This document shows positions 1-64,000 of a stretch of 64,000 nucleotides of DNA, in pieces. The translations under genes and the position numbers were made by a program. Origin of the DNA: Alphaproteobacteria bacterium (GTDB taxonomy: Bacteria > Pseudomonadota > Alphaproteobacteria > CAAGCB01 > CAG-977); assembly GCA_045587165.1 (NCBI GenBank), contig JAZNBT010000055.1, positions 7,017 through 71,016 of the forward strand. Reading direction: 5' to 3'. Positions within the stretch are counted from its first letter, which is position 1; each line of letters starts with the position of its first letter. Below the pieces are notes generated by a model. It did no database searches, had not been told where the DNA came from, and saw only the letters and a program-made list of their open reading frames with translations.

Positions 1-245
1 AAAAAAATTTTTCATCCGTTTCATCGACAACGGCATATTGTGCTTTTTTCTGTTTAAAAGCTGTTGATAAAATTGCGTCAGACTTATCAACAGGCAATAA
101 TATATTACAACATCTTATTATAATATATTTATTGAAGGGGAACTTTTTTTTCGTCTTGACCGATTGTGCCAAAAAATATAAAACAAAACTCTCTTCTTCG
201 GGCGATCAGCCCGTTTTCCGATCATAACATATTTACAGAGTTTCC

Positions 246-1499
246 ATGCACTTAAAAGATTTGAAAAAGAAATCTCCGTCCGAGCTGTTAAGCATGGCGG
301 AAGAATTAGGCGTTGAAAATGCTTCGACGTTGCGCACACAGGATTTGACTTTTGCCATTTTAAAACAATTGTCCAAAAACGACGAAGTGTTGATTGACGA
401 AGGCGTTATTGAAGTTTTACAGGACGGATTCGGATTTTTGCGTTCTCCGCAATCCAATTATCTGCCCGGTCCGGACGATATTTATGTTTCTCCCAGTCAA
501 GTGCGTAAATTCGGATTAAGAACCGGCGATACGGTCGAAGGTGAATTGCGTGCGCCTAAAGACGGTGAAAAATATTTCGCTTTATCCAAAGTTCTTAAAA
601 TCAACTTTACCGATCCCGAAAACGTGCGTTACCGGATTAATTTTGACAATCTGACGCCGTTGCATCCGACGGAAAAGATTAAGATGGAAAACGATCTGGA
701 CAATAAAAACATGACGTCCAGAATTATCGATTTGATTTGTCCGCAGGGAAAAGGTCAACGCGGAATGATCGTTGCGCCGCCCAGAACGGGTAAAACGGTA
801 ATGTTGCAGAATATCGCTCATGCAATTACGCAAAACAATCCGGAAATTTATTTGATTGTTTTGTTGATTGACGAACGCCCCGAAGAAGTTACGGAAATGA
901 GCCGTACGATCAAAGGCGAAGTCGTCAGTTCCACCTTTGACGAACCGGCGGCGCGTCACGTTCAGGTTGCCGAAATGGTCATTGAAAAGGCTAAACGTCT
1001 GGTCGAACATAAACGCGACGTTGTTATTTTGTTGGATTCCATTACGCGTTTGGCGCGCGCTTATAATACGGTTGTTCCCAGTTCGGGCAAAGTATTGACA
1101 GGCGGCGTCGATGCAAATGCATTGCAAAAACCGAAACGCTTTTTCGGTGCGGCCAGAAATATCGAAGAAGGCGGTTCTTTGACGATTATTTCAACGGCTC
1201 TGATTGATACGGGATCGCGTATGGATGAAGTCATTTTCGAAGAATTCAAAGGAACAGGAAACTCTGAGATCATTTTGGATCGCAAAGTATCCGATAAACG
1301 CATTTTCCCGGCAATCGACATTACAAAATCCGGTACGCGTAAGGAAGAGTTGCTGGTCGGCAAAGATATGCTGTCGAAAATGTGGGTTTTACGCCGCGTT
1401 TTAATGCCGATGGGACCGGCCGACGCGATGGAATTTTTAATGGAAAAATTGAAACAGTCGAAAAACAATCACGACTTTTTCGATGCAATGAATTCGTAA
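246..1499 (+). CDS. rho: Transcription termination factor Rho
   Basis: 417 aa. N-terminal RNA-binding (cold-shock-like) domain followed by RecA-type ATPase with Walker A GKT motif; strong similarity to Rho throughout. Confidence 0.95.
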
Positions 1500-1518
1500 G
1501 TAACATTAAGGGGTATAT

Positions 1519-2601
1519 ATGAAACGTTCGTATGTGGCTTTGCCGGATTATATGATTGGCGAAGATGTTTATTTTAAGGCTGCCGATTTATTGAAAAAGT
1601 ACGGTAAAACAGCTGTCATTGTCGGCGGTAAAACGGCAATGAGCGTCGCCGCGGACGAAATCACGAACGCTTTGGCCGAAGGCGGTGTTTCCGTTTTGGG
1701 ACAGATCTGGTTCGGCGGGGATTCAAACTACGAAAACGTTGAAATGCTGAAACGGGATGAAACGGTTCTACGGGCAGATATCGTTTTGGCCGTCGGCGGC
1801 GGAAAATGTTGCGATACATGCAAAGTTTTGGCCGAGCAGCTGCAAAAACCGTTGTTTACGTTTCCGACGATTTCTTCAAACTGTGCCCCCTGCACGGCTT
1901 TGGCGATCATGTATAACGCGGATGGAAGCTTTAAAAATAATTTTTACAGCACTCAGCCGCCTTTGTGCGTATTTATTAACGATAAAATCATTGCCAAATC
2001 TCCCGTCGAATATCTGCAGGCCGGTATCGGTGACGCTTTAAGCAAAGATCCGGAAGTATCGCTGGCTTTGCGTCATGTCGAATTGGATCAAAATCTGTTG
2101 GTCGGCAAAGCGTTGTGCGCCGCTTGTACGGAACCGCTTTTGAAGTACGGCGAACAGGCGCTGAACGATTGCAAGGCCGGAAAAACGTCGCAGGCTTTGC
2201 AGGAAGTCATTCTGGATATAGTCATTTCAACCGGATTGGTCAGCAATATGACCGTTTGTCCTGAGTTTTATTACAATACCAATTTGGCGCATTGCTTTTA
2301 TTACGGGGCGACGATTTTCCCCGTTTATCATCAGTTTTTGCACGGATTTTGGGTTGCTTTCGGCGTGTTGGTATTATTGCAATACGACGGTCAGACGCAG
2401 CTGCGCGATCGCGTAATGGACTTTTACCGCAAAACGGGATTGCCCGTTACGTTGGAGCAAGTCGGATTGAAACGTGAAGATTTGCCGGCTTTGGTTGACA
2501 AAGCGACAAAGGTTCCCGGTTGGCATGTCGACGGTTACGATTTATCGGCCGAACGTTTTATGCAAGCCGTTATCGATATTGATGATTTGGGAAACAAGTA
2601 A
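1519..2601 (+). CDS. Iron-containing alcohol dehydrogenase family protein (glycerol dehydrogenase-like)
   Basis: 360 aa. GGGK nucleotide-binding loop (VGGGKCCDTCK) and overall Fe-ADH/GldA-like architecture. RBS AAGGGG upstream. Confidence 0.65.
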   Translation: MKRSYVALPDYMIGEDVYFKAADLLKKYGKTAVIVGGKTAMSVAADEITNALAEGGVSVLGQIWFGGDSNYENVEMLKRDETVLRADIVLAVGGGKCCDTCKVLAEQLQKPLFTFPTISSNCAPCTALAIMYNADGSFKNNFYSTQPPLCVFINDKIIAKSPVEYLQAGIGDALSKDPEVSLALRHVELDQNLLVGKALCAACTEPLLKYGEQALNDCKAGKTSQALQEVILDIVISTGLVSNMTVCPEFYYNTNLAHCFYYGATIFPVYHQFLHGFWVAFGVLVLLQYDGQTQLRDRVMDFYRKTGLPVTLEQVGLKREDLPALVDKATKVPGWHVDGYDLSAERFMQAVIDIDDLGNK

Positions 2602-2603
2602 AT

Positions 2604-2632
2604 AAAAAAGGCTCCGGAAGGAGCCTTTTTTA
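2604..2632. terminator. Bidirectional rho-independent terminator between the convergent ADH-like and flavodoxin-like genes
   Basis: Hairpin GGCTCCGGAAGGAGCC flanked by A-run and T-run. Confidence 0.7.
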
Positions 2633-3241
2633 TAAACCGTTTATCCATTCGGCGATTTTGGCTTTAACCGCCTGATCGTATTCTTTACCCATGTTATTAA
2701 AGGATGCGTGCAGCAGAATGTTTGCGTTTTTGGCGGCGGTGGCGAAATCTTCGAAAAACGTTCCGATATTGCTTCCCTGTGTGGAAAAAGGAACAACCTT
2801 TTTTCCTTGAAAATCAATTTGATTTAAAAAGGATAAAACAGGCGTTGCCACGGTGTACCACCAAACCGGCGCGCCGACAAAAACGGTATCGTAGGCCGAT
2901 AAATCGGGTAAAGCTTTCAATGCGGGATATTCTTTTGTTTTGATTTGATTTTTTATTGCCAAATGCAAATTAACACCGCTTGGCAAAGCTTCGGCCGTAT
3001 TTAATTCAAACAAGTCGCCTTTCAGATTTTCGGCAATAATTTCTGCGATCGCTTTTGTCCGGCCGGTCAGAGAATAATAAACGATCAGCGTTTTACCCAA
3101 ATCTTTGTCAACTTCGATCGTTTTTCCGGCATATTGTGCCATTTCCTTTTTGTTTTTAACCGAAACGCGATACAGGTGGATTAAACCGCAAATACCGACG
3201 ACAACAAGAGCTATAACAACAAAAGAAAGAACGTGTTTCAT
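2630..3241 (-). CDS. Flavodoxin-like fold protein with N-terminal membrane anchor
   Basis: 203 aa. N-terminal hydrophobic helix, then flavodoxin-type motif LIVYYSLTGRTK and FMN-binding-like segments. Confidence 0.55.
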   Translation of the reverse strand: MKHVLSFVVIALVVVGICGLIHLYRVSVKNKKEMAQYAGKTIEVDKDLGKTLIVYYSLTGRTKAIAEIIAENLKGDLFELNTAEALPSGVNLHLAIKNQIKTKEYPALKALPDLSAYDTVFVGAPVWWYTVATPVLSFLNQIDFQGKKVVPFSTQGSNIGTFFEDFATAAKNANILLHASFNNMGKEYDQAVKAKIAEWINGL

Positions 3242-3828
3242 TATAAGGCTCCCTTTGTGCTGGGCAGAATTCCTTCGGCACGCGGATCGGATTCGCAGGC
3301 GTGACGTAATGCGCGGGCAAAAGCTTTGAAACAGGATTCGGCCATATGATGCGCATTATCGCCGTACAAATTTTCAATATGGACGGCAGCTTTCAAATTG
3401 TTTGTAACGGCCGCGAAAAATTCTTTGAAAACTTCGGTATCGACATCGCCTACTTTTTCGGACGCAAATTTAACATGCCAGACAAATGCCGGACGTCCGC
3501 TTAAATCAATTACGCAGCGGGTCAACGTTTCATCCATGGGAATACAGGCCGAACCGTAACGGTTGATGCCTTTTTTATCGCCCAAGGCTTGTGATAAAGC
3601 CGTTCCGATGACAATCCCCGCATCTTCTGCCAAATGGTGTGCGTCGACGTTTAAATCGCCCGTAGCGTCGATATTTAAATCGATCAATCCGTGACGGGAC
3701 AGCTGTGCCAACATATGATCTAAAAATCCGCATCCGGTATGAATGTCGTAAGTACCCGTTCCGTCCAAATCGAGTTTGACTTTAATTTGAGTTTCTTCGG
3801 TATTTCGTTTTAATTCGGCGGAACGCAT
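3241..3828 (-). CDS. hisB: Imidazoleglycerol-phosphate dehydratase
   Basis: 195 aa. Conserved IGPD histidine-rich metal-binding motifs (DxHH, HHxxE). Confidence 0.9.
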   Translation of the reverse strand: MRSAELKRNTEETQIKVKLDLDGTGTYDIHTGCGFLDHMLAQLSRHGLIDLNIDATGDLNVDAHHLAEDAGIVIGTALSQALGDKKGINRYGSACIPMDETLTRCVIDLSGRPAFVWHVKFASEKVGDVDTEVFKEFFAAVTNNLKAAVHIENLYGDNAHHMAESCFKAFARALRHACESDPRAEGILPSTKGAL

Positions 3829-3899
3829 TGTTTTTTTCCTTTCTTTTGATAAAAATCTGATTTAAACCACTTTAACGCAGATTTATTAAAGGAGGCTTT

Positions 3900-4442
3900 A
3901 TGGAAAATCAAACGCCGTCTTTACGGGGAACGACAATTTTATGCGTGCGCAAAAACGGATCGGTCGTTATTGCGGGCGACGGACAAGTGACCTTTGGAAA
4001 CACCGTTTTGAAAAGCAATGCCAAAAAAGTCCGCAGATTGGGCAACGGTTCGATTATTGCCGGTTTTGCGGGTGCTACGGCGGATGCTTTTACGTTGTTT
4101 GAACGGTTGGAAGAAAAAATAGAAAAATATTCGGCTCAGTTGACGCGAGCCTGCGTAGAATTGGCCAAAGATTGGCGCACCGACCGTTATTTAAGAAAGC
4201 TTGAAGCGATGATGATTGTCGCGGACAAAGACGTCACCCTTGTTTTAACGGGGAACGGCGACGTCTTGGAACCGCAGCACGGTTTGATCGGCATCGGATC
4301 CGGCGGTTCTTACGCTCAAGCGGCGGCATTGGCCTTGATTGATACGGATTTGTCTGCGGAAGAAATTGTTGCAAAAGCGATGAACATAGCCGCTGATATT
4401 TGCATTTACACCAACCACAACATTATAACGGAAAAATTATGA
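3900..4442 (+). CDS. hslV: ATP-dependent protease subunit HslV
   Basis: 180 aa. N-terminal Thr-protease motif (GTTIL) and strong HslV similarity. RBS AGGAGG upstream. Confidence 0.95.
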
Positions 4443-5749
4443 GTATGTTTTTTTCTCCGCGTGAAATCGTTTCCGAATTGGACAGACACATTATAGGCCA
4501 GAATGAAGCAAAACGCGCCGTAGCGGTTGCTTTGCGCAATCGTTGGCGCAGACAACAGTTGCCGACGGCTTTAAGGGAAGAAGTTGTTCCCAAAAATATT
4601 TTAATGATCGGCCCGACTGGCGTCGGTAAAACGGAAATAGCCCGTCGTTTGGCAAAGCTGGCTCAGGCCCCTTTTATTAAAACCGAAGCGACAAAGTTCA
4701 CCGAAATCGGTTATGTCGGTCGCGATGTCGAAAGCATTATCCGCGATTTGGTGGAAATATCGATTACCATGACGCGCAAAAACATGCGTAAGTCCGTTCA
4801 TGTTAAAGCCGAAGAAGCGGCCGAAAAGCGTGTCATCAACGCTTTGGTCGGTGATAACGCCTCTGATGAAACGCGCCAAAAGTTTCGCAAAATGTTGCGC
4901 GAAGGCGTTCTTGATGAAAAAGAAATCGAAATCGAAGTGCAGGATACGCCGAATAATTCCATGCCGACATTTGATATTCCGGGGATGCCCGGTGCGCAGA
5001 TGGGTATGATTTCCTTGGGGGATTTGCTGGGCGGAAAAGGTACGATTTACCGCAAGAAAAAAATGACGGTCAAAGATTCCTATGATGTCTTGGTAACCGA
5101 AGAAAGCGACAACCTGATCGATCAGGAAAAAGTTGTTAAAGAAGCGATAGCTAACGTTGAAAACAACGGTATTGTCTTTATTGATGAATTTGACAAGATT
5201 TGCGGTCGCAGCGAAGGTAAAAATCCCGATGTGTCTCGCGAAGGCGTGCAACGTGATTTATTGCCTTTGATCGAAGGTTCCACTATCCCGACAAAGCACG
5301 GTTTGGTTAAAACGGATCATATTTTATTTATCGCTTCGGGGGCTTTTCATGTATCGAAACCGTCCGATTTATTGCCTGAATTACAAGGAAGACTGCCGAT
5401 TCGCGTTGAATTAAAGCCTTTAACTCAGGATGATTTTTATAAAATTTTGTGCGAACCGGAAGCAAATCTGATTCTGCAATATAAGGAATTATTGAAAACG
5501 GAAAACTTTACGCTGGAATTTGAAGACGACGCCATTCGTGAAATTGCCGCGGTAGCCGCCGAAGTTAATGAAAATGTAGAAAATATTGGTGCGCGCCGTT
5601 TACATACGATTTTAGAAAAATTGTTGGAAGAAATTTCTTTTACCGCTGCCGAACGTCAAGGGGAAACAGAAATCATTACAAAGGAAAAAGTTTCTGAAAT
5701 GGTCGGTTCTTTGGCAAAACGTTCCGATTTGTCAAAATTCATACTGTAG
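4439..5749 (+). CDS. hslU: ATP-dependent protease ATPase subunit HslU
   Basis: AAA+ Walker [16 protein letters not shown]. Start chosen at the ATG overlapping the hslV stop (ATGA); the track ORF begins 39 nt further upstream. Confidence 0.93.
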
Positions 5750-5773
5750 ATTTGTTCTGATAATATCGAAAAA

Positions 5774-5806
5774 GGGAGAAATTTTCGAAATTTCTCCCTT
5801 TTCTTT
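5774..5806 (+). terminator. Rho-independent terminator after hslU
   Basis: GGGAGAAATTT/AAATTTCTCCC hairpin followed by T-run. Confidence 0.75.
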
Positions 5807-5880
5807 TATATTTGGCTGTTTTTAAAGTATTATTTCGAAATCGAAACAAAAAGCAATCTAAAGGCGTTTTTGTTTGTTTG

Positions 5881-5896
5881 TGTTTCACGTGAAACA
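5881..5896. promoter_or_regulatory. parS: parS centromere-like site, copy 1 (TGTTTCACGTGAAACA)
   Basis: Exact 16-bp palindrome matching the consensus ParB-binding parS site. Confidence 0.85.
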
Positions 5897-5983
5897 TTTT
5901 GAAAAAAATATTTTTTAAAATAAAATATTTTCCGCTTGTTTTTTTGAGCTGACAATGACTATTTTATAAAAAAACACTAAAAA

Positions 5984-5999
5984 TGTTTCACGTGAAACA
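5984..5999. promoter_or_regulatory. parS: parS centromere-like site, copy 2, 13 bp upstream of the rsmG start
   Basis: Exact TGTTTCACGTGAAACA. Its position suggests the parS site doubles as an operator for the rsmG-parAB operon. Confidence 0.85.
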
Positions 6000-6011
6000 A
6001 GGGGCGGAAAA

Positions 6012-6635
6012 GTGATTGCGACGGATCGTGATTTGGTTCTTAGAAATCTCCGTTTATCAGGGCGGGTGATTGACAGGCTTGATAAGTATGTTGAGTTGTT
6101 GGAACGGGAACAATCTAAAATGAATTTGGTTGGTTCGTCTACTTTGCCTATTGTTTGGACGCGTCATATTTGGGATTCCGCACAATTGTATGCTCATCTG
6201 TTGCCGACAGATAAAATTATTTTGGATTTTGGCAGTGGTGCGGGGTTTCCGGCTTTGGTCTTAGCCGCAATGGATATTGACGCTAAATATGCTTTTCATT
6301 TAATTGAAAGTGACGGCAAAAAATGCGCTTTTTTAAATAAGATTATCGAAGCTTGCGATTTGCAAGCGACGGTTCATAACGAACGTATTGAACAAATTGA
6401 AAAATTCGGTGCGGACGTTATTACTGCCAGAGCATTGGCGCCATTGGAAAAGTTGTTGAAATATGCATGTCCTTTTTTGAAAACAAAAACGCGTTGTTTG
6501 TTTATGAAGGGGGCTAAAGCGGATGAGGAATTGGAGCCGGCCTTTAAAAAATATAATTTCCATCTGGAAAAAATTCAAAGCGTTACAAGTCCGGAAGGGA
6601 CAATTCTTTTACTGTCAGAGGTAAAAAAGAAATGA
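6012..6635 (+). CDS. rsmG: 16S rRNA (guanine527-N7)-methyltransferase RsmG (GidB)
   Basis: 207 aa. GTG start; SAM-binding motif DFGSGAGFP; classic position immediately upstream of parAB. Confidence 0.9.
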   Translation: MIATDRDLVLRNLRLSGRVIDRLDKYVELLEREQSKMNLVGSSTLPIVWTRHIWDSAQLYAHLLPTDKIILDFGSGAGFPALVLAAMDIDAKYAFHLIESDGKKCAFLNKIIEACDLQATVHNERIEQIEKFGADVITARALAPLEKLLKYACPFLKTKTRCLFMKGAKADEELEPAFKKYNFHLEKIQSVTSPEGTILLLSEVKKK

Positions 6636-7420
6636 ATAATTTGTATGATAAACCGCGTATTATTGCTGTTTCCAATCAAAAAGGGGGAGTCGGCAAAACG
6701 ACGACGGCCGTTAATTTGGCTACGGCTTTAGCTGCCGTAAATAAAAAAGTATTGGTTTTGGATTTGGATCCGCAAGGGAATGCAACGGTCAGTTTTGGCA
6801 TTGATCGGAAAAAAGCTCCGAAAAATATGTATCAGGTTTTAATGGGGGAATCCAAAATTTCGTCAACGATTGTTTGGACGAAGATACCTAATCTGTCGGT
6901 TGTTGTTTCTTCAAAGGATTTGGCCGGTGCGGATTTTGAATTGTCGCATCAAAAATCACCTCAGTTTTTTTTGAAAAAAGCTTTAGAGGTCGAAGCCTTA
7001 TCATATGATTATATTTTTATTGATTGTCCGCCGACAGTCGGTATGTTGACTGTAAATGCTTTGGTTGCCGCCGATTCGGTAATTGTTCCCGTTCAATGTG
7101 AATATTTGGCATTGGAAGGTGTGGCCGATTTAATGAAGACGATTGACCGGGTAAAGCGTAATTTTAATCCCAATTTGGAATTGCAAGGTATCGTCTTGAC
7201 AATGTTTGACGGACGAACCGGATTGTCCGAAGTTGTCGCTCAGGATGTACGCAATTATTTCGGCAACAAAGTTTATAAAGCGGTTATTCCTCGTAACGTT
7301 CGTGTTTCCGAAGCCCCATCACACGGAAAACCGATTTTACTTTATGATTTTAAAAGCAAAGGAGCGCAGGCCTATATCAGTCTGGCCGGAGAAATATTGA
7401 AACAGGAGGCAAAAAAATGA
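6632..7420 (+). CDS. parA: Chromosome partitioning ATPase ParA
   Basis: Deviant Walker A KGGVGKTT; overlaps the rsmG stop. Confidence 0.93.
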   Translation: MNNLYDKPRIIAVSNQKGGVGKTTTAVNLATALAAVNKKVLVLDLDPQGNATVSFGIDRKKAPKNMYQVLMGESKISSTIVWTKIPNLSVVVSSKDLAGADFELSHQKSPQFFLKKALEVEALSYDYIFIDCPPTVGMLTVNALVAADSVIVPVQCEYLALEGVADLMKTIDRVKRNFNPNLELQGIVLTMFDGRTGLSEVVAQDVRNYFGNKVYKAVIPRNVRVSEAPSHGKPILLYDFKSKGAQAYISLAGEILKQEAKK

Positions 7421-8439
7421 GTGCAAAGAATTTAGGTCGCGGTTTAAATGCTCTTTTGGGAGACAGTGAACCGGAAGAACAAGATCAAGGCATAAAAACC
7501 GTTTTACTGTCGGATTTAACACCCAGTCCTTTCCAACCGCGTCGTGTTTTTGATGAAGATGCCATTAACGATTTGGTTGAATCCATCCGTACCAAAGGTG
7601 TTTTGCAGCCGTTAATCGTTCGTTCCAAAAATGACGAAAACGATAAATATGAAATTGTCGGCGGAGAACGTCGTTGGCGTGCTTCTCAATTGGCCGGTTT
7701 GACGGAAATTCCTGTTTTGATCAAGGATTTTACGGACAAAGAAGCTTTGGAAGTCGCTTTGATTGAAAATTTGCAACGTCAGGATTTAAATGTGTTGGAA
7801 GAAGCCGAAGGCTATCGCCGTTTAATGGATGAATTTTCAAATACGCAGGAAGAATTGGCTAAGGCTGTCGGAAAAAGCCGCAGTCATGTCGCTAACACGA
7901 TGCGTTTACTTGCTTTACCCGAAAAGGTAAAAAAATATTTGGAAAACGGTAAATTGACATCCGGTCATGCCCGTGCCTTGTTGACGGCTAAAGAGCCTGA
8001 AATTTTAGCTGAAGCAGTTATTTCCAAAGGATTAAATGTTCGTCAAACGGAAAAATTGGCTCAAGAAGGATTGGAAAAGAAAAAGAAATCAACCGTTTCG
8101 AAAAAATCCGATAAACAAGAAGAATGTGATGCTTTGGCCGTTGATTTATCGCGTATTTTAGGCATTACGGTTGCAATCCGTCCGAAATCCGTCGGTGGCG
8201 AATTGATTTTATCTTACGAAACTTTGGAACAGCTTGATACGTTGATTCGCAGATTAAGTGCTCGTCCTCAGCAGGAAATGAAAAAGATGACTAAACAAGA
8301 ATCCGTTTCGATTGATACCGTTCCCGATGAAGATATCATTCAAATGGAAGATGAAGAAATCGGAGAAGTTATATTTGATGATTCTTTTTCGGATACATTG
8401 GAAGATGATGTTATCAGTCTGGATAAATTAGAAGATTAA
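7417..8439 (+). CDS. parB: Chromosome partitioning protein ParB
   Basis: ParB N-terminal box (GERRWRA) and HTH region; overlaps the parA stop. Confidence 0.93.
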   Translation: MSAKNLGRGLNALLGDSEPEEQDQGIKTVLLSDLTPSPFQPRRVFDEDAINDLVESIRTKGVLQPLIVRSKNDENDKYEIVGGERRWRASQLAGLTEIPVLIKDFTDKEALEVALIENLQRQDLNVLEEAEGYRRLMDEFSNTQEELAKAVGKSRSHVANTMRLLALPEKVKKYLENGKLTSGHARALLTAKEPEILAEAVISKGLNVRQTEKLAQEGLEKKKKSTVSKKSDKQEECDALAVDLSRILGITVAIRPKSVGGELILSYETLEQLDTLIRRLSARPQQEMKKMTKQESVSIDTVPDEDIIQMEDEEIGEVIFDDSFSDTLEDDVISLDKLED

Positions 8440-8460
8440 TTTGTATCGTGTTCTTATTTA

Positions 8461-8488
8461 AATCCCCTGTTGCAGCAGGGGATTTTTT
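8461..8488 (+). terminator. Rho-independent terminator after parB
   Basis: AATCCCCTG-TTGCAGCAGGGGATT hairpin followed by T6. Confidence 0.75.
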
Positions 8489-8506
8489 GATTCGGACGGA
8501 TGCTGC

Positions 8507-8893
8507 TTAAAAACACATAAAGGCATTCTCGATATGTTCGGGCAGATGTTTCGGGGAAATCAAAATAACATCGAATCGCATTTCTTTGTTTGTCAGTTCG
8601 GGACGGGTCATTAAAAAATATTCGGCTCCCTTGATACGTCGGGCTTGAACACGGGTATTTACAGATTCTGCTGCCGTATTGATATCAGCGCGGAATTTGA
8701 CTTCGATAAAAGCGATAACACCTTTTTTCTCGGCGATAATATCGATTTCACCGGCTCCGATTCCGCGCGGCGGTTTAAAATTTCGTTCTAGAATACGGTA
8801 TCCCTTTAATCGTAAAAACAATACGGCCATATTTTCTGCACGATAGCCGTCATTGTGCGCTTTTTTTCCGGTTTGCTGTTTATTTTGAAGCAT
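8507..8893 (-). CDS. yraN: YraN family (UPF0102) endonuclease-like protein
   Basis: 128 aa. Conserved GE-D-EVK restriction-endonuclease-like core; sits next to rsmI as in E. coli. Confidence 0.8.
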   Translation of the reverse strand: MLQNKQQTGKKAHNDGYRAENMAVLFLRLKGYRILERNFKPPRGIGAGEIDIIAEKKGVIAFIEVKFRADINTAAESVNTRVQARRIKGAEYFLMTRPELTNKEMRFDVILISPKHLPEHIENAFMCF

Positions 8894-9737
8894 TTTTTAA
8901 CTTTAGTGCCTTTTGATAAAGTGATTTTTTTGCTTCCCCTGTTTGGTCGGATACAAAAGCGGCAGCATCTTTGACGCTCATGGTTTTAAGGGCGTCTGTT
9001 AACGTTTCCAGAATGTCGTTTTCCGATATCTGCTTTTTTTCCGCCGGAGCCACGACGATAACGATTTCTCCTTTCGGAAAACCGTTTTCATGATAACGAT
9101 TCAATAATTCCGAAAAAGTTCCTCTGACACTTTGTTCGAATTTTTTTGTGATCTCGCGAACAACGGCGGCTTGTCTGTTTCCCAAAACCTTTTGCATATC
9201 TGTCAGAGTTTCCTCCAATCTTTGCGGAGCTTCATAAAAAATCAAAGTCGCCGGAATATCTGCCAGCAAAGATAATTCTTTTTGTCTGGCAGATGTCTTC
9301 GGAGGCAAAAAACCTTCGAATAAAAATCGGTGACAGGGTAAACCGGACAGCTGTAAGGCCGTCAATACTGCCGAAGCACCCGGAATGGATGTAACATAGA
9401 TGTTCTGTTCAAAACAATCCTGAACAAGACGGTATCCGGGATCGCTGATTAAAGGAGTTCCGGCATCTGAAACCAAGGCTATCATTTCACCGTTTCGTAA
9501 TCGTTTCAAAATTTCAGGACGCGCTTTATCGGCGTTGAAATTATGATAAGCGGTCAGTTTTTTTCCGGAAATTCCTAAAAGGGTCAATAGCTTTTGAGTA
9601 TTTCTTGTATCTTCGCACGCGATCAAATCGGCATGAGCCAAAACATCTGTTGCACGGATGGAAATATCACCTAAATTGCCGATAGGTGTTGCCACAAGGT
9701 ATAATCCTTTGATAAAAGAAGTTTCAGACATTTGCAC
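8880..9737 (-). CDS. rsmI: 16S rRNA (cytidine1402-2'-O)-methyltransferase RsmI
   Basis: 285 aa. Tetrapyrrole-methylase fold; N-terminal LYLVATPIGNLGD motif. Confidence 0.9.
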   Translation of the reverse strand: MQMSETSFIKGLYLVATPIGNLGDISIRATDVLAHADLIACEDTRNTQKLLTLLGISGKKLTAYHNFNADKARPEILKRLRNGEMIALVSDAGTPLISDPGYRLVQDCFEQNIYVTSIPGASAVLTALQLSGLPCHRFLFEGFLPPKTSARQKELSLLADIPATLIFYEAPQRLEETLTDMQKVLGNRQAAVVREITKKFEQSVRGTFSELLNRYHENGFPKGEIVIVVAPAEKKQISENDILETLTDALKTMSVKDAAAFVSDQTGEAKKSLYQKALKLKNASK

Positions 9738-9794
9738 TCCTTTGCAAAAACAGTTAAGATCATCTAATCACGTTTTAGATTCGGGAGCAATTCT

Positions 9795-11345
9795 TTGCGT
9801 CAAATTATTCGTCAATCAATCGTTTTTTTTGTTGCGGTATTTTTGTTAACCTCTTGTACGGGAGGGATACCGTTGTTGTCCAAACGTGTTGATCAAAGCG
9901 CCTTTCATGTCGCGGATGCTAATATTGTCGAAAAAGGCGAAGGAGCCGCGCCGGCAATTGTTCCCACGGAAATGGTTCGTGTGGGTTTACTGGTACCGTT
10001 AACGGGCAGTTCGGAAAAATTGGGCGAAGTATTGCGTAACGCAGCAATGATGTCTTTGTTTGATATTTCCAGTCAGCGTTTGATTTTGCAGTTTTATGAT
10101 ACTCAGGGAACGGCGGAAGGTGCGCGTAAAGCCGCCGAACAGGCTATCAGCCAAGGGGTCGAGCTGATTATCGGTCCAGTTTTTTCGAAATCCGTTCGGG
10201 CCATTCGTCCGGCGACTCATTCGGCGGATGTCGGCGTAATTACGTTTTCTTCCGATCCGTCTAACTTAGGGGACGGTATTTATACGATCAGTACTTTGAC
10301 GTCGCAACAGGTTGAACATATTGTTCGTTTTGCGTGTGATAAGGGATATAAGCGTTTGGCGGTTATTTCTCAGAACAACGCGACGGGGGATATTATTTCC
10401 ATGGCTGCAAAGGGGGCCGTCGACGCTTGCGGCGGTATGATTACCAAAGCGGCGTTTTACGATCCGTTAGGGGCTGATTTGCAGTCCGCCGTTCAGCAGA
10501 TAATGCCCAGAACGATGGAAGATTTGGAAGAAGAGCGCGAAGAAGAAATAAAACGGTTGGAAAAATCGAAAGAACAGGTTGCCGAAGGTAAGCCTGTTTT
10601 AATGAAAAACGAAGAAACCGGTCAAATGGAAGAAGTCAATATGTCTTTGGAACAATTGCAAGCGACCATTGACGTTTTAAAAGAACAGGAACTGGTTCGT
10701 GATCCGTTTGAATTTGATGCCGTTTTGATTTCCGAAGAAGGCAGTCGTCTGCGTTCTTTAGGGGCTTTATTTTCTTATTATGAAGTTCCTCCCGAAATTC
10801 GTATTTTGGGGACTTCCCAGTGGGCGGATTCCCGTCCGGCGCGGGAATCGGCTTTGATCGGTGGTTGGTTTTCACATCTGCCTTCCGAAGGATTTACGGC
10901 TTTTTCCAAGCGTTATAAAGCAATTTACGGTGAAAAACCGCCTCGTATCGCCTCTCAGGCTTATGATGCCGTTGCTTTGGCGGCGATATTGGCTGAAACG
11001 GGCAGTTTTTCTTATGAGAATTTAACGACGGTATCCGGCTTTAAAGGTGTTGACGGGTTATTTCGTTTGTTGCCGAACGGTTTGTCCGAACGCGGTTTAC
11101 AGGTTTTAGGTGTGGAAAAGAAAGGCTTTGTTACGTTATCTCCGGCATTAGAGGTGTTTGAAACCGTTCCGGTTTTTGTTCCCGATGTGTATATCAAGGA
11201 TTTTCGTCATTCTCCCGATTTGGTAACCGTTCCTTTGGAATTGGAAGAAAACGCCGTACAAGACAGTACCGGTAATTTGGAAACAAGTAACGTTCAAACA
11301 GAATCAATTCAGCAGGGTTCTGCACAAAGCATCCAGAATCATTAA
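9795..11345 (+). CDS. lpoA: LpoA-like lipoprotein (penicillin-binding protein activator; periplasmic-binding-protein type I fold)
   Basis: 516 aa. Lipobox LLTSC; type-I periplasmic-binding-protein-like domain; divergent from rsmI-yraN as in E. coli lpoA(yraM). Contains an acidic coiled-coil insert (EDLEEEREEEIKRLEKSKEQ...). Confidence 0.6.
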   Translation: MRQIIRQSIVFFVAVFLLTSCTGGIPLLSKRVDQSAFHVADANIVEKGEGAAPAIVPTEMVRVGLLVPLTGSSEKLGEVLRNAAMMSLFDISSQRLILQFYDTQGTAEGARKAAEQAISQGVELIIGPVFSKSVRAIRPATHSADVGVITFSSDPSNLGDGIYTISTLTSQQVEHIVRFACDKGYKRLAVISQNNATGDIISMAAKGAVDACGGMITKAAFYDPLGADLQSAVQQIMPRTMEDLEEEREEEIKRLEKSKEQVAEGKPVLMKNEETGQMEEVNMSLEQLQATIDVLKEQELVRDPFEFDAVLISEEGSRLRSLGALFSYYEVPPEIRILGTSQWADSRPARESALIGGWFSHLPSEGFTAFSKRYKAIYGEKPPRIASQAYDAVALAAILAETGSFSYENLTTVSGFKGVDGLFRLLPNGLSERGLQVLGVEKKGFVTLSPALEVFETVPVFVPDVYIKDFRHSPDLVTVPLELEENAVQDSTGNLETSNVQTESIQQGSAQSIQNH

Positions 11346-12428
11346 TCCTTTGGCTGTTGTTCTGATGCCTTTTCGGTCGCAAACCAGAAAACCGTCTGTT
11401 TGATAGTCTTGTAGGGTACCATCGTTCATAAAGACTTCCGGTTCTGTGCCTATAATGTTTTTAAAGGTGATTCTATCGATGCCTTCGCGCGTACGAAATG
11501 CCATTAAAATCAGTTCTTCTGCCTTTTCTTTCGATGTCAAAACGAATTCGTCGGCGCTTTGATCCGTTAGCCATTTTTGTATGGATTCCGACTGTGTCGT
11601 TGCATAAAACCGATCATTTTGAGTAAATCTTCCGTGAGCGGCAGGGCCTGTGCCGATCCATTCTCCGCCCTGCCAGTATAATAAATTATGACGACATTCT
11701 TCTCCCTTGGTTGCATGATTGGATACTTCATAACGTTCCAATCCGGCTTGGTATGTCAGTCGATCGGTCAGTTCAAACAGGTCTGCGGCCAGTTCGTCTT
11801 CCGGCGGTTGTATGCCTTTTTTATAAAAGAAAGTCCCTTCTTCTATTGTTAATTGGTATAAAGATAAATGCTTCAACCCCAATTCAAGAATTTCAGACAG
11901 TTCTTTTTGCCAGTCTTGTAATGTTTGATTCGGACGTCCGTAAATAAAGTCGGCGGAAAGATGCGGAAAAATTTGTTTGGCATCTTTCAGGACATTTAAT
12001 GCCTGTTCGACAGAATGCAAACGTCCCAGAATTTTTAAATCCCGATCGTTTAAAGCTTGCACGCCGACAGACAAACGATTGATCCCCGCTTTTTGCCAAT
12101 CAATCATCTTCGAACGGTTTGTCGAACAGGGATTTGCTTCCAGAGAAACTTCGACATCATCGGAAACAGGCCAAAGTTTTCGGATTGTTTCGATAACGAA
12201 AGAAACGTTATCAACACTCATTAGTGAGGGGGTTCCGCCGCCGAAAAAAATGGAAGATACCGTCTTATCCGCAGTTCTTCCGGCATAGATTTTTAAACTT
12301 TGAATATAGGCGTTTGCCCACGCCGAAAAATCAAAAATCTTTGTCGGCGTGCTGACAAAATCGCAGTAAGGACATTTTGATTTGCAAAACGGCCAGTGAA
12401 TGTAAATACCGAATCCGGTCACAGACAT
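11304..12428 (-). CDS. hemW: Radical SAM heme chaperone HemW (coproporphyrinogen III oxidase-like)
   Basis: 374 aa. CxxxCxYC radical-SAM motif (CKSKCPYCDF) and HemN C-terminal domain. Confidence 0.85.
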   Translation of the reverse strand: MSVTGFGIYIHWPFCKSKCPYCDFVSTPTKIFDFSAWANAYIQSLKIYAGRTADKTVSSIFFGGGTPSLMSVDNVSFVIETIRKLWPVSDDVEVSLEANPCSTNRSKMIDWQKAGINRLSVGVQALNDRDLKILGRLHSVEQALNVLKDAKQIFPHLSADFIYGRPNQTLQDWQKELSEILELGLKHLSLYQLTIEEGTFFYKKGIQPPEDELAADLFELTDRLTYQAGLERYEVSNHATKGEECRHNLLYWQGGEWIGTGPAAHGRFTQNDRFYATTQSESIQKWLTDQSADEFVLTSKEKAEELILMAFRTREGIDRITFKNIIGTEPEVFMNDGTLQDYQTDGFLVCDRKGIRTTAKGLMILDALCRTLLN

Positions 12429-13012
12429 GCATCCGTAAATTGTTTTAATGCCCGCGCCCGATGACTGATTTGATTTTTAACTTCGGCGGATAATTCGGCA
12501 AAAGATTGCGTATAACCGTCGGGAACGAACATCGGATCGTATCCGAATCCGTTTTCTCCTTTGACGGGCCAGCGTAAAATACCGTCGACACGTCCTTCGA
12601 ATTCTTCCGTACTGCCGTCGGGCCAGGCAATGACAATAGCACAAGAAAAATGAGCCGAACGGTCCGAGGTATCTCCCATTTCCGCATTTAATCGTTCCAT
12701 TGCATACATAAAACCGTTTTTTTTCGGTTCGTTGTAACGGGCGGAATAAATGCCGGGGCGGTTGCCTAAAGCATGCACACATAATCCCGAATCATCGCCT
12801 AAAGCGGGGATTCCTGCTTCTTTGGCGGCACAGACAGCTTTGATTCGTGCGTTTTCAATAAACGTTTTTCCGTTTTCTTCGGGTTCTGACAGGGTTAAAT
12901 CATCTGCGGAAACGACTTCTATTCCGAACGGATCCAGAATTTTCTGCATTTCTTTGACTTTTCCAATGTTATGAGTCGCCAAAACGATTTTTTTTTCGGT
13001 TAATTTACGCAT
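12419..13012 (-). CDS. rdgB: Non-canonical purine NTP pyrophosphatase RdgB (ITPase)
   Basis: 197 aa. Ham1 family motifs (ATHNxGK, GFGYDP). Confidence 0.9.
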   Translation of the reverse strand: MRKLTEKKIVLATHNIGKVKEMQKILDPFGIEVVSADDLTLSEPEENGKTFIENARIKAVCAAKEAGIPALGDDSGLCVHALGNRPGIYSARYNEPKKNGFMYAMERLNAEMGDTSDRSAHFSCAIVIAWPDGSTEEFEGRVDGILRWPVKGENGFGYDPMFVPDGYTQSFAELSAEVKNQISHRARALKQFTDACL

Positions 13013-13013
13013 T

Positions 13014-13760
13014 TTATTCCCCTAAAACATCGTGTTGAATTTTTCTTAATTCATTGGTTCCTTTGCAGGCCAGTTCGTATAACGTTTTGAATTCGTCCGG
13101 CGTGAAGGGGGCACGCTCTGCCGTTCCTTGAATTTCAACGATGCCGCCTTTGCCCGTGATGACAAAGTTTGAATCGGTTTGTGCGCTGGAATCTTCGGCA
13201 TAGTCCAAGTCCAAAACGGGAGTGCCGTCATAAATGCCGCAAGAAATGGCGGAAACCGTGTCAAATAAAGGCAAAGAAGAAAATCTGCGTTGATCGCGCA
13301 GTCTTTGCAACGCCAAATGTAAAGCGACATATCCGCCTGTAATCGACGCCGTTCGTGTGCCTCCGTCCGCTTGAATAACATCGCAGTCGACCTTGATGCA
13401 AATTTCGCCCAAAGCTTTCATATCGACGACGGAACGCAAGGCGCGTCCGATCAATCGTTGAATTTCCTGCGTACGACCGGATTGTCCTTTTTTGGCTTCA
13501 CGGTCCGTGCGTGTTCCGGTCGCGCGGGGAATCATGCCGTATTCTGCCGTTACCCAACCTTTACCGGTATTGCGCATCCACATCGGGACTTTGTCTTCAA
13601 CAGTAGCGGTGCAGATAACATGCGTATCGCCGCATTTGATTAAACACGAACCTTCGGCATGTTTGTTAACGTTCGGTTCGATTGTAACTTTACGTAATTC
13701 GTCGGGTTGTCTTTTGGAAGGTCTTTGCATTTTTTTGTCCTTAATCTGTTGGTAAATCAT
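13014..13760 (-). CDS. rph: Ribonuclease PH
   Basis: 248 aa. RNase PH signature; conserved rph-rdgB-hemW synteny. Confidence 0.95.
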
Positions 13761-13805
13761 TTGTTCTGTTGACGTTTGATACCATGATTACTACATTTAT
13801 CAACT

Positions 13806-14855
13806 ATGAATAAGCAAATATTGACTTTATCCGAACTAAATAACAGATCCCGCGATATTTTTAAATCGCTGGTTGATGCTTATTTGGAAACCGGTGAGCC
13901 CGTCGGATCTAAGACTTTATCCCGTCTATTAGACTTTTCACTGTCTTCGGCGACGATTCGCAACGTTATGTCCGATTTGGAAGCCGCCGGATTGTTGTCG
14001 TCGCCGCATACGTCGGCGGGACGGGTGCCGACGGAACGCGGATTAAAGTTGTTTGTAGACGGTTTTTTGGAAATCGGCGCTTTGGAAAAAGACGAACGTC
14101 ACGCGATTGAGGCGCATTGCCGTTGTGCCGGCATAAACATGGAAACGATTTTAACTCAAGCCTCGACAATGTTGTCCGGCCTGTCAAAATGTGCCGGAGT
14201 CGTTATTGCTCCGAAAACGGAATCTCCTCTGAAACATATTGAGTTTGTTCATTTGGGGGCGGATCGTGCTTTAGTGGTTATGGTTACGGCGGACGGTGCC
14301 GTGGAAAATCGGTTGATCGATATTCCGCCGGGAACTTTGCCCGTTGCTTTGACGGAAGCGACAAATTACTTAAACGCGCGTTTGCAGGGGCGGACGTTGG
14401 AAGAGGCTCGTGAAGAAATTTTAAAAGAGACAGAACAACATCAAGCGCAATTAGATGAAGTATCGTCCCGTTTGGTTGCCGCGGGTTTGGCCGCTTGGGG
14501 CGGTGATAAAAAGGGTGTTTTAATCGTCAAAGGGCAAGCCAATTTGTTGGAAAATATCCAAGCGATAGAAGACCTTGAACGCGTTCGCAATCTTTTTTCC
14601 GTTCTGGAAGCGCAAGAAAGTATGACAAAACTGTTGGATTTAACGGAAGCGGCCGACGGGATACAAATATATATCGGATCGGAAAACAAATTGTTTGATT
14701 TATCGGGTTGTTCTATGATTACGGCGCCGTATCGCAACAGTCAGGAAAAGATTATCGGTGCCGTCGGGATTATCGGTCCGACAAGAATGAATTACGCCAG
14801 AATAATTCCTCTGGTAGATTATACGTCACAGGTTGTCAGCAAATTGATAGGATAG
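13806..14855 (+). CDS. hrcA: Heat-inducible transcription repressor HrcA
   Basis: 349 aa. N-terminal winged HTH; followed by grpE as in other alphaproteobacteria. Confidence 0.9.
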   Translation: MNKQILTLSELNNRSRDIFKSLVDAYLETGEPVGSKTLSRLLDFSLSSATIRNVMSDLEAAGLLSSPHTSAGRVPTERGLKLFVDGFLEIGALEKDERHAIEAHCRCAGINMETILTQASTMLSGLSKCAGVVIAPKTESPLKHIEFVHLGADRALVVMVTADGAVENRLIDIPPGTLPVALTEATNYLNARLQGRTLEEAREEILKETEQHQAQLDEVSSRLVAAGLAAWGGDKKGVLIVKGQANLLENIQAIEDLERVRNLFSVLEAQESMTKLLDLTEAADGIQIYIGSENKLFDLSGCSMITAPYRNSQEKIIGAVGIIGPTRMNYARIIPLVDYTSQVVSKLIG

Positions 14856-14861
14856 GAAAAG

Positions 14862-15503
14862 ATGACAAAACATCAGAAAAGCAATGAAGAACCGAATGAA
14901 GTAAATCAGGAACAGGATGAAACCTTGCAACAAACCGATGCTTCCGTCAATGCGGAACAAGAGGTCGAATCCGACGATCAGTCCGTAAAAATCGCTGAAA
15001 TGCAGGCGGAAATTGATAAATTAAAAGATTTATATCTGCGTTCTCAGGCCGAAATGGAAAACTTGCGTCGTCGAACTCAATTGGAGTTGGAAAAGCGTTC
15101 GAAATTTGCAATTTCTTCTTTTGCGCAGGATTTGCTGCCGGTTAATGACAATTTAACCCGCGCAATGAGCAGTATTCCGGAATCCGAGCGTGAAAATCAA
15201 AATGAGTTGGTTAAAAATCTGCTTGTCGGTCTGGAGTTGACGCAAAAAGATTTGAATACGGCTTTGGAAAAAAACAAAATTACAGCGATCGACAGTATCG
15301 GATTGGTGTTTGATCCGAACTTGCACAAAGTCGTTCAAGAAATTGATGATCCGAGCAAACCGGCCGGTACGATTGTTCAGGAATGGCAAAAAGGCTATTT
15401 AATCGGCGGCGATCGCGTATTGCGCGAAGCCGTTGTCGTCGTAACCCGCGGCGGTCCTCAACCCGGTCAGGAACAGACCGAACACGTTGATACGACGGTT
15501 TAA
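14862..15503 (+). CDS. grpE: Nucleotide exchange factor GrpE
   Basis: 213 aa. Coiled-coil N-terminus and GrpE C-terminal beta domain. Confidence 0.9.
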   Translation: MTKHQKSNEEPNEVNQEQDETLQQTDASVNAEQEVESDDQSVKIAEMQAEIDKLKDLYLRSQAEMENLRRRTQLELEKRSKFAISSFAQDLLPVNDNLTRAMSSIPESERENQNELVKNLLVGLELTQKDLNTALEKNKITAIDSIGLVFDPNLHKVVQEIDDPSKPAGTIVQEWQKGYLIGGDRVLREAVVVVTRGGPQPGQEQTEHVDTTV

Positions 15504-15505
15504 TT

Positions 15506-15532
15506 AAAAAGCCCGATTAAATCGGGCTTTTT
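15506..15532. terminator. Bidirectional terminator between grpE and the convergent MATE gene
   Basis: GCCCGATTTAATCGGGC hairpin flanked by A-run and T-run. Confidence 0.75.
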
Positions 15533-16903
15533 TCATAACCATTTAATGCCTTTTCTGCGCCAACGTCCCGACCAAAGGTAGATAAAGGCAAATATATTGG
15601 AAACAAATGAAGCCAAAGGTGACGCAAAGCCGACGGCATATAACGAAGCGTTTGCCATTGTGCTGAAATAATACGCCATCGGGATTCTGAAGGCAAAAGT
15701 GCATAAAACATTGTTCAGCATTGAAAAAAACGATCGGCCGCAACCGTTGAAAAAACCGTTTGTGCAGAAAACGATCGGCACTAAAACATATTCAAAACAA
15801 AAGCTTTTGGCGTATTCGGCTCCGGCCTGAACGGTTTCTTGCGCACCGGCGGAATTTTTATCGATAAAAAAGCCGACGATTTGTTCGGGAACGCTTAAAA
15901 ACAAAGTAAGGGCCACGATACCGAACATCATGGTTCCCGCGATTCCCAATTTTAACGTATGTAAGGCTCTGACAGGTTTGTTTGCTCCGATATTTTGGGC
16001 GGTAATGGCCGCGATTGCTCCCATTGCCGATATGGCCGGTAACATGGCGAAGGCATTGATGCGCCCGACAATGCCGACACCCGCCGCCGCGGCCGTTCCC
16101 ATCGAGTTGATGATGGATGTGATAAACATGAATGATACATCAATCAAACAGCCTGTTATGGAAATCGGCAGTCCTATCCGGAACAGATCGCGTATGATAT
16201 CGCGATCGGGGATGAAATTTTTTAACTTAAATTCGAAATCGACGGTTTTACGCATAAAGAAATAAGCAAAAATCATGCTTAATCCTTGACTGGATATTGT
16301 GGCGATGGCGGCACCGTCCGCTCCCATGTGAAATCCTGCGATCAGGATCAGATCGCAAATAATATTGACGACACAGGCGATCGCGACAAACACCAGCGGA
16401 GCCATAGAATTTCCAAGTCCGCGGAAAATCGCCGAAAAAGCGTTATATCCGGTAATAAAAAAAATCCCCGTGACGCAAATATCCGTATAAGCTTTTGTTT
16501 CCGCAAAGGCGTTTTCGGGCACATGCATCAACCGCAAAACGATCGGAGTTATAATCAGCATGACCGCGGTCAACGTTGCGGCGCATAAGGTGAATAAAAT
16601 CAGTCCCGTTCCGATGCATCGATTTAGTTTTTCACGATTGTTTGCGCCGACATACTGGCCGATAAGAACGGTTGAACCGGTGGTCAAGCCTGAAATCAAG
16701 TTTAAAATCAGCATCATGATGCAGGTGCCGTTGGCGACGGCCGCCACCGAAACGCTGCCGTTGCCGAATCGTCCTACGACGAACATATCAACGGTGTTGT
16801 ATAAAGCTTGCAACAAATAGGCGAGCAGAAAGGGAAACGAGAAAAACCATAGATTTTTTAAAGCGTTTCCTCGTGTTAAATCCTGCCGGACGGATAGTTT
16901 CAT
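15533..16903 (-). CDS. MATE family multidrug efflux transporter
   Basis: 456 aa with 12 predicted TM helices; MatE/NorM-like N-terminus. Confidence 0.85.
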   Translation of the reverse strand: MKLSVRQDLTRGNALKNLWFFSFPFLLAYLLQALYNTVDMFVVGRFGNGSVSVAAVANGTCIMMLILNLISGLTTGSTVLIGQYVGANNREKLNRCIGTGLILFTLCAATLTAVMLIITPIVLRLMHVPENAFAETKAYTDICVTGIFFITGYNAFSAIFRGLGNSMAPLVFVAIACVVNIICDLILIAGFHMGADGAAIATISSQGLSMIFAYFFMRKTVDFEFKLKNFIPDRDIIRDLFRIGLPISITGCLIDVSFMFITSIINSMGTAAAAGVGIVGRINAFAMLPAISAMGAIAAITAQNIGANKPVRALHTLKLGIAGTMMFGIVALTLFLSVPEQIVGFFIDKNSAGAQETVQAGAEYAKSFCFEYVLVPIVFCTNGFFNGCGRSFFSMLNNVLCTFAFRIPMAYYFSTMANASLYAVGFASPLASFVSNIFAFIYLWSGRWRRKGIKWL

Positions 16904-16904
16904 T

Positions 16905-17726
16905 CTAAACCTTTGACAGTTCTTCAGAACGTTTTTCCGCGGCTTTGACGGCTGTTTTTAATAACGGTTCGAAACCTGTTTCGGGATTCATCAGGATTTC
17001 CAACGCCGCTGCCGTCGTACCGTTCGGCGTCGTGACGTTTTGGCGTAATTTTTCAGGTGTTTCCGGGCTTTCATTCATCAAATGCGCCGAACCGGTAACG
17101 GTGCTTTTTGCCAGTTGTTTAGCGATGTCGTCCGGCAATCCCAGCGATACGGCCGCTTTTGTCAACGCTTCGGTTAAATAGAAGACATAAGCGGGGCCGC
17201 TGCCCGAAACGGCCGTAACGGCATCGATTTGCTTTTCGTTTTCCAGCCATACGACTTTTCCGCAGGCGTGTAAAATCAGGTCTGCGATTTGTCTTTGCCG
17301 TTCATCGTATCCCGTTGAAGCGGTTACCCCCGTAATGCCTTCGCCTATTGCGGCCGGCGTATTGGGCATTGCGCGGAAAATAACGCTGTTTGATCCGAGC
17401 TTTTCTTTGAACCATTCGATTTTTCTGCCGGCGATGATTGATAAAACGGCGGCGCCTTTATCGGTGAAAGGCTTGACATCGTCAATAATCTGTTCAATCA
17501 GGAAAGGCTTGACCGCCAAAAAGACGATATCCGGCGTGAAATCATCGAACTCTGTGGCGGAAGTGCGGCTTTCAATACCTTTTTGATCTAAAATGCGGCG
17601 AGTTTCTTCGCTTGGTTCGGCGACGCGAATGTTTTTTGCCTCAAAGCCGTTTTTTAACAAGCCGTTTAAAACGGCTCCGCCCATTTTGCCGCAGCCGATC
17701 AGTAAAATTGATTTTTGACGATCCAT
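16905..17726 (-). CDS. proC: Pyrroline-5-carboxylate reductase
   Basis: Rossmann motif GCGKMGGA. Start moved to the internal ATG (MDRQKS...) preceded by a GGGGGAAA RBS; the track ORF has a 23-aa N-terminal extension. Confidence 0.85.
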   Translation of the reverse strand: MDRQKSILLIGCGKMGGAVLNGLLKNGFEAKNIRVAEPSEETRRILDQKGIESRTSATEFDDFTPDIVFLAVKPFLIEQIIDDVKPFTDKGAAVLSIIAGRKIEWFKEKLGSNSVIFRAMPNTPAAIGEGITGVTASTGYDERQRQIADLILHACGKVVWLENEKQIDAVTAVSGSGPAYVFYLTEALTKAAVSLGLPDDIAKQLAKSTVTGSAHLMNESPETPEKLRQNVTTPNGTTAAALEILMNPETGFEPLLKTAVKAAEKRSEELSKV

Positions 17727-17854
17727 TGTTTCCCCCTGATGTTTGATGAATTTTTTTAAAATAGGACGATATCCTTCTTTTTTAAAGAAAAACATTTGGG
17801 AAACGGCTCATTTTGGCATATAAAAGAAAAAGCAGAAAAAAAAACGAGGTTACC

Positions 17855-18841
17855 ATGTACGTTATCACAGGCGGCGCAGGCTTTTTGGGGTCCAACCTTG
17901 CGGCCGGTATCGAAGAACGGGAATTGGGCGAAATTGCCGTTGTCGATCGTTTTCAGTCGGACGATCGTTGGCGCAATATTGCAAAACGGTCTTTGCGCGA
18001 TATTATTTTTCCTGACAAGATTTTCGAATATTTGGATAAGCACGCCGGACGGATAGATGCCGTTTTGCATATCAATTATACCGGATTTTCTCAGGAAAGT
18101 GATGTTGATGCGTTGATTGACGAACGTATTCATTTGACATGGCGGTTATGGTCGTGGTGCGCACATCATCAGGTGCCGTTTATTTACGATTCGACGGCCG
18201 GTGTTTACGGAGACGGTTCTTTGGGGTTTAAAGATGACGACTCCGCCGAAGCATTGGCTAAGTTAAAACCGTTGTCCGCCGCCGCATGGACCAAACTGTT
18301 TTTGGATCGCAAAATCGTTGATACAATCAATCGAGGCGAGAATGCTCCGCCGCAGTGGATAGGATTGCGTTGTTTTAATCTGTACGGGCCGAACGAATAT
18401 CATAATACAACACATCAAAGCGTCATTCCCCGTATTTATCATGCGGCTAAAAACGGCAAATTATTTCCTTTGTTCAGATCTGAAAATCCGGATTATGAAG
18501 ACGGCGAACAAATGCGCGACTTTATGTGGGTTGAAGATACCGTTGATGTTATTTTATGGTTGCTGCAACATCCCGAAATCAGCGGATTGTTCAATATCGG
18601 TACCGGACAAGCCAGAACGTATGCGGATGTTTTGCGCGCCGTTTATGCGGCGTTGGATGAAAAACCGGAAATGGACTTTATGGATTTGCCGGCCGAAATC
18701 AAAAGACAATATCAGTACTTTACGCAGGCGGATATTCAAAAACTGCGTTCGGTCGGATATACAAAGCCGTTTACTTCATTGGAAGATGGTGTTTTCAAAT
18801 ATGTTCGATCTTATTTGGAAACGTCTGATCCGTATAAATAG
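17855..18841 (+). CDS. hldD: ADP-L-glycero-D-manno-heptose-6-epimerase
   Basis: SDR-type NAD-binding motif TGGAGFLGS. Start chosen at the ATG after an ACGAGG RBS; the track ORF starts 42 nt upstream. Confidence 0.8.
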   Translation: MYVITGGAGFLGSNLAAGIEERELGEIAVVDRFQSDDRWRNIAKRSLRDIIFPDKIFEYLDKHAGRIDAVLHINYTGFSQESDVDALIDERIHLTWRLWSWCAHHQVPFIYDSTAGVYGDGSLGFKDDDSAEALAKLKPLSAAAWTKLFLDRKIVDTINRGENAPPQWIGLRCFNLYGPNEYHNTTHQSVIPRIYHAAKNGKLFPLFRSENPDYEDGEQMRDFMWVEDTVDVILWLLQHPEISGLFNIGTGQARTYADVLRAVYAALDEKPEMDFMDLPAEIKRQYQYFTQADIQKLRSVGYTKPFTSLEDGVFKYVRSYLETSDPYK

Positions 18842-18849
18842 GACATGGC

Positions 18850-19653
18850 ATGACTTATCAGGGTATTCCTTTTCCCAATATTGATCCCGTTGCTTTGCAT
18901 ATAGGCAGTTTCGGTTTGCGTTGGTATTCGTTGGCGTATTTGGCCGGAATTGCTTTGGCGTGGTTTTTGGCACGGAAAATGGTTCGCCGTTATCCGAATC
19001 CGGTAACGGAAATAATGGTGGATGACGTTATTTTTTGGGCAACCGTCGGACTGATCGTCGGCGGACGATTGGGGTATGTATTATTTTATAATTTTACATA
19101 TTATACTGAAGATCCGTTGCAAATTTTTGCTTTATGGAAAGGCGGCATGTCATTCCACGGCGGTTTGATCGGCGTGATTATAGCGGTATATCTGTACGCC
19201 CGAAGCGTTAAAGTCGGTTTTTTTCAGTTTACGGATATTTTGGCCTGTGTCGTTCCGATCGGTTTATTTTTCGGGCGTTTGGCAAATTTCGCCAATTCGG
19301 AATTGTTCGGGCGTGTGACCGTTTCTGTCCCTTGGGCAGTTATTTTTCCGAATGGCGGACCGTTGCCGCGTCACCCCAGCCAGTTGTACGAAGCCGGATT
19401 TGAAGGAATTTTTCTGTTTTGCATTTTATATTCTTTATGGGCATGCAGCGTCTGGGTTCGAATCCGTCCGGGCTTTCTTTCCGGATTGTTTTTGTTCGGT
19501 TATGCCGTTGCGCGCGGTGTCGTCGAAAATTTCAGAGAACCGGATGCTCAAATCGGTTTTTTGTTCGCGCGCGTCACGATGGGGCAAATGTTGACCGTAC
19601 CGATGCTGATTTGCGGAATCTGGATAATGATATGGGCGGCGAAAAAAGTTTAG
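18850..19653 (+). CDS. lgt: Phosphatidylglycerol--prolipoprotein diacylglyceryl transferase
   Basis: 267 aa. Lgt signature and polytopic membrane profile. Confidence 0.9.
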   Translation: MTYQGIPFPNIDPVALHIGSFGLRWYSLAYLAGIALAWFLARKMVRRYPNPVTEIMVDDVIFWATVGLIVGGRLGYVLFYNFTYYTEDPLQIFALWKGGMSFHGGLIGVIIAVYLYARSVKVGFFQFTDILACVVPIGLFFGRLANFANSELFGRVTVSVPWAVIFPNGGPLPRHPSQLYEAGFEGIFLFCILYSLWACSVWVRIRPGFLSGLFLFGYAVARGVVENFREPDAQIGFLFARVTMGQMLTVPMLICGIWIMIWAAKKV

Positions 19654-19708
19654 ACATAAATCGTTTTCTCTGCTATTTCATAAAGACGGATCTTAAAGAC
19701 TCAAGGCT

Positions 19709-20470
19709 TTGAAAAATATGACAATTCATTTCAAAAGACGGGGTTTTTTTAAAACAATGACTTTACTTATTTATGTAAAGCTTATTGTTCCGATGCTGCG
19801 ATCAAAAAATTCGCCTGAAATAACGGCTCGCGGGGCGATGATCGGTATGGGCTGGGCCATGACGCCGTTGGTCGGGATTCAGATGTATCTGGTTTTTATG
19901 ACATGGCTTTTTACCAGAAAAGTTTTTAAATGGAATTTCAATTTGCCGGTCGGTTTGGCGTGGACATGGGTGACAAATGTTTTTACCGTACCGATGTTTT
20001 ACTATGCGTTTTATGTTACCGGCAAAGTGATGATGGGCGAATTTGCCGAAAGAACGACTTATGCCAAATTTTATGGTTTAATTAAAACGATTTTAAATGA
20101 AAACGGTATAGTTGAAGCTTTGAAAGCAACGGCCGCCGTTTTAATTAAAGACTGGGGCGTCGCCATGATGATCGGATCGATTCCTTGGATTATTTTCGGA
20201 GCCTGGGGGGCTTACGCATGGACGCTGTGGTATGTTCGCCGGCGTAAAGCGACTTTGGAACGCCGTTTGGAAAACCGTCAGAAAAAGCTTGAAAAGAAAA
20301 TCGAAACGACGCAAAAAAGATTCGAACGTAAAATCGAAAAAGCCGAACAGAAAATGGAAGTTAATCAGCTGAAGTTTGAAAATAAACAAAAAAAACTGGA
20401 AACAAAGCTGGAAAAAACGATCGCGGCTCAAGAAGAAGCCAGACTCGATAAATTCAGGGATGAAAATTAA
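19709..20470 (+). CDS. DUF2062-like polytopic membrane protein with C-terminal Lys/Glu-rich coiled-coil repeat extension
   Basis: 253 aa. N-terminal 170 aa hydrophobic; C-terminal 75 aa is a repetitive KKLEKKIE / KIEKAEQK-type heptad-like segment. Confidence 0.45.
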   Translation: MKNMTIHFKRRGFFKTMTLLIYVKLIVPMLRSKNSPEITARGAMIGMGWAMTPLVGIQMYLVFMTWLFTRKVFKWNFNLPVGLAWTWVTNVFTVPMFYYAFYVTGKVMMGEFAERTTYAKFYGLIKTILNENGIVEALKATAAVLIKDWGVAMMIGSIPWIIFGAWGAYAWTLWYVRRRKATLERRLENRQKKLEKKIETTQKRFERKIEKAEQKMEVNQLKFENKQKKLETKLEKTIAAQEEARLDKFRDEN

Positions 20471-21240
20471 TGAAAAAAACGACGCTCTGTTTTTCGGAAA
20501 ATGTTCGCTCTCGTTTTTTTTCGCGTAAAAACGGCGTTTCGACAGGTGATTTTGCTTCTTTGAATTGCTCCGTAAAGGTAGGCGATGATCCGGCTAAAGT
20601 TCGTGAAAATATGCGCCGGGTATCGGGCAATTTAGGTTGTACCGTGGAAAAGTTGTTTGTGTTGCACCAAACGCATTCATCAATCGTTGTGCCGGTTGTA
20701 TCGCGTGAACCGTTTGAAAAAACACCGTATGGCGATGCGTTGGTGACGGATCAATCCAATATCTTTTTAGGAATTAAAACGGCGGACTGCGCTCCCGTTT
20801 TATTGGCGGATGCTCAAAACGGAGTTGTCGCCGCTGCTCATGCCGGATGGCGCGGGGCGGTCGGCGGCATTTTGGAAAATACGGTGCAAACGATGGTCGA
20901 AATGGGAGCCGAAATAAATAATATTTCAGCTTTGATCGGGCCGTGCATCGCGCCGCAATCTTATGAAGTCGGTGAAGATATGAAGGAAGCTTTTTTGCAG
21001 GCGGATGCGAAGGCTTCTTTGTTTTTTGTTCCCGCCGGAGCGGGAAAATACAGATTCGATTTGCCGGGGTACGTTCTGGCCAGATTGGAACGTCAGGGAA
21101 TCGGAGCGGCCGAATGGGTCGGCGAAGATACGTATGCTTTGGAAAAAGAATACTTTTCACACCGCCGTTCGACACAAAAAGGCGAAAATAGCGGACGACA
21201 GATTTCCGTAATAGGACTGTTGGACAGCTCTTTGTTTTAA
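20470..21240 (+). CDS. pgeF: YfiH/PgeF family laccase-domain protein (purine nucleoside phosphorylase / peptidoglycan editing factor)
   Basis: 256 aa. DUF152 conserved His/Cys motifs (HAGWRG, CIAPQSYEVG). Confidence 0.85.
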   Translation: MKKTTLCFSENVRSRFFSRKNGVSTGDFASLNCSVKVGDDPAKVRENMRRVSGNLGCTVEKLFVLHQTHSSIVVPVVSREPFEKTPYGDALVTDQSNIFLGIKTADCAPVLLADAQNGVVAAAHAGWRGAVGGILENTVQTMVEMGAEINNISALIGPCIAPQSYEVGEDMKEAFLQADAKASLFFVPAGAGKYRFDLPGYVLARLERQGIGAAEWVGEDTYALEKEYFSHRRSTQKGENSGRQISVIGLLDSSLF

Positions 21241-21260
21241 TCACAGATAAGGGATAGAAA

Positions 21261-22193
21261 ATGAAAATTTTTTCAGGAAACAGCAATATTCCGTTCGCAC
21301 AAGCGGTCGCAGGTTATATGGACACATCGTTGTCTAAGTGTTCCGTTCGCCGCTTTGCAGATAACGAGGTTTTCGTTGAAGTGCAGGAAACCGTTCGCGG
21401 ACAGGATGTTTTTATCATTCAGCCGACCAGTTCGCCGGTCAACGACCACTTAATGGAATTGTTGATTATGTTGGATACGTTTAAACGTTCTTCGGCTCGC
21501 AGAATTACGGCGGTTGTCCCTTATTTCGGTTACGCCCGTCAGGATCGCCGTTCAGCACCTCGTACTCCGATTTCGGCTAAATTGGTTGCCGATTTGATTA
21601 CTTCCGCCGGTGCCAACCGTGTGGTGACGATGGATTTGCACGCCGGACAAATTCAAGGTTTTTTCAATATTCCGGTCGATAATCTGATGGCCGCACCGGT
21701 TATGGTTAAAGACATCATGTATCATTTTCGCGATAAAACGCCGATGATTGTTTCGCCCGACGTCGGCGGTGTGGTTCGTGCGCGCGGAATCGCTAAACGC
21801 TTGCATGCCGATCTGGCGATTATCGATAAGCGTCGTGAACGTGCCGGCGTATCCGAAGTGATGAATATCATCGGTGACGTTGAAGGTCAGGATTGCATTT
21901 TGGTTGACGATATCGTCGATTCCGCGGGAACATTATGTAATGCGGCGGTCGCGTTGAAGAACGCGGGGGCAAGTTCCGTTCATGCTTATGTCACGCATGG
22001 CGTACTATCCGGCGAAGCGGTTAAACGCGTAACGGATTCCCCTTTGGAATCTTTGGTGATTACGGATACGATCGAACCGACGCAAGCGGTTAAAGAAGCC
22101 CGTAACATCCGCGTTGTTTCCGTTGCCGAGTTGGTTGGCGAATCGATCTTGCGCATTAGTGAAGAACGCTCCGTCACCAGTTTGTTTTATTAA
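21261..22193 (+). CDS. prs: Ribose-phosphate pyrophosphokinase
   Basis: 310 aa. PRPP synthetase signature ([11 protein letters not shown]) and PRPP-binding motif. Confidence 0.95.
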
Positions 22194-22206
22194 AATAAAA
22201 TTTTTC

Positions 22207-22237
22207 GAAAAGCCCTTTGTTTCGGCAGAGGGCTTTT
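22207..22237 (+). terminator. Rho-independent terminator after prs
   Basis: GCCCTTTGTTTCGGCAGAGGGC hairpin followed by T5. Confidence 0.7.
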
Positions 22238-22380
22238 TCATTTGGAAAAAGCTTTAATTCTGTTGATTTTGTTTCAAAAACGGTGTAAACAGACGAGAGC
22301 TTTTCGCGCAGTGCGAAAAACAGCGGTTCAGGCACCCCTGGAGGCGGAACCGTTTTTACTTTAAATTAAGGATAAAAGTT

Positions 22381-22998
22381 ATGGCTAAAACTACTTCCAT
22401 TCGCGTTAATGAACGCAAAACGGCAGGTAAGGGGGCGGCTCGTGCAGAACGTCGCGCCGGTTTGATTCCCGGTGTGATTTACGGTGAAAAGAAAGAACCC
22501 GTAATGTTCTCTATCTCCGCCTTGGATTTGGACGCTCAGATGCGTCAGAAAGGTTTCTGGACACGTCAGTTCGAAATCGAAGTCGGCAAAAACAAATATC
22601 ACGCCATTTGTCAGGATATTCAGGTGCATCCGTTGACGGATCGCCCGATTCATATCGATTTCTTGCGTGTTTCCGAAAATGCGGAATTGGAAATCGAAGT
22701 TCCTGTTATTTACGAAAACGAAGCTGCTTGCCCGGGCTTGAAGTTGGGCGGTACTTTGAACGCTATTTATCGTGAAATCGAAATTTCCTGTAAGCCGAAA
22801 GACATTCCGGAACAGTTGGTTGTCGATTTGTCCGGCTTGAACATCGGCGATGTCGTTAAAATGGGCGATGTCAAATTCCCCGCCGGCGTTAAACCGGTCG
22901 AAGACATGGATACGACGATTGCCGCGATTGCCGCTCCGTCTTCTATGGAAGAAGCGGTTCCGGCGGCTGATGCTGCGGCTCCTGCGGCTGAAGCGTAA
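22381..22998 (+). CDS. rplY: 50S ribosomal protein L25 / general stress protein Ctc
   Basis: 205 aa. L25 N-terminal domain and Ctc-type C-terminal extension with Ala/Pro-rich tail; prs-ctc-pth synteny. Confidence 0.9.
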   Translation: MAKTTSIRVNERKTAGKGAARAERRAGLIPGVIYGEKKEPVMFSISALDLDAQMRQKGFWTRQFEIEVGKNKYHAICQDIQVHPLTDRPIHIDFLRVSENAELEIEVPVIYENEAACPGLKLGGTLNAIYREIEISCKPKDIPEQLVVDLSGLNIGDVVKMGDVKFPAGVKPVEDMDTTIAAIAAPSSMEEAVPAADAAAPAAEA

Positions 22999-23015
22999 TA
23001 TAAAGGATCGGCCGG

Positions 23016-23594
23016 ATGTTTTTGGTTGTTGGTCTTGGGAATCCGGGATCGGAATATAAAAACAACCGGCATAACGTAGGATTTATGGCGGCGGACGAAT
23101 TGTTCCGCCGCTATAATTTTTCGTCATGGCGTAAACGATTTCAAGGCGAAACGGCCGAAGGAACGATAGACGGCAATAAAGTTTTATTGCTTAAACCGCA
23201 AACGTACATGAATAATTCCGGAGAATCCGTCCTAGCGGCAATGTCTTTTTATAAAATTCCGGTTCAAAACATTATTGTCATTCATGATGACATGGATTGT
23301 TCCGTCGGAAGATTGAAAGGAAAAACCGGAGGCGGTTCCGGCGGCCATAACGGCCTGAAAAGCATAGATAAACATTGTTCCGTCAACTATATGCGCATTC
23401 GCTTGGGAATCGGCCGTCCTTTGCGTCCGGAGCAGGTGATAAATTGGGTAATTTCCGATTTTTCCAAGAAAGATCGGGAAAAAATAAATAATTTGTTGGA
23501 AGATATGGCGGAATCTTTTCCGCATGTTTTAACCGGCGGAACGGCGGAATTTACTTCCAGACTGGCGGTATATCAGCAGAAAAAAGGAAAATGA
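23016..23594 (+). CDS. pth: Peptidyl-tRNA hydrolase
   Basis: 192 aa. Motifs GLGNPG and HNGLKS. Confidence 0.92.
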   Translation: MFLVVGLGNPGSEYKNNRHNVGFMAADELFRRYNFSSWRKRFQGETAEGTIDGNKVLLLKPQTYMNNSGESVLAAMSFYKIPVQNIIVIHDDMDCSVGRLKGKTGGGSGGHNGLKSIDKHCSVNYMRIRLGIGRPLRPEQVINWVISDFSKKDREKINNLLEDMAESFPHVLTGGTAEFTSRLAVYQQKKGK

Positions 23595-23595
23595 A

Positions 23596-24699
23596 ATGGG
23601 ATTTAATTGCGGAATAGTAGGCTTGCCGAATGTGGGCAAATCGACTTTATTTAACGCTTTAACGTCGACGATGGCCGCTCAGGCGGCGAATTATCCGTTT
23701 TTTACGATTGAACCGAACGTCGGTCGCGTAGCTGTTCCCGATCCGCGATTGCAGATTTTATCGGATTTGGCCGTTTCAAAGCAGACCATTTATACGCAGT
23801 TGGAATTTGTCGATATTGCCGGATTGGTTAAAGGGGCGTCCAAAGGCGAAGGTCTTGGCAACCAGTTTTTGGCATCCATTCGCGAAGTCGATGCCATCGT
23901 GCATGTTTTAAGATGTTTTGAAAACGGCGATATTACCCATGTTGAAGGGTCGATTGATCCGGTTCGTGATGCGGAAACGATTGAAACGGAATTGATGTTG
24001 GCCGATTTGGACAGTTTGGAACGCCGGATTGTTCCGTTTGAAAAGAAAGCCCGAGCCGGTGAAAAAGAAGGCAAGGAAATGGTTGCCGTCATGCAGCCGG
24101 TATTGGATGCCTTACGGGACGGAAAGCCCGCCAGAACGGTTCGTTTCGAAGACGAAGAAAAGCAAAAACTTTATAAGCAGCTGTATTTGCTGACTTCCAA
24201 GCCTGTTTTATATGTTTGCAATGTGGACGAAGCATCTGCAGCGACCGGCAACGAATTTTCCGCTCGCGTTTTTGAAATGGCTGAAAAGCAAGGCAACCAA
24301 GCCGTCGTTATTTCTGCCGCGATTGAATCCGAAGTCGCTTTATTGGAAGACGCCGCCGAACAAAAAGAGTTTTTGGAAACGCTCGGATTGGAAGAAACCG
24401 GATTGAATCGTGTTATCGCAGCGGGATACAAGTTATTAAATTTGAAGACGTTTTTTACGGTCGGTCCCAAGGAATCCAAAGCTTGGACGATTAAGGACGG
24501 TATGACGGCTCCGCAAGCGGCAGGAGTCATACATTCCGACTTTGAAAAAGGGTTTATTCGAGCGGAAGTTATTTCTTATGAAGATTTTATCGCGTGTAAA
24601 AGCGAAGCGAAAGCGCGCGAAATGGGAAAACTCCGTTCCGAAGGCAAAACGTATGTTATGCAGGACGGGGACATTTGTCATTTTCTGTTTAATGTTTAA
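23596..24699 (+). CDS. ychF: Ribosome-binding ATPase YchF (Obg-like)
   Basis: 367 aa. G1 motif GLPNVGKST and TGS domain; pth-ychF synteny. Confidence 0.95.
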
Positions 24700-24710
24700 G
24701 GTCGATTAAA

Positions 24711-25166
24711 ATGCGCTTGGCTCTTTTTGAACCGGATATTCCTCAAAATACGGGAACGTTGTTGCGTTTGGCGGCGTGCTTTGATTTGCCGGTGGATATT
24801 ATCGAACCGTGCGGATTTGTTTTTAACGATCAAAAAATGCGTCGTGCCGGCATGGATTATCTGGATATTGTTGACTGCACCCGTCATAATTCATGGCAGG
24901 ATTTTTACGAACAGCGTCAGGGACGGATTGTGTTGTTGACGACAAAAGGGGCGCAGACGCATACGTCGTTTTCTTTTCAAGCCGATGACATTTTGTTATT
25001 AGGTCGGGAAAGCGCAGGAGTTCCCGATTATGTACACAATGCGGCGGATGCGCGTTTGCGTATTCCCATGCGCGCTGAAACGCGTTCGATTAATGTTGCG
25101 ATATCGGGCGCGATTGTTTTAGGGGAAGCTCTGAGACAAACGGGCGGTTTTGAAAAATTGGTATAA
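24711..25166 (+). CDS. trmL: tRNA (cytidine/uridine-2'-O-)-methyltransferase TrmL (SpoU family)
   Basis: 151 aa. SPOUT fold with conserved C-terminal knot motifs. Confidence 0.8.
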   Translation: MRLALFEPDIPQNTGTLLRLAACFDLPVDIIEPCGFVFNDQKMRRAGMDYLDIVDCTRHNSWQDFYEQRQGRIVLLTTKGAQTHTSFSFQADDILLLGRESAGVPDYVHNAADARLRIPMRAETRSINVAISGAIVLGEALRQTGGFEKLV

Positions 25167-25199
25167 AAAAACCTCGCCATCAGCGAGGTTTTTGTTTTT
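25165..25199. terminator. Bidirectional terminator between trmL and the convergent yggS
   Basis: CCTCGCCATCAGCGAGG hairpin flanked by A-run and T-run. Confidence 0.7.
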
Positions 25200-25860
25200 A
25201 GTATTTTCTTTCTCCGAATAAAGCGGTTCCGACGCGAACGTAAGTAGCGCCTTGTTGAACGGCGATGTCGTAATCATCGCTCATTCCCATGGATAATTCG
25301 CTTAATCCCGCTTCTTTCGCCAACTTTTTCAAGAAAGCGAAGTGCGGAGACGGTTCGTCGTCAACCGGAGGAATGCACATTAATCCGACGACATTCAATC
25401 CCAAGTCGCGGCATTTTTCTACAAGAGTAATTGTTTCACGTGAAACACAACCGCCTTTTTGCGGTTCGTTTCCGGTGTTGACCTGAATGAAACAAGGCAG
25501 GTTTTTGCCCTGCTTTTTCATTTCCGCTGCTAGCTTTTCCGCTAATTCGATTCTGTCAACCGTTTCAATGACGTCAAACAAAGATATGGCTTCTTTGACT
25601 TTATTGGTTTGAAGCGAACCGATTAAATGCAATTTTAAATCGGGAAATTGTTCTTTTAACGCCGGATACTTATTTTGCGCTTCCTGTACGCGATTTTCAC
25701 CGAAGACGCGATGTCCCGACTGCAATAAAGGCAGAATTTCTTCTGCCTCGTGCATTTTGGAAACGGCCACTAAAGTGACGTCTTCCTTTTTTCGCCCGCA
25801 GGCGGCGGCCGCTTGTTCGATTTTAGCGGTTACCGTCTGCAGATTTGATAAAGCGTTCAT
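25198..25860 (-). CDS. yggS: PLP homeostasis protein YggS
   Basis: 220 aa. Alanine-racemase-N-like TIM barrel with conserved PLP lysine region; contains the third parS copy within its coding sequence. Confidence 0.85.
   Translation of the reverse strand: MNALSNLQTVTAKIEQAAAACGRKKEDVTLVAVSKMHEAEEILPLLQSGHRVFGENRVQEAQNKYPALKEQFPDLKLHLIGSLQTNKVKEAISLFDVIETVDRIELAEKLAAEMKKQGKNLPCFIQVNTGNEPQKGGCVSRETITLVEKCRDLGLNVVGLMCIPPVDDEPSPHFAFLKKLAKEAGLSELSMGMSDDYDIAVQQGATYVRVGTALFGERKY
25432..25447. promoter_or_regulatory. parS: parS centromere-like site, copy 3 (intragenic, within yggS)
   Basis: Exact TGTTTCACGTGAAACA, about 19.4 kb from copies 1 and 2. Confidence 0.8.
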
Positions 25861-25870
25861 GTCGACCTGC

Positions 25871-27088
25871 TTAGAATGTTAAGTTGACGCCGACCGCGAC
25901 AGCCGGGCCTTTGTTGCTTAAACTGCGATCGTCGGATGCGGAATCAAAATCGACATAAGCCACGTCCATAAAGGCGTTTACACCTGCCAGAATTTTGTAT
26001 TGACCGGACAGCTGATAAATGCTGTAAACGTCTTTTTTGTCTGCGACCGTCAGACTGTTTGCTCTTGACTGCAATACGTTTGCGCTGACGGCATAGGGGC
26101 CTGCGCTGAACTTAACGCCGAAATCCCAGCTTTCGCCTTTTGCCATATTCTCAAAATCATTTAAGAACACTGCCGTTTCACGAGACATATTTGTATAGTG
26201 ATAGGAACCGCCGACGGTCCAGTTGCCGATTCCGATATTTAAACCCGCGCCGTATTCATTGATATTCTTTTCTTGATCAGGAATGCCGTTTGCGCGCAAA
26301 TTCGGTTTGTAAACCGTATACGCGGCACTGGCTTCAACATTGAATTTGCCGAAATCGCCCTGATACAAGGCTATCGTATCCGCGCCGTATTTAAACAGTT
26401 TTCTGCCGCCTTTTGAATTTAACATATTGTCACTGTCTTTACCTTTGGTTTTATTCCCCGGAATTAAACTGACGCCGAATGTAAATCCGGAATATGTCGG
26501 GGTAATGTAGGACAACTTTGTGGAAATGTTATCCAAGAGAGCGTAAGTCGCTTTGTTATAAGAAAAACCCGTAGGCGGCACGATAATACGTCTGAAATCC
26601 GTTTCCTGCAATCCAAGTGTGCTGACGGTCGGTGAAGTAACGGCCATTTGATTGGAAACGTTTTTGACATTACCGAGGATAATACGACCAATAGTCGAAT
26701 CTACGGTCATATATGTTTCATCAATCGTTTGGTCTGATGTATCGCTGTCTGTTCCGGCTTCTAACTGAACCATGGCGCCGATTTTTACGCCGTTTTGCAA
26801 AGTCGTTGAGCCCGAAAAGTAAATTTCGGCGTCGCCCAGTAAATCGACGTTGTTGTACTCTCCGATTTCCAAGGGTGCGCTGATTGTTCCTACATTTGTC
26901 GTACGTCTTTGGTTGGAATATGTTCCGTACCAGGTCATGTAACCGCCCAACTGCAGTTCAATCGGTTGATCGAAGGCTTCAACGGTCGTTGATTGATCTG
27001 ACTGTGTTTTTGACGTTGTCTGAGCCAGAACCGCCGATGCAAAAAAAGCGGTCGTCAAAAAAACAGTGGAAAATAGTTTCTTTTTCAT
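25871..27088 (-). CDS. Outer-membrane beta-barrel porin (alphaproteobacterial porin-like)
   Basis: 405 aa. Signal peptide (...ASAVLA/QT), alternating amphipathic beta-strands, C-terminal Phe (VNLTF). Confidence 0.6.
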   Translation of the reverse strand: MKKKLFSTVFLTTAFFASAVLAQTTSKTQSDQSTTVEAFDQPIELQLGGYMTWYGTYSNQRRTTNVGTISAPLEIGEYNNVDLLGDAEIYFSGSTTLQNGVKIGAMVQLEAGTDSDTSDQTIDETYMTVDSTIGRIILGNVKNVSNQMAVTSPTVSTLGLQETDFRRIIVPPTGFSYNKATYALLDNISTKLSYITPTYSGFTFGVSLIPGNKTKGKDSDNMLNSKGGRKLFKYGADTIALYQGDFGKFNVEASAAYTVYKPNLRANGIPDQEKNINEYGAGLNIGIGNWTVGGSYHYTNMSRETAVFLNDFENMAKGESWDFGVKFSAGPYAVSANVLQSRANSLTVADKKDVYSIYQLSGQYKILAGVNAFMDVAYVDFDSASDDRSLSNKGPAVAVGVNLTF

Positions 27089-27264
27089 TTGAAGAATCCC
27101 TGCTTAAAAGTTGTAAAATAAAAATACGAATAAAATATATTCTAATAAATTTGTAAATAAACTGTTAGCTGTTAAAAAGGTGATATTTGTTAAAAAACAA
27201 TACTTATTTTTATTATTCGGGATTTGATAAATATGCTATTGTGAAAAAAACGAAAGGGTAAAAA

Positions 27265-27786
27265 ATGAATAAAAAATATGCGGCAATGGCTTTATGCGGT
27301 TTGTTGGCGGCCTGTCAATCGGATCAAGTTGAATATAAATATCCGAAAAAAGTTTACGGACGCTATGAAATGCCGTCCGAAAAAATCGAACAAGATACGG
27401 TTTTTGATAAAAAATATCTGACGTTTAGTATCGGCGGACAAAAAGAAGATAAAAACCCTGTTCGAACAGAAGGAGCGGCGGAAAAATCGGCAGAGATCAA
27501 TGCTCGTCGGAAAACGGATCTCTGGCCGTTTGTTTTGCCTGTTTTATCACAATATCCGATTGCTTTGATGCAGCGGGGAGAATTCGCGTCGACGGAATGG
27601 TTCACCGATCCCGAAAATGCGTCGCGTCAATTAAAAATCAATGCCGCAAAAGTCGGAACGGATGTCAAAATAACCGTTCTTTGCCGACAAAAAGACGAAA
27701 ACGGCGAATGGATCAATCAAAAAAATGATGCAACGCTTGCAGATAAAATAAAAAATGATATTGTGAAACAATCGTTTAACAACTAA
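27265..27786 (+). CDS. Hypothetical lipoprotein
   Basis: 173 aa. Lipobox LLAAC; no recognised domain. Confidence 0.4.
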   Translation: MNKKYAAMALCGLLAACQSDQVEYKYPKKVYGRYEMPSEKIEQDTVFDKKYLTFSIGGQKEDKNPVRTEGAAEKSAEINARRKTDLWPFVLPVLSQYPIALMQRGEFASTEWFTDPENASRQLKINAAKVGTDVKITVLCRQKDENGEWINQKNDATLADKIKNDIVKQSFNN

Positions 27787-27810
27787 TTTTGGGCGCTGAA
27801 AGTTTCTATT

Positions 27811-30396
27811 ATGACCGAAGAAAGATATAATTTTCGTACAACCGAAGAAAAGTGGCAGAAAGCTTGGGAAAAAGCCGAAGTTTTCAAGGCGAAGGATTCC
27901 TCTGACAAGCCGAAGTATTACGCTTTGGAAATGTTTCCGTATCCGTCCGGTAAAATTCATATGGGGCATGTGCGAAATTATGCTCAAGGTGATGTGATCG
28001 CCCGTTTCAAGCTGGCTCAAGGATATGACGTGTTGCATCCGATGGGCTGGGATTCTTTCGGCTTGCCCGCGGAAAACGCCGCGATTAAACATGGCGTTCA
28101 TCCTGCGAAATGGACGCGTGAAAATATCGCCAATATGCGCGAAGAAATGAAAAAAATGGGGCTTTCCATCGATTGGAGCCGCGAAGTTTCGACGTGCGAG
28201 GTTGAATACTATAAACATGAACAGAAAATGTTTCTGGACTTTTTAAAGAAAGGTTTGGCGTATCGTAAGGATTCTTGGGTGAACTGGGATCCGGTGGATC
28301 AAACGGTCCTGGCCAATGAACAGGTTGTTGACGGCAAAGGATGGCGAACGGGGGCTCCGGTCGAACGGCGCAAGTTGTCCCAGTGGTTTTTGAAAATCAC
28401 GGATTATGCCGACGAATTGTTGGAAAATCTGAAAACAATGGACGGTTGGCCCGAAAAAGTCCGCATCATGCAGGAAAACTGGATCGGCAAGTCTTATGGC
28501 GCTTATATGTATTTTCCCGTTATCGGTACGGATAAAACGTTGGAAGTTTTTACAACACGGGCCGATACGTTGTTCGGTGCTTCTTTCTGTGCTATTTCGG
28601 CTGGTCATCCGATTGCGCAGGAATTGGCTAAAACCAACCCCGAACTGGCAAAGTTCATCAAAGAATGCGAGGCTTTGGGAACGTCCGTCGCTACAATTGA
28701 AACGGCGGAGAAGAAAGGCTTTGACACCGGTTTGAAGGTCATGCATCCGTTTGCCGAAGAATTTAAAAAGTTGGGCGGGAATTCCGAATTGCCGCTGTTC
28801 GTAGCCAATTTCGTATTGATGGAATACGGCACGGGCGCTATTTTTGCCTGTCCGGCACACGATCAGCGCGATTTGGATTTCGCCCGCAAATACGGTTTAC
28901 CCGTTCGCGTCGTCGTCGCACATAAAACTGAAGGCACTCCGGCTGTTGAAAATGAAGCGTTTGCTGATATTGCGGACGGTATAGCCGTTAATTCCGCATT
29001 TTTGGACGGTATGCCGACCAAAGACGCCATTCCCGAAATGATTAAGCGATTGGAAACGATCGGTAAAGGAAAAGCTACCATTCAGTATCGTTTGCGCGAC
29101 TGGGGAATTTCCCGTCAGCGTTACTGGGGTTGCCCCATTCCCGTGATTCATTGCGAACATTGCGGTATCGTTCCCGTTCCCGAAAAGGATTTGCCGGTAA
29201 TCTTGCCCGAAGACGTGACATTCGAAGCTTCCGGCGGAAATCCGCTGGAACGTCATCCGACTTGGAAGCATACGGTTTGTCCGGTATGCGGCAAGCCCGC
29301 TTTGCGCGAAACGGATACGTTTGACACCTTCTTTGAATCTTCGTGGTATTTCGCGCGTTATGCCTCGCCGCATGAAACGGATTGCGGTTTTAAAAAGGAT
29401 GCTGCGAACCATTGGTTGCCGGTCGATCAGTATATCGGCGGTATCGAACACGCGGTTATGCATTTGTTGTATGCCCGTTTCTTTACGAAAGCGTTGCGTG
29501 ATTGCGGCTATTTGGATATTGACGAACCTTTCAAAGGTTTGTTCACTCAAGGAATGGTCTGCCATGAAACGTACAAAGACGTTGACGGAAACTGGCTGTT
29601 CCCGACGGATGTCGAAAAGAAGTCGGACGGTACGGCGGTAAAGATCAAAGACGGTACGCCCGTTACGGTCGGTCGTTCCGAAAAAATGAGTAAATCGAAA
29701 TACAATTTGGTTGATCCTGAAACGATTTTATCGACTTACGGGGCTGATGCCGCGCGTGTTTTCATGTTATCGGATACCCCGCCGGAACGTGATCTGGAAT
29801 GGACGGAAGCGGGCATAGACGGCGCCTGGCGTTATATTAACCGTTTGTGGCGTATGGCGTTGGCTTGTCCGGAACGGACGGTAAAGCCCGAAATGTTGTC
29901 CGATAAAGCCGATAAATTAATACGTATGACGCATAAAGCGATTGTTTCTGTGACGGAAGATCTGGAAAAGCTGCGTTTTAACGTTGCCGTTGCGCGTTTG
30001 CGTGAAATGAGCAACGCCATCGGTGAATTAAAGTTGAACGATGACGGCGATAAATATGCGTATCGTTTTGCTTTTGAAACGCTGGTTCGTTTAATGTCGC
30101 CGATTGCCCCTCATATTACCGAAGAGATGTGGCATTTTATCGGAAATGAAACGTTGTTGGCTTCGGAAAAATGGCCTGTTGCCGACGCAGCTTTGGTTGC
30201 AGACGATAAAATCACCATGGCCGTTCAGGTTATGGGGAAAATGCGTGGTACGATCGAAGTTGCTAAAGACAGCGATGATGAAGCCGTCAAAGAAGCGGCA
30301 TTGGCTTTACCGACGGTTCAAGCGCAAATCAAAGGCAAAACCATTCGTAAAATCATTGTTGTAAAGAATAAAATCGTCAATGTCGTTGCTGCGTAA
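27811..30396 (+). CDS. leuS: Leucine--tRNA ligase
   Basis: 861 aa. HMGH and KMSKS class I motifs plus CP1 editing domain. Confidence 0.97.
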   Translation: MTEERYNFRTTEEKWQKAWEKAEVFKAKDSSDKPKYYALEMFPYPSGKIHMGHVRNYAQGDVIARFKLAQGYDVLHPMGWDSFGLPAENAAIKHGVHPAKWTRENIANMREEMKKMGLSIDWSREVSTCEVEYYKHEQKMFLDFLKKGLAYRKDSWVNWDPVDQTVLANEQVVDGKGWRTGAPVERRKLSQWFLKITDYADELLENLKTMDGWPEKVRIMQENWIGKSYGAYMYFPVIGTDKTLEVFTTRADTLFGASFCAISAGHPIAQELAKTNPELAKFIKECEALGTSVATIETAEKKGFDTGLKVMHPFAEEFKKLGGNSELPLFVANFVLMEYGTGAIFACPAHDQRDLDFARKYGLPVRVVVAHKTEGTPAVENEAFADIADGIAVNSAFLDGMPTKDAIPEMIKRLETIGKGKATIQYRLRDWGISRQRYWGCPIPVIHCEHCGIVPVPEKDLPVILPEDVTFEASGGNPLERHPTWKHTVCPVCGKPALRETDTFDTFFESSWYFARYASPHETDCGFKKDAANHWLPVDQYIGGIEHAVMHLLYARFFTKALRDCGYLDIDEPFKGLFTQGMVCHETYKDVDGNWLFPTDVEKKSDGTAVKIKDGTPVTVGRSEKMSKSKYNLVDPETILSTYGADAARVFMLSDTPPERDLEWTEAGIDGAWRYINRLWRMALACPERTVKPEMLSDKADKLIRMTHKAIVSVTEDLEKLRFNVAVARLREMSNAIGELKLNDDGDKYAYRFAFETLVRLMSPIAPHITEEMWHFIGNETLLASEKWPVADAALVADDKITMAVQVMGKMRGTIEVAKDSDDEAVKEAALALPTVQAQIKGKTIRKIIVVKNKIVNVVAA

Positions 30397-30922
30397 GATT
30401 TTTGTTTCGTTTGTTTTGATTTGCCTGACCGCTTGCGGTTTTCGTCCGTTGTATGTCGGGAAGGGGACGGATGATTCAATCTCCGGCAAACAACTTACAG
30501 AAGAAATGTCGGCTGTTTTTATTGATGAAATTCCTGACAGGACGGGACAGATTTTGCATCGTTTTCTGATTGACGGAATAACGCCGCACGGGGAATCGAA
30601 AAATCCCCGTTATCGGCTGTCCGTTCGTTTGTCACGGCCGGTTATTTCTCAGCAAGCGGTCAGACAGGATAATCTGGCTACACGTTATGTGATGTCGTTT
30701 ACTGCGCACTATACGCTTTATTCTTATCCGGAAAATCGGAAATTGTTAAGCGACAGCGCTGTCGGTCGCAGCGGTTATGACGTTCAGTTGTCGCCGTATG
30801 CGACGGATGTCGCCGCAGAAACTGCTAAAAAACGTATTATGAAAATTTTAGGGGAAGATATTACCTTGCGTTTGGCGGCGTGTTTAAAAACGCATGATGT
30901 CTCAGAAAAATTAAAACAATGA
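30380..30922 (+). CDS. lptE: LPS-assembly lipoprotein LptE
   Basis: 180 aa. Lipobox LTAC; conserved leuS-lptE-holA synteny. Confidence 0.7.
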   Translation: MSLLRKIFVSFVLICLTACGFRPLYVGKGTDDSISGKQLTEEMSAVFIDEIPDRTGQILHRFLIDGITPHGESKNPRYRLSVRLSRPVISQQAVRQDNLATRYVMSFTAHYTLYSYPENRKLLSDSAVGRSGYDVQLSPYATDVAAETAKKRIMKILGEDITLRLAACLKTHDVSEKLKQ

Positions 30923-31935
30923 CGAAACTGACGCAATCCGCTCTTGAAAACCTGTTTAAAACGGGTGCACCCGCTTTAAAAGCCGTTTTATTTTATGGTC
31001 AGGATGAAGGTTTAATAGAAGAATGCCGGGAAAAACTGACAAAAGCGGTTGTCGCGGATAAAGATCCGTTTCGTCTGGTTGAATTGACTCAATCTCAAAT
31101 CAAGGACGATCCGGCGTTGTTGTCGGCAGAGGCGAACGCTCTTTCTTTGATGGGAGGGCGTCGGGTAGTCGTCGTTCGCGGGGCGGATAATCACTTTACG
31201 GCTGTTCTAAAGGATTTCTTGCCGGCATATAAGGGCGATTCTTTGATAATCGTGACAGCCGGCGGATTAAAGACAAAGGATTCTTTACCTTTGTTATTTT
31301 CGGAATCGCCTGATTTGGCTGTTTTCCCGTGTTATGCGGATGAAGGAGAGGCTTTAAAACGTTTTGTTTTTCAGTTTTTGTCGGATCAGGGGTTTCAAAT
31401 GACGCCGCAAAGCGTGGCCTTTATCGCCGATAATCTGGGGGCGGACAGGCTTCAATCGCGTTCCGAATTGGCAAAGCTGATCGCATATATGGGACATGAA
31501 AAAACAATTACGATGGATGACGCGGTTGCTTGCATCGGTGATGCCGCGGCGTTGTCGATTGATCAGATGTTATATGCTTTGTCCGGCGGTCGGCAAAAAG
31601 AATTGCATGAGACATTGGATCGTTTGTTGGCTGAAGGACAAAGTCCGATCGGTTTATTGCGTTCGGCGGTCGGACACTTTAAAAAATTTCATATAACGTT
31701 GGCAAAGATCAAGGACGGAATTCCATCTGAAACGGCAGTTGCCGCTTTACGTCTGCATTTTAAACGAACGGATGAATTTAAACGCCAGTTAAGACAATGG
31801 AATCTGGCTAAAATCGGGCGAGCTTTGGATTTGCTGGTTCAGGCGGAAAGGGAATGTAAATTTTCTTCCCGACCGCAAAAACTGATTTGTTCACGCGTTT
31901 TTTTACAAATAGCCGCCCAGATCGGCCGAAAATAA
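30919..31935 (+). CDS. holA: DNA polymerase III delta subunit
   Basis: 338 aa. HolA-like architecture and synteny position. Confidence 0.8.
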   Translation: MTKLTQSALENLFKTGAPALKAVLFYGQDEGLIEECREKLTKAVVADKDPFRLVELTQSQIKDDPALLSAEANALSLMGGRRVVVVRGADNHFTAVLKDFLPAYKGDSLIIVTAGGLKTKDSLPLLFSESPDLAVFPCYADEGEALKRFVFQFLSDQGFQMTPQSVAFIADNLGADRLQSRSELAKLIAYMGHEKTITMDDAVACIGDAAALSIDQMLYALSGGRQKELHETLDRLLAEGQSPIGLLRSAVGHFKKFHITLAKIKDGIPSETAVAALRLHFKRTDEFKRQLRQWNLAKIGRALDLLVQAERECKFSSRPQKLICSRVFLQIAAQIGRK

Positions 31936-31965
31936 AAAAGCTCGGATTTTTCCGAGCTTTTTTTC
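31935..31965. terminator. Bidirectional terminator between holA and the convergent purB
   Basis: GCTCGGATTTTTCCGAGC hairpin flanked by A-run and T-run. Confidence 0.7.
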
Positions 31966-33257
31966 TATTTAAAAACCTTTTTAAAAATGAAATCTATTTG
32001 TTGTGTGTAAAACGATAAGTCAAACAATGCTTCCAGCTGTTCTTTGGAAAGAGTTTGCATGACTTCTTCATCGGCTTCCAACAGATCTTTAAACGAACCT
32101 TCGCCGGCCCATACTTTCATGGCGTTGCGTTGTGTCAGTCGGTAGGCGTCTTCGCGTTTCATACCCGTGTCAACCATGGCCAGCATTATGCGTTGGGAAA
32201 AGATCAGTCCCTTTAACCGATTTAAGTTCGCCATCATGTTTTCAGGGTAAATCAGCAGCTTTTCAATTACTCCGGCCAAGCGATTCAAACAGAAATCCAG
32301 TCCGATCATGGCGTCGGGAGCGATAATGCGTTCGTTTGAAGAATGCGAAATGTCGCGTTCGTGCCACAAGGCAACGTTTTCCATTGCCGGAATGACATAA
32401 GATCTTAACAAACGCGCCAAGCCGGTCAGATTTTCGGATAAAACGGGGTTGCGTTTATGCGGCATGGCCGACGACCCTTTTTGCCCTGCGGAAAAGAACT
32501 CTTCGGCTTCGCGGACTTCGGTGCGCTGCAGGTGACGGATTTCAATCGCCAGACGCTCGATTGACGAAGCGATGATACCGATCGTTGAAAACAAAACGGC
32601 GTATCGATCCCGCGGAATGACCTGCGTTGAAACGGGCTCCGGTGTCAATCCCAGTTTTTCCGCCACATATTGTTCCACGCACGGATCAATCGTTGCAAAC
32701 GTGCCGACCGCTCCGGAAATGGCGCAGGTCGCCACTTCTTTGCGAGCCTGTTCCAATCTTTCTTTATTACGGGCGAATTCCGTATAAAATCCCAGCATTT
32801 TTAATCCGAACGTCGTCGGTTCGGCATGAATACCGTGGCTGCGACCGATGCAAGGCGTGTATTTATGTTCTTCGGCGCGGTTTTTCAAAGCGGTTAATAA
32901 GCGATCCATATCCTTTAACAAAATATCGACCGATTGCGTCAGACGCATATTAAACGACGTGTCCAAAACATCTGAAGACGTCATTCCCTGATGCATAAAA
33001 CGTGCGCTTTCACCTACGTTTTCGCCGACGTTGGTTAAGAAGGCAATGACGTCGTGTTTGACTTCTGCTTCGATTTCGTCAATGCGTTTCGGGTCGAATT
33101 TTCCTTTGGTACGGATATCTTCAACGGCGGACTGCGGTATTTTTCCCAGATGAGCCAAAGCTTCGCAGGCGCAGGCTTCTATTTCAAACCATGTGCGAAA
33201 TTTATTTTCATCGGACCAAACGGCACTCATTTCGGGGCGGCTGTAACGCGGTATCAT
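31965..33257 (-). CDS. purB: Adenylosuccinate lyase
   Basis: Fumarate-lyase signature (GSSAMPHKRNP). Start moved to the internal ATG (MIPRYSRPEM...); the track ORF has a 27-aa extension. Confidence 0.9.
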   Translation of the reverse strand: MIPRYSRPEMSAVWSDENKFRTWFEIEACACEALAHLGKIPQSAVEDIRTKGKFDPKRIDEIEAEVKHDVIAFLTNVGENVGESARFMHQGMTSSDVLDTSFNMRLTQSVDILLKDMDRLLTALKNRAEEHKYTPCIGRSHGIHAEPTTFGLKMLGFYTEFARNKERLEQARKEVATCAISGAVGTFATIDPCVEQYVAEKLGLTPEPVSTQVIPRDRYAVLFSTIGIIASSIERLAIEIRHLQRTEVREAEEFFSAGQKGSSAMPHKRNPVLSENLTGLARLLRSYVIPAMENVALWHERDISHSSNERIIAPDAMIGLDFCLNRLAGVIEKLLIYPENMMANLNRLKGLIFSQRIMLAMVDTGMKREDAYRLTQRNAMKVWAGEGSFKDLLEADEEVMQTLSKEQLEALFDLSFYTQQIDFIFKKVFK

Positions 33258-33328
33258 GTTCTTTTCCTTTATTGCAGAAAAATAATAAATATGTTTACAT
33301 ATCAGTAATATGAACAAAGGAGAAAAAA

Positions 33329-33646
33329 ATGCAAACACAAACCGTCATTCGCGCACAGGATTATTTACCCGAAAAGCCCGAATTGGCCGAAGGGGCTACA
33401 GATGAACTGGTTTCCGAAACAGACGGCTTGACCGTTCGTTTGTTCGGGACGGCACCGGATTATACTCAAAAGGAATTTGAGGATTTATGGCAACTGGTTT
33501 TTGATGCGGATGAAAAGGAAATGATCGATTATTGCCGTGAAAAAGGCATTGACGTAATCGGTGACGACGGTTTTCCCGTATCCGGTTGGCGCGATGTCGC
33601 CGTTATGCTCAAGGCTATTGATGCCGGTTTGGTTTCTTTGGCGTAA
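33329..33646 (+). CDS. Hypothetical acidic protein
   Basis: 105 aa ORF with an AGGAGA RBS; no recognised domain. Confidence 0.35.
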   Translation: MQTQTVIRAQDYLPEKPELAEGATDELVSETDGLTVRLFGTAPDYTQKEFEDLWQLVFDADEKEMIDYCREKGIDVIGDDGFPVSGWRDVAVMLKAIDAGLVSLA

Positions 33647-33649
33647 ACG

Positions 33650-34564
33650 ATGAAAAGACTTCTGCCGTTTGTCCTTTTCTTTATTGCTGGCTGTCAGTTG
33701 CCGATCGAAGAAAAGATTCCCATGTCGGTCGATTCTTATTTGACGCGCGTTCCGGTTATTAAAACGGCAGTCATTCATTTGACAAACGAAGACGTAACAA
33801 AGGACGATATCGAATATCAGCAGCTGTTTCAGAAATTAAAACCCGTTTTGGAATCGAAGGGGTATCGCCTGACAACACCGTCCGCCGTTATTTTAAGATT
33901 GAATTTCGGTGTTAAAAAGGATTCGATCGTCAGTATTAAAAGCACGATTTTTACGACGGAGGCCGACCGACTGATCAATGATCGGGATTTACAGGCGGCA
34001 TCGCAATATGATCGAAAAGTCGTTTATGAAAAATTCATTTCATTAACGGCGGTTCAAGCCGGAAAAGAAGGTCATCCGTTTTGGAAAGTAACCGTTTCCA
34101 AAAAGGATTTCGCTCCTGATTTCAGATCGGCGCAGGACAAACTGTTATACCTGTTGTCCCATTTTATAGAAAAGGATTCGGGGCGGTTGGTTTCCGCCGA
34201 TTTGTCGGATACGGAATTTTATCAGCGTTATGTTTTGAAATATTCCGCTGCGGAGGCTTCCTCTTTGTTTGTAACGGAACCCGAAATGCGCCGGCAATAT
34301 ATTAAACGATTGCAGATCAAGGTAAACGCTCATGCCGGAGATTTTAAAAAGTGCGGCTTAACGGAAAAGCGTGAAGTGTCTTTTATGATTTCTCCGTTCG
34401 GAACATTGCCGGCTTTCGATTTTAAGGAAACGTTCAACATCTTGGGAATGCCCGTTGCGGAAAAGGTGCGTTCCTGTATTGCCAAATACTTTGAACCGCT
34501 TTTGGAACCGCCGCACGATATTGATACAACTCAGCCATTGACGGTTAAAATTCCGATCAGATAA
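33650..34564 (+). CDS. Hypothetical lipoprotein
   Basis: 304 aa. Lipobox FIAGC; no recognised domain. Confidence 0.4.
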   Translation: MKRLLPFVLFFIAGCQLPIEEKIPMSVDSYLTRVPVIKTAVIHLTNEDVTKDDIEYQQLFQKLKPVLESKGYRLTTPSAVILRLNFGVKKDSIVSIKSTIFTTEADRLINDRDLQAASQYDRKVVYEKFISLTAVQAGKEGHPFWKVTVSKKDFAPDFRSAQDKLLYLLSHFIEKDSGRLVSADLSDTEFYQRYVLKYSAAEASSLFVTEPEMRRQYIKRLQIKVNAHAGDFKKCGLTEKREVSFMISPFGTLPAFDFKETFNILGMPVAEKVRSCIAKYFEPLLEPPHDIDTTQPLTVKIPIR

Positions 34565-34566
34565 TT

Positions 34567-34595
34567 AAAAAGCGGAGAAAAACCTCCGCTTTTTT
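34567..34595. terminator. Bidirectional terminator between the lipoprotein gene and the convergent DUF1015 gene
   Basis: GCGGAGAAAAACCTCCGC hairpin followed by T6. Confidence 0.7.
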
Positions 34596-34600
34596 ATTTA

Positions 34601-35845
34601 TTAAATGGGATTGGAAATCAGACCGTCCGCCAATTTCGGTTCAAACCACGTCGATTTCGGCGGCATGACTTCACCGCTGTCGGCAACGGCTGTCAATTCC
34701 GTCATTTGTGTCGGATACATTGCGAAAGCCGCAACGAATTCACCGCTGTCGACACGATTTTCCAATTCTTTTAATCCGCGCATACCGCCGACAAAATCAA
34801 TACGCTTGTCTTTGCGCAAATCCCGAATGCCAAGAACGGGATCCAAAACCAAATCGGACAACAGGCTGACATCCAGTCGCTTTACGGCGCTCAAGTCGGC
34901 GGGAAGGTCTTTTAAAGCCAACGAATACCATTGCTTGTTCAGATACAATCCGAAAGTTTCCTTTTTTTGCGGTTTGGCAATGCCGTCAACCGCCGTAACG
35001 GTAAAGTTTTTTTCAAGCGTTTTTAAAAATTCTTCGGCGGATAAACCGTTTAAGTCTTTAACGATGCGGTTGTAATCCAGAATTTTCATTTCTTCGATGG
35101 GGAAGGCAACGGCTAAAAACGAATTATAATCTTCCTTTCCGGTATGATTCGGATTGTGTTCCGCACGTTTTTTGGCAACACGGGAGGCCGCCGCGGATCG
35201 GTGATGTCCGTCCGCGATATAAACAACGTCCTGTTTGTCAAAAGCGGTCGTGATCGTTTGAATGTCGTTATCGTCGTTGACGACCCAGACGGCGTGACGG
35301 ATATCGTTATCGGCGGTTACTTTGTAGTCGGGTTCGTTTTTAACCGTTTTTCGAATGACGGCGTCAACGGCCGGAATTTGATGATAAGCCAGCAGTACGG
35401 GGCCTGTTTGCGCGTTTAAAGCGTCGATTTGACATACGCGGTCGTCTTCTTTGTCTATACGGGTGAATTCGTGCCGGCGAATCCTGTTTTTATCATATTC
35501 GGCAACGCTGGCGGCGACGGCCAAACCGGTTTGAACATGATTTCCCATAATGGCGCGATAAATGTAATAGCAGGGCTTTTCGTCCTGTTTCAGAATGCCT
35601 TTATTCAGTAAAGCCGCGTAATTTTGCGCCGATTTGGCATAAACGGACGGATCGTAAGGATTCGTATTTTCCGGCAAATCGATTTCCGCTTTGGAAATAT
35701 GCAAAAAAGAATACGGTTTTCCGCTTGCTTTTTCCCGTGCTTCTTTTGTATCAAGGACATCATAAGGCGGCGCGACAACGCTTGCGGCGAATTCGGGTGT
35801 CGGACGAACGGCTTTAAAAGGACGAAATAAAGGAATGGTACTCAC
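34601..35845 (-). CDS. DUF1015 family protein
   Basis: Conserved DUF1015 N-terminal motif (FRPFKAVRP) and HH motif. Start placed at a GTG preceded by an AGGAG RBS; the track ORF extends 68 aa further. Confidence 0.65.
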   Translation of the reverse strand: MSTIPLFRPFKAVRPTPEFAASVVAPPYDVLDTKEAREKASGKPYSFLHISKAEIDLPENTNPYDPSVYAKSAQNYAALLNKGILKQDEKPCYYIYRAIMGNHVQTGLAVAASVAEYDKNRIRRHEFTRIDKEDDRVCQIDALNAQTGPVLLAYHQIPAVDAVIRKTVKNEPDYKVTADNDIRHAVWVVNDDNDIQTITTAFDKQDVVYIADGHHRSAAASRVAKKRAEHNPNHTGKEDYNSFLAVAFPIEEMKILDYNRIVKDLNGLSAEEFLKTLEKNFTVTAVDGIAKPQKKETFGLYLNKQWYSLALKDLPADLSAVKRLDVSLLSDLVLDPVLGIRDLRKDKRIDFVGGMRGLKELENRVDSGEFVAAFAMYPTQMTELTAVADSGEVMPPKSTWFEPKLADGLISNPI

Positions 35846-36800
35846 GTCAAGCTCCTGTAAAAACAAAGATGATTTACTTTGTAGCGCAAATTCCTCAAAA
35901 AACAAAGTGATAGTTGTCGCAGGGCCGACGGCTTCCGGAAAATCGGGGTTGGCGCTGGATATGGCAAGTCGGGCGAACGGCGTCGTTATCAATGCCGACA
36001 GCATGCAGGTGTACCGTGACGTACCGACTTTGACGGCCAGACCGAGCATCGAAGACGAACAAAAAGCTCCGCATCGTTTATACGGTTTTTTGGAACCGTC
36101 GGATGCTTTTTCCGTTTATAAATGGGTCAAGCTTGCCGCGCGTGAAATCCGGACGGCTCGGGCGGAAAACAAAGTGCCCGTCGTTGTCGGGGGAACGGGG
36201 TTTTATTTGCAGACGTTGATTCAAGGTTTATCGCCCGTTCCGCAAGCCGAAGAAGCTGTCAGACTCTCTGTTCGCCAAGAATTTGAACGTGTCGGTGCCG
36301 ACGAATTTATCAAAGCGTTTCAAAAAAAGGATCCTTCTTTTGCTTTCACCGATCCGCAAAGGGTTTTGCGTGCCGCCGAAGTTTTGGAACAAACAGGCAG
36401 ATCGGTCACATATTGGCAATCTTTGCCGTATCAAAAGGAAATTGACGCGGATTTTTTTTGTATTCTGCTTGATCCCGAACGTCAAACGCTTTACGACCGG
36501 TGTAATCGACGATTTGCCGAAATGATGAAATTCGGAGCGGTTGAAGAAGTAAAAACGTTGTTTGCAAAAAATCCGCCATCGGACAGTTTGGTGCTGAAAG
36601 CCGTCGGCGTTTTGGAGATAAAAGCTTTTCTTGACGGTACGATGACAAAAGAACAAGCCATCGAACACGCCTGTCAAATGACCAGAAATTATGCCAAAAG
36701 GCAAGTGACATGGTTTAAACATCGTTTTTTGCCCGATATTGTCGTTTCTTCGATAAAAAGTAGCGGTGCATTAACCAAGGCTTTACACTTCTTGGAGTAG
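35835..36800 (+). CDS. miaA: tRNA dimethylallyltransferase MiaA
   Basis: P-loop GPTASGKS. The true start may be the GTG near 35907; the ATG at 35835 would overlap the divergent DUF1015 start. Confidence 0.85.
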   Translation: MVLTSSSCKNKDDLLCSANSSKNKVIVVAGPTASGKSGLALDMASRANGVVINADSMQVYRDVPTLTARPSIEDEQKAPHRLYGFLEPSDAFSVYKWVKLAAREIRTARAENKVPVVVGGTGFYLQTLIQGLSPVPQAEEAVRLSVRQEFERVGADEFIKAFQKKDPSFAFTDPQRVLRAAEVLEQTGRSVTYWQSLPYQKEIDADFFCILLDPERQTLYDRCNRRFAEMMKFGAVEEVKTLFAKNPPSDSLVLKAVGVLEIKAFLDGTMTKEQAIEHACQMTRNYAKRQVTWFKHRFLPDIVVSSIKSSGALTKALHFLE

Positions 36801-36885
36801 ATTAAACTGAAATCCGCCTTTTCTTCGGCTTGCTCTTTAGCTACGGGAAGGCATATCAGGTTATGTATGAATTGTAATTTTTTAA

Positions 36886-37935
<1,050 letters not shown>

Positions 37936-37967
37936 GCCAAATCCCTTTTAAGGGAGGATAAAACTTT

Positions 37968-38837
37968 ATGGGCAAGCAGCATTCCGGTAATCCGGCCTCT
38001 TTGAATCAGATTAAATTCAAATTGCGGCGTTTTGCCGTGTTGGCTTTGGTGATGGCCGCTTTCGGATTGATGTTGTTGGGCAAAGCCGATACGATTTTGG
38101 TGGAAAAGGCGCAGATCCTTTTTAACGATATTGTTACGCCGGTTTTATCGCTTTTATCCAAACCTGCCGAGATGGCATCAAAGTTTATGCAAAATATGCA
38201 TGAATTGGTTTCCATTCGTCAAGAAAACGCTCGTTTACGTCGTGAAAATCAGGAATTGACGCTGATTAAACTGGATACGGAGCAACTGCGTAAAGAAAAC
38301 GCTTATTTAGCCGGATTATTGAATTATGTAGTGCCGCCTCATGCCGTTTCCATTTCTTCGCGCGTAATTGCCGATACGGGGAACGCATTCGCCCAGTCTT
38401 TGATCGCTTTTGTCGGGCACGGACAGAAAATCAAAAAAGGAAACGTCGTTTTAACAGGCGACGGTTTGGTCGGTCGAATTTCCTCTGTCGGAATTAATGC
38501 GGCCAGAATTTTATTGATTACGGATATCAACTCGCGCGTTCCGGTCAAAATCGAACCGTTTGACACGCCGGCGATTTTATCGGGCGATAATACGGAATAT
38601 CCGCAATTGATTTCGTTGTCCAATAACGCCAAAGTATCTGTCGGCGACAAAATTGTTACGTCCGGTATGGCAGGCGTTTATCCTGCGGGATTGCCTGTCG
38701 GCGTGATTGTTTCCATAGATGACGGATTGATCAAAGTCCGTCCGTTTTTTAACCGCAGCCGTTTGGAAGTGGTGCGTATTGTTGACTACGGCCTTTCGGG
38801 TTTGTTACCGGATACAGTATGCGAGACTACACCTTAA
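37968..38837 (+). CDS. mreC: Rod shape-determining protein MreC
   Basis: 289 aa. N-terminal TM and coiled coil, C-terminal beta domain; mreBCD synteny. Confidence 0.85.
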   Translation: MGKQHSGNPASLNQIKFKLRRFAVLALVMAAFGLMLLGKADTILVEKAQILFNDIVTPVLSLLSKPAEMASKFMQNMHELVSIRQENARLRRENQELTLIKLDTEQLRKENAYLAGLLNYVVPPHAVSISSRVIADTGNAFAQSLIAFVGHGQKIKKGNVVLTGDGLVGRISSVGINAARILLITDINSRVPVKIEPFDTPAILSGDNTEYPQLISLSNNAKVSVGDKIVTSGMAGVYPAGLPVGVIVSIDDGLIKVRPFFNRSRLEVVRIVDYGLSGLLPDTVCETTP

Positions 38838-39355
38838 CCCATTTATCGTTTCGTGACAGATGCGTATTGAAGTTTCGGGAATATTCACCGAAACTTTTAA
38901 CGCTTTTGATTTTGCTTTTTTCCGTAGCGCCGACATATTTGCCCGGATATTCTTCGGTTCGTCCGTCGTTGACATTGATACCGATTTTTTATTGGGCGAT
39001 TTACAGATCATATGATTTTTCCGTTGTCAGTGCGTTTATGATCGGTTTGTTTTTGGATTTTTTAGACGGGACGCCTTTGGGGATCAACACGCTGATATTT
39101 ACGTTATTTTATTTGGTCAGCCGGACACAGCGTCGTTATCTGGTTGGTAAATCATTTGTTTTTGTTTGGTTCGGATTTGCTCTTTTGGCGTTTGGGGCTT
39201 GTTTTTTCAAATGGCTGTTTGTGTCTATTAACTATGCGGTTTTTACGCCGCCTTTAATCGCTTTTATCAGTTATTTGTTGTTATTGTTGTGCTATCCGTT
39301 TATTTCATGGCCATGTGCCAGATTGCACGTTTATTTATCGGATAAAGAGAAATGA
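38819..39355 (+). CDS. mreD: Rod shape-determining protein MreD
   Basis: 178 aa polytopic membrane protein; position between mreC and mrdA. Confidence 0.7.
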   Translation: MRDYTLTHLSFRDRCVLKFREYSPKLLTLLILLFSVAPTYLPGYSSVRPSLTLIPIFYWAIYRSYDFSVVSAFMIGLFLDFLDGTPLGINTLIFTLFYLVSRTQRRYLVGKSFVFVWFGFALLAFGACFFKWLFVSINYAVFTPPLIAFISYLLLLLCYPFISWPCARLHVYLSDKEK

Positions 39356-41226
39356 TTACCAGAAACGGGGATAAAGGTAAAATGCTGACCCGCCGCGCAG
39401 CCATGCTGGCGGGGGGCGAAGTTTTTTTATCTTCGATTTTATTGGGACGCATGTATTATTTGCAGGTTTTGGAATCCGACAGATATAAAACACTGGCCGA
39501 AGAAAACCGGATCAGCACGCGGTTGCTGGCTCCGCCGCGGGGATTGATATTTGATCGTTTCGGGGAACCGATGGCACAAAACAATCAAAATTTCCGTGTA
39601 TTGGTGATTTCCGAACAGACGGAAGGCAACTTAAACGCGACATTGGATGCTTTGAATAAGATATTGCCTTTGACGGACGGTGAAATTCAAAGAATACGCA
39701 AAGATGTCCGCCGTTCGCGCGACTTTACGCCGGTGACGATACGAGAAAACCTGACATGGGAACAAATGGCCGCGATTCAATTGAATGCTCCTGATTTGCC
39801 GGGGATTTTAATTGACGAGGGGTTGAGCCGTTATTATCCGCCGGCGGAAGCCGCCGCTCATTTGACCGGATTTGTCGGGGCTGTTTCGGCGGAAGAATTG
39901 GCTTCGGGCAAGCCGTTGTTGAAATTACCGGGTTTTCGTGTCGGTAAATCCGGAATTGAATTGCAGTACAACACGGATTTGTGCGGTAAAGAAGGAGCCC
40001 AACGCGTTGAAGTCAACGCCGTCGGTCGTATTATTCGTGAAATCGAGCGTGATGAAGGAATTCCGGGGACGACGTTGCCGTTAACGATCGATATGCGGAT
40101 TCAAAAAATCGCTTATGATCGGATGAAGAATGAATCCGGCGCGGCCGTTTTATTGGATATTTACACCGGTGAAATATTGGCTTTGGTTTCAACGCCAAGT
40201 TATGATCCGAACAAATTCAATCGCGGCTTGACGGCCGATGAATGGCACAAAATTGTCAAAAACGAACGAAATCCGTTATTGAACAAAGCTTTAGGCGGCT
40301 TATATTCTCCCGGTTCCACATTTAAGATGGTCGTGGCTTTGGCTGCTTTGGAAGCAGGCGTCATTCGTCCGGATACAAAGATTTTTTGCGGCGGCCATAC
40401 GATGATGGGGACGCATCGTTTCCATTGTTGGAAGTCGGACGGTCACGGTAATGTCGATTTAAAAGAAGCTTTGATGCATTCCTGCGACATTTATTTTTAC
40501 GAAGTTGCCCGACGCACCGGAATTGATAAGATTTCGGCAATGGCGAAAAGGTTCGGGTTCGGTATGCCGACGGGGATTAACCTGCCGGGGGAAAAATCGG
40601 GATTGATGCCGACACGCCGTTGGAAAGAAGTTGTTTTAGGCGAACAATGGCTGCAAGGTGATACGTATAATACCGGAATCGGGCAAGGGTATGTATTGGC
40701 GACTCCGTTGCAGTTGGCGGTAATGACGGCTGTATTGGCGAATGACGGTTATAAGGTCAAACCGACGATTTTAGTTCCTGAAAACAGAAATTCTTCACAG
40801 TGTATGGGGGAAAATCTGAATATTTCCAAAACGTATTTGCAGCTGATGCGGGAAGGTATGTTCGATGTCGTCAATGCGTCCAAAGGGACGGCCAGAGCGG
40901 CGCGTGTCAATGTTGACGGCAAATTGATCGCCGGTAAAACGGGTACGACACAAGTCAAACGTATTTCGATGAAAGAACGTGAAGAAGGTTTGCGCAGTCA
41001 GGAAGAATTGCCTTGGGAAGACAGAAACCATGCTTTGTTTGTTACGTTCGGTCCCACGGATAATCCGCGTTATGCGTTATCCGTAATTATCGAGCACGGC
41101 GGCGGCGGGGCAACGACGGCGGCACCGATAGCGAAAGCGATTATGGAATCCGTTTTGAAACTGGATCCGGCGACAAAGCCCCCCAAACAGTATAAAAAAG
41201 TTTCAACGGGAGGGAACAAACCATGA
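39352..41226 (+). CDS. mrdA: Peptidoglycan D,D-transpeptidase PBP2
   Basis: 624 aa. Transpeptidase motifs STFK, SCD (HSCD) and KTG. Confidence 0.92.
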   Translation: MITRNGDKGKMLTRRAAMLAGGEVFLSSILLGRMYYLQVLESDRYKTLAEENRISTRLLAPPRGLIFDRFGEPMAQNNQNFRVLVISEQTEGNLNATLDALNKILPLTDGEIQRIRKDVRRSRDFTPVTIRENLTWEQMAAIQLNAPDLPGILIDEGLSRYYPPAEAAAHLTGFVGAVSAEELASGKPLLKLPGFRVGKSGIELQYNTDLCGKEGAQRVEVNAVGRIIREIERDEGIPGTTLPLTIDMRIQKIAYDRMKNESGAAVLLDIYTGEILALVSTPSYDPNKFNRGLTADEWHKIVKNERNPLLNKALGGLYSPGSTFKMVVALAALEAGVIRPDTKIFCGGHTMMGTHRFHCWKSDGHGNVDLKEALMHSCDIYFYEVARRTGIDKISAMAKRFGFGMPTGINLPGEKSGLMPTRRWKEVVLGEQWLQGDTYNTGIGQGYVLATPLQLAVMTAVLANDGYKVKPTILVPENRNSSQCMGENLNISKTYLQLMREGMFDVVNASKGTARAARVNVDGKLIAGKTGTTQVKRISMKEREEGLRSQEELPWEDRNHALFVTFGPTDNPRYALSVIIEHGGGGATTAAPIAKAIMESVLKLDPATKPPKQYKKVSTGGNKP

Positions 41227-42380
41227 TGAAGGATTTATCCCCTTTCAGATTACGTAATGAAAATATGACGTTGAAAGAACGTTTCTGGCATCTCAGTTGG
41301 TGTTATATTTTCCTGATTTTTATGGTGGCTGCAACGGGCTGTGTCGTTTTGTATGCCGCGGCGAACGGAAATTGGGATCCGTGGGCCGGCCGTCAATTTT
41401 CCCGTTTCTGTTTGGGGTGCGCGGTCATGTTTGTCGTTGCCATGATCGATTTGCGCTTTTGGTTGAAATACGCGTATGTTTTTTATATCGGCGCGGTGAT
41501 TTTGCTGTTTATCGTGGAATTTTTCGGCCACGATGCCATGGGTGCGCAACGATGGTTGAATTTGGGGATTGTTAAAGTTCAGCCTTCGGAATTGATGAAA
41601 ATAGCGTTGATTTTGGCGTTGTCGCGTTATTTTCACGGCAGTTCTTTGCAGGAAATGACGACATTTTCCGCTTTGGTCATTCCGTCATTTATGGTTTTGC
41701 TGCCGGTGGCATTGGTTTTGAAACAACCGGATTTGGGAACGGCGGTTTTGATGGCGGCGGGGTCTTTGTCACTGTTCTTTTTAGTCGGCGTTCAGATATG
41801 GAAATTTATTGCTTTGGGGATAGCCGGATTGATTTCCATACCGATAGGTTGGCGTTTTTTACACGATTATCAAAAAGAACGCGTTTTTACCTTTTTAGAT
41901 CCGGAACGCGATCCGTTGGGAAAAGGATATCATATTTTACAATCCAAAATTACGTTGGGATCGGGCGGTATTTTCGGTAAAGGTTTTTTGCAGGGCACTC
42001 AAAGCCGGTTGAATTTTTTGCCTGAAAAGCAGACGGATTTTATTTTTACCGTTTTGGCCGAAGAATTCGGATTGGTCGGATCGGTTTCTTTATTGCTGTT
42101 ATATTTGTCGTTAATTCTTTACGGTTATGTCATAGCGTTCAGATCCGCCAGTTTTTTCGGGCGTTTATTGGCGTTGGGTTTAACGACAAACCTGTTTTTG
42201 TACGTTTTTATTAATATTGCCATGGTTATGGGGCTGTTGCCGGTGGTCGGCGTTCCTTTGCCGATGATTTCCTACGGCGGAACGGTTATGCTGACATTGA
42301 TGTTTTCATTCGGATTGGTCGAATGTGTGAACGTTAATCGGGATGTTCAAATCAGTCGCCGCGGCGCTTATGACGATTAA
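41223..42380 (+). CDS. mrdB: Peptidoglycan glycosyltransferase RodA (SEDS family)
   Basis: 385 aa. SEDS topology and motifs; overlaps the mrdA stop. Confidence 0.92.
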   Translation: MMKDLSPFRLRNENMTLKERFWHLSWCYIFLIFMVAATGCVVLYAAANGNWDPWAGRQFSRFCLGCAVMFVVAMIDLRFWLKYAYVFYIGAVILLFIVEFFGHDAMGAQRWLNLGIVKVQPSELMKIALILALSRYFHGSSLQEMTTFSALVIPSFMVLLPVALVLKQPDLGTAVLMAAGSLSLFFLVGVQIWKFIALGIAGLISIPIGWRFLHDYQKERVFTFLDPERDPLGKGYHILQSKITLGSGGIFGKGFLQGTQSRLNFLPEKQTDFIFTVLAEEFGLVGSVSLLLLYLSLILYGYVIAFRSASFFGRLLALGLTTNLFLYVFINIAMVMGLLPVVGVPLPMISYGGTVMLTLMFSFGLVECVNVNRDVQISRRGAYDD

Positions 42381-42393
42381 AAATTATGTCGAT

Positions 42394-42424
42394 AAAAAAA
42401 GCCCCCGAGAACGGGGGCTTTTTC
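42394..42424. terminator. Bidirectional rho-independent terminator (after rodA on plus, after the Cys-rich protein gene on minus)
   Basis: GCCCCCGAGAACGGGGGC hairpin flanked by A7 and T5. Confidence 0.8.
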
Positions 42425-42441
42425 ATGTATCTGTTCAATTT

Positions 42442-43596
42442 TTACTTAACTGTTAACAGATTGTATGACGGAGATACCAGTAATGTATCTTTCTGAACGG
42501 TCAATGTGCTGTTTGCAGGAAGATTTACAGCTTCAAGCGCAACAGCATCCGACCGGAGAGATACCGCCGTATCAAGCGTGATCGAAGGAGTGTTGGGAAG
42601 CTCTGTATAGGTTGTCTCAATCAATTTGCTGACAGTCTTATCCGATCCCGTTAAGGTGCCGTCCAACTCGACGGCTCTGACAAAGCCCGTATATAAATAC
42701 GGTTTTCTTAACAGCGGTTTTTTAAAGTCGTCCATAACGACATCAACCGCTTCGAACTTCGGCAGGCAAAGATTTAATTTCCTGTTCCAGACCAAGGGTT
42801 TTGCCGTTATGTTTGTATTCAGCTTTGTATACAATGTATTCAATCTGGGCGTACTGGCAACAAGAGTTGGCAGACAGTCACCGCAGCAGGCTTTTCCGGT
42901 GCCGGATCCTACTGTGCATTGTTTTCCGAGCGGACATGTCACGCCGTCACACGGGCTTTTGCAACCGCCGTTTCCGTCGGCGACTTGTACGTTGCTGCAC
43001 TGCGGATCGTTTGTGGATCCCAACGGATACGGTATGCAACGACCGATGCTGCAATAATGTCCCGTACCGCATGTTTTGTTGGTGCACAGAGGGCGCTTGA
43101 TCAAACAGTAGCCTAATGTCGTACATATACCGTTGCTGCCGCAATCACTGTTTTGCGTGCATTGTACGCATTTTCCATTACCGACGCATTTTAAGCCTTT
43201 ATCGGTGCATATCTTTGCCACTTCTGCTCTTTCACAGGGTGTTTTACATGTTCCCTTGTGATTTTCAGCGATACATTGAGAGCCGCTTATGGATGAGCAA
43301 TCAACGTTTTTGCAAGCGGAAACGCACTCGCCGCCGGAGGCACATTTTTCCGTCAGTTCGCAATCGCTGTCGGAAAGACAAACGTCTACAGACGCCGTAC
43401 CGCCTCCACTGCCGAAACCGCCGGTTTCTTTTGACGCAGTGTATGCCGGAGCAGAAATAACAGTCGCGTTTCTACCGATTTTTACCGCTTTTGCGATCAT
43501 AAACGTATCATTTGAAAAAATGCCGGAAGTTTCCGTTGCCTGAACAGGGCTGGCGGCAAACCAGACGGCTGTAAAAAACAAAAACAGTTTTTTCAT
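42442..43596 (-). CDS. Secreted cysteine-rich repeat protein (EGF-like / granulin-like Cys spacing), paralog A
   Basis: 384 aa. Signal peptide (...ASPVQA/TE) and a Gly-rich linker. About 190 aa hold over 40 Cys in repeating C-x4-5-C-x5-C-x4-5-C units ending in CCGDC. The C-terminal Cys-free roughly 140 aa share motifs with the neighbouring paralog. Confidence 0.5.
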   Translation of the reverse strand: MKKLFLFFTAVWFAASPVQATETSGIFSNDTFMIAKAVKIGRNATVISAPAYTASKETGGFGSGGGTASVDVCLSDSDCELTEKCASGGECVSACKNVDCSSISGSQCIAENHKGTCKTPCERAEVAKICTDKGLKCVGNGKCVQCTQNSDCGSNGICTTLGYCLIKRPLCTNKTCGTGHYCSIGRCIPYPLGSTNDPQCSNVQVADGNGGCKSPCDGVTCPLGKQCTVGSGTGKACCGDCLPTLVASTPRLNTLYTKLNTNITAKPLVWNRKLNLCLPKFEAVDVVMDDFKKPLLRKPYLYTGFVRAVELDGTLTGSDKTVSKLIETTYTELPNTPSITLDTAVSLRSDAVALEAVNLPANSTLTVQKDTLLVSPSYNLLTVK

Positions 43597-43629
43597 AAGT
43601 TTTCTCCTTTAATATCTAGGTTTGCCGAT

Positions 43630-44697
43630 TTATTTGGCAACTTTTAACGCTTGCCATTTCGCCTGAGCGGCGACGGTTGCTTCTTCCATCAACACTTTTT
43701 TATTCAGAATTTCTTCCGCAACTACGGGATCGTCTAGAACCAATTTGGCCGTTTCGTCCTTCAAGGCGGCGTCTGTGGCGACCAATTCGAAATTTTCGAT
43801 TTTATATCTGTCAAGCAACACGGGTTTTAACGTGATGCCGGCGTCCGTCGCATCTTTTTGATATTCGCAACAACCGTCGTTACATTCCTGTCCTTCGCCG
43901 CATTTCACGCCGATACATTTCAGGTCGAAATCGATGGGAATGATTTCTGGCTTGCGGCATAGTTTCAACCTGCGGAATTTCTTGTTTGTGATGAATTTGC
44001 TGACCAAAGTTGTATCCAATACGCATTTGCTAGGATATTTGGCACAGTATCCGGCTCTGTTTTTCAACGGGTTGATGGTTTCGACTTCGGGATCCCATTC
44101 CGCGATTTTATACAACTGCGGATGTTTGACCGGCGTAATAAACGGTTTGAATTCATCTACCGTAAGATCGACGGTTTTAAAGCCGTTGTCGTCGACTTCG
44201 AAATCCGTTTTGAATTCTGCCACGTCGACAACATCGCTGTCGAATGTAACGCAGGGAATCGTGTCTATTTGAATGGCCGTATTCGGTAAAGTGGCAACGA
44301 TATCGTCAGAAACCAAATCAACGTCAGTTCTTGTACTGTCGTTTATTTGATCTTCCAAAACAATCCAACGATCGCTCGCTGTAAGAGTTAACAAGTCGGC
44401 TTTTTTAAATTGTGTCGTCGCTACTCCATTAATTGTTCTGACGGTAGTTCCTGTCGTAGTCGTTGTTGTCCCTGTTGTCGGTGTTGTGGTGGTGGGTGTA
44501 TATGTCGAAGTTCCACCGCTGCTGCCGCCGCTGACTCGATCGTCAACAGCCACGGCATATGACGCCTGTTGTTTTGCTACAGTTCCGACAGACGTGCCAT
44601 CCAAATCGGTTGCCACGGCATTCGCCGTTGTTGGCAGGATTGAAACGGCTGCGGGCAGAATCCCTATCGCCGCTGCGTAAAGGAAAAATTTCTTCAT
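43630..44697 (-). CDS. Secreted protein with mucin-like poly-Thr tract and C-terminal Cys-rich module, paralog B
   Basis: 355 aa. Signal peptide (...TTANA/VA) and low-complexity SGGSSGGTSTYTPTTTTPTTGTTTTTTGTT. Shares the LPNT..I..DT and VD..DFK..L.KP.LY motifs with paralog A, and its C-terminus ends in a CGEGQECNDGCC cluster. Confidence 0.5.
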   Translation of the reverse strand: MKKFFLYAAAIGILPAAVSILPTTANAVATDLDGTSVGTVAKQQASYAVAVDDRVSGGSSGGTSTYTPTTTTPTTGTTTTTTGTTVRTINGVATTQFKKADLLTLTASDRWIVLEDQINDSTRTDVDLVSDDIVATLPNTAIQIDTIPCVTFDSDVVDVAEFKTDFEVDDNGFKTVDLTVDEFKPFITPVKHPQLYKIAEWDPEVETINPLKNRAGYCAKYPSKCVLDTTLVSKFITNKKFRRLKLCRKPEIIPIDFDLKCIGVKCGEGQECNDGCCEYQKDATDAGITLKPVLLDRYKIENFELVATDAALKDETAKLVLDDPVVAEEILNKKVLMEEATVAAQAKWQALKVAK

Positions 44698-44749
44698 TAT
44701 ATGAGCCTCCTCTAATGTCTATAAATTTTTCTATATAATGGTAACATTT

Positions 44750-44767
44750 AATTGTGGCAAAATTATG
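44750..44767. repeat. 18-bp direct repeat AATTGTGGCAAAATTATG, copy 1, flanking the G-tract
   Basis: Perfect copy of the 18-mer that recurs at 44836-44853. Confidence 0.8.
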
Positions 44768-44781
44768 TAAATAATATGTTC

Positions 44782-44794
44782 GGGGGGGGGGGGG
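44782..44794. repeat. Homopolymeric G13 tract (C13 on the coding strand), candidate slipped-strand phase-variation switch, about 85-97 bp upstream of the paralog B start
   Basis: 13 consecutive G in an otherwise AT-rich intergenic region; no other homopolymer longer than 9 was noticed in the window. Confidence 0.8.
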
Positions 44795-44835
44795 TAACTT
44801 ATTGATTTTAAAAGATATTGTTTTATTTTTATTGC

Positions 44836-44853
44836 AATTGTGGCAAAATTATG
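44836..44853. repeat. 18-bp direct repeat AATTGTGGCAAAATTATG, copy 2
   Basis: Perfect copy of the 18-mer at 44750-44767. Confidence 0.8.
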
Positions 44854-44956
44854 GCAAAAAATGACAAATTTGTCCGCCATTCTTTTGTTTATGAATTTTT
44901 GATCTTTCGGGCATATTTGAAAATTCCGCCCGTTATTGCAACATGACGCAAAGCAA

Positions 44957-45910
44957 TCAAGGGTGCTTTAATAAATCTTTCAACGATTTCCAATGGTTAA
45001 ACTGAAAATGCGCTTTAATTCTGTCATAGACGGCTTTGTATTTATATCTGCGCAATCCTGAAGAATTCCAGTAATGAAGATATATTTTGTAAGGTTTGAA
45101 AATTGCCGCCGATCCGAACGAATTCCACGGTTTTTCATAGGCGATATAATGAAAAATTCCTGTGTTGTTCATATCTGCGGAATGGAGTGTCCTGAAAATC
45201 TGATTGTTCCATTTCGGATGCAGCGTTACGATGTCATTATTAAATAAACAGTTTAACAAGTCTTGTTCGCCGTATCCTTTATATTTTTTCGGATTTTTTT
45301 CAAAACTGGAAATTATTTTTTCAAACAGATTGTTTTTTTTCCATTTATCCGTATTTATTAAAATAACTCCGGCGTTGTAATAAATATCCGTTGAGCATAT
45401 TCTTCTTAAATCCGGTGAAACATCTTCCACCATTGCGAAAAAATGATTTTTTAAATCCGTTTGGAATATTTCTTTTAAATCTTGCATTACCAACGTGTCC
45501 GCGTCCATATACAAAACTTTGCTTACTTCGTCCGGTAAAAGCGAAGGAATGAACAGCCGCATGAAAGAAATAAAGGATACATGCTTATATTGGGAAGAGT
45601 ACATATGTTTTATTAATGGAAAATATGTCTGATATAACGAAGATTGATGCGGGGAGATAAAATTTATTTTTTGATTTCTTTTTTCAACATACTTTTTCAT
45701 CAGTTTTTTATTTTTTTCGGAAACGTTGTTTTCCAAAATCCAAAAAGTATATTCTGAACCGGATTTGTTGTTTTTTAGAATGGAATTGATGGAAAGAAGT
45801 GTATAAACAGCATAGCTGTCACTGATATTATAGGCAACGTGGACGGCATCATTCGCGATTGTTTTGAATGAAATTAAAATAAATAAAAAAGCTAAAACAA
45901 ACCGTTTCAT
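44957..45910 (-). CDS. Glycosyltransferase family 8 protein (LgtC/glycogenin-like) with N-terminal signal anchor
   Basis: 317 aa. GT8 motifs including DXD (LYMDADTLV) and the C-terminal H-x-x-G-x-x-KPW motif (HYIAYEKPW). N-terminal hydrophobic segment MKRFVLAFLFILISF. Very AT-rich (about 30% GC). Confidence 0.7.
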   Translation of the reverse strand: MKRFVLAFLFILISFKTIANDAVHVAYNISDSYAVYTLLSINSILKNNKSGSEYTFWILENNVSEKNKKLMKKYVEKRNQKINFISPHQSSLYQTYFPLIKHMYSSQYKHVSFISFMRLFIPSLLPDEVSKVLYMDADTLVMQDLKEIFQTDLKNHFFAMVEDVSPDLRRICSTDIYYNAGVILINTDKWKKNNLFEKIISSFEKNPKKYKGYGEQDLLNCLFNNDIVTLHPKWNNQIFRTLHSADMNNTGIFHYIAYEKPWNSFGSAAIFKPYKIYLHYWNSSGLRRYKYKAVYDRIKAHFQFNHWKSLKDLLKHP

Positions 45911-45923
45911 CTGTTTCTCCGGA

Positions 45924-46403
45924 TTAAAAAATAAAATAATATCTCATCAAAAAACTTGTCAAAAGAATGAACGACGAGCCGATGTATTTTATATCTTTGT
46001 TCTTTAAAGACAGCAGTGAAACGGAAAAAATAAGAAAAACAACCGCCTTGTTATATTCCGTTTTTTCAAATTGAATTGCATTTATAAAACCTGTAAATCC
46101 TATGCAAAAAAGGATGAAAGATATAAATAAAACAGTATGATACTTGTAGTAATCTTTTTTATAGATGGATATGATAAATATGGATACAATAAATAAACCT
46201 AAAAACGGGAATAAAAGTGTAAGAATATATACTATGAAATCAAAACAAGACAGCAAGAATAAATCTGCCATGAAAAAAAGATTATATTTTGTAAAAAGAA
46301 TTATTATGCTGTAGAGAATTGTAAAAATAAGTAATTTCATTTTAAACTCCGGATACGGAAAAGATATTTCAGAAAAATCATACTGTCCACAACATTTTTT
46401 CAA
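45924..46403 (-). CDS. Small polytopic membrane protein (4 predicted TM helices), hypothetical
   Basis: 159 aa and very AT-rich; lies 13 bp upstream of the GT8 gene on the same strand. The true start is possibly the internal MKLLIF. Confidence 0.4.
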   Translation of the reverse strand: MKKCCGQYDFSEISFPYPEFKMKLLIFTILYSIIILFTKYNLFFMADLFLLSCFDFIVYILTLLFPFLGLFIVSIFIISIYKKDYYKYHTVLFISFILFCIGFTGFINAIQFEKTEYNKAVVFLIFSVSLLSLKNKDIKYIGSSFILLTSFLMRYYFIF

Positions 46404-46482
46404 TATGGAGCAAGTGTTTCAAATATCGGATGAGCTGTCGGCTTTTGCCGGCAGCCTGTGCCGTTATATACAGATTTCAATA

Positions 46483-46511
46483 AAAAAGCCCTCGTTTCAG
46501 AGGGCTTTTTT
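46483..46511 (-). terminator. Hairpin plus T-run immediately downstream of tRNA-Arg (minus strand)
   Basis: GCCCTCGTTTCAGAGGGC hairpin flanked by A/T runs. Confidence 0.6.
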
Positions 46512-46513
46512 AT

Positions 46514-46590
46514 TGGTGATCTCGCCGCGATTCGAACGCGGGACCCACAGCTTAGAAGGCTGTTGCTCTATCCAGCTGAGCTACGAGACC
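46514..46590 (-). tRNA. tRNA-Arg (anticodon TCT), CCA encoded
   Basis: Manual cloverleaf: acceptor GGTCTCG/CGAGATC, D-arm GCTCAGCTGGATAGAGC, anticodon loop CTTCTAA, T-arm GGGTCCCGCGTTCGAATCGCGGC, discriminator A plus CCA. Confidence 0.9.
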
Positions 46591-46727
46591 ACACACAAAT
46601 TTTTTTAACCCGTTTGGGGTCTTATATCAAGCTTTTTTTCTGTTCCGCGATAGTTATGTTTTGTTCTTGCGTCTTGATTTCTTTTCGATATAATCTTTTT
46701 TATAATAATTCTAAACAGAAAGGAAAC

Positions 46728-47228
46728 ATGTTCATGTCTAAGTCTTTAGAAAATTTAATGGCAGCTTTTGCCGGTGAATCTCAGGCGTTTCAGAAATATT
46801 CCGCTTTTGCCGTTCAAGCCGATAAGGAAGGGTTTGCTCAGGTGGCGAAATTGTTCCGCGCCGCTGCCGCCGCTGAAAAAGTTCACGCCGGAAATCATTT
46901 ACGTGCCGCCGGAAAAATTTTAACGACAAAAGATAATCTGCAAGAAGCCATTGACGGCGAAACATACGAATTCGAACAGATGTATCCGCCGATGATCGCC
47001 GATGCTCAGGCCGAAGGAAACAAAGCCGCCGAACGTACGTTTACCATGGCAAACGAAGTCGAAAAAACGCACGCCCGCCTGTATAAAGAGGCTCTGGACA
47101 ATCTGGGGAACAATCAGGCAGCGGATATTTATGTTTGTCCGGTTTGCGGTGAAACGGTTGTCGGATCTTTGCCCGATAATTGTCCCGTATGCAAAGCCGC
47201 CGGAAAAATGTTTGTGAAGATCGATTGA
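46728..47228 (+). CDS. rbr: Rubrerythrin (ferritin-like diiron domain plus C-terminal rubredoxin-like CxxC-x12-CxxC)
   Basis: E-x-x-H diiron motifs and C-terminal CPVCG...CPVCK. True start at the ATG after an AAGGAAA RBS; the track ORF is artificially extended across the tRNA. Confidence 0.85.
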   Translation: MFMSKSLENLMAAFAGESQAFQKYSAFAVQADKEGFAQVAKLFRAAAAAEKVHAGNHLRAAGKILTTKDNLQEAIDGETYEFEQMYPPMIADAQAEGNKAAERTFTMANEVEKTHARLYKEALDNLGNNQAADIYVCPVCGETVVGSLPDNCPVCKAAGKMFVKID

Positions 47229-47247
47229 TTTTTTTTGATAAAGACGG

Positions 47248-47278
47248 GCGGACACTTGATAAAAGTGTCCGCTTTTTT
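47248..47278 (+). terminator. Rho-independent terminator after rubrerythrin
   Basis: GCGGACACTTGATAAAAGTGTCCGC hairpin followed by T6. Confidence 0.75.
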
Positions 47279-47340
47279 AATGATTTATTATATTTTTTGC
47301 GGTTATCCTGTCTTGAAAAAATCTTTCTAAAGACAAGAAT

Positions 47341-50300
47341 ATGATGAAAAATCGATTTTTTATAATTTTATGTTTTTTTACATTTTCGGCGTTTCCTGCA
47401 TTTGCCGAAGAGTTAAACTACAATGATTCCGAGACATTTCCGGAATTTTTCAAAAACGTAGATGCTTTGATCGCGATCGGTGCGGATAAAGCCTATACCG
47501 GAGCGGACGGTACGGCATATTCCGGATTTTCAGGGGCGGGAGTGACCGTTGCCGTCATTGATAACGGGACAATGGCGAATCATCCGGATCTCGTGCAGTC
47601 ACACAGCACTCTGCAAAAACCGCAATTTAATATTTCCGCAGAAAAACACGGTACGCACGTCGCCGGTATCATTGCCGCGGAAAAAAACGGTTCCGGAATG
47701 CACGGGGTGGCATATAATTCCGATTTGTTGCTTTTTTCCACTTCACTGGAAGGCGGCTGCGGCGGCATGGAGGGCTGTTTGAGCCCGATGGCGGCTTTAG
47801 AGGCATTGTTGGACAGTGAATACGATGACGTTAAAATTATTAACAACAGTTGGGGGCTTTTTGAAGAGGATATCAACGAAAATGTATTGGCCAATATTCA
47901 TCGGTTGATGGATGCCATCGTCGCCAAAGATAAACTGATCGTTGCTTCCGCCGGAAATGATATGGAGTTGAATCCCAATACTTTTCCCGCCGGTGTCGGG
48001 CTGTTGGATAATTCCTTTAAAAATAATGTAATTAATGTTGTCGCTTATGATTCGTTCAAAAATCATTCCGCTAACGATTTTATCGCGTCTTTTTCCAATT
48101 TGGCAGGTGACGCAAAGGAATGGACTCTGGCCGCCCCCGGAAAAAATATTTATTCTTCGATTTTATATGATGAAACGGCAGACCCTCCCGCGGAAAAATT
48201 CGCTGAGATGAACGGTACATCCATGGCGGCGCCGCTTGTTTCCGGCGCGGCCGCTTTGGTTCAGGAAGCTTTCCCTTATTTAGGCGGCAAACAAATCGCC
48301 GATATTTTGTTTTCTACGGCAAAAAAGAAAAAGGATTTGGATGAAACAGGTTCGGGGCTGAGCCCGTATATGATTCAAAATTATTCGGGACAAACGCGTG
48401 TTTTATTCTTTAAAGATAATAAAGAGGGCACTACGTTTGAAGAAGCCAAAGCTGCCGCCGCTTCGCTCGGATACTCTTGCGGCGGATCCGTTTCCTGTCA
48501 CGAAGTCACGTTTGAAGATGTCTTCGGTCAGGGATTGTTGGATGTCGGGACGGCTGTCAAAGGCATTAAATATTTCGATGCGTCCAGATTGACGGCCGAA
48601 GATTTCGACATAGGAAAAAACCAGTTTTATTACAGTGTTGATACTTTGGGTATGGACAGCGTATGGAGCAACGATATCGGTCAGCTCCGATCAAGCGACG
48701 AATTGTATAAAACGGCGAATGTCGGTTTAAGAAAACGGGGTGAAGGCGTTTTAACCTTGGCCGGAGCAAATACGTTTTTAGGTACTTCGGTCGTTGACGG
48801 CGGTGAATTGAATTTGACGGGCAGCATGGAAGGCGATGTTGTTGTCAATACGGGAACGTTTTCCTTGTCGGATACCGGTTTGATGAACGGCAAAATAACG
48901 ACGAATGCCGACGGATTGTTGCGGATAGAAGATTCCGGAACGCTTTTAAATCTTGAAAATAACGGAAAGACTTTGGCCTCGGGCGGAAAATCAACGGGGA
49001 ATGTTGTTAATAACGGAACGTTTTCCGTCGCCGGAGGAGGTTTTATATCAAGCAGAACATTTACAAATAAAAACAATTTTCAGTTTGAAACCGACGGACG
49101 TTTTTCAGGCGTTTTAGATAACGAAGGGCTTGTTTCCGTTATAGGTAACAGCGAAATAGAAGGAAATCTTAACAACAAATCGTCCGGAATCGTTTTTGTG
49201 AACGCCACGATAGGAAATTCGTCGGCTATAGAGAATTATGGTCTTTTATCCGGTGAAGGCGACATAACGGGATCTGTTGTCAATCATGAATCGGGTACCG
49301 TCGCGACAACATTGAAGATTCATGATTTAAATTCTACCGGAAATATTCAGTTGTCCGAAAATCCGGACGGATTGGCCACTTTGAAGGTCAATACACTGAA
49401 TATTACAGGGGGGGCTTTGACGATCGCAAGCGGTAATATCAGCTATGAAAACGGGCAAACCTATTCGGTGATTGAATTTGATAATCTGACGAGTTTTGAA
49501 AATTTCGAACCGCAATCGAAACTGTCCGATTTTATTGTGGCGACGCCTCATGTAAACGGCAACCGTATTGAAGCCAGAATCGATTATTTGCGTATGGGCG
49601 AATCCGCTGCGACGGAAACATTTCTACCGGAAGAAAAAGTCGTCGCCGGTATTATGGATAAAATGTATTTTGACGACAGTAATAAGGATTTAAAAGGGTA
49701 TTTTTATCTGTCCGGCAAAGAACTGCAAAAGGAAATCAATACGATCCGTTCCAAAGCAAAGCCGATTCAAAAAGAACATTTACCGTTGGCGGGAACAATG
49801 TCTTCACAGGTTTCCAATCATTTATTCAAGGTAAATATGAATCGTGACGCGGCGACGTTTCATCGTCAATACAGACCGATGCAGCAATACAGGGGCCGAT
49901 ATTACAACCGCGGTTCCGTCGGCAGGTATTATCGCGGCAGATCCGGCGGCAGCGCTCCGAAAACGGGAAACAAGATCTGGGGGCAAATTCTGGGCGGCAG
50001 AGTTGTTGAGGAGGACAATGTTTCGGACAGGGGGAATGTCAAAACCAGAACGGTCGGCGGTATGATCGGATACGATCATGAAATTTCATCGCGATCTTTA
50101 ATCGGTATTACGGCCGGTTATGCTTCGGGGCGTTTGACGCAATCTTCGGATGAAATTAACGTTAATGATTATCGCGCGGGGATTTACACGGGATCCAGAT
50201 TCGGCAAACTGACGTTTAACACGATGTTGTTGGGCGGTTTTCAACAATATAAAAGCGAACGGTATACGGAAGCCGCCGGTTTAAATGCTTTGCATCGGGC

Positions 50301-50799
50301 TGATTTTAACGGATATTCCGCGGAATTGGATGTAAATCTGGGCTATGATTTCATGCGTTTGCCGTATCGGGATTATTCTTTTTATCTGCGATCCTATCTG
50401 GCGGCGAACGTCAATTATATTTCTCAGGATTCATATGAAGAAAAAGGGGAATCGCCAATGCTGTTAGGCGTTGACAGCATTAATAACACTTCTGTCAGTA
50501 TTCAGCCGGGGATTACGATCGGTTATACCTTTTCTCAGGCCGTTTTGACGGCTGATTTCGGTTATCAGCGGATTTTAAGCGGTGATTCCGTTCAATCTTC
50601 GGCTTATTTCCTTGCGGATACGGCAAGAACACCGTTTGAATCTTTATCGGCGGAATCGGATAAAGATTATATTAATGCCGGCGTCGGTCTGAAAACAAAC
50701 CTGACCCGTAACGTTGAATTGAATTTGTATGCCGGTATGCGGAAATCCGATAATACCGAGGCGATTAATTTCGCCGCATCGCTGTCGTATGCTTTTTAA
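47341..50799 (+). CDS. Subtilisin-like (peptidase S8) autotransporter, paralog 1
   Basis: 1152 aa. Signal peptide; S8 catalytic triad motifs (VAVIDNGT, HGTHVAGIIAA, GTSMAAPLVSGAAAL); Gly/Asn-rich beta-helix passenger repeats; Tyr/Arg-rich linker; about 280-aa C-terminal beta-barrel ending in SYAF. Confidence 0.85.
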   Translation: MMKNRFFIILCFFTFSAFPAFAEELNYNDSETFPEFFKNVDALIAIGADKAYTGADGTAYSGFSGAGVTVAVIDNGTMANHPDLVQSHSTLQKPQFNISAEKHGTHVAGIIAAEKNGSGMHGVAYNSDLLLFSTSLEGGCGGMEGCLSPMAALEALLDSEYDDVKIINNSWGLFEEDINENVLANIHRLMDAIVAKDKLIVASAGNDMELNPNTFPAGVGLLDNSFKNNVINVVAYDSFKNHSANDFIASFSNLAGDAKEWTLAAPGKNIYSSILYDETADPPAEKFAEMNGTSMAAPLVSGAAALVQEAFPYLGGKQIADILFSTAKKKKDLDETGSGLSPYMIQNYSGQTRVLFFKDNKEGTTFEEAKAAAASLGYSCGGSVSCHEVTFEDVFGQGLLDVGTAVKGIKYFDASRLTAEDFDIGKNQFYYSVDTLGMDSVWSNDIGQLRSSDELYKTANVGLRKRGEGVLTLAGANTFLGTSVVDGGELNLTGSMEGDVVVNTGTFSLSDTGLMNGKITTNADGLLRIEDSGTLLNLENNGKTLASGGKSTGNVVNNGTFSVAGGGFISSRTFTNKNNFQFETDGRFSGVLDNEGLVSVIGNSEIEGNLNNKSSGIVFVNATIGNSSAIENYGLLSGEGDITGSVVNHESGTVATTLKIHDLNSTGNIQLSENPDGLATLKVNTLNITGGALTIASGNISYENGQTYSVIEFDNLTSFENFEPQSKLSDFIVATPHVNGNRIEARIDYLRMGESAATETFLPEEKVVAGIMDKMYFDDSNKDLKGYFYLSGKELQKEINTIRSKAKPIQKEHLPLAGTMSSQVSNHLFKVNMNRDAATFHRQYRPMQQYRGRYYNRGSVGRYYRGRSGGSAPKTGNKIWGQILGGRVVEEDNVSDRGNVKTRTVGGMIGYDHEISSRSLIGITAGYASGRLTQSSDEINVNDYRAGIYTGSRFGKLTFNTMLLGGFQQYKSERYTEAAGLNALHRADFNGYSAELDVNLGYDFMRLPYRDYSFYLRSYLAANVNYISQDSYEEKGESPMLLGVDSINNTSVSIQPGITIGYTFSQAVLTADFGYQRILSGDSVQSSAYFLADTARTPFESLSAESDKDYINAGVGLKTNLTRNVELNLYAGMRKSDNTEAINFAASLSYAF

Positions 50800-50820
50800 T
50801 AAAACAAAGAGGGAAATGCG

Positions 50821-53800
50821 GTGTTGAAATATAACCTTTTTCCTCTTTTCTTTGCTCTGCCGTTTTCCGCAGCCTTTGCGGCGGATACGGAATATTCCGT
50901 CAATCAAAAAGCTTATGACGCTTTAGGGGCGTCGCAGGCGTATGCGTTGGGCTTTACGGGGGCGGGCGTTACGGTCGCCGTTGTCGACAACGGAACGCTT
51001 GCCACGCATCAGGAATTGAAAGACAAATTCAGCGAACTGCAAAAGGACGAATACAATCATTATCAGGATATTGCGGATCACGGTACGCCGGTTTCCAGTA
51101 TAATTGCCGGAAAAAAGGACGGAACGGGCATGCACGGTATCGCATATGATTCGCAAATCGTCGCTTTCGCCGTAGAGTTGGACGACGGTGTGGATTGTCC
51201 GTCATGCTATCAAGGTTATGCGGAAGCTTGGAATATTCTGGCGACGGATGAATTTGACAGCGTTAAGATTATCAATAACAGTATCGGAAGTTATGATCAT
51301 TTACCTGATTCCACTCCTTCTTCCGATAGAAGAAGCGCGGCGGCGGCTCTGGTCGCAAAGGATAAATTGATTGTTGCGGGTGCGGGAAACGATACTTCTT
51401 TGTCTCCCGCCGACAGTCCGGCCGGGCTGCCTTATTATGATTCCAGTCTGAAGTATAATTTCATCAGCGCGATCGCGTATAATGCATATTATACCTCATC
51501 CAGTCCGTATTTTTTGGAAAGTTATACCAATTTGGCTCAATATGCGCAGGAATGGTCGTTAGCGGCACCGGTCGGATCTTTGAGGGCGGCATCGCATGAA
51601 GGGGATTCTTCCTATACGAATTTTGCCGGAACGTCTGCGGCGACACCGGTTATTTCAGGCGCTGCTGCCGTCGTATCCAGCGCTTTTCCTTATATGGGCG
51701 GGAAACAACTGGCTGACGTTTTGTTTTCCACTGCCGATAAAAATTATGCCGGTTTCAGTGATTATATGATTCAAAAAGATAACGGCAAATTGCAATTTTT
51801 GTTTTTCGGGTCGGCCGACGGATACGGCAAAGATTGGTCGGACGATGAAAAAAAAGCGATCGTTCAAGCGGAAATGGGCGGCGCGTATACGTGTTCGACT
51901 GAAGGCGTTTTTTGTGTCGACGTCAGTTATGCCGACGTTTTCGGCCAAGGGGTGTTAAATTTGGCCAATGCCGTCAAAGGCCCCGGCTATTTGGATGCCA
52001 ATCGTCTGAAGCTTTCCGATTTTACGGGAACGCAGTATGTTTATACGGTCGACGTGCAAGAATATGACAGCACGTGGAGCAATAATATCGGTCAGGTTAA
52101 ATCAAAAACCGAAAATATTGATGCGGACGTCGGCCTGAAAAAACAGGGGGCGGGAACTTTGACCCTTTCCGGACAGAATACGTATTTAGGGACGACGACG
52201 ATTGAAAGCGGTGCATTACGCTTGACAGGAACATTGGCCGGGGATGTGTCCGTCGCTTCGGGAACATTTTATTTAAACGGCGGAACCGTTTTCGGAAAAA
52301 CGGTTTCTTTGGCCGGCGGGGAAGTTAATGTTGACGGCGGAACGTTATTTTCGCTCAGCGGAGCCGGAACGGTTAACTTTTCGGCGGGATCTGTTCGAGA
52401 GGTGAAAAATCAGGGGAATTTTTACCTGACGGGAAGCGGGCTTATTGCCGATTCGGTCGAAAATACCGGACAATTTTATTTTAACGGCGGTTCGATAAAA
52501 GGTTCCGTTTCAAACGAAGGGAATTTTTATTTAAACAATCCGTCGTTTTCTCAAAAAATCCAAAATACGGGAACGGTTCAAAACAATACGTTATTGAAAG
52601 AAGGGTTGGTTATCGGCGGAACGTTGGTTAATCAGGCAGGAGGTCTTCTTTATTTGACTTCGACACCGGATACGTTGATCAATTACGGCGGAATAGTTTT
52701 ATCTCCTTCGTCGACAGATGCCTCCGTTTTACAGCAAATGACGGTTTCTCATTTAACGTTGGCCGGCGGAGGATTTGTGCTGGATACGAATAATTTGCCG
52801 GAATTCGGGGAAGGAATGTCCTATCAGATTTTAAAGGCTGAAAATTCTTTAAGTATCGGTGATGATTTTAAGCTTTCCGATCAGATCGGCCAATTTATTG
52901 TCGCCCGAACGAATGTAGACAACACGGAAAGAACGATTTCTTTATCATTGGAGTTTTTGCCTTTATCTTCAACGTCTTATGCTCCGAATTTAACGGAAAT
53001 GGAACGTCAAACGGCGACGGTGATCGATCGTTTGTTTAAAAACGAACATTTCAATGATTTCTCGGGATTTTATTTCTTGGATGAAAAAGGTTTGAAAGAT
53101 CGGATAAATAAAATAAAAGATCAGGTAAAACCGGTTCATTTTGCTTCTTTGCCGTTGTCAAACAGGTTGGGACGGACGATCCAAACACATCTTTTTGAAC
53201 GTCAAACCGGTAAAGATCCGTATCGGTATAACGGCGGACGGCGGTATTATGAACCGTTATCCCCCGGTCGCCATTCGCCGCGAGGGGACGTATACCGCAA
53301 TTATCGTCCCGGTAATACGCCTCAGGAAAATTATCGTCATGCCGTTCCGCGGACGAATGATGTGTACCGCAATTATCGTCCGGGTAATGCGCCTCAAGAA
53401 AATTATCGTTATTATGTGCCGCGCAAACGCGACGTTTACCGTAATTTCAGACCGAACGGTCGTTCCGGCGGACAATCGTTCGGTATGCGGACAAACGTTT
53501 GGGGGCAAATGTTGTATGCCAAAAGCACGTATGATGCCGATGAGCTTTCCGGCGGGACCGAAGCCGAGGGCACCGGCATAGGGCTGATGTTCGGATGGGA
53601 TTTCGTTTATTCGAAAGACTTTTTGTGGGGGGTGACGGCCGGATATGCACAGTCGTCCGTTGAACAAGACGACGACAATACCGATGTGACCGATTTGCGT
53701 TTCGGCGCCTATTTCAGTCGACAAAAGGATTTTTTGTCCGTTGACGGCGTATTGATGATCGGATTGCAAAGTTATGATAAAAAACGCGTTACGGATTTGC

Positions 53801-54345
53801 CGATGAAGACGTTTGAACATTCGGCGTCTTTTAACGGAACCAGTGTTGAGGCCGCTTTGAATGTAGGATATGACCTGCATCAGATTCCCATGCAGGCGGG
53901 CGATTGGTCTTTCAGGCCTTATATCGGTGCGACGGTTATACAGATGACGCAAGACGCCTACAGTGAAACAGGTTCATCTGATCTGAATTTATCCGTACAG
54001 GAAGCCAAAGACACTTCCGTTATTTTATCCCCCGGTTTAATTGCCGGATTTGTCGCCGCAGATACGAGTCTTTTCTTGATCAAGCCGGAATACGTCTTTT
54101 TTGATTTGCGTTATGATCAATATTTATCGGGGGGGAATGCCTCGACAAAAGCTTATTTCAGTGCGGATACGCTGCAGACGATGTTTGAATCTCCGGACAG
54201 TGAAGAAAAATCCGCGTTTACGTTCGGGGTAGGCGTTAACGGCCGTATATCTAAAAATACGCGTTTGAACTTGCTGTTCAGCAACAGAGCCGGTTCTAAA
54301 TCGTCTTCGCAGTCGATTTCGGCGACACTGATTCATTCGTTCTGA
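50821..54345 (+). CDS. Subtilisin-like (peptidase S8) autotransporter, paralog 2
   Basis: 1174 aa with GTG start after an AGAGGG RBS. S8 motifs (VAVVDNGT, HGTPVSSIIAG, GTSAATPVISGAAAV); beta-helix passenger; internal 72-bp tandem repeats; C-terminal barrel ending in IHSF. Confidence 0.85.
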   Translation: MLKYNLFPLFFALPFSAAFAADTEYSVNQKAYDALGASQAYALGFTGAGVTVAVVDNGTLATHQELKDKFSELQKDEYNHYQDIADHGTPVSSIIAGKKDGTGMHGIAYDSQIVAFAVELDDGVDCPSCYQGYAEAWNILATDEFDSVKIINNSIGSYDHLPDSTPSSDRRSAAAALVAKDKLIVAGAGNDTSLSPADSPAGLPYYDSSLKYNFISAIAYNAYYTSSSPYFLESYTNLAQYAQEWSLAAPVGSLRAASHEGDSSYTNFAGTSAATPVISGAAAVVSSAFPYMGGKQLADVLFSTADKNYAGFSDYMIQKDNGKLQFLFFGSADGYGKDWSDDEKKAIVQAEMGGAYTCSTEGVFCVDVSYADVFGQGVLNLANAVKGPGYLDANRLKLSDFTGTQYVYTVDVQEYDSTWSNNIGQVKSKTENIDADVGLKKQGAGTLTLSGQNTYLGTTTIESGALRLTGTLAGDVSVASGTFYLNGGTVFGKTVSLAGGEVNVDGGTLFSLSGAGTVNFSAGSVREVKNQGNFYLTGSGLIADSVENTGQFYFNGGSIKGSVSNEGNFYLNNPSFSQKIQNTGTVQNNTLLKEGLVIGGTLVNQAGGLLYLTSTPDTLINYGGIVLSPSSTDASVLQQMTVSHLTLAGGGFVLDTNNLPEFGEGMSYQILKAENSLSIGDDFKLSDQIGQFIVARTNVDNTERTISLSLEFLPLSSTSYAPNLTEMERQTATVIDRLFKNEHFNDFSGFYFLDEKGLKDRINKIKDQVKPVHFASLPLSNRLGRTIQTHLFERQTGKDPYRYNGGRRYYEPLSPGRHSPRGDVYRNYRPGNTPQENYRHAVPRTNDVYRNYRPGNAPQENYRYYVPRKRDVYRNFRPNGRSGGQSFGMRTNVWGQMLYAKSTYDADELSGGTEAEGTGIGLMFGWDFVYSKDFLWGVTAGYAQSSVEQDDDNTDVTDLRFGAYFSRQKDFLSVDGVLMIGLQSYDKKRVTDLPMKTFEHSASFNGTSVEAALNVGYDLHQIPMQAGDWSFRPYIGATVIQMTQDAYSETGSSDLNLSVQEAKDTSVILSPGLIAGFVAADTSLFLIKPEYVFFDLRYDQYLSGGNASTKAYFSADTLQTMFESPDSEEKSAFTFGVGVNGRISKNTRLNLLFSNRAGSKSSSQSISATLIHSF
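53287..53460 (+). repeat. About 2.4 tandem copies of a 72-bp coding repeat (DVYRNYRPGN(T/A)PQENYR) in the autotransporter 2 linker
   Basis: Units at 53287-53337 and 53359-53409 are near-identical (3 mismatches), and a degenerate third unit follows. Confidence 0.8.
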
Positions 54346-54347
54346 GA

Positions 54348-55121
54348 TTAGCTTGAAAAGCTTTTGACCAAACTGCCGACAAGCATATACCAGCCGTCGA
54401 CAACGACAAAAAAGATCAGTTTAAAGGGCATGGACAACATTGAAGGCGGCAACATCATCATCCCCATGCTCATTAATACCGAAGCGACAACCATGTCGAT
54501 AATTAAAAACGGCACAAAGATTAAAAAGCCGATTTCGAACGCGCGGCGCAGTTCACTGATCATAAATGCCGGAACCAAAGCGGTCAGAGGAGTATCCTCT
54601 TCTTTTTCGACTTGAGGTGTTTTGGAAAAGTCCATAAAAAGCTGTAAATCTTTGGCGCGGACGTTTTTTAACATAAATTCTTTAAACGGTTGAACGGTAC
54701 GTTCGACGGCGACTTTCGTTTCTATTTTTTCTTCAATCAGCGGATGTATCCCTTTATCCCACGCTTTTTCAAAAGTGGGTGTCATGATAAATCCCGTCAT
54801 GAACAAAGCCAATGCGACCAAAATCATATTGGACGGTGTCTGAGATGTTCCCAACGCCTGCCGTGTAATGGAAAAAACAATGGCGATACGGGTAAACGAA
54901 GTCACCATGATTAAAATGCTGGGGGCGACGGATAAAACGGTCAGCAATAAAACCAGTTGGACAATTCTGGCCGTCGAAGATCCGCCCGTGTCGCCTAAAT
55001 CGATATTGACGCTTTGCGCGACGGCCGGAGCGGCCGTAAAGCATAAAAATAATAAAGCGGACAGAACTTTTTTAAACATCTGCATTGCTGACCTCTTGAA
55101 TGTTATTTTCCGCAACGTCAA
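54348..55121 (-). CDS. fliP: Flagellar biosynthetic protein FliP
   Basis: 257 aa. Signal peptide plus conserved FliP core (QSVNIDLG..., GFLIFVPFLIIDMVV). Confidence 0.92.
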   Translation of the reverse strand: MTLRKITFKRSAMQMFKKVLSALLFLCFTAAPAVAQSVNIDLGDTGGSSTARIVQLVLLLTVLSVAPSILIMVTSFTRIAIVFSITRQALGTSQTPSNMILVALALFMTGFIMTPTFEKAWDKGIHPLIEEKIETKVAVERTVQPFKEFMLKNVRAKDLQLFMDFSKTPQVEKEEDTPLTALVPAFMISELRRAFEIGFLIFVPFLIIDMVVASVLMSMGMMMLPPSMLSMPFKLIFFVVVDGWYMLVGSLVKSFSS

Positions 55122-55377
55122 AAGAATCGATGACCGTATTGCTTTCTCCTGTCAATATAAGGTATTCCTTGTTTTTGCAACGAATTAAAACCAGTCTGTT
55201 TTTAGGATCGACGGCTTTGGCTTCCAATAAAACGATGCTGTTGCTTTTACCTGTTTTTGTCGTGGCGGTGATTAACGACGGACCGAAACGTTTAAACAGA
55301 TACGTAATTAAAAAAATAATTCCCAGAACAAACGCCAGTCCCAGAAATGCGGATAAAAAAGAAGCTTCATGTTCCAT
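55072..55377 (-). CDS. fliO: FliO-like flagellar protein (single TM)
   Basis: 101 aa. N-terminal TM helix then an LVLIRCKNKEYLILTG-type FliO motif; immediately upstream of fliP. Confidence 0.55.
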   Translation of the reverse strand: MEHEASFLSAFLGLAFVLGIIFLITYLFKRFGPSLITATTKTGKSNSIVLLEAKAVDPKNRLVLIRCKNKEYLILTGESNTVIDSFDVAENNIQEVSNADV

Positions 55378-55388
55378 ATTTTACTCTT

Positions 55389-55658
55389 TCAGCCGTTTTG
55401 ATCGGTTAATAAAAATCCGTATTGCCGTTCCATTGCCGAACGAAACAAATCAATTTGTCCGTTTAACTGGATCAACAGCGGTTTTAAAGAAACGCAGTGC
55501 GCATATCCTTCTTCTTCGGTCAGTCGGCAGATGGTGTCGATCATTCCGTTTAATGAAGCGATACTGACCAACCGTCCGTTATTGATCAGATCTGTCGCCG
55601 TTGACAGTAAAGCCGAAGCTTTTTCCATTTCTGTTTGAATACGCTGTGTTTGTGTCAT
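55389..55658 (-). CDS. Hypothetical small protein, possibly flagellar-associated
   Basis: 89 aa, translationally coupled between the FlhB-C-like and fliO genes; no recognised motif. Confidence 0.3.
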   Translation of the reverse strand: MTQTQRIQTEMEKASALLSTATDLINNGRLVSIASLNGMIDTICRLTEEEGYAHCVSLKPLLIQLNGQIDLFRSAMERQYGFLLTDQNG

Positions 55659-55942
55659 GACAATGCGTTTTTCCCTTCGACGGAAGCGTTTAACTCATAG
55701 ATATAAGAAAGAATTTCGGCAACGGCGGCAAAAGCTTCGGGCGGTATTTCGCTGTCCAGATCGATGGCGGCTAAAATTTCAGCCAAATCGGCGTCTTGAC
55801 GAACTTTGATTCCGGCGGCAAAAGCCAAATCCAAAATTTTTTCGGCGATGTATCCGTATCCGCTGGCGGTAACAGTCGGTGTTTTTCCCGTTTCGGGATC
55901 GTACTGCAAAGCAGCGGCGACGGTTCTTTTGTTTTGCCTCAT
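55655..55942 (-). CDS. FlhB C-terminal-domain-like protein (EscU/YscU/HrcU family fragment)
   Basis: 95 aa. Matches the FlhB C-terminal domain region following the autocleavage site (...YDPETGKTPTVTASGYGYIAEKILDLAFAAGIKV...). Confidence 0.7.
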   Translation of the reverse strand: MRQNKRTVAAALQYDPETGKTPTVTASGYGYIAEKILDLAFAAGIKVRQDADLAEILAAIDLDSEIPPEAFAAVAEILSYIYELNASVEGKNALS

Positions 55943-56057
55943 GCAGACTCCGTTATTCTTTTTCGCTTTAGTCTGACTCGACGGACTTAAAAAAAATTTA
56001 ACGTTGCGAATTTTCCGTGCTTATGGCAAAATTAGACAAAATTCGAAAGGATAAATC

Positions 56058-57161
56058 ATGGATTCTTTTTCACGTCAAAATTTAACCCGTCTTTTGAAAA
56101 AGGCCGGACAGAAGCCGGTAACCGTGTTTACGGATCTGGACAAAACGTCGTGTTTAGAAGGCAACGTTGCTTATGCCGCTGAAAACAAAACCGAAACCGG
56201 TAAAGACGGTTGCTATATGCAGCCTGATATTCGTCGTGCGTTAACGGCGTTGCCCGAATCGGGCAGTTCGTTTTTCATCGTTACCGGCAGACATTGGGCG
56301 GACGTGCGTTTAAACGATGTAACGGGTGAAAAACTGCCGGACGGCGCTTTTCATGATTTGTTGGGCGGAGTAAAAGATTTTGAAAAGGCTTCCGCCGTCG
56401 CCGGACACGGTCGTTTATTGGTGGAAAACGGCAAAACGACGGTGTTGCGTCGTGCCGCTTCGGCCGAAGACGCTTTAAAAGAACAAAAGTTCGAACGTTA
56501 TGTCGGCGAAAACGTTTTGGCTTTAAAAGAGGAAATTTTCGAACGTTGGCCGGAGTCGCGCGGGAAAATTCTGGCCGAATACAAAAAGCATCTGAGCTAT
56601 TTGAATTTGGCGGAGTTTGTTCAAGAATCTCCGCAAGCCGGCAAAGAGATGTTTGATTTCGTCGATACGCGCATGAAATATGTTATGAACAGTCAAAATC
56701 CCGACGGTACGAAGAATGAAAATGCGCCTGAAAATCCGAACGGCGCCTTGTTCTATACGGTGGAACCGACCGGATCGATGGAAATCCGCTCAAAAAATCA
56801 AAGCAAGCGCAACGGGGTTGAAAAGTCAGGATTTTTGGAACGCGCTTTTGAAAAAGGCGGTCCCGTACTGGTTATGGGGGACAGTCTGGCTAAAAACGGT
56901 ACGGATCGCGATATGGTCGAAGCCGTGCGGGATTTCTTTGAAAAGAAAGGCGCTTTGGATCGCGTGTTTGTCATTCATGTCATGAACGGTGATAACAACC
57001 GAATTACGGATAAAGCGGATAAATGTTTTCCGACGATTTCGGTTAAGGATCCAGATGAATTGGGACAAGTCATGAAAATGGTCGCCGGACATTCCCGTTC
57101 TCGTAATGAAAAACAGGCGAGTTTGGCGCAAACGGTTTTAAAAGGACGAGCCGGCCGCTGA
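56058..57161 (+). CDS. HAD-IIB-like hydrolase family protein (divergent sugar-phosphatase-like)
   Basis: 367 aa. Motif I FTDLDKT (DxDxT), motif II IVTGR, motif III/IV K...MGDSLAKNGTDRDM resembling GDSGND. Confidence 0.4.
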   Translation: MDSFSRQNLTRLLKKAGQKPVTVFTDLDKTSCLEGNVAYAAENKTETGKDGCYMQPDIRRALTALPESGSSFFIVTGRHWADVRLNDVTGEKLPDGAFHDLLGGVKDFEKASAVAGHGRLLVENGKTTVLRRAASAEDALKEQKFERYVGENVLALKEEIFERWPESRGKILAEYKKHLSYLNLAEFVQESPQAGKEMFDFVDTRMKYVMNSQNPDGTKNENAPENPNGALFYTVEPTGSMEIRSKNQSKRNGVEKSGFLERAFEKGGPVLVMGDSLAKNGTDRDMVEAVRDFFEKKGALDRVFVIHVMNGDNNRITDKADKCFPTISVKDPDELGQVMKMVAGHSRSRNEKQASLAQTVLKGRAGR

Positions 57162-57174
57162 AGTTAAATAAATA

Positions 57175-57205
57175 AAAACCCCCGATAACGGGGGTTTCTT
57201 TTTAT
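57175..57205. terminator. Bidirectional terminator between the convergent HAD-like and 420-aa genes
   Basis: CCCCCGATAACGGGGG hairpin flanked by A-run and T-run. Confidence 0.7.
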
Positions 57206-58464
57206 CTTTGAAAATCTTTTTTTAATTTGAGGGCAAGAACGTTTGATGAAGCGGCGTTTTGACGATGAGCCGTCTTAACGGCATTTAAGCGTTCTACGGT
57301 TCTTTCTTTATTAAACCGTTTTACGGCACTGATGACCGTCGCGTTTGTTTGCGGTAAAACGGGCAAGGTCGCTTTCGTATCGAATACGCGCGGATCGTTT
57401 AAATCAAAAACGTATTTGTCTTTGACGGAATTCAGCAATCTGTCGCAGTCCGGACGTTTTTCAGGATCAATGAACATATCGCCGTAAACGGCGGTCTTTA
57501 TACCTAAAGCCGCTGTGTCCGATGTATAAGAAAAGCTGTCTTTCGTTCCGACGACGATATCGGAAACGGAAAGAATCGCCGGATAGATGTTGCCGATTTT
57601 TTCTTGTTGTTCGGCGAATTCTTTTTTGTATTTGCCCGTATACTGACGGAAATCGGTTGTTTCGGCTTCGGCTATTTTCTTGGCATTGTAAAAGGAAATG
57701 CCGTTTTCTTTTGCTTTTTCAAACAAAAAGTCCGTAACGTCCGTCGGAGTGCGCGGACTGTTGCCGATGGCGACGTTAAAGCCGTTTTTTTGAAATTCTT
57801 CAGCTTTTTCCCAAATATTTCGGGCATCTTTCATCGTGAACTGTATTTCCGGACCTTCAACCCGTCCGCCCAAAGAAAAGAATACCGTCGGTTTGCCGTT
57901 TTTATACGGAGCCAGTTCTTCGGCGAATTTAGAGGAATTTCCTTCCTGTTGGATTCTCAGGCGCGTCAGATTTCCCGCTACACCCAGAGTCGGGACGATT
58001 TTCTTTTGCAATTCCGGTTCGTTTTTTAAACGTTCGTTTTGTTCTTCATTCATCAAATGGTACGGTACGTTTGCCAGATCGACGTGGCGATAATCATGAA
58101 AAGCGCCCGTCAACAGCAAAGTCGTAACGGTTCCCAGATTTTTTTCGGCATAATAGTTTTTGACCGTTTCGGCCAAAGCGTCGGCGTCTTTCGGGGCGTT
58201 TTGCATATCGCCGTGATTAAAAGGCAAAACAAAAACATCAGGTTTGGGAGCGTTTTTTAAGTAAACGTCCAAAGCGGCGAAAACATCCTTTTTAAAAGAA
58301 GCGTCGTCGGGGTATCGTGATCTGTCCAATGGCTGTCCGTCGGCGGATTTTAATAATTTATCGCGAGTAACCGGCACCTTTTGAGGTGCTTCCGCTTCTA
58401 AAATCAAACCGCGGGTTTGGTTGTCGGAACCTAATCGACCGCTGAAAAAACCGCAATATTCCAT
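57202..58464 (-). CDS. Hypothetical 420-aa protein (possible glycosyltransferase/ELM1-like fold; unverified)
   Basis: Long ORF with even codon usage; no confident motif. Confidence 0.35.
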   Translation of the reverse strand: MEYCGFFSGRLGSDNQTRGLILEAEAPQKVPVTRDKLLKSADGQPLDRSRYPDDASFKKDVFAALDVYLKNAPKPDVFVLPFNHGDMQNAPKDADALAETVKNYYAEKNLGTVTTLLLTGAFHDYRHVDLANVPYHLMNEEQNERLKNEPELQKKIVPTLGVAGNLTRLRIQQEGNSSKFAEELAPYKNGKPTVFFSLGGRVEGPEIQFTMKDARNIWEKAEEFQKNGFNVAIGNSPRTPTDVTDFLFEKAKENGISFYNAKKIAEAETTDFRQYTGKYKKEFAEQQEKIGNIYPAILSVSDIVVGTKDSFSYTSDTAALGIKTAVYGDMFIDPEKRPDCDRLLNSVKDKYVFDLNDPRVFDTKATLPVLPQTNATVISAVKRFNKERTVERLNAVKTAHRQNAASSNVLALKLKKDFQR

Positions 58465-58588
58465 TTTGTCATCCTTTTTTGTTTTTTTAGTCTATCAAAT
58501 CGCGTAATTGAAAACAAGACGGCAGAACAGTTGTTGTTTTTCCTTGTTTTTTCAATACCGGGCGTGTAGGTAAAGACAAAGGATACTT

Positions 58589-60331
58589 ATGCGGAAAAGT
58601 AAAGAAATGTTCAGCCTTATCCCCTTTTTAAAAGAATATAAAAAAGAATGCCTGATCGGCCCGTTGTTTAAACTTCTGGAAGCCTGCTTTGAATTGATCG
58701 TTCCTCTGATTATGGCCGGAATTATTGATGTCGGGATTAAAAACGCCGATACGGCATATATTTATAAAATGGGCGGAATAATGGTGTTTTTGGGGTTATT
58801 GGGATTGATTTGTTCTTTAACGGCTCAGTATTTCGCGGCCAAGGCGTCCATGGGATTCGGAACGTCTTTGCGCAGTGCGCTGTTTCGTCATATTTCGGCA
58901 TTGTCTTCCGGCGAGCTTGATGAAATCGGCACGCCGTCTTTGATTACGCGGCTGACCGGCGATATTAATCAGGCGCAGTCCGGCGTTAATCTGGTGTTGA
59001 GGCTGTTTTTGCGTTCGCCCTTCATTGTTGTCGGAGCGATTATCATGGCCTTTTTCGTTGACGTGAAATTGGCTGTCATCTTCTTAGTCGCCACCCCTTT
59101 GATCGGGGCTGTTATTTATTTTGTAATGTTCGGATCCATTCCGTACTATAAAAAAATTCAATCGGTTATGGATCGGATTTCTTTGCTGACGCGGGAAAAT
59201 CTGACGGGTGTTCGTATCATTCGCGCTTTTTCAAAACAGCATGAAGAAATAAAAAATTTTAAAACCACTTGCGAAACGTTGATGGACGAACAAATTTTGG
59301 CAGGCAAAATCGCGGCGCTGTTAAATCCGGCGACGTATGTCGTCGTGAACGCGGCCGTAATCGCGATCATATGGGGAGGAGGATTTCAGGTTGATGCCGG
59401 TGATTTAACTCAAGGTGAAGTGATCGCTTTGGTTAATTATATGTCGCAGATTTTATTGGCTTTGGTCGCTTTGGCTAATTTAATCGTTGTTTTTACAAAG
59501 GCTTCCGCTTCAGCCGTTCGTATTAAAGAAGTCTTTGAAATTCTGCCGACCGTTGTCGAAAAGGATCATGCGGTCGAATTTCCTTCCGCCGTTTTTCGCG
59601 TGATATTTGATAACGTTTCTTTTGCTTATAAAGGGTCGGAGGTAGAAGCTTTAAGCAATATTTCTTTTGCCGTTCCCGTCGGTTCAACCGTCGGCGTGAT
59701 CGGCGGAACGGGATCGGGAAAAACGACGCTGATTAATTTATTGGCGCGTTTTTATGATGTCACGAAAGGTCGTGTTTTAATCGACGGCATTGATGTCAAA
59801 GAATGTTCCTTTGCCGATTTACGTAAAAAAATCGGTATCGTGCCTCAAAAATCCGTTTTGTTTAAGGGTACGATACGTGAAAATATGCGTTGGGGAAAGA
59901 ATGACGCTTCTGACGCCGAAATCAAACAAGCGTTAAAAATTGCGCAAGGATGGGATTTCGTTCAATCAAAGCCTGACGGACTGGATACAAAAGTTACGCA
60001 GGGCGGTAAGAATTTGTCCGGCGGACAAAGACAGCGTTTGACGATTGCGCGCGCTTTAACCGCCCGCCCCGAAATTCTGATTTTGGATGACAGCGCTTCG
60101 GCTTTGGATTTTGCGACGGATGCCAAATTGCGCAAAGCGATTAAAAACGAAACGAAAGGCATGACGGTATTTCTGGTTTCTCAACGTGTATCAACTTTAA
60201 GAAACGCCGACTTCATTATCGTTTTAGACGACGGTAAAGCCGTCGGCATAGGCAAACATGACGATTTGTTTGAAAATTGTCCCGTTTATCGTGAAATTTG
60301 CCTTTCCCAACAGGAAAAGGAGGAAGCGTAA
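58589..60331 (+). CDS. ABC transporter permease/ATP-binding protein (type I exporter half-transporter), subunit 1
   Basis: 580 aa. Six-TM domain followed by an NBD with Walker A GGTGSGKTT, signature LSGGQRQR and Walker B ILILDD. Confidence 0.88.
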   Translation: MRKSKEMFSLIPFLKEYKKECLIGPLFKLLEACFELIVPLIMAGIIDVGIKNADTAYIYKMGGIMVFLGLLGLICSLTAQYFAAKASMGFGTSLRSALFRHISALSSGELDEIGTPSLITRLTGDINQAQSGVNLVLRLFLRSPFIVVGAIIMAFFVDVKLAVIFLVATPLIGAVIYFVMFGSIPYYKKIQSVMDRISLLTRENLTGVRIIRAFSKQHEEIKNFKTTCETLMDEQILAGKIAALLNPATYVVVNAAVIAIIWGGGFQVDAGDLTQGEVIALVNYMSQILLALVALANLIVVFTKASASAVRIKEVFEILPTVVEKDHAVEFPSAVFRVIFDNVSFAYKGSEVEALSNISFAVPVGSTVGVIGGTGSGKTTLINLLARFYDVTKGRVLIDGIDVKECSFADLRKKIGIVPQKSVLFKGTIRENMRWGKNDASDAEIKQALKIAQGWDFVQSKPDGLDTKVTQGGKNLSGGQRQRLTIARALTARPEILILDDSASALDFATDAKLRKAIKNETKGMTVFLVSQRVSTLRNADFIIVLDDGKAVGIGKHDDLFENCPVYREICLSQQEKEEA

Positions 60332-62067
60332 TGCAAAAACAGAATTTGTTAAAGCGGCTTCTTTCTTTTACCCGTCCTTATCTGCTTTATTTGATTCTGG
60401 CATTGATTTTGGCTGTTTTCAGCGTATCTTTGGCACTCTATGCGCCTGTGCTGACCGGTCGGGCTATTGATTTGGTCGTCGGTCGGGGGCAAGTGAATTT
60501 TGAAGCTTTAAAATCTGTTTTATTTACGCTTGGAACGGTTGTTGCCGCAACGTCGTTCAGTCAATGGCTGATGGGATTGTTTACCAATAAAATCACATAC
60601 CTGAGTGTGCGTGATATTCGTGTCAAAGCTTTTGAACGTTTGCAAAAAGTGCCGTTGCGATTTGTTGATTCGAATGCGCACGGCGATATTCTCAGCCGCG
60701 TTATCGTTGATGCGGAACAGGTGGCCGATGGTTTGTTGATGGGATTTACGCAGTTGTTTACCGGAATCGTGACGATTTTCGGAACGATCGGGTTTATGCT
60801 GGCGATTAATGTCAAAATTACGCTGTTGGTTGTTTTTGTGACCCCGCTTTCTTTGTTTGTTGCTCATTTTATTGCCAAACGGACGTTCAATCTGTTTAAA
60901 CTGCAATCCGAAACGCGCGGCGAAATGACGGCAATGATTGAAGAAAACGTCGGAAACATGAAATTGGTCAAAGCGTTCGGACGGGAATCGGCGTCAATCG
61001 CAAAGTTTGAAGAAATCAACGGTCGTCTGCGCATCTGCGGGATAAAGGCTTTATTCTTTTCTTCTATCACGAATCCGTGTACGCGGTTTGTCAACGGAGT
61101 CGTATATACGTTGGTCGGTATTGTCGGGGCATTGTCGGCAGTGGCCGGTGCGTTAAGCGTCGGACAGTTATCCTGCTTTTTAAGCTATGCAAATCAATAT
61201 ACGAAGCCGTTTAACGAAATTTCGGGCGTTATTGCCGAATTGCAAAGCGCTTTGGCTTCCGCGAAAAGGCTGTTTGAAATTATCGATACCGAGCCTGAGG
61301 CGCCGGATTCGAAAGACGCTTCCGTATTAACAAGGGCGGACGGATCGGTTTTTTTGGAAAAAGTTTCGTTTTCTTATGTGCCGGAAATTAAATTAATCGA
61401 GGATTTAAATCTGTCCGTGCAATCCGGTCAAAAAATAGCGATTGTCGGAAGGACGGGCTGCGGAAAAACGACTTTGATCAATTTATTAATGCGTTTTTAT
61501 GACGTTAATGCCGGTCGTATTGTCGTCAGCGGCAAAGAAATCAAAGAATTGACACGCGACAGTTTGCGTGCGTCATTCGGTATGGTATTGCAGGATACAT
61601 GGCTGAAATCGGGTACAATCCGAGAAAATATCGCGTACGGCCGGCCGAATGCGTCCGATTATGAAATTGTCAGCGCGGCCGTTGCGGCGCATGCCGACGG
61701 TTTTATCAAACGTTTGCCGAACGGGTATGATACGCCGATAGCCGAAGACGGCGGCAATCTTTCTCAAGGACAAAAACAGTTGTTGTGCATCGCGCGCGCG
61801 ATGCTTTCCCTGCCGCCCATGCTGATTTTGGATGAAGCGACCAGCTCGATAGACACGCGTACGGAAATTCATGTTCAAAAAGCATTTGATGAAATGATGC
61901 GGGGGCGGACAAGTTTTGTCGTTGCGCACCGGTTGTCGACAATCAGACGGGCGGATCAGATTTTGGTAATGGATGCCGGACGGATCATAGAGCAGGGAAA
62001 CCATTTGGAACTGCTTGCAAAAAAAGGATTTTACGCCGAACTGTACAACAGTCAGTTCGCCGTTTGA
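60331..62067 (+). CDS. ABC transporter permease/ATP-binding protein (type I exporter half-transporter), subunit 2
   Basis: Walker A GRTGCGKTT, signature LSQGQKQL, Walker B LILDEA. Start at the ATG overlapping the upstream stop; the track ORF starts 33 nt earlier. Confidence 0.88.
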   Translation: MQKQNLLKRLLSFTRPYLLYLILALILAVFSVSLALYAPVLTGRAIDLVVGRGQVNFEALKSVLFTLGTVVAATSFSQWLMGLFTNKITYLSVRDIRVKAFERLQKVPLRFVDSNAHGDILSRVIVDAEQVADGLLMGFTQLFTGIVTIFGTIGFMLAINVKITLLVVFVTPLSLFVAHFIAKRTFNLFKLQSETRGEMTAMIEENVGNMKLVKAFGRESASIAKFEEINGRLRICGIKALFFSSITNPCTRFVNGVVYTLVGIVGALSAVAGALSVGQLSCFLSYANQYTKPFNEISGVIAELQSALASAKRLFEIIDTEPEAPDSKDASVLTRADGSVFLEKVSFSYVPEIKLIEDLNLSVQSGQKIAIVGRTGCGKTTLINLLMRFYDVNAGRIVVSGKEIKELTRDSLRASFGMVLQDTWLKSGTIRENIAYGRPNASDYEIVSAAVAAHADGFIKRLPNGYDTPIAEDGGNLSQGQKQLLCIARAMLSLPPMLILDEATSSIDTRTEIHVQKAFDEMMRGRTSFVVAHRLSTIRRADQILVMDAGRIIEQGNHLELLAKKGFYAELYNSQFAV

Positions 62068-62087
62068 AAACGCTCGGATATTTTGGA

Positions 62088-62846
62088 TTAAAGACCTCGT
62101 TGTCCGTTTTGAAATAATTTTGTTTGAACGTTACGGAGTGCCGTTTGTTCTTTGTTAATATCGGTTAAAGCCTGATGCAGGGATTTTCCTTTTGTCTCCG
62201 TTTTATCGTCGGCGACAAAGGAAAGCGCTTTTTTCCCGACGGTCAAAAAATCGTTTCCGAGATCTTTAAGCGCTTGTTTGGCGGTTTTTCTTCCGTCAAT
62301 AACGTCTTTGAACGTTTCTTTTAACGCATTCATTTCGGGGATGGCGACCAAAGCCGTTGCCGCGGCTCGCGTGACGAAACCTCCGTTTATCATTCCGGAC
62401 AATCCGAAAATGAATGCACCGGTTCCTAAAGCCGTATCGGTCAAGGCTTTTTTTGTTTCTTGCGGGTGTTTTTTCATATATCCGAATAATCCCGAAACCT
62501 TTCCTTTTTTGCGTTCTTCTTCTGCGTTTTTTAACAAAGGTTTCATAGCTTGAGCAGTGTGCACGGCTCCTAAAGTCGCCATTCCCAAACTGCCGAACTG
62601 TCCGGCGACATAAAGTTTGCCTAATCCGAGAGAAATATCGCGAACCTTTGTGTATTTTTTGCCCAGTTTGCTTGTCATGGACAAATCAAATGCCGTTATC
62701 TTTTCTGTCATTTTTTTTAAAAGAGGAGAGGATTCGATAACATCGTTTCTTTTCTGTTTCATTCTGCGGTGAAACTTCATCGCCTGCTGTGTTGCCTCAG
62801 CGGCAAAATTTTCTAAATTTTCAAGTTTTAAAGGAAATAAAGTCAT
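62088..62846 (-). CDS. Hypothetical glycine-zipper protein, tandem paralog 1
   Basis: About 45% identity to the neighbouring paralog. GxxxG-rich amphipathic segment LGTGAFIFGLSGMINGG. Start uncertain (62846 or 62897). Confidence 0.4.
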   Translation of the reverse strand: MTLFPLKLENLENFAAEATQQAMKFHRRMKQKRNDVIESSPLLKKMTEKITAFDLSMTSKLGKKYTKVRDISLGLGKLYVAGQFGSLGMATLGAVHTAQAMKPLLKNAEEERKKGKVSGLFGYMKKHPQETKKALTDTALGTGAFIFGLSGMINGGFVTRAAATALVAIPEMNALKETFKDVIDGRKTAKQALKDLGNDFLTVGKKALSFVADDKTETKGKSLHQALTDINKEQTALRNVQTKLFQNGQRGL

Positions 62847-63004
62847 TTTTTTCTTTGCCTCGGCGCTTTGATAAGCAAAACAATCGATTTGAAACAAATC
62901 AATTATAAATACTATAAGAATTTCGGAAAAGAAGCATCAAAAAATATTTGTCGAGCATTTTTTGAACAAAGAAACGAGTTATTCAATAAACGGATTGTCG
63001 TTTT

Positions 63005-63874
63005 TTATTGTGTTGCTTCGTTTTTCTTTAAAACGGCCAACGTGATTTTGTTTTTTTGCGCTTTTTGTGCCGCCGCTTTATCCAAAGAGGCTTTGTCCAG
63101 TATTACATGTTGCAGACTTTTGGCCGGTATGTGTTTCGGTGCCGCGATACAAGGAGAGGGCGGACATCTGTCCGCCTTTGCGACGGGAACGGCGACATCC
63201 GCACTGGCGGTTCCGCCGAGGTCGGCATGCTCATAATCCCAATCGCTGCCGGCGACAAACGCTCCGGCGCTTAAACCGACGGTTGCAATATCATTGATGA
63301 TATTTTTAAAAGGCGCTTCCCCTTTTATCCATTGTTTGGTTGTTTCTTTCAGAGATTTTACTTCGGGGATGATGACTAAAGCGGCGACACCTGCACGAGA
63401 ACATAGTTTTGCCCCTGTCGCGTGCGCCAGTCCGCAACCGATCACTGCCGCTCCCAAAGAGGCGGAAAGCATTGTTTTTGCACAGTTTTTAGGGTTCTTT
63501 TTTATAAAATCCAAAATGCCGGATACTTGCCCCGCTTCCCGCTGTTCTTTTGCGGCTTTTATCATTGGTTTAATGGCTTTTACGGTATTAATTGTTCCTA
63601 ATGCAATCAACCCCGGCGCCCCTAATTGACCGGCCAGATAAAATTTCCCGACACCAACGGCGATATTACGTATTTTTGTATAATTTTTCCCAAATCGTTC
63701 GGTCATTTTCTGATCAAATTCGGTGATTTTTTCTTTTGTTTTTTTCAGTAAAGGAACGGATTCGATAACGCCGTTTTTCTTTTGAGTTAAACGGCGGTGA
63801 ATCATCATTGCTTTTTGCGTGGAATTTGCCGCAAAAGATTCTACTGTCGATTGTGAGATTGATAGTTTAACCAT
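63005..63874 (-). CDS. Hypothetical glycine-zipper protein, tandem paralog 2 (with Pro/Ala-rich C-terminal extension)
   Basis: 289 aa. Shared motifs HRR, VIES.PLLKK..EKIT.FD, NYTK.R.I..G.GK.Y.AGQ.G, and glycine zipper LGAAVIGCGLAHATG. Confidence 0.4.
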   Translation of the reverse strand: MVKLSISQSTVESFAANSTQKAMMIHRRLTQKKNGVIESVPLLKKTKEKITEFDQKMTERFGKNYTKIRNIAVGVGKFYLAGQLGAPGLIALGTINTVKAIKPMIKAAKEQREAGQVSGILDFIKKNPKNCAKTMLSASLGAAVIGCGLAHATGAKLCSRAGVAALVIIPEVKSLKETTKQWIKGEAPFKNIINDIATVGLSAGAFVAGSDWDYEHADLGGTASADVAVPVAKADRCPPSPCIAAPKHIPAKSLQHVILDKASLDKAAAQKAQKNKITLAVLKKNEATQ

Positions 63875-63883
63875 CTTTTTTAT

Positions 63884-64000
63884 CCTTGTAACACGGCGCT
63901 TAACAGTTTTTCATATTCCGCATGCAGTTGTTCTTTTGTTTTTTCTGTCGGCAATGTTTCTGTAAAAGCTTTGTCGGCAACAAACATTAATACCAGATTG
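63884..64000 (-). CDS. Partial CDS (C-terminal 38 aa only; runs off the window end)
   Basis: Minus-strand frame reads ...LVLMFVADKAFTETLPTEKTKEQLHAEYEKLLSAVLQG* with no stops up to the window edge. Confidence 0.25.

Follow-up and report, generated by a model that had tools for sequence, protein, structure and literature searches.

The locus described here, from an uncultured gut alphaproteobacterium, is made up of two unrelated gene pairs lying side by side. It is part of a 64,000-nucleotide stretch of DNA that was analysed as a whole (the window). Four co-oriented ORFs on the minus strand, at the coordinates given in the preliminary description, follow a tRNA-Arg(TCT) gene on which ARAGORN and Rfam agree:

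42442..43596, minus strand: gene A, a predicted 384-aa exported orphan protein (from the ORF list)
43630..44697, minus strand: gene B, a predicted 355-aa exported orphan protein
44957..45910, minus strand: GT8 glycosyltransferase, 317 aa (Pfam PF01501, E 2.7e-45)
45924..46340, minus strand: small multi-pass membrane protein, 138 aa counted from an ATG; the ORF reaches a TTG at 46403
46478..46515, minus strand: tRNA terminator hairpin, 16-nt perfect arms followed by a T run, separating the tRNA from the insert
46514..46590, minus strand: tRNA-Arg, anticodon TCT (ARAGORN; Rfam tRNA, 65.9 bits)
44875..46476, minus strand: window-specific low-GC insert of 1.6 kb (blastn boundaries against L001, L003 and L004)

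The block does not lie in an LPS locus. From the GT8 stop (44957) to the B start (44697) there are 259 nt (previously 260 bp), and the peptides quoted earlier, TPTTTTPTTGTTTTTTGTT, CGEGQECNDGCC and CCGDC, were all found. Pfam, NCBIfam and PADLOC searches matched the gene combination to no described system. The genes, the tRNA and the GC trough of the preliminary description thus stand, as do its proposals of a novel combination and of horizontal acquisition of the upstream pair; its single four-gene module does not, and the two pairs are inherited separately. The joint explanation that we consider likely is that Unit 1 is a conserved B-A operon and Unit 2 a strain-specific cassette of the membrane protein and GT8.

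The B-A operon

The gene A product consists of a signal peptide, a conserved N-terminal segment, a Gly-rich linker, a disulfide-rich core with 28 Cys within residues 73 to 241, and a C-terminal region of ~140 aa without predicted structure. It has 14 homologues in all among 5.8 billion sequences, with 22 Cys invariant in the alignment, and a Pfam search assigned it to no family. The AlphaFold2 model reaches a pLDDT of ~80 at residues 71-245 only, and no fold match to it was found. A shares short C-x5-C-x5-C-type modules with Cys-rich repeat proteins (TIGR04201 Myxo_Cys_RPT, EGF arrays, knottins), and its model, like EGF arrays and knottins, is built of small disulfide-rich hairpins. NCBIfam TIGR04201 scored 14.8 bits on A (E 0.023) against a 25-bit cut-off, and no EGF Pfam domain matched; A is therefore not a demonstrable member of the TIGR04201, EGF or knottin families. 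The earlier EGF-like label falls with the absence of both an EGF domain and a fold match, and the Cys count is 29, not more than 40. A and B, previously called paralogs, are not: they align by BLASTP at E 0.05, and their profile-profile alignment covers the 21-residue signal peptides only.

The gene B product begins with a signal peptide, followed by a hypervariable N-terminal region of ~140 aa; its C-terminal region is conserved and contains 9 Cys and a terminal helix. Two further features belong to this gene:

44259..44679, minus strand: hypervariable 5' part of B, encoding the poly-Thr tract, without DNA similarity to relatives
44706..44712, minus strand: ribosome-binding site GAGGAGG of B, read from the sequence and kept in all relatives

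In blastn comparisons with relatives, similarity is interrupted within gene B from 44680 to 44258, and three unrelated variants of the N-terminal region are seen in the protein alignment. The poly-Thr/Gly/Pro tract (residues 76-94) lies inside this region and occurs only in the window and the closest relative, P0037. Among the ORFs of 150 aa or more in the 64-kb window, B alone contains a Ser/Thr-dense 20-mer (16/20). Alignments show signal peptides and conserved Cys in both A and B; searches for a lipobox, beta-barrel, sorting signal or fold match found none in either protein.

B-A is an orphan operon confined to a small clade of uncultured Alphaproteobacteria from the gut, where it lies next to rodA-mrdA-mreDCB. 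More than 20 fetched contigs, representing six lineages or more, carry it, and none of them shows GT8 nearby. For example, L001, L002, L003 and L011 are syntenic, with B-A adjoining rodA-mrdA-mreDCB, and L004, L007 and L013-L016 likewise carry B-A without GT8. Across the clade, the A/B half of the block is thus conserved with normal GC and the GT8 half is not. Unit 1 would be a lineage-restricted operon for two Sec-exported, disulfide-rich proteins of unmatched fold.

The poly-C tract in the putative B-A promoter region

The region upstream of B contains the following elements:

44732..44760, minus strand: candidate B-A core promoter (TTGCCA, 17-nt spacer, TATATA), read from the sequence
44750..44767, minus strand: downstream copy of the 18-nt direct repeat CATAATTTTGCCACAATT, invariant in all relatives
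44782..44794, minus strand: poly-C tract, 13 C on the B-A coding strand, a candidate phase-variation switch
44836..44857, minus strand: upstream direct-repeat copy and a third TTGCCAYAAT copy, 11 nt further upstream

The tract is the sole C/G run of at least 9 nt in the window (5 overlapping matches against 0.29 expected) and the sole site with a run of at least 8 C in 264 kb of fetched DNA. It lies inside the "switch region" of the preliminary description, where it had been missed. Every informative relative has it, always 13-14 nt upstream of the invariant motif CATAATTTTGCCACAAT, and it is present even in lineages whose A proteins share only 33% identity. Its length is 12-19 nt overall and 13, 14, 18 and at least 19 nt across lineages, as read from consensus short-read metagenome assemblies, in which errors of sequencing or assembly at homopolymers may explain some of the length differences and contig breaks. 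Tracts of 12, 13, 13, 14 and 16 nt and two interrupted tracts, C6AC7 and C5TC10, occur on contigs that all encode one identical B protein, P0040; five of the ten contigs with this protein end inside the tract.

The candidate -35 hexamer TTGCCA sits within the invariant motif; the candidate -10 hexamer is poorly conserved among relatives, and a consensus promoter scan did not list this -35/-10 pair. The 18-nt direct repeat is perfect and its copies flank the tract. In L023 the 86 bp between the copies are deleted, so that the tract is lost, and the candidate core promoter stretch is intact. The upstream copies may be regulator or recombination sites. The spacing of upstream and downstream motif copies varies between lineages from 86 to 127 nt and is thus not conserved, leaving a strict helical-phasing model unproven.

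Promoter homopolymers are known from the poly-C tracts of Bordetella pertussis fim2/fim3 and Neisseria meningitidis opc, and from the poly-G tract of porA. Like these, the B-A tract is a C/G homopolymer longer than 10 nt, occupies the promoter region of genes whose products are exported or surface proteins, and varies in length between close strains. All of them are placed upstream of the -35 element or close to it, so that tract length determines how far apart the promoter elements are. Unlike them, the B-A tract belongs to an uncultured alphaproteobacterium of the gut, not to a classical pathogen, and precedes genes for two orphan Cys-rich proteins without known family. A further difference is the pair of 18-nt direct repeats on either side, which can delete the tract, as in L023. 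SSR phase variation in Neisseria is covered by a general review (PMC5084427).

The poly-C pattern has the signature of repeat-mediated promoter phase variation, and the tract is probably an on/off switch. The candidate -35 hexamer lies 20-21 nt downstream of the tract, which would be hypermutable: slipped-strand mispairing would alter its length and so reposition, with respect to the core promoter, both the AT-rich DNA further upstream and the repeated TTGCCAYAAT sites. Stochastic, heritable switching of B-A transcription would be the expected outcome. Phase-variable expression together with the hypervariable N-terminus of B would point to an antigen, adhesin or receptor, either at the cell surface or secreted, that is under diversifying pressure.

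The low-GC insert and its GT8 cassette

Similarity to relatives stops at both ends of the insert, 44875 and 46476. GC is 0.325 in GT8 and 0.25 in the membrane protein gene, against 0.477 in A, 0.467 in B and 0.447 in the whole window; the AT-richness of the upstream pair noted earlier is thus real (insert GC 0.25-0.33), and the lowest-GC 1.45-kb stretch of all 64 kb lies here. Horizontal acquisition next to tRNA-Arg(TCT) is borne out by the absence of the insert at the same tRNA in the syntenic L001 and L003, which have a nucleotidyltransferase and a CDGSH protein in its place. Unit 2 would have replaced these two genes at a variable spot between the tRNA and the B promoter. As in tRNA-associated genomic islets, the insert lies directly 3' of a tRNA gene, has atypical GC and is missing from syntenic relatives, which have other cargo there; in the unrelated genome L006, a related cassette again comes directly after a tRNA-Arg(TCT). 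Unlike such islets, it is only 1.6 kb long, and neither an integrase nor a tRNA 3'-end repeat was found in the window. It resembles a replacement at a recombination hot spot more than a classical island brought in by an integrase.

The membrane protein, previously given as 159 aa from TTG 46403, most likely starts at ATG 46340 (138 aa), as its homologue aligns from Met22. It is multi-pass by hydropathy, matches no Pfam, NCBIfam or PADLOC family, and is 32% identical (E 5e-20) to the protein preceding GT8 in L005. A gap of 13 nt separates the end of its ORF from the GT8 start, which makes co-transcription of the two genes probable.

The GT8 assignment was confirmed by the Pfam match, and the DxD and H..KPW columns are invariant in the alignment. 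It had been called eukaryote-like, but all five solved-structure matches are GT8-type (5gvv, LgtC, WbbM, 3tzt), with no glycogenin, GXYLT or XXYLT chain at E <= 0.001 in that search. The best match, 5gvv (E 1.3e-18), is marginally ahead of LgtC (E 2e-16); the score against the WaaI equivalog is 71.7 bits, with a cut-off of 461 bits. The 5gvv entry, deposited as "Glycosyl transferase family 8", is presumably Streptococcus pneumoniae GlyE, which elongates the PsrP O-glycan. Neisseria LgtC (1g9r/1ga8) is a lipooligosaccharide alpha-1,4-galactosyltransferase.

The N-terminus of GT8 reads as a Sec-type signal or anchor (MKRFVLAFLFILISFKTIA, followed by ND), with basic residues, a 12-17-residue hydrophobic core and then a small-x-Ala site. 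Among the 14 closest homologues listed (P0015-P0028), 13 keep this hydrophobic N-terminus, as do P0034 and P0035; the distant homologues P0032, P0033 and P0036 lack it. Such an N-terminus fits poorly with the role of a cytoplasmic LPS/LOS transferase.

GT8 or its homologues occur in four other genomic contexts (L005, L006, L009, L010), three of them with a membrane protein and an MFS transporter, and none with A, B or a Ser/Thr-rich neighbour. L005 and L010 have GT8 homologues (59-60% identity) with a homologous small membrane protein and an MFS, and L010 also GalE; L006 has tRNA-Arg(tct), a small TM protein, an MFS and three GT8 domains; in L009 GT8 is on its own. The MFS transporters of L005, L006 and L010 are homologous (43-75% identity), and no homologue was found in the window. 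Cassette GC is below flank GC in all four hosts.

Alternative explanations and the role of GT8

A fixed poly-C tract, serving as a structural promoter or spacer element whose length differences are sequencing or assembly noise, would do without phase variation. All data are consensus short-read metagenome assemblies, a coverage drop alone can end contigs inside homopolymers, and L004 and L007, two independent samples, agree on 13 C, which counts against variability. The span of 12 to 19, however, is well above a typical off-by-one consensus error, and the interrupted and deleted tracts (L014, L015, L023) show real sequence turnover at the site. The maintenance of a 12-19-nt homopolymer at one position, in lineages at 33% protein identity, implies selection for the tract itself; the sole benefit of such tracts known to us is mutability, as in the contingency loci of Neisseria, Bordetella and Haemophilus. 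We regard a fixed tract as quite unlikely.

In the model of the preliminary description, B (on its poly-Thr tract), A (on its Cys-rich modules) or both would be O-glycosylated by GT8 with help from the membrane protein, and the four genes would be a dedicated glyco-adhesin or effector system. The genes are adjacent and co-oriented, no terminator is predicted from GT8 to the B promoter, the Ser/Thr-dense 20-mer is peculiar to B, and the best structural match is the presumed GlyE of the pneumococcal PsrP pathway. Both GT8 and B have Sec signals and could therefore meet outside the cytoplasm. The poly-Thr variant is limited to the window and P0037, whose contig begins in window-specific DNA 36 nt past the GT8 stop; with a 99%-identical GT8 (P0049) in other samples, the P0037 lineage probably carries GT8 too. 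This co-occurrence amounts to one lineage rather than two, because the A proteins are 97% identical, and B glycosylation by GT8, which is possible, rests on that lineage. A dedicated enzyme-substrate pair is not supported by the occurrence of B-A in at least six lineages, with no GT8 observed next to it, or by that of GT8 or its cassette in four other contexts without A, B or a Ser/Thr-rich neighbour. The two window-specific segments, split by the conserved promoter and differing in GC (0.47 against 0.25-0.33), look like separate events, the A modules are not EGF domains, and we know of no nucleotide-sugar donor in the periplasm. The four-gene system is thus unlikely. Less probable still is an exported GT8, unrelated to A and B, that acts from a periplasmic or extracellular position on glycans of the periplasm or outer membrane or on host mucin, the membrane protein (and the MFS where there is one) supplying or anchoring the donor. 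It would account for the retention of the Sec-type N-terminus and for the homologous MFS beside GT8 in L005, L006 and L010, but the window has no MFS homologue and the N-terminal segment could be an uncleaved anchor or peripheral helix. Leloir-type GT-A enzymes moreover need nucleotide sugars, which are cytoplasmic in bacteria.

Most likely, GT8 transfers a hexose, possibly galactose, onto a glycoconjugate of the envelope and so provides a surface decoration that varies between strains. Like LgtC and 5gvv, it has a GT8 domain with DxD and a C-terminal H..KPW. It differs from them in its Sec-type signal or anchor, in its pairing with a small multi-pass membrane protein (elsewhere also with an MFS), and in lying in neither an LPS/LOS locus nor an accessory-Sec locus. 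Its location on a low-GC, strain-variable locus is typical of surface-glycan genes.

Organization of the locus

The locus next to tRNA-Arg(TCT) is probably a composite of two units: a probable phase-variable orphan operon, B-A, and a glycosyltransferase cassette inserted at a tRNA-linked variable spot. It consists of the following features.

Features of the locus
42442-43596, minus: gene A, 384 aa ORF
43630-44697, minus: gene B, 355 aa ORF
44957-45910, minus: GT8 glycosyltransferase gene, 317 aa ORF
45924-46403, minus: small hydrophobic (membrane) protein ORF; probable ATG start at 46340, giving 138 aa
46514-46590, minus: tRNA-Arg(tct)

The membrane protein probably starts at ATG 46340 because the alignment of its homologue begins at that Met. 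The GT8 and B-A genes are flanked on one side by rodA, mrdA, mreBCD, and miaA, and on the other by tRNA-Arg, rubrerythrin, two S8 autotransporters, and fliP. The tRNA-Arg has a terminator hairpin of its own with perfect 16-nt arms. It is the only Rfam match above gathering score between 42.0 and 47.5 kb; the sub-threshold "leader" matches in this interval fall at the positions of terminator hairpins. The GC trough reported in the preliminary description is real: the membrane-protein gene (0.25) and the GT8 gene (0.325) form the lowest-GC 1.45 kb anywhere in the window (0.447 overall), with A at 0.477 and B at 0.467.

Conservation of B-A and the variable cargo

In the syntenic relatives the gene order is rubrerythrin, tRNA-Arg(tct), variable cargo, B, A, and the convergent rodA-mrdA-mreD-mreC-mreB-miaA cluster. 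The same order is kept in contig L011, where A is only 33% identical. What changes is the cargo.

Cargo between tRNA-Arg and B
Window: membrane protein and GT8
L001, L003: nucleotidyltransferase-like protein and CDGSH iron-sulfur protein (58-aa remnant in L001)
L004, L007, L013-L016: nucleotidyltransferase-like and CDGSH genes, and an ABC/HlyD export pair
L011: nucleotidyltransferase-like and CDGSH genes, a 739-aa protein, and an acetyltransferase

GT8 is absent between tRNA-Arg and B from every relative compared. Judged from these gene orders, B-A is conserved as a unit independently of GT8.

The ABC exporter and HlyD/AprE-type membrane-fusion protein lie beside the B-A promoter in one lineage only (L004:1510-4541, L007:1498-4529, and L013-L016). 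The possibility that A and B are type I secretion substrates, considered because these export genes adjoin them, was rejected since both proteins have classical Sec signal peptides and the secretion genes are absent from the window, L001, L003, and L011. In L004, A and rodA are separated by an additional 758-aa gene, and the post-tRNA terminator sequence (window 46477-46509) recurs downstream of the L004 A gene (L004:7790-7822, 91% over 33 nt).

Proteins A and B

Both families are very small. Among 5.8 billion sequences, A is represented by 14 homologous clusters; B has 10, and an exhaustive profile search of 1.84 billion representatives found 6 clusters. The relatives of A come from two named assemblies, the MAG Alphaproteobacteria bacterium PUUB15_bin.049 and uncultured Rhodospirillaceae bacterium UMGS1296, the rest being metagenomic contigs. 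Exact-sequence look-ups found no database record identical to the window A or the window GT8. No family was assigned to A, B, or the membrane protein in Pfam, NCBIfam, or PADLOC scans.

A and B both carry classical signal peptides. In A, 22 Cys residues of a disulfide-rich core are invariant. In B the Cys-containing C-terminal region is conserved and the N-terminal region of ~140 aa is variable, occurring as three unrelated variants: a poly-Thr/Gly/Pro form, a form with T-x-Q-L-K-x-L-D-type repeats, and a short Thr/Asn-rich form. The AlphaFold2 models are poor (mean pLDDT 56.5 for A and 50.7 for B), with confident parts confined to A residues 71-245 and portions of B; compared with solved folds, they gave no match. 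The peptide motifs quoted in the preliminary description are all found, and several of its other statements need correction: A contains 29 Cys rather than more than 40; it is not EGF-like or granulin-like, no profile or fold match to such modules being obtained; and A and B are not paralogs, the best BLASTP E value being 0.05 and hhalign aligning only residues 1-21, the signal peptides, at a probability of 54%.

Taken together, export, probable phase-variable control, and a hypervariable domain suggest that B and A act as a surface or secreted antigen, adhesin, or receptor. Within the cluster of B protein P0040, 216-aa calls starting "MILEKVPCVEF" are frequent (P0052, P0054, P0062, and P0063 on 28, 20, 3, and 3 contigs, respectively). 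In many strains the variable N-terminal half of B appears to be absent or interrupted; these calls could reflect a frameshift or a second switch.

The poly-C tract and candidate promoter

Within the 259-nt gap upstream of B lies a run of 13 C residues (44782-44794), which stops 85 nt short of the B start codon. This is the sole C/G run of at least 9 nt in the window, and no further site with a C run of at least 8 nt was found in 264 kb of fetched DNA. L001-L004, L007, L011-L022, and the window all have the tract, and in each of them 13-14 nt separate it from the invariant motif CATAATTTTGCCACAAT downstream. It is missing in L008 and L023 and found in all the relatives with an intact upstream region.

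Poly-C tract lengths (nt)
Between lineages: window 13; L001 14; L003 18; L002 at least 19 (contig end); L011 and L012 14
Contigs with identical B protein P0040: L013 12; L004 and L007 13; L016 14; L017 16
Interrupted tracts, contigs with B = P0040: L014 C6AC7; L015 C5TC10

The flanks are near-identical among the P0040 contigs despite the differing tract lengths. Contigs L018-L022 all stop within the tract. Five of ten such contigs end there, the only and indirect sign of mixed lengths in one population. The marks of a contingency locus are found here: a homopolymer of at least 9 nt in the 5' region, a length that varies between constant flanks, and a position kept across lineages. Since the homopolymer is retained across lineages of 33% protein identity while its length shifts faster than a single amino-acid substitution, the pattern is a contingency-locus signature, and B-A is probably a phase-variable orphan operon.

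A candidate core promoter, consisting of TTGCCA (44760-44755), a 17-nt spacer, and TATATA (44737-44732), can be read from the sequence, followed by the putative ribosome-binding site GAGGAGG. It is not listed among the 15 sites (10.3 expected) returned by a sigma-70 consensus scan of the intergenic region. On this promoter the tract would lie ~20 nt upstream of the -35 hexamer, and the placement of the AT-rich upstream DNA and of two more TTGCCAYAAT copies would depend on how long the tract is. Strict helical phasing between the upstream and downstream TTGCCAYAAT copies was considered as a conserved feature and rejected; the spacing ranges from 86 to 127 nt between lineages, and for this reason no specific phasing rule is claimed.

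In L023, the closest relative (92% identity in B, 97% in A), exactly 86 bp are deleted between two 18-nt direct repeats, CATAATTTTGCCACAATT (L023:1-146 compared with window 44750-44853). The deletion takes out the poly-C tract and spares the candidate core promoter, possibly creating a locked allele. In L008 (4449-5642) the sequence preceding the conserved promoter motif has no poly-C and has given way to the 3' portion of an ORF that, read from its translation, resembles a type I restriction-modification methylase; the cause is a rearrangement or else an assembly join at the tract.

The insert and its linkage to tRNA-Arg

By blastn against the relatives, the window-specific DNA spans 44875-46476, and beyond it similarity returns precisely at the tRNA terminator and, at the other end, at the B promoter. 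The whole window lacks homologues of the nucleotidyltransferase and CDGSH genes; hence the event was a replacement of the cargo. The insert has the hallmarks of an island, being 3' of a tRNA, atypical in composition, and missing in the syntenic relatives. It consists of two ORFs only, with no integrase or second copy of the tRNA 3' end visible in the window and no att-like repeats found flanking it. A tRNA-Arg(TCT) is again immediately upstream of a related cassette in L006, an unrelated genome of ~35% GC, which suggests that this tRNA is a preferred landing site. A window ORF compared with the AlaRS of L006 gave no match. In L001 (7476-7720), the DNA just past tRNA-Arg repeats the tRNA 3' end (cgcggcgagatcac) and contains a ~65-nt GC-rich repeat twice, an arrangement that resembles the att-like scar of a previous insertion at this site.

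The GT8 enzyme and its cassette

By family the enzyme is a bona fide GT8, as judged from its sequence. It scores 155.4 bits against Pfam PF01501 (cut-off 24.3), residues 24-264 covering profile positions 1-251 of 253. In the DxD motif for metal and nucleotide-sugar binding and the C-terminal H-x-x-x-x-x-KPW motif, D136, D138, H254, P261, and W262 are invariant among 15 homologues and K260 is nearly so. All five solved-structure matches at E ≤ 0.001 are GT8-type entries (5gvv, LgtC, WbbM, 3tzt), which we take to be bacterial, and 5gvv (E 1.3e-18) and LgtC (E 2e-16) are about equally close to the enzyme. No glycogenin, GXYLT, or XXYLT chain appears among these matches, so the earlier label "eukaryote-like" does not hold. 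It also falls far short of the NCBIfam cut-off for LPS-core GT8 enzymes of the WaaI/WaaJ/RfaJ type (PRK15171, 71.7 bits against 461), and its neighbors are not those of an LPS core or O-antigen gene cluster. About 17 close homologues are known, all metagenomic.

Contexts of GT8 homologues
L005: 136-aa membrane protein (32% identical to that of the window, E 5e-20), GT8 (59%), then MFS
L010: 135-aa membrane protein, GT8 (60%), MFS, then the start of a GalE-like epimerase
L006:6295-10996: tRNA-Arg(tct), 30 nt later a 115-aa membrane protein, MFS, 661-aa double GT8, single GT8
L009: GT8 adjoining a HIT protein

The GalE gene adjoining the cassette in L010 hints at UDP-galactose as the donor. The MFS partner shows only generic efflux-type similarity in NCBIfam and solved-structure searches. 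The GC content of the cassette is below that of its flanks in every host, and none of these four contexts includes A, B, or a Ser/Thr-rich neighbor. On this comparative evidence the GT8 cassette is a separate unit of its own.

The N-terminus of GT8 (residues 1-22), like that of homologues P0016-P0027, has basic residues, a hydrophobic core, and a small-x-Ala site, that is, a Sec-type signal or anchor. Of the 14 closest homologues listed, 13 share this segment, as do P0034/P0035; the distant P0032, P0033, and P0036 lack it. To our knowledge, nucleotide-sugar glycosyltransferases are not expected outside the bacterial cytoplasm, which makes this GT8 subfamily an oddity. Literature searches on signal-peptide GT8 enzymes and on the clade of the window found nothing pertinent.

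Relationship between the cassette and B-A

The preliminary description proposed a dedicated four-gene system in which GT8 would glycosylate B and A. Its island at the tRNA stands, and the GT8 pair is indeed absent at tRNA-Arg in related genomes, which carry other cargo there. The module itself does not survive the comparison: relatives have B-A without GT8, and elsewhere the cassette occurs without A or B. One observation favors the idea: of the B proteins compared, only that of the window and P0037 have the poly-Thr variant. The P0037 contig starts in window-specific DNA just downstream of GT8, and a 99%-identical GT8 (P0049) occurs in other samples. However, the window and P0037 are one lineage, so this co-occurrence counts as a single observation, and with the comparative data opposed, the dedicated system is improbable. 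The locus also differs from those for glycosylation of serine-rich-repeat adhesins (GlyD/GlyE type): it has no adjacent SecA2, SecY2, or GtfA/B, its neighbors being A, B, the membrane protein, and the tRNA, and B has an ordinary Sec signal and one 19-residue Thr-rich tract, without serine-rich repeats.

A bolder proposal takes up the Sec-type N-terminus. GT8 and its membrane partner, with MFS in other genomes, would constitute an undescribed extracytoplasmic Leloir-type glycosylation system, here decorating the mucin-like poly-Thr stalk of B. We regard this as a long shot. If true, the poly-C switch would let the bacterium vary whether a surface protein is present, and the cassette would let it vary its glycan coat.

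The preferred reading remains the composite of B-A and an independent cassette. What is new is the set of genes and the host clade, the switching mechanism being of a familiar kind. If it functions as proposed, the poly-C tract would make this a contingency locus in uncultured gut Alphaproteobacteria, a group in which we know of no phase-variation studies, and host or phage pressure would probably act on the two orphan exported proteins. The locus gives a practical entry point to strain-level surface variation in a gut commensal represented only by metagenomes, the tract lengths being readable from existing metagenomic reads. For annotation, the locus cautions that adjacency at a tRNA hot spot does not equal functional linkage.

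Neighboring features

On the far side of the tRNA (47341-54345, plus strand) lie two tandem subtilase (S8) autotransporters of ~1150 aa each, both with PATR repeats; the tandem pair is also present in L001 and L003. Further along (61348-61437, plus strand), ARAGORN calls a 90-nt "tRNA-???" with a four-base anticodon, tgtg, which could be spurious or else mark an unusual tRNA-like element.

Follow-up and report, generated by a model that had tools for sequence, protein, structure and literature searches.

In Bordetella, the fim promoters contain C-stretches (C7-C22, some of them interrupted) with the fim box on one side and the -10 box on the other, and the length of the stretch sets transcription (PMC1891110). 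The fim2, fim3, fimX and fimN genes of Bordetella pertussis/bronchiseptica resemble the locus described here, which encodes two proteins named A and B, in carrying a poly-C tract in the promoter of genes for exported envelope proteins (C7-C18 in the case of A and B) and in the polymorphism of this tract among strains, interrupted variants included (C9TC8 in fim and C5TC10 here) (PMC1891110). The differences are that the host of A and B is an alphaproteobacterium, that these proteins are not fimbrial subunits, with no usher or chaperone encoded nearby, and that the tract is flanked by two direct-repeat boxes of 19-25 nt; moreover, no BvgA-type activator was identified, and length-dependent switching is proposed by analogy.

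At the protein level, the FOLN, EGF-like and Dickkopf_N modules (PF09289, PF04706) share with A the C-x4-C-x5-C spacing, a conserved glycine and predicted beta-hairpins. The modules themselves are eukaryotic and extracellular, and common descent with A is not claimed. The Myxococcales repeat family TIGR04201 (Myxo_Cys_RPT) is bacterial and secreted, with tandem C..D.DC..G..C repeats, and residues 143-158 of A correspond to positions 2-17 of its 22-position model; it comes from another taxon, and the VKLG motif and the tail of A are foreign to it. Giardia VSPs are exported, very Cys-rich proteins that form a surface coat with on/off variation, while the very Cys-rich OmcA and OmcB of Chlamydia are encoded by adjacent genes and disulfide cross-linked in the envelope. 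The comparison of A and B with these is an analogy only, as there is no sequence relationship (no Pfam match at E<=1) and the switching mechanisms are different. Finally, A has the same signal peptide, N-terminal motif, linker and first Cys repeats as an 'F..A.AVKLG + Cys-repeat' superfamily (HBO58883.1, P0045, P0065), some members of which carry a terminal PC.GV.CP.G..C...CC knot, as A does. Its members (97-791 aa, up to 110 Cys, all annotated as hypothetical) have C-termini unlike that of A, and their genes are found in other contexts, without a B partner or a promoter C-tract.

The A/B locus was analyzed within a stretch of 64,000 nucleotides (the window). From the features presented below we infer that A and B function as a phase-variable, possibly disulfide-linked pair of envelope or surface proteins, a reading to which we assign a probability of roughly 0.55; transcriptional phase variation, surface exposure and complex formation would all be part of it. 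In the proposed mechanism, B and A would be co-transcribed, Sec-exported, disulfide-rich envelope or surface proteins of a small, uncultured and apparently gut-associated alphaproteobacterial clade. Their operon would be a probable contingency locus. Its promoter would have a hypermutable poly-C tract, with a conserved element on the upstream side and a -10-like CATAAT on the other, and changes in tract length by strand slippage would alter promoter geometry and thereby switch or tune transcription, as with the C-stretch of Bordetella fim2/fim3/fimX. The operon is composed of the following elements:

44706-44710, minus strand: ribosome-binding site of B, GGAGG
43630..44697, minus strand: gene B, 355 aa, first gene of the operon; exported, unannotated family with 14 homolog clusters lacking a Pfam domain or name
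43604-43609, minus strand: ribosome-binding site of A, AAGGAG
42442..43596, minus strand: gene A, 384 aa, second gene; exported Cys-rich repeat protein with 14 homolog clusters and no Pfam domain
42394..42421, minus strand: intrinsic terminator after A, GCCCCCG-TTCT-CGGGGGC and a T-run, read from the sequence

Genes B and A form a minus-strand operon with strong ribosome-binding sites, a short spacer (33 nt, and 33-34 nt in every locus compared) and a terminator after A, which doubles as a plus-strand hairpin and T-run after rodA. Both open reading frames of the original prediction (A of 384 aa and B of 355 aa) were found at these positions, and so were the Sec signal peptides that it had assigned to both products (MKK, a hydrophobic core and an AxA-like site, read from the sequence) and the CC-containing Cys cluster of each (C237/C238 in A, C276/C277 in B), which is (near-)invariant within its own family. 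No beta-barrel, lipobox or recognised secretion signal was found in A or B, and therefore both may remain periplasmic. Within the proteins the following parts were distinguished:

43534..43596, minus strand: A signal peptide, residues 1-21, predicted cleavage after VQA; MKKLF invariant
43474..43518, minus strand: A N-terminal superfamily motif FSNDTFMIAKAVKIG, consensus [VL]F.D..[ST]F.[VI]A[KRA][AS]VKLG
42874..43380, minus strand: A Cys-rich repeat core, residues 73-241, 28 Cys, ~6-7 beta-hairpin units, pLDDT about 80
42874-42963, minus strand: last Cys unit of A, residues 212-241; its knot is also found in B, and the FOLN matches of orthologs fall here
42445..42873, minus strand: A tail, residues 242-384, with invariant C277, D290 and Y302; low pLDDT
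42691-42747, minus strand: DDFK string, inside the A tail
42568-42600, minus strand: LPNT string, inside the A tail
44617..44697, minus strand: B signal peptide, residues 1-27, predicted cleavage after ANA; MKKFFL invariant in the family
44512..44616, minus strand: hypervariable mature N-terminus of B, residues ~28-62
44443..44511, minus strand: Thr-rich low-complexity linker of B, TSTYTPTTTTPTTGTTTTTTGTT; lineage-specific, present in the alignment in the window protein, P0015 and P0087 only
44260..44289, minus strand: B motif 1, LPNTAIQIDT, not conserved in orthologs
43963..44205, minus strand: central alpha/beta domain of B, residues 165-245, pLDDT 70-88, including the DEFK...PQLY string at 44110-44172
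43867..43917, minus strand: B Cys knot, C261-IGVK-C-GEGQE-C-NDG-CC277, with invariant Cys/Gly columns; aligns with A 216-238
43633..43866, minus strand: B tail, residues 278-355, with a long helix at 324-354 and ...WQALKVAK at its end

Protein A would thus be built of a signal peptide, the N-terminal motif, a Gly-rich linker, ~6-7 EGF/FOLN-like hairpins arranged as a rod and a poorly predicted tail, and in B the signal peptide would be followed by a hypervariable tip, an alpha/beta domain, a single Cys knot and a helical tail. The AlphaFold2 models of the two proteins were both poor overall (mean pLDDT of 57 and 51), and in A only the Cys core was confidently predicted (pLDDT about 80, beta-hairpins). 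It holds 28 of the 29 Cys residues of A. The original prediction of about six tandem C-x4-5-C-x5-C-x4-5-C units was too high: the strict unit occurs three times, and 6-7 four-Cys units are obtained only if the spacing is relaxed. The N-terminal motif of A was detected in 31 representative proteins (97-791 aa) and never in the B family. The sequence 'DTFTVAA' of A is similar to TonB boxes, e.g. DTITVTA of FhuA; this idea was not relied on, since the conserved core of the superfamily is F..A.AVKLG and not D-T-x-x-V. In the central domain of B, residues P193, L195, W201, P203, C218 and C225 are invariant, and no match to its fold was found in PDB or BFVD.

Searches of Pfam, NCBIfam, PHROGs and PADLOC gave nothing at threshold for A or B of the window, and searches of PDB sequences with profiles gave nothing below E=0.1. 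FOLN (PF09289, gathering score of 21.1 bits) had no match at E<=1 in either window protein; among orthologs only P0002 passed, with 23.8 bits over positions 1-14 of the 22 in the model, and the others reached 16-17 bits. For Dickkopf_N (PF04706, gathering score of 25 bits) two distant orthologs, P0012 and P0013, gave the best scores (17.3 and 16.5 bits), with none in the window, and for TIGR04201 (cutoff of 25 bits) A itself gave 14.8 bits (E=0.023, residues 143-158). The suggestion that A carries EGF- or Dickkopf-type modules rare in bacteria has thus a weak basis: orthologs gave FOLN, Dickkopf_N, Dumpy and WAP matches, nearly all of them sub-threshold, and the window protein none. In a deep HMM search of 1.84 billion representatives the profile of A retrieved only 61 proteins at E<=1e-3, with only ~5 full-length clusters, the rest being matches to the Cys repeats or the N-terminal motif. 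Two small orphan families, those of A and B, are defined by this analysis, and the larger, unnamed superfamily, in which the N-terminal VKLG motif precedes EGF-like Cys repeats, is in no current domain library.

A and B had been predicted to be paralogs. Kinship between them, if any, would run through the knot and the tail that follows it alone, in the same order in both proteins. The shared, FOLN/EGF-like knot pattern is C-x-GV-x-C-x2-G-x2-C...CC, and the last knot and tail of A align collinearly with the single knot and tail of B, with a weak match in the tail. In hhalign this pairing scored 35.3 against 11.7±2.1 for column shuffles (0/100 reaching the score, about 11 SD, P about 2e-5, probability 68-78%), the knot alone 20.9 against 9.8±2.8, and the tail alone 19.3 against 9.7±2.0 (about 4.8 SD, E about 0.009-0.06). 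Support from HMM-against-sequence searches was marginal, with decoys carrying the same knot scoring higher: the B-module HMM had the A-family member P0014 as its top foreign match (E=2e-4) and A-family members made up 8 of the 10 best foreign matches of the B-tail HMM, whereas the A-module HMM ranked P0048 (35 bits) and P0057 much higher than its best B member (E=0.18). The extreme C-termini are alike (...LQQLKVAQ in A and ...WQALKVAK in B). Paralogy is thus retained in a collinear and weakly supported form. The main basis of the homology is a small Cys knot, which is also present in other members of the superfamily (twice in P0048, and also in P0057, for example). A somewhat unlikely alternative is that A and B are not homologous and have in common no more than a generic small Cys hairpin (convergent or mobile) and similar signal peptides, the link as an operon being purely functional. 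This would agree with the recurrence of the knot, the preference of the A-module HMM for P0048 and P0057, the weak tail-only match and the fact that default hhalign aligned the signal peptides alone; the excess of the collinear pairing and of the tail over shuffles, the B-tail HMM matches and the similar C-termini argue against it.

The reading of the operon as phase-variable depends on the region upstream of B, which contains the following elements:

44836..44860, minus strand: box 1, distal direct repeat, with GCCATAATTTTGCCACAAT at 44837-44855; conserved in L001, L003, L004, L006, L007 and L008
44795..44805, minus strand: TCAATAAGTTA element directly 5' of the C-tract, candidate activator or UP site; conserved (TCAATAWGTT) among the aligned upstream regions
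44782..44794, minus strand: poly-C tract of 13 C, candidate slipped-strand switch, occupying the place of a -35 hexamer relative to CATAAT of box 2
44750..44774, minus strand: box 2, proximal direct repeat, core CATAATTTTGCCACAAT at 44751-44767; -10-like CATAAT, then TTGCCA

The tract is the sole C/G run of at least 10 in the window and lies 88-100 nt upstream of the ATG and 14 nt upstream of CATAAT, which is assigned as a -10 box by consensus match only. The core of box 2 was invariant in 8/8 aligned upstream regions (pattern match at 44751-44769), and in close relatives the distance of this box is always 14 nt to the tract and 53-55 nt to the ATG (49 in L008). Boxes 1 and 2 constitute a 25-nt direct repeat. 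With a -35-like CGGACA at 17 nt and a TG, box 1 is a candidate promoter, P1; it resembles a complete upstream promoter, from which transcription would read through the tract. In orthologs the layout is box 1, an AT-rich spacer, TCAATAWGTT, the C-tract, 12-14 nt, CATAAT-TTY-GCCACAAT, 49-55 nt and the ATG. One strain lacks the segment between the two boxes.

Upstream of B orthologs the tract varies from 7 to 18, and within one species, in front of (near-)identical B genes and with constant flanking distances, it reads 7, 8, 11, 12, 12, 13, 13, 14, 15 or C5TC10, these lengths being taken from contigs of several assemblers, in which long homopolymers are error-prone. The locus has two features of homopolymer-tract contingency loci: its promoter contains a long tract ahead of the -10 box (by consensus), and the tract length is polymorphic between close relatives with conserved flanks. 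As the layout with its long tract persists in species whose proteins are just 35-50% identical, the tract itself appears to be under selection. It is unlikely that the length differences are assembly or sequencing noise and the boxes an ordinary regulator-binding promoter of an operon that does not vary in phase, even though runs above 10 are error-prone, box 1 with its own -35/-10 could give constitutive read-through and the leader has no special structure: the 7-18 spread far exceeds a ±1 error between near-identical flanks, the tract is kept across species, and the shortest tracts, C7 and C8, occur exactly in the loci in which A is deleted and B frameshifted.

Other interpretations of this region were rejected. 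The box motif occurs in the window upstream of B alone, and in a metagenome search with a 17-mer 1 of 120 among the matches listed had both tract and box 1, this one being another B ortholog; among these matches the box and tract architecture is found solely before B orthologs, which does not point to a regulon motif. An invertible promoter was dismissed because inverted repeats do not flank the region (the only repeats are the direct one of 25 nt and a weak inverted one of 17 nt that spans the start codon). The leader had no Rfam match at gathering score, the sub-threshold leader and sRNA matches all falling on the terminator hairpin, and its fold (z=0.14) gave no indication of a riboswitch or structured leader.

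The A and B families comprise about 14 clusters each among 5.8 billion, and the 14 A and 14 B clusters co-occur one-to-one on the same contigs. The pair is always convergent to rodA-mrdA-mreDCB, a synteny kept even in members ~33-37% identical. In some relatives a gene for a 736-aa membrane protein is inserted between A and rodA; it was not considered a part of the system, being an unrelated polytopic protein with a spermidine-synthase-like end (read from the translation). Source names of the relatives are uncultured Alphaproteobacteria or Rhodospirillaceae MAGs throughout, and the host is probably a gut-dwelling, uncultured alphaproteobacterium; homologs in amoeba-associated or other intracellular bacteria, which the original prediction had envisaged, were not found under these names, and a literature search on the host lineage gave nothing useful. 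Uncultured Alphaproteobacteria recur in the human gut microbiota but have hardly been studied, also as regards their cell surface and the way they deal with host immunity and phages, and the A/B operon, with its promoter homopolymer, hypervariable tip and null alleles, is a testable contingency-locus candidate for them.

The mature N-terminus of B is a hotspot of variation in two different species. In the window protein the patch of residues ~28-62 has 62-72% nucleotide identity to strain L009, compared with at least 92% per 60-nt block elsewhere in B, and in another species 14 of the 17 variable columns of B are at residues 19-38. A common null allele of B results from a 32-bp frameshift deletion, and loci without A also exist. 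Recurrent 216-aa forms of B are not products of repeated slippage, as all represent this one deletion allele. The hotspot and the circulating B-null and A-less loci would be signs of external selection. The constant proximity to rodA-mrdA-mreDCB raises the alternative that A and B are periplasmic elongasome or cell-wall factors, with a synteny that extends to the most divergent members (~33-37% identical) in its favor. We consider this very unlikely, because the genes are convergent with a terminator in between, and therefore not co-transcribed with the rodA cluster, the unrelated 736-aa protein gene may intervene, null and deleted alleles would not be expected if A and B were core morphogenetic factors, external selection is indicated by the hypervariable tip and C-tract, and synteny within one small clade may be plain inheritance.

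All 15 B members have exactly 9 Cys residues, one Cys pair being replaced as a unit (149+247 or 189+196), and 15 of the 17 A members have an odd number of mature Cys (23, 29, 31, 33 or 35). The member with 23 is P0011, in which part of the knot is missing. As both families conserve an odd number, each mature protein may have one unpaired Cys, and disulfide-linked A-B complexes or homodimers may therefore form, which is a speculative element of the phase-variable envelope or surface pair. Odd Cys parity equally fits a free thiol, a metal ligand or homodimers. A more specific version, in which an A-B disulfide heterodimer builds a Cys-stapled coat, fibril or adhesin that varies in phase on the surface of uncultured gut Alphaproteobacteria, with the EGF-like rod of A carrying or anchoring B, the hypervariable tip facing host or phages and the poly-C tract as a toggle, is rather unlikely. 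If true, such a structure would correspond, in bacteria, to the variant surface proteins of protists, and it would be made of protein families without a characterised member.

The original prediction explained the paralogy of A and B by non-Cys motifs rearranged through domain shuffling or circular permutation. The literal strings do occur in opposite order (LPNTPSITLDT at residue 333 and VDVVMDDFKKPLLRKPYLY at 284 of A, LPNTAIQIDT at 137 and VDLTVDEFKPFITPVKHPQLY at 176 of B). The pattern given for motif 1 matches A and requires a one-residue gap in B, and that for motif 2, in the form given, fits neither protein owing to a difference in spacing. Other points in favor of shuffling are the position of the best BLASTP HSP (E=0.052), on the DDFK/DEFK stretch, and the conserved columns D290/F291/Y302 of A and F183/P193/L195 of B (alignments of 11-15 sequences). 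However, LPNT..I..DT is confined to this strain and a 92-97% identical twin and absent from all other orthologs of either protein. A and B share two exact 4-mers (LPNT and LDGT; shuffle mean of 2.1), and in Smith-Waterman comparisons of non-Cys regions 71 of 1000 shuffles scored at least as high as the real pair, so that by BLASTP, Smith-Waterman and 4-mers their similarity is not above chance. The swapped pairing of A tail and B middle in hhalign (17.7 against 12.3±2.6 for column shuffles, reached by 5/100) consists of 4 columns only, the word HPQL. DDFK and DEFK are not matched with each other in the profile comparisons, the best of which places DDFK of A opposite post-knot 'KDLEL' of B, and divergent B members have SEFK or NTYK instead of DEFK. 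Shuffling or permutation is thus scarcely credible, and the LPNT/DDFK "shuffled motifs" are, on these alignments, chance matches, as short strings common to two low-complexity secreted proteins can be, any real A-B relation being weaker and collinear. Neither is LPNT a sortase signal, given its location (residue 137/355 in B and 333/384 in A), the lack of a hydrophobic/basic tail and its absence from orthologs.

The gut lumen is protease-rich, which would suit a secreted multi-headed protease inhibitor or toxin-like knottin array, and the squash trypsin inhibitors EETI-II and MCoTI-II as well as RhTx were matched over ~22 residues of A (1.6-2.4 Å rmsd; Foldseek and PDB sequence searches), with a WAP match in one ortholog, but this identity for A is hardly to be entertained, as none of these matches reaches significance (Foldseek E>1, sequence E of 0.11-0.25, WAP 15.5 bits against a cutoff of 20.8) and they span one hairpin. 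With the predicted Cys core as the query, Foldseek retrieved EGF arrays and knottins, at E>=0.07 only.

This locus is best read as a contingency locus of two genes whose products are exported, disulfide-rich proteins of the envelope or surface; the length of a promoter poly-C tract would control transcription, and the two proteins, A and B, would be exposed at the surface and form a complex. This regulatory kind, a promoter-tract phase variation switch, is already known; the locus would be a variant of it in an unstudied bacterial group. The most informative finding is the promoter, which lies outside the stretch to which the original prediction referred. The operon and its upstream region comprise the following elements:

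42394-42421, hairpin (G+C) with T-run after A, as read from the sequence; it also faces the converging rodA
42442-43596, minus strand, gene A (ORF, 384 aa), downstream of B, AAGGAG in front
43630-44697, minus strand, gene B (ORF, 355 aa), GGAGG in front
44751-44767, minus strand, box 2, core CATAATTTTGCCACAAT, 14 nt after the tract and 53 nt before the ATG
44782-44794, minus strand, poly-C tract of 13 C, the sole C/G run of at least 10 in 64 kb
between the tract and an AT-rich stretch, element TCAATAAGTTA
44837-44855, minus strand, box 1, GCCATAATTTTGCCACAAT, the first of the upstream elements of B, followed by the AT-rich stretch

The boxes are direct repeats of 19-25 nt on either side of the tract (window 44750-44860; homologous loci L001, 5828-5945, and L008, 4262-4408; and others). 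The same promoter layout was found upstream of B orthologs at protein identities of only 35-50%, with box 2 invariant, and among the window and the matches listed the combination of boxes and tract occurs only in front of B genes. Searches upstream of B for inverted repeats, an Rfam family or a leader structure found none. Should CATAAT of box 2 be the -10 hexamer, the tract would sit at the -35 position. Box 1 comes with separate elements, a -35-like CGGACA at 17 nt and an extended-10 TG. In an alternative promoter, formed by TTGCCA of box 2, a 17-nt spacing and TATATA, the tract would lie between about -46 and -58. Under either assignment the arrangement parallels that of the Bordetella fim promoters, in which a C-stretch of variable length (C7 to C22), with the fim box on one side and the -10 box on the other, sets transcription (PMC1891110).

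The tract is polymorphic in length, with 13-18 C between species and 7-18 overall. Within one species, in front of identical or nearly identical B genes, it was found as 7, 8, 11, 12, 12, 13, 13, 14 or 15 C or as C5TC10, the flanks (distances of 14 nt and 55 nt) being constant. A rival explanation takes these lengths as noise in place of a switch. In a twin strain of the window's (L009, 1-140; proteins 92-97% identical), there is a single hybrid box and the tract-bearing segment of roughly 86 nt between the boxes is missing, which is what recombination between the direct repeats should leave behind; this form of the promoter is possibly a locked state.

Variation within B is focal. Between the window and the twin strain, B is at least 92% identical in each 60-nt block (mostly at least 97%), except at nt 60-180, which code for the start of the mature protein and are 62-72% identical. 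In a different species, 14 of the 17 variable columns among 10 B alleles fall at residues 19-38. One B allele, with a 32-bp frameshifting deletion, is common: about 50 contigs of a related species carry it. It divides B into ORFs of 114 and 216 aa (loci L012-L016, e.g. L013, 2125-3151); since it is so widespread, B is dispensable in vivo. Two of these loci, L012 and L015 (3151-4210), are without A and carry a resolvase gene (PF00239) right after the frameshifted B, and these two have the shortest tracts (C8 and C7, respectively). This state may have arisen by recombinase-mediated rearrangement. Both loci have truncated zf-CDGSH and ABC transporter genes upstream. A resolvase gene is present in L001 and L003 as well, about 6 kb upstream.

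The predicted Sec signal peptides were confirmed on both proteins: as read from the sequence, each N-terminus has MKK, a hydrophobic core and A-x-A. Of the 29 Cys in A, 28 lie in residues 73-241; B contains 9. Across the AlphaFold models of both proteins, the Cys core of A is the one confident part (pLDDT about 80, short beta-hairpins). The prediction for B has an alpha/beta domain (165-245), a small Cys module (the knot) and, at the C-terminus, a long helix. B of the window's lineage and the related protein P0087 alone have a Thr-rich low-complexity linker, which could be of the O-glycosylation type; the segment that other B orthologs have at this position is repeat-like ('LNASQTKTLTSTQLKALDSSALQAVKVSDLD').

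44443-44511, minus strand, Thr-rich linker TSTYTPTTTTPTTGTTTTTTGTT (B residues 63-85)

The parity of the Cys count is odd in both families. All 15 members of the B family alignment have exactly 9 Cys, of which seven are invariant and two form a pair located either at 149 and 247 or, in a divergent subclade, at 189 and 196. As the pair is swapped as a unit, the pattern is that expected of a disulfide pair, with one Cys left unpaired. In the A family, the mature Cys count is odd in 15 of 17 members (23, 29, 31, 33 or 35); the member with 23 (P0011) is missing part of the knot, and the exceptions are P0007 (R for the second C of CC) and P0026 (different C-terminus). The unpaired residue of A would most obviously be the isolated invariant C277 of the tail, the part behind the knot, and the odd parity suggests an intermolecular disulfide.

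No known domain reached threshold in A or B. The window proteins had no match in Pfam, PHROGs or PADLOC, and the NCBIfam match of A (TIGR04201) was sub-threshold, at 14.8 vs 25 bits. Among the A orthologs, FOLN matches sit exactly on the knot that A and B have in common, one of them above threshold (23.8 vs 21.1 bits, partial model), and sub-threshold matches to Dickkopf_N, Dumpy and WAP were also obtained. With A as the query, Foldseek returned EGF arrays and 22-residue knottins at non-significant scores; with B it returned no match. Given these results, 'EGF/Dickkopf-like' is reasonable as a description of the type of module, but the proteins do not qualify for any curated family. A and B belong to families that are uncharacterised, and their EGF-like Cys modules are generic. 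A strict count of four-Cys units in A gave three, not the six proposed. Rival functions are a periplasmic cell-wall role for the pair and protease inhibition by A.

It had also been proposed that A and B share two motifs, LPNT..I..DT and a DDFK (A) or DEFK (B) string, in opposite order, which was seen as consistent with domain shuffling or circular permutation. This observation was partly confirmed. The strings exist but have no statistical support; the first motif as written fits A, but B only with a gap, and the second fits neither. The best BLASTP HSP between the proteins was the DDFK/DEFK stretch (E=0.052, single comparison), the Smith-Waterman score over non-Cys regions was reached in 71 of 1000 shuffles, and two exact 4-mers are shared vs 2.1 expected. 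Most tellingly, LPNT..I..DT is missing from all A and B orthologs beyond the window proteins and the 92-97% identical strain; DEFK is also gone from the most divergent B members. Nor is shuffling supported by the swapped pairing of the A tail with the B middle (17.7 vs 12.3±2.6, reached by 5 of 100 shuffles), which comprises four columns, a common HPQL word.

In the default profile-profile comparison only the signal peptides were aligned. Sub-alignments were controlled by column shuffles preserving composition, including Cys content, and the collinear pairing of A 212-384 with B 255-355 scored 35.3 vs 11.7±2.1 (0 of 100 shuffles; P about 2e-5), the knot alone 20.9 vs 9.8±2.8 and the tail alone 19.3 vs 9.7±2.0. 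This alignment matched C-x-GV-x-C-x2-G-x2-C...CC of A with the same in B and, behind the knot, '..EYKFVADDFKLVAKP' of A with '..KYKIxDLELVAxP' of B; the family C-termini (...LQQLKVAQ and ...WQALKVAK) are alike. HMM-vs-sequence searches were less convincing: the top foreign match of the B module was an A member (P0014, E=2e-4), and the A module preferred other Cys-rich proteins bearing the same knot, of which P0048 holds two copies. From these alignments we conclude that A and B have in common one small recurrent Cys module and perhaps also the tail, in the same order. Homology of the two proteins is plausible but unproven, the rival being that they are not homologous.

The distribution of the families is restricted. 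About 14 clusters each were found for A and B among 5.8 billion, none of them named or assigned a Pfam domain. An exhaustive HMM search with the A profile (1.84 billion representatives) gave about five full-length clusters and about 55 weak matches, which cover the Cys repeats, the N-terminus or both. A and B are strictly paired, on the same contigs, with a spacer of 33-34 nt (33 nt in the window), and always convergent to rodA-mrdA-mreDCB. The records that carry an organism name are 'Alphaproteobacteria bacterium' and 'uncultured Rhodospirillaceae bacterium UMGS1296'. To judge from sample names such as ZEEV15 and ASCI21, the source may be human-gut cohorts. The locus occurs in samples SRR30173070-72, ERZ18533813, ERZ28563673, ERZ28661059 and ERR14033089, among others.

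The N-terminus of A places it in a wider superfamily, unnamed and in no domain library, defined by the following motif:

43474-43518, [VL]F.D..[ST]F.[VI]A[KRA][AS]VKLG (A residues 27-41), directly after the signal peptide

The motif is common to 31 representative proteins, which range from 97 to 791 aa and contain as many as 110 Cys. All are hypothetical, the sole organism name seen being an Alphaproteobacteria MAG (HBO58883.1). These alphaproteobacterial secreted proteins (P0026-P0079) have the motif followed by EGF-like Cys repeats. It is absent from B, and the relatives bearing it lie in unrelated contexts with no B partner beside them. The gene for one member, P0045, has a coding C10 run just after the signal peptide (L139, 2395-2404; L140, 2393-2402), giving TPPPL where relatives have PPPP (P0070) or PPP (P0049); phase variation by frameshifting within the gene is a possible function of this run. 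Just upstream of another member, P0057, a gene (L138, 2-454) encodes a Cys-rich protein of CxxC furin/VSP-like repeats, and thus several kinds of Cys-rich secreted proteins seem to be clustered in these bacteria.

The surroundings of the operon differ between the window and its relatives. Between tRNA-Arg(TCT) and the operon, the window has genes for two proteins: a GT8 glycosyltransferase bearing a hydrophobic segment at its N-terminus, and a polytopic membrane protein of 159 aa. In relatives this place is taken by a zf-CDGSH gene, so the patch may be a small island that was inserted at the tRNA.

44957-46403 (minus strand) and 46514-46590, GT8/membrane protein patch, low GC (37% vs about 45%)
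47341-50799 and 50821-54345, plus strand, two subtilase (S8) autotransporters in tandem, each about 1150 aa long and with PATR repeats

The autotransporter genes are followed by fliP on the opposite strand. In L001-L004 (about 850-4980), a bacteriocin-type exporter set (197-aa ORF, C39 peptidase fragment, ABC exporter and AprE/HlyD-like protein), not found at that position in the window, lies upstream of zf-CDGSH and the B-A operon.

Follow-up and report, generated by a model that had tools for sequence, protein, structure and literature searches.

Does the long homopolymer in front of a two-gene operon for secreted proteins act as a length-variable switch of that operon? The tract is found in the 259 bp that separate a GT8 glycosyltransferase gene from the first operon gene, within the stretch of alphaproteobacterial DNA analysed here (64,000 nucleotides in full length, called the window below). 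Slipped-strand contingency loci are textbook features of mucosal pathogens such as Neisseria, Haemophilus, Bordetella, Helicobacter and Campylobacter. The group of the present organism, presumably RF32/CAG-239, is to our knowledge represented by metagenome bins only. Full-text searches on homopolymeric-tract phase variation in gut metagenomes and on gut RF32/CAG-239 Alphaproteobacteria brought up no description of such a switch in the group. Judging from the sequence comparisons described below, we lean towards reading the C13 run as a slipped-strand (simple-sequence-repeat) contingency tract in the promoter cassette of a fast-evolving operon for secreted Cys-rich proteins.

Arrangement of the promoter cassette

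On the plus strand, positions 44782-44794 read G13 (C13 on the coding strand). The exact 18-mer AATTGTGGCAAAATTATG was found in two copies, at 44750-44767 and 44836-44853, with a start-to-start distance of 86 bp. The homopolymer, the identical flanking 18-mers and the 259-bp gap from the GT8 gene to the gene of a 355-aa protein had all been described in the first-pass annotation; the tract was recovered both by reading the sequence and by script, the two repeat copies proved to be exact, and the length of the gap agreed with the gene boundaries (GT8 44957-45910; 355-aa gene 43630-44697). Apart from G13, runs of G or C reach at most 7 nt in the 64-kb window; from base composition, about 0.0006 runs of length 13 would be expected there. 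A search of the window for further matches to the 18-mer, allowing up to 3 mismatches, gave none against 0.32 expected. The operon is located on the minus strand, and C13 lies 85-97 nt upstream of the ATG of its first gene. The elements of the locus are as follows:

42442-43596, minus strand: second gene, beginning 33 nt past the end of the first and encoding a secreted Cys-rich protein of 384 aa
43630-44697, minus strand: first gene, 355-aa protein with signal peptide, Thr-rich linker and conserved C-terminal Cys motif (CxGVKCGEGQEC..GCCxY)
44695-44712, minus strand: Shine-Dalgarno sequence GAGGAGG (44712-44706) and ATG of the first gene (44697-44695), kept in all lineages
44750-44767, minus strand: proximal 18-mer CATAATTTTGCCACAATT, exact repeat, with CATAAT (44767-44762) as candidate -10
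about 44755, minus strand: putative +1, an A inside the proximal 18-mer, according to our promoter assignment
44768-44853, minus strand: 86-bp segment composed of one 18-mer copy, AT-rich spacer, tract and 14 nt, missing in strain L001
44782-44794, minus strand: poly-C13 tract, the putative hypermutable element, 14 nt upstream of the proximal CATAAT
44795-44835, minus strand: AT-rich spacer between distal 18-mer and tract, possibly UP-element-like
44836-44853, minus strand: distal 18-mer, identical to the proximal copy
44861-44852, minus strand: extra tandem 11-nt unit TTTTTTGCCA, preceding the distal 18-mer
44848-44876, minus strand: candidate sigma-70 promoter at the distal copy, CGGACA-17-CATAAT, in which TG precedes the -10; a consensus match only
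44957-45910, minus strand: GT8 glycosyltransferase gene (Pfam PF01501, E 2.7e-45)

Read along the coding strand, the distal CATAATTTTGCCACAATT is followed by 41 nt of AT-rich DNA, C13, a further 14 nt and the proximal CATAATTTTGCCACAATT, after which come 37 nt, GAGGAGG, 8 nt and the ATG. The 40 nt adjoining the tract have an AT content of 88% in the window, 82% in L028 and 85% in L031. In the window, the candidate -35 is overlapped by a perfect palindrome of 12 bp, GACAAATTTGTC (44863-44874), just upstream of the distal repeat; the palindrome has no conserved counterpart in L028 or L007.

Position and length of the tract in related loci

Among the fetched contigs encoding homologs, a poly-C run was present at the equivalent site upstream of every ortholog in the protein clusters P0002-P0007. 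It lies 12-14 nt upstream of the invariant CATAATTYYGCCA / CATAATTT(T/C)GCCACA, and the sequence of this 12-14-nt spacer (GAACATATTATTTA, TGTTTTACATCAAA, ATATTTTTTAAA, ATATTTTCTTTAA) is not conserved between lineages. The complete tracts are listed below; L004-L009 all encode the identical P0004 protein.

Window: C13
L004: C12
L005: C6AC7, interrupted
L006 and L008: C14
L007: C5TC10, interrupted
L009: C16
L020: C14
L025 (another lineage): C20
L028 and L029: C13

With C13 in the window and C12-C20 in the relatives, these runs are well within the range of about 8 or more G/C that is regarded as prone to slippage. Among closely related strains the length is polymorphic, with 12, 13, 14, 14 and 16 Cs in addition to the two interrupted alleles, all taken from short-read assemblies, in which one-base differences and the two interruptions may be errors. 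Short-read assemblies miscall long homopolymers by about one base. The clearest comparison comes from six conspecific 9-kb loci (L004-L008 and L028) of 99.3-99.7% identity, the multiple alignment of which contained 101 SNP columns and 3 indel sites. The tract was the sole indel with more than two alleles, namely C12, C13, C14, C14, C6AC7 and C5TC10. As far as sequences can tell, a hypermutable tract would be expected to behave in this way if selection keeps it in place.

A slipped-strand phase-variable promoter tract had been proposed in the first-pass annotation, together with a check of isolates for length variation. In sister species the proposal fared well, the position being conserved and the length differing between near-identical strains as predicted. 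In the window species, for which strain variation rests on P0001/L001-L003 only, the alleles seen were C13 and a tract-less deletion allele and no others. A pattern scan of metagenomes returned two loci, one with the same allele as L028 and the other a probable chimera.

A further 18 contigs end inside or at the tract. These ends are compatible with reversible length change at high frequency, without being proof of it, and the tract explains the assembly breaks at this site in these genomes. So many contig ends, as well as a contig (L030) joined to unrelated coding sequence exactly at the tract, might also be taken as signs that the homopolymer itself is a sequencing or assembly artefact, such as poly-G from two-colour chemistry or a chimeric join. 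This is almost certainly wrong, since nine or more independent assemblies, which stem from different projects and assemblers, have the tract in an internal position and with the same flanks (seen in the window, L004-L009, L025 and L028).

In L030, a low-coverage metagenome contig, the CDS of an HsdM-like N6 DNA methylase is joined to the 3' edge of the tract, and poly-C is missing (L030:5290-5625). This junction is probably a misassembly at the homopolymer; it may be a real rearrangement. A second recurrent break point, unexplained by the tract, was seen in two species: the contigs L002, L003 and L015 begin within CATTAGAGGAGG, 18-20 nt before the ATG (L002:1-22, L003:1-23, L015:1-21). The contig of the most divergent lineage, L032, ends 13 nt upstream of CATAAT with CCGTCGC (L032:1-14).

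Location of the operon promoter

The gene upstream of the cassette is divergent in L028, and in L031 the cassette is preceded by a tRNA gene and an intrinsic terminator. Therefore, the operon promoter must lie within the cassette. When the sequences were scanned for the sigma-70 consensus, the distal copy was recognised as CGGACA-17-CATAAT in the window and, as consensus matches only, as CTGCCA-17-CATAAT in L028 and TCGACA-18-CACAAT in L031. The sigma-70-like distal sites in these three lineages support CAYAAT as a -10 element, and with this assignment the conserved TTYGCC-A would represent the discriminator and +1. In the same scan, the proximal CATAAT was not paired as -10 with any -35. Between the end of the tract and the invariant CATAAT there are 12-14 nt in every lineage, and by our reading the tract would occupy the site of a -35 hexamer at 16-18 nt spacing.

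Other assignments could be made. TTGCCA within the 18-mer could serve as a -35, with an AT-rich hexamer 17 nt downstream (TATATA, TAAAAG, TAGATT or AATAAT); this is weakened because GCCA is constant across lineages but TTG is not (TCGCCA, CCGCCA). Alternatively, CACAAT with the preceding TG (TGCCACAAT) could form an extended -10. If the distal copy were an active promoter, the tract would be part of its 5' leader and effects on the proximal promoter could be masked.

Transcription from the distal copy, which scores as a promoter in three lineages, is also the starting point for a role at the RNA level, with the poly-C of the leader acting, for example, as a Rho loading site or pairing with GAGGAGG. 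Predicted folds leave the poly-C single-stranded, as for a Rho site, but the tract is not paired to the Shine-Dalgarno sequence in them, and the leader shows neither a stable nor a conserved structure, folding no better than shuffled sequence in two species (z-scores +0.98 and +0.37). Furthermore, a change by one or two Cs would hardly alter such a function, and we consider this role very improbable. An Rfam search of the leader gave no match, only a sub-threshold plant miRNA.

Two further mechanisms were tried and rejected. Frameshift control would concern a 49-aa ORF across the tract (44731-44880, minus strand), which is without a start codon in L028. For a spacer-type (opc-like) switch the upstream edge of the tract is too far away for a sigma-70 spacer, as it lies 14 + 13 = 27 nt from CATAAT in the window and at least 26 nt from it in every complete tract elsewhere.

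The repeat module and a natural deletion allele

The sequence CATAATTyyGCCAyA is invariant in the 8 aligned lineages, and nowhere in the leader is conservation higher than in the proximal copy. Across lineages, 15 positions are invariant or near-invariant in both 18-mer copies. The distal copy is present in 3/3 lineages for which the whole intergenic region was available. It takes the form of two 11-nt units in tandem, GCCAYAATTTYGCCAYAATT, and this tandem arrangement is conserved in L028, L007 and L031. L031, a divergent lineage, possesses the two modules, with TTTTCCTTTTTT in place of poly-C; therefore, the module pair is older than the tract. The distance between distal and proximal modules amounts to 77, 86 or 99-103 bp, without a constant helical phase between lineages.

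Each 18-mer may be a duplicated core-promoter module, instead of or besides an operator, because each holds the -10-like CATAAT followed by TTTGCC-A and because a -35-like hexamer sits 17-18 bp upstream of the distal copy in three lineages. As operators, a role close to that proposed in the first-pass annotation (paired regulator sites with a spacing tuned by the tract), the two copies would be candidate sites for a regulator that binds both, as NadR does, one site covering the -10 and the start site and the other lying distal to the tract; tract length would then alter their spacing and phase, and hence looping or cooperative repression or activation. We see this as possible but rather unlikely, and it is compatible with a contingency tract formed by slippage, not exclusive of it. 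Identical 18-mers flank the tract, the conservation of 15 positions in both goes well beyond the needs of a -10 hexamer, no further occurrence of the motif was found in the window or the loci, the units repeat at an 11-bp period as for sites on one helix face, and the module, as judged from L031, predates the tract. A precedent exists in the NadR operators that flank the nadA repeat tract, one of which overlaps the -10 and +1 (PMC2791445). On the other hand, the spacing that differs between lineages offers no common helical phase, and known motifs were not recognised in the cassette, in which patterns for the BvgA heptad, CtrA (TTAA-N7-TTAA), CRP and FNR had zero matches.

Strain L001, which belongs to the same species as the window, is 96.7% identical to it over 2.3 kb and has a single 18-mer. 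The left flank of this 18-mer is that of the distal copy and the right flank that of the proximal copy, which amounts to a precise loss of 86 bp between the repeats, tract included. An assembler working with 31-mers cannot collapse an 18-bp repeat, so we infer that the junction must exist in the reads.

This natural allele without the tract, and the lineage of L031 that has none, fit a hot spot that lies upstream of the real promoter or in the 5' leader and has no effect on expression, all the more as the operon could be transcribed from the candidate distal sigma-70-like promoter whatever the state of the tract. But a neutral tract should soon be broken by point mutations, whereas at least 12 uninterrupted Cs are kept at this site in the window and six further protein lineages, although the spacer has diverged. 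Moreover, no other such tract occurs in the fetched sequence (in all fetched related loci, G/C runs of at least 9 were found at the tract position only), and the genes downstream of this one encode the secreted proteins that evolve fastest at the locus. A silent tract is improbable in our view.

A possible mechanism of switching

In the favoured explanation, the contingency tract would gain or lose Cs by replication slippage. The proximal promoter would consist of CATAAT as -10 and the A of GCCA as +1, with the tract filling about -27 to -39, i.e. the -35 site. Tract length would set the distance and the helical register of the -10 relative to the upstream parts, namely the UP-like stretch of 82-88% AT and the distal repeat module, which might be a second promoter or a regulator site. 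The proximal promoter would depend on upstream contacts, either with the UP-like element or with a factor at the distal module, and transcription of the operon would change stepwise or in an on/off manner with the number of Cs. The 86-bp deletion between the 18-bp repeats would provide a second, irreversible route; it removes the tract and would fuse the distal -35/-10 to the proximal leader, as in L001.

The two routes might form a two-tier switch, in which slippage gives reversible graded control, through operator/UP-element phasing by a cassette-specific regulator, and repeat deletion acts as an irreversible 'lock'. In this elaborate form the proposal is unlikely. If true, the architecture would be new and the lineage would have its first described contingency locus, with control over a genus-restricted orphan family of Cys-rich secreted proteins in uncultured gut bacteria. 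Slipped-strand loci as such are of a known kind; what is unusual here is the conserved module pair that brackets the tract, together with the natural deletion allele.

Comparison with known phase-variable promoters

Functionally closest, as far as an analogy can be drawn, would be Bordetella fim, H. pylori sabA and meningococcal nadA. In the fim2/fim3 promoters of Bordetella pertussis, about 13-15 Cs are located immediately upstream of the -10, at the place of the -35, and single-C changes decide the register of upstream-bound factors relative to RNA polymerase; the gene product is a surface structure (PMC10172299). In the cassette studied here the C tract would likewise lie at the -35 place if CATAAT is the -10. 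Unlike fim2/fim3, this tract is bracketed by identical 18-mers, and whereas fim2/fim3 belong to a betaproteobacterial pathogen, it comes from an uncultured gut bacterium related to a MAG labelled Rhodospirillaceae. The BvgA heptads TTTCCTA / TAGGAAA were absent from the cassettes of the window, L028 and L031, so the cassette would be a functional analogue only and not a member of the BvgA-dependent family.

In nadA of Neisseria meningitidis, two high-affinity operator copies flank the variable tract with an AT-rich stretch between them, and one NadR operator overlaps the -10 and the start site while the other is distal (PMC2791445). Here, too, two copies of one sequence flank the tract with AT-rich DNA in between, and the proximal copy would overlap the -10 and +1 as we assign them. 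The nadA tract is made up of TAAA tetranucleotides and lies well upstream of the -35, whereas the present homopolymer abuts the putative core promoter. Switches of the nadA type involve the MarR-family repressor NadR on the operators and IHF between them; neither a NadR-like protein nor an IHF site was recognised here.

In the sabA promoter of Helicobacter pylori, a T-tract lies next to the core promoter and downstream of AT-rich UP-like elements, and its strain-variable length was proposed to shift the axial alignment of upstream elements relative to the core promoter (PMC4081817). Our cassette has a homopolymer by the putative core promoter, AT-rich UP-like DNA upstream of it and length differences between strains as well. 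The sabA tract is poly-T beside a recognisable -35; here it is poly-C, and the putative proximal promoter has no recognisable -35. For N. meningitidis opc, porA and fetA, promoter poly-C or poly-G gives graded or on/off expression of outer-membrane proteins (summarised in PMC2791445). There the tract is placed between -35 and -10, whereas the far edge of the tract described here is at least 26 nt from CATAAT (27 in the window).

The operon and its neighbourhood

The same two-gene pair is present in every related locus. For the 355-aa protein no match was obtained in Pfam or NCBIfam, and only 10 homologous clusters were found among 5.8 billion proteins; a structure prediction yielded no confident model and no match. 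The family is an orphan and fast-evolving. The label 'paralog B' used in the first-pass annotation turned out to be loose, as paralogy between the 355-aa and 384-aa proteins was not detectable by BLASTP (E 0.03). Exact-sequence look-ups of the 355-aa protein, GT8 and RodA of the window found no records, and in a species-level genome collection the one match was 'uncultured Rhodospirillaceae bacterium UMGS1296' (L028).

Between the window and L028, RodA is 92% identical, in contrast to 44% for the 355-aa and 54% for the 384-aa protein. Therefore, the operon evolves far faster than the adjoining housekeeping gene, and as target genes the two genes fit the type of switch that we favour. If this switch is real, the 355-aa/384-aa operon would encode a host- or phage-exposed surface factor under fluctuating selection. 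The locus would then offer a handle on an orphan protein family, and strain-level heterogeneity in gut metagenomes could be studied on a concrete example.

The window has MreC, MreD, PBP2 and RodA on one side of the cassette and two S8 autotransporters on the other. The latter are tandem S8 subtilase autotransporter genes (1152 and 1174 aa) at 47341-54345, near the cassette, and S8 subtilase autotransporter genes adjoin it in L031 as well (L031:1-4472), so the neighbourhood is rich in surface proteins.

The poly-Thr linker (TPTTTTPTTGTTTTTTGTT) of the 355-aa protein and the upstream GT8 gene co-occur in the window lineage only; in other species a divergent zf-CDGSH gene or a tRNA gene lies upstream of the cassette and the proteins are without poly-Thr. 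With GT8 next to a poly-Thr linker, the linker could be O-glycosylated. A third gene of 735 aa, without a Pfam match, follows the Cys-rich gene in several related species, namely in L004 (L004:6328-8535) and also in L005-L014, L025-L027 and L033. It is absent from the window and from the P0003, P0007 and P0010 lineages, in which RodA follows directly. Upstream of the cassette of the sister species, a 6-bp in-frame indel in a GCTGSC repeat (L004:225-240) was observed in an ABC-transporter gene that is part of a type I secretion-like pair.

Follow-up and report, generated by a model that had tools for sequence, protein, structure and literature searches.

Does a bacterial GT8 glycosyltransferase that begins with a hydrophobic leader work outside the cytoplasm, and is its gene of bacterial origin? 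In the textbook division, cytoplasmic Leloir glycosyltransferases of the GT-A and GT-B folds use nucleotide sugars, whereas periplasmic GT-C enzymes use lipid-linked sugars. The question is raised by one gene in a 64,000-nucleotide stretch of DNA (the window, meaning the whole stretch analysed) from an uncultured gut alphaproteobacterium. A sequence-only reading had described its product as a GT8 enzyme with an N-terminal leader, and had suggested either acquisition from a eukaryotic host or protist or an exported effector-type enzyme. The gene and the parts of its product are located as follows.

44957..45910, minus strand: GT8 glycosyltransferase gene, intact, 317 amino acids, full length against homologues of 316-320 amino acids
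45917..45920, minus strand: Shine-Dalgarno GGAG, 6 nt 5' of the GT8 ATG, seen in the sequence
45854..45910, minus strand: leader, residues 1-19, by heuristic n/h/c analysis; conserved across the clade
45119..45844, minus strand: GT8 catalytic domain, residues 23-264, from the clade alignment and the alignment to LgtC
45497..45505, minus strand: DxD metal/diphosphate-binding motif D136-A137-D138, which aligns to the LgtC D103-x-D105 region
44969..45052, minus strand: C-terminal basic amphipathic helix, residues 287-314, from the AF2 helix and composition

The start of the gene is supported by the GGAG and by the 13-nt gap after the stop codon of the upstream gene; the protein begins MKRFVLAFLFILISFKTIANDA. 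Its residues 24-264 match PF01501 across positions 1-251 of the 253 in the profile (E-value 2.7e-45; 155 bits, the cut-off being 24.3), and an identical protein (P0001) is present in a public protein collection. With the ORF intact and the leader conserved, the description as a leader-bearing GT8 is borne out. The AF2 model (mean pLDDT 85.3, > 90 over most of the domain) has a GT-A Rossmann-like fold. In Foldseek it matched LgtC, WbbM, 3tzt and GlyE with probability 1.00 and E-values of 1e-18 to 1e-14, LgtC and WbbM being the top matches at about 1e-18. Profile matches in the PDB were likewise to LgtC (4.5e-32) and WbbM (1e-27), and also to 3tzt and GlyE. The protein is not an ordinary proteobacterial LPS GT8 with a non-membrane N-terminus: its N-terminus looks cleaved or membrane-targeting, and its sole NCBIfam match, PRK15171, scored 71.7 bits against an equivalog cut-off of 461, outside the proteobacterial LPS GT8 equivalogs.

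Most of the catalytic machinery is in place. All 17 aligned clade sequences have D136 and D138, an EQD motif occupies residues 215-217, and H254, K260, P261 and W262 (H-x5-K-P-W), conserved in ≥ 90% of the clade, are present. The nucleotide-binding motif is atypical, ISDSY (residues 29-33) against a clade consensus of IDNNY. Residue 30, aligned to LgtC Asp8, is Ser where all 15 other members have Asp, and residue 32 is Ser where 13 of the 15 have Asn; Y33 is retained and an Asp is displaced by one position relative to D-x-x-Y (LgtC D8/N10/Y11). The tail (residues 285-317) carries nine K/R against two D/E, and its basic helix may be analogous to the membrane-association tail of LgtC. On this sequence evidence the best explanation is an LgtC-like retaining hexosyltransferase of a distinct bacterial clade. 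As the enzyme looks UDP-sugar dependent, a periplasmic location would need a donor supply that is yet to be characterized.

The clade to which the protein belongs is small. About 60 of some 28,000 GT8 representative clusters align from the leader onward, and the leader-bearing proteins are monophyletic in a tree built on the domain alone (98/100 bootstrap). They lie inside bacterial GT8 diversity beside Melainabacteria, and the nearest genomic relatives of the window protein are gut Melainabacteria/Gastranaerophilales, whose genomes have a GC content of 0.28-0.35, matched by the low GC of the GT8 gene. The gut Melainabacteria and Alphaproteobacteria that carry such genes are without cultured models.

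A Golgi-type GT8 with a type-II signal anchor, taken up from a host or protist, would share the AT-richness and the superficial layout of a short basic N-terminus, a hydrophobic segment and a GT8 domain. Only these features speak for it. Eukaryotic GT8s gave much weaker profile scores (LARGE1 3e-15; UGGT, glycogenin and GXYLT1 1e-6 to 1e-7), bacterial GT8 structures being better by 12 to 25 orders of magnitude, and Foldseek agreed. In addition, the predicted hydrophobic core has only 12 residues, there is no stem, with β-strand 1 beginning 3 residues past the predicted cleavage site, and the clade genes sit in bacterial operons whose genes overlap. With Melainabacteria as the relatives, eukaryotic acquisition can practically be set aside; the GT8 gene is bacterial, horizontally acquired and of non-eukaryotic origin.

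The foreign composition extends beyond the GT8 gene to one neighbour, and together the two genes form an islet beside a tRNA gene.

44873..46470, no strand assigned: low-GC islet of about 1.6 kb, GC about 0.31 against 0.447 for the window; contains only the GT8 gene and its partner
45924..46340, minus strand: partner gene for a 138-amino-acid polytopic membrane protein, co-directional with GT8, stop 13 nt upstream of GT8
46478-46515: terminator hairpin of tRNA-Arg, perfect 16-bp inverted repeat (I5)
46514..46590, minus strand: tRNA-Arg(TCT) beside the islet, found by ARAGORN; Rfam RF00005, 65.9 bits

The GT8 gene had been taken for the lowest in GC in the window. It is AT-rich (GC 0.325, z = -4.6 among 57 window genes) but only the second most so, as the partner ORF lies below it (GC 0.249, z = -7.4). 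The right edge of the islet falls just within the tRNA terminator. On the left, homology with the related alphaproteobacterial contigs L085-L090 stops at about position 44872, past which those contigs run on into different genes; only this left edge is fixed, and the relatives of the host lack the cassette at this position. The same low-GC cassette is also found in L082 and L083, within flanks of 44-52% GC. The tRNA-Arg adjacency and the foreign composition suggested an integrase-mediated tRNA island, which was rejected since neither an att repeat (the tRNA 3' end repeated directly at the far border) nor an integrase was found in 44500-46750.

A phage- or plasmid-borne serotype-conversion cassette was also considered and rejected. 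No relative was found in IMG/VR, annotated phages and plasmids carried only generic GT8s (≤ 32% identity), and the small ORF had no GtrA match. A link with the adjacent autotransporters, by analogy with GT8 protein glycosylation of the α6GlcT-like type, was rejected as well: the module has different flanks in each genome, and the autotransporters of the window are not conserved neighbours elsewhere.

In other clade members the small ORF, a gene for a major facilitator superfamily (MFS) transporter and GT8 lie in that order, tightly packed with 4-bp overlaps between unrelated flanks. Of 16 other loci, 14 have an adjacent MFS gene, yet no homologue or remnant was found by tblastn in the 64-kb window. 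This absence, taken with D30S and S32 in GT8, means that the window copy may be impaired in its host. A stronger version, in which the cassette is what is left of a transferred three-gene operon and is decaying or no longer functional, is doubtful. Although a promoter scan of the cassette gave nothing over shuffled expectation, both ORFs are complete and preceded by good ribosome-binding sites, the DxD motif, H254 and KPW are intact, and 47 of 53 clade-conserved positions are retained, which is in line with the 0-10 deviations of the other members. The MFS is not obligatory, as the fusion locus L084 is also without an adjacent copy, and the host genome could have one elsewhere.

The PF01501 match begins at residue 24 and the first 22 residues are thus an extension before β-strand 1. 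LgtC residue 2 aligns to profile position 25. The leader itself, 19-22 residues in extent and ahead of the first strand of the fold, consists heuristically of an n-region MKR (+2), an h-region F4-F15 of 12 residues and a c-region KTIA. Small residues at -3/-1 predict a signal-peptidase I site between TIA and ND (position 19/20). By the same heuristic, the leader shows the pattern of a Sec signal peptide (positive n-region, h-region of 7-15 residues, small residues at -3/-1). The hydrophobic stretch, put at 15 residues in the sequence-only reading, is an uncharged core of 12 that K16 interrupts. In the AF2 model the leader is a detached low-confidence helix (residues 2-15) followed by a disordered linker (14-19).

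The leader was present in all 25 clade members examined and in 98 of the proteins retrieved afterwards; essentially all more distant GT8s in 80 genome loci start straight at β-strand 1. To judge from these sequences the leader is no chance feature. In the 25 leaders the n-region always has a net charge of +1 to +3, with no positive excess after the core. The core spans 9-18 residues, mostly 10-15, and 24 of the 25 have a small-residue -3/-1 site 1-7 residues ahead of β-strand 1. Some fringe members have transmembrane segments of 17-22 residues that appear uncleaved. The Cys content of leader-bearing domains is 0.57% against 1.69% in leaderless ones (p = 3e-11, uncorrected for phylogeny), a contrast that phylogeny confounds.

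The partner may reveal on which side of the membrane the enzyme sits. Its ATG is at 46340, with GGAG before the start codon, and the exact 138-amino-acid product is recorded for the source contig. The predicted layout is TM0, a hydrophobic stub, D34, a 26-amino-acid TM, a KKDYYK loop, a TM, a loop, a TM, a KNKDIK loop and a final TM. This architecture is common to the Melainabacteria partners and to the C-terminal part of two natural GT8-partner fusions, and identity to the counterparts in L083 and L082 is 47% and 32%. The partner ORF and five homologues matched no Pfam or NCBIfam family at E-values of 0.01 to 1, GtrA_DPMS_TM (PF04138) included. The fusions, P0038 and P0170, are diverged (44% identical) and carry the partner at the GT8 C-terminus. 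The loops are by turns basic (+2 to +5; +2 to +3) and acidic or neutral, so the positive-inside rule places the partner N-terminus, which is the point of fusion to GT8, on the outside. The AF2 model of the fusion has four membrane helices in total and one continuous helix (321-357) at the junction, with a confidence of just 51-75 in the membrane part, where the alignment is shallow.

The N-terminal helix could instead be an uncleaved anchor, with a cytoplasmic catalytic domain using UDP-sugar to make a glycolipid or LPS/LOS intermediate and the MFS and/or small protein flipping the product, in a manner resembling YpfP with the MFS flippase LtaA or GtrB with GtrA. Pairing of a glycosyltransferase with an MFS protein is known in glycolipid synthesis and flipping, and such an enzyme would require no extra donor supply. 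The clade retains the UDP-binding signature of cytoplasmic GT8s (DxxY, DxD, H...KPW) and a basic, LgtC-like C-terminal tail, and fusions to GT2 or Stealth domains occur in some of its members. In characterized bacteria all of these are cytoplasmic, and they argue against export; the uncleaved-looking segments of the fringe members fit an anchor. To our knowledge there is no periplasmic nucleotide-sugar pool or exporter. Against an anchor, the N-flank is more positive than the C-flank in every member, the AxA-type site of 24 of the 25 is meaningful only on the periplasmic face, and most cores have 10-15 residues, fewer than a stable TM needs. With the single junction helix and the topology of its fused partner, GT8 comes to lie opposite the basic cytoplasmic loops, and Cys is depleted in the leader-bearing domains. 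Furthermore, the MFS of the clade is of the efflux type: its only PDB matches were to NorA, LtaA was absent among them, and an LtaA-like glycolipid flippase was rejected on this ground. A cytoplasmic enzyme on an uncleaved anchor is thus unlikely, though it deserves real weight.

Four lines of sequence evidence speak for a catalytic domain outside the cytoplasm: the charge and cleavage site of the leader, the topology of the partner, the AF2 model of the fusion and the depletion of Cys. The explanation that we favour, with a probability of about 0.5 as a whole, is that a Sec-type signal peptide targets the catalytic domain to the periplasmic side of the inner membrane. The peptide would be cleaved after an AxA-like site in most members and retained as a type-II anchor in a few. 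GT8 would work there with a four-helix inner-membrane protein, encoded alongside or fused to it, to which most genomes add an efflux-type MFS transporter. These partners may tether the enzyme to the membrane and pass donor or acceptor through it, the probable target being an envelope glycan or glycolipid. The module would be a compact, AT-rich, horizontally mobile operon typical of gut Melainabacteria, the window version having two genes, membrane partner and GT8, beside tRNA-Arg and without the MFS. Fold and family, the intact DxD/H/KPW set, leader conservation, gene linkage, fusions and foreign composition were computed; what we infer concerns export with cleavage, donor and acceptor, and the part that each partner plays.

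Export in this periplasmic explanation is the part of the earlier effector proposal that survives. A secreted enzyme that modifies host proteins in the manner of GT-A toxins (clostridial, Legionella or NleB-type) would be consistent with the DxD-bearing GT-A fold, the export signal and an organism that lives with a host, in the gut or rumen. However, a Sec leader reaches only the periplasm; no T2SS, T3SS, T4SS or autotransporter domain is linked, and the adjacent autotransporters are not conserved at other loci. The protein, of just 317 amino acids, has no additional host-targeting or translocation domain, its closest relatives are LOS/LPS-type enzymes, and the partners conserved with it reside in the inner membrane, one being fused to GT8. 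A host-directed effector is accordingly very improbable.

If truly periplasmic, this GT8 clade would break the rule of cytoplasmic Leloir and periplasmic GT-C enzymes and would imply an unrecognized route moving activated sugars or acceptors over the inner membrane. Even if the enzyme faces the cytoplasm, the module would be an uncharacterized, cross-phylum, mobile envelope-modification cassette of gut Melainabacteria and Alphaproteobacteria. The literature search found nothing on Sec-leader or periplasmic GT8s, nor on a module of GT8, membrane partner and MFS. A more speculative extension, which we consider rather unlikely, is a bacterial counterpart of Golgi-lumen glycosylation, in which Sec-exported Leloir GT-A enzymes receive activated sugar from the MFS and/or the four-helix protein. 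Such a route would be independent of polyprenol-linked donors and GT-C enzymes and would spread across phyla as a two- or three-gene cassette.

Among known systems, the best match in sequence and structure is to LgtC, the α-1,4-galactosyltransferase of Neisseria meningitidis (1GA8/1G9R), and to the GT8 domain of WbbM. They share with the window protein the GT-A fold, DxD, His...KPW, an (E/D)QD motif and, at the C-terminus, a basic helix for membrane association. The sequences are only about 20-22% identical. A conserved Sec-type leader and membrane partners of its own set the window protein apart, whereas LgtC starts at β-strand 1 without a leader and acts on the cytoplasmic face of the inner membrane. 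WaaI, WaaJ and WaaO (RfaI/RfaJ; PRK15171) belong to the same Pfam family but lack the leader, and the window gene has no waa-cluster context.

The type-II Golgi/ER GT8s of eukaryotes (GXYLT1, LARGE1, GAUT/GATL and the UGGT catalytic domain) likewise place an extracytoplasmic domain behind a hydrophobic N-terminal segment, and nucleotide-sugar transporters deliver their donor. They differ in having an anchor of about 20 residues and a stem; clade members mostly have a predicted cleavable AxA site, and a stem is missing from the window protein. The sugar-nucleotide transporters of eukaryotes are members of the DMT superfamily rather than the MFS.

The GtrA/GtrB/GtrC cassettes for O-antigen glucosylation are likewise small, mobile and often tRNA-adjacent, and combine a small four-helix membrane protein with a transferase whose activity faces the periplasm. 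The Gtr transferase is a polytopic GT-C enzyme using undecaprenyl-phosphate-glucose, in contrast to the soluble GT-A GT8 of the window; the small ORF differs from GtrA in having no PF04138 match, and the clade was found on no phage or plasmid. YpfP/UgtP and LtaA of Staphylococcus aureus also pair a glycosyltransferase with a 12-TM MFS protein in one operon. However, YpfP is a GT28 enzyme of the cytoplasm and has no leader, and the MFS of the clade is nearest to NorA, not LtaA.

The GT8 gene lies with one other gene in a low-GC islet beside a tRNA gene:

44957..45910, minus strand: GT8 gene, an ORF of 317 aa with N-terminus MKRFVLAFLFILISFKTIANDA
45924..46340, minus strand: small ORF of 138 aa (GGAG, 6 nt, then ATG at 46340), with an identical product on record for the source contig
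Roughly 44873-46470 (about 1.6 kb), no strand: low-GC islet of two genes, GC about 0.31 versus 0.447 for the window
46514-46590, minus strand: tRNA-Arg(TCT) with its own perfect terminator hairpin, the islet being immediately 3'

The annotated GT8 start and its N-terminal extension are credible because GGAG lies 6 nt ahead of the ATG and only 13 nt separate the start from the stop of the co-directional upstream ORF. Pfam places the GT8 domain (PF01501) at residues 24-264 (E = 2.7e-45), and residue 2 of LgtC aligns with position 25 of the clade profile; this makes the first 22 residues an extra segment preceding the first β-strand of the GT-A fold. The sole NCBIfam match, the LPS 3-α-galactosyltransferase equivalog, scored 71.7 bits where the cut-off is 461, which places the protein outside that group.

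The added leader was present in all close homologues, more distant GT8s beginning at β-strand 1. Searched exhaustively with an HMM, 1.84 billion representatives yielded 27,895 GT8s, of which only about the top 60 aligned from the leader onward. Its hydrophobic core in the window protein comprises 12 uncharged residues (F4-F15) broken by K16, rather than the 15-residue stretch claimed in the sequence-only reading. When signal-peptide grammar was scored in 25 clade members, the n-region was net-positive (+1 to +3) in all of them, the core was 9 to 18 residues long (mostly 10 to 15) and there was no positive excess after it. A small-residue -3/-1 site, usually xxA|, occurred 1 to 7 residues before β-strand 1 in 24 of the 25; in the window protein the predicted cleavage site is TIA|ND at 19/20. 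In the AlphaFold2 (AF2) model the leader is a helix of low confidence, detached from the rest. Six fringe members (P0060 from locus L012, P0088, P0090, P0106, P0128 and P0139) have uncleaved-looking segments of 17 to 22 residues instead, probably in type-II orientation since the N-flank remains more positive than the C-flank. Judged by sequence, the leader characterises the clade and follows the grammar of signal peptides.

A small polytopic membrane ORF of 126 to 162 aa was found upstream of GT8 in all nine loci examined in detail, and that of the window is 47% identical to its counterpart in L083, one of the two closest cassettes. These ORFs matched no known family in Pfam/NCBIfam profile searches. 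In L082 and L083 the gene order is small ORF, GT8, MFS, and a 12-TM MFS_1 gene (~400 aa) directly precedes GT8 in eleven Melainabacteria-type loci and in L001; the MFS proteins of those loci are 44 to 50% identical to that of L083. Cassette genes overlap by 4 bp, and their flanks are unrelated from genome to genome. The nearest PDB match to the MFS is the efflux pump NorA, and the glycolipid flippase LtaA was not among the matches. P0038 and P0170 (44% identical to each other) are natural fusions of a leader-bearing GT8 to the small ORF. The window has both genes and no MFS anywhere in its 64 kb, such fusions exist, and no MFS adjoins the P0170 fusion at its locus (L084); what stays constant in the module is therefore GT8 plus the small membrane protein.

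The small ORFs share a constant core, which opens with a stub of 10 to 13 hydrophobic residues and one acidic residue, after which come four TMs, the first of 22 residues. The loops between these TMs are in turn basic (KKDY-like, +2 to +5), acidic or neutral, and again basic (+2 to +3). Small ORFs with an extra N-terminal TM, including that of the window, start with Lys or Arg. From the positive-inside rule, the N-terminus of this four-helix core should be periplasmic, and it is there that GT8 is joined in the fusions. In the AF2 model of P0038, stub, acidic residue and TM form one continuous helix (321-357) with three more after it, giving four membrane helices and no hairpin, although pLDDT there is only 51 to 75 and the alignment is shallow. 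Cysteine makes up 0.57% of leader-bearing GT8 domains (n = 98) versus 1.69% of leaderless ones (n = 37; Mann-Whitney P = 3e-11, the samples not being phylogenetically independent). Four computational lines, namely leader, partner topology, AF2 fusion model and low cysteine content, all agree with an extracytoplasmic catalytic domain, in line with the exported enzyme proposed earlier.

The best-supported reading, to which we give about an even chance, is an exported hexosyltransferase complexed with the small four-helix protein, an MFS moving donor or acceptor. The LgtC-like retaining enzyme would be exported by Sec, usually cleaved, and would act in that complex on the periplasmic side of the inner membrane; in genomes that have it, the efflux-type MFS may carry donor or acceptor across. 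The main rival, which we consider rather unlikely, is an N-terminally anchored GT8 facing the cytoplasm, its product flipped by the partners. The difficulty for export is that the clade keeps the IDNNY, DxD, DQD and H...KPW signature of cytoplasmic, UDP-sugar-dependent GT8s and has a basic C-terminal helix, seen in the AF2 model, that resembles the membrane-binding tail of LgtC; no periplasmic nucleotide-sugar pool or exporter is known in bacteria. In the clade members P0050, P0052 and P0026, Pfam identified a GT2 domain, Stealth CR1/CR2 domains or a second GT8 domain behind the same signal peptide; export of these proteins would put several activities that depend on nucleotide sugars outside the cytoplasm. 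A Golgi-like periplasmic Leloir glycosylation route, with donor supplied by a transporter, seems improbable. Topology is the central claim, and while computational it is cheap to test.

Whichever topology holds, the window copy may be impaired. Its cassette lacks the MFS, and its nucleotide-binding motif carries D30S (D in 15 of 15 relatives) and S32 (N in 13 of 15). However, 47 of the 53 positions conserved in the clade are kept, a count that falls in the range seen in other members, and impairment is doubtful.

Acquisition from a eukaryotic host or protist, one origin put forward in the sequence-only reading, is unsupported. The clade profile ranked bacterial structures first in PDB (LgtC, 4.5e-32; WbbM, 1e-27; Anaerococcus 3tzt, 3e-25; GlyE, 1e-23), eukaryotic GT8s being much weaker (LARGE1, 3e-15; UGGT, glycogenin and GXYLT1, 1e-6 to 1e-7), and LgtC and WbbM were the best Foldseek structures for the confident AF2 model (mean pLDDT 85.3). 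With one genome per species, the nearest GTDB relatives are Melainabacteria/Gastranaerophilales gut MAGs (37 to 40% identity; genomic GC 0.31 to 0.35). The closest proteins anywhere, P0002 and P0003 (59 to 60%), are in the same low-GC cassette between flanks of 44 to 52% GC. In a neighbour-joining tree of the catalytic domain alone, leader removed, leader-bearing GT8s formed one clade (98/100 bootstrap); the window, L082 and L083 formed a subclade (100/100) sister to Melainabacteria members, inside bacterial GT8 diversity. Profile, fold, relatives and tree thus support a bacterial AT-rich donor lineage. The GT8 gene (GC 0.325, z = -4.6) is second lowest among the 57 window genes, not lowest as had been stated; the small ORF is lower (0.249, z = -7.4). 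Outside the clade, L046 (Alphaproteobacteria bacterium PG1894_72) encodes giant proteins with multiple GT8 domains, 794 and 1179 aa long, the shorter having a signal-peptide-like N-terminal leader, and L073 (Rickettsiales UBA6177) a GT8 bearing two TM segments at its N-terminus; these are possible effector-type or membrane-anchored GT8s of other alphaproteobacterial lineages.

No integrase or att-like repeat was found at the islet. The RodA of the window clusters at 90% identity or more with MBP3402415.1, a RodA assigned to an alphaproteobacterium, so the host is an uncultured member of that class. Related-strain contigs share with the window mreBCD-PBP2-RodA (~81% DNA identity) and the downstream secreted-protein genes, the homology ending at ~44872; past this point they lack the GT8 cassette and have a CDGSH gene, then type I secretion genes. 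In L085-L089 (~16700-20200) a zf-CDGSH gene is followed by an AprE-like adaptor, ABC exporter, C39 peptidase and resolvase. These genes occupy the position of the window's islet and tRNA-Arg, which shows that sequence downstream of the RodA block is prone to rearrangement in this lineage. Further features nearby are:

43630-44697, minus strand: secreted protein, clear signal peptide
42442-43596, minus strand: secreted protein, clear signal peptide
47341-50799, plus strand: first tandem ORF, signal peptide
50821-54345, plus strand: second tandem ORF, signal peptide (both about 1150-1170 aa)
61348-61437, plus strand: 'tRNA-???' with four-base anticodon (tgtg), called by ARAGORN

The secreted proteins matched no Pfam/NCBIfam family and have diverged orthologues in related strains; one is Cys-rich and the other has a Thr/Gly-rich linker (TPTTTTPTTGTTTTTTGTT), which would be a plausible O-glycosylation substrate. 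A poly-G tract of 13 bases (44782-44794), reading as poly-C on the coding strand and the only G/C run of at least 9 in the window, lies ~85-95 nt upstream of the gene at 43630..44697. It adjoins a conserved ATTGTGGCAAAATTATG motif duplicated as a 25-nt direct repeat (44750-44774 and 44836-44860), and tracts of 15, 15, 6, 19 and 14 bases occupy the same place in L085-L089 (around 15750-15800); the tract is a candidate switch for phase variation of a secreted protein. The tandem ORFs, just past tRNA-Arg and a rubrerythrin gene, look by eye like subtilisin-like (S8) passengers with C-terminal autotransporter β-domains. Rfam gave no tRNA at 61348-61437 at the gathering threshold, so the ARAGORN call is probably a false positive.

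A literature search for a Sec-leader or periplasmic GT8, or for the module, found no precedent. As far as we could find, no description exists of the conserved export signal of a GT8 clade, of its dedicated four-helix partner with Rosetta-stone fusions, of the link to an MFS or of a cassette mobile across phyla. Fold, family and chemistry are already known.
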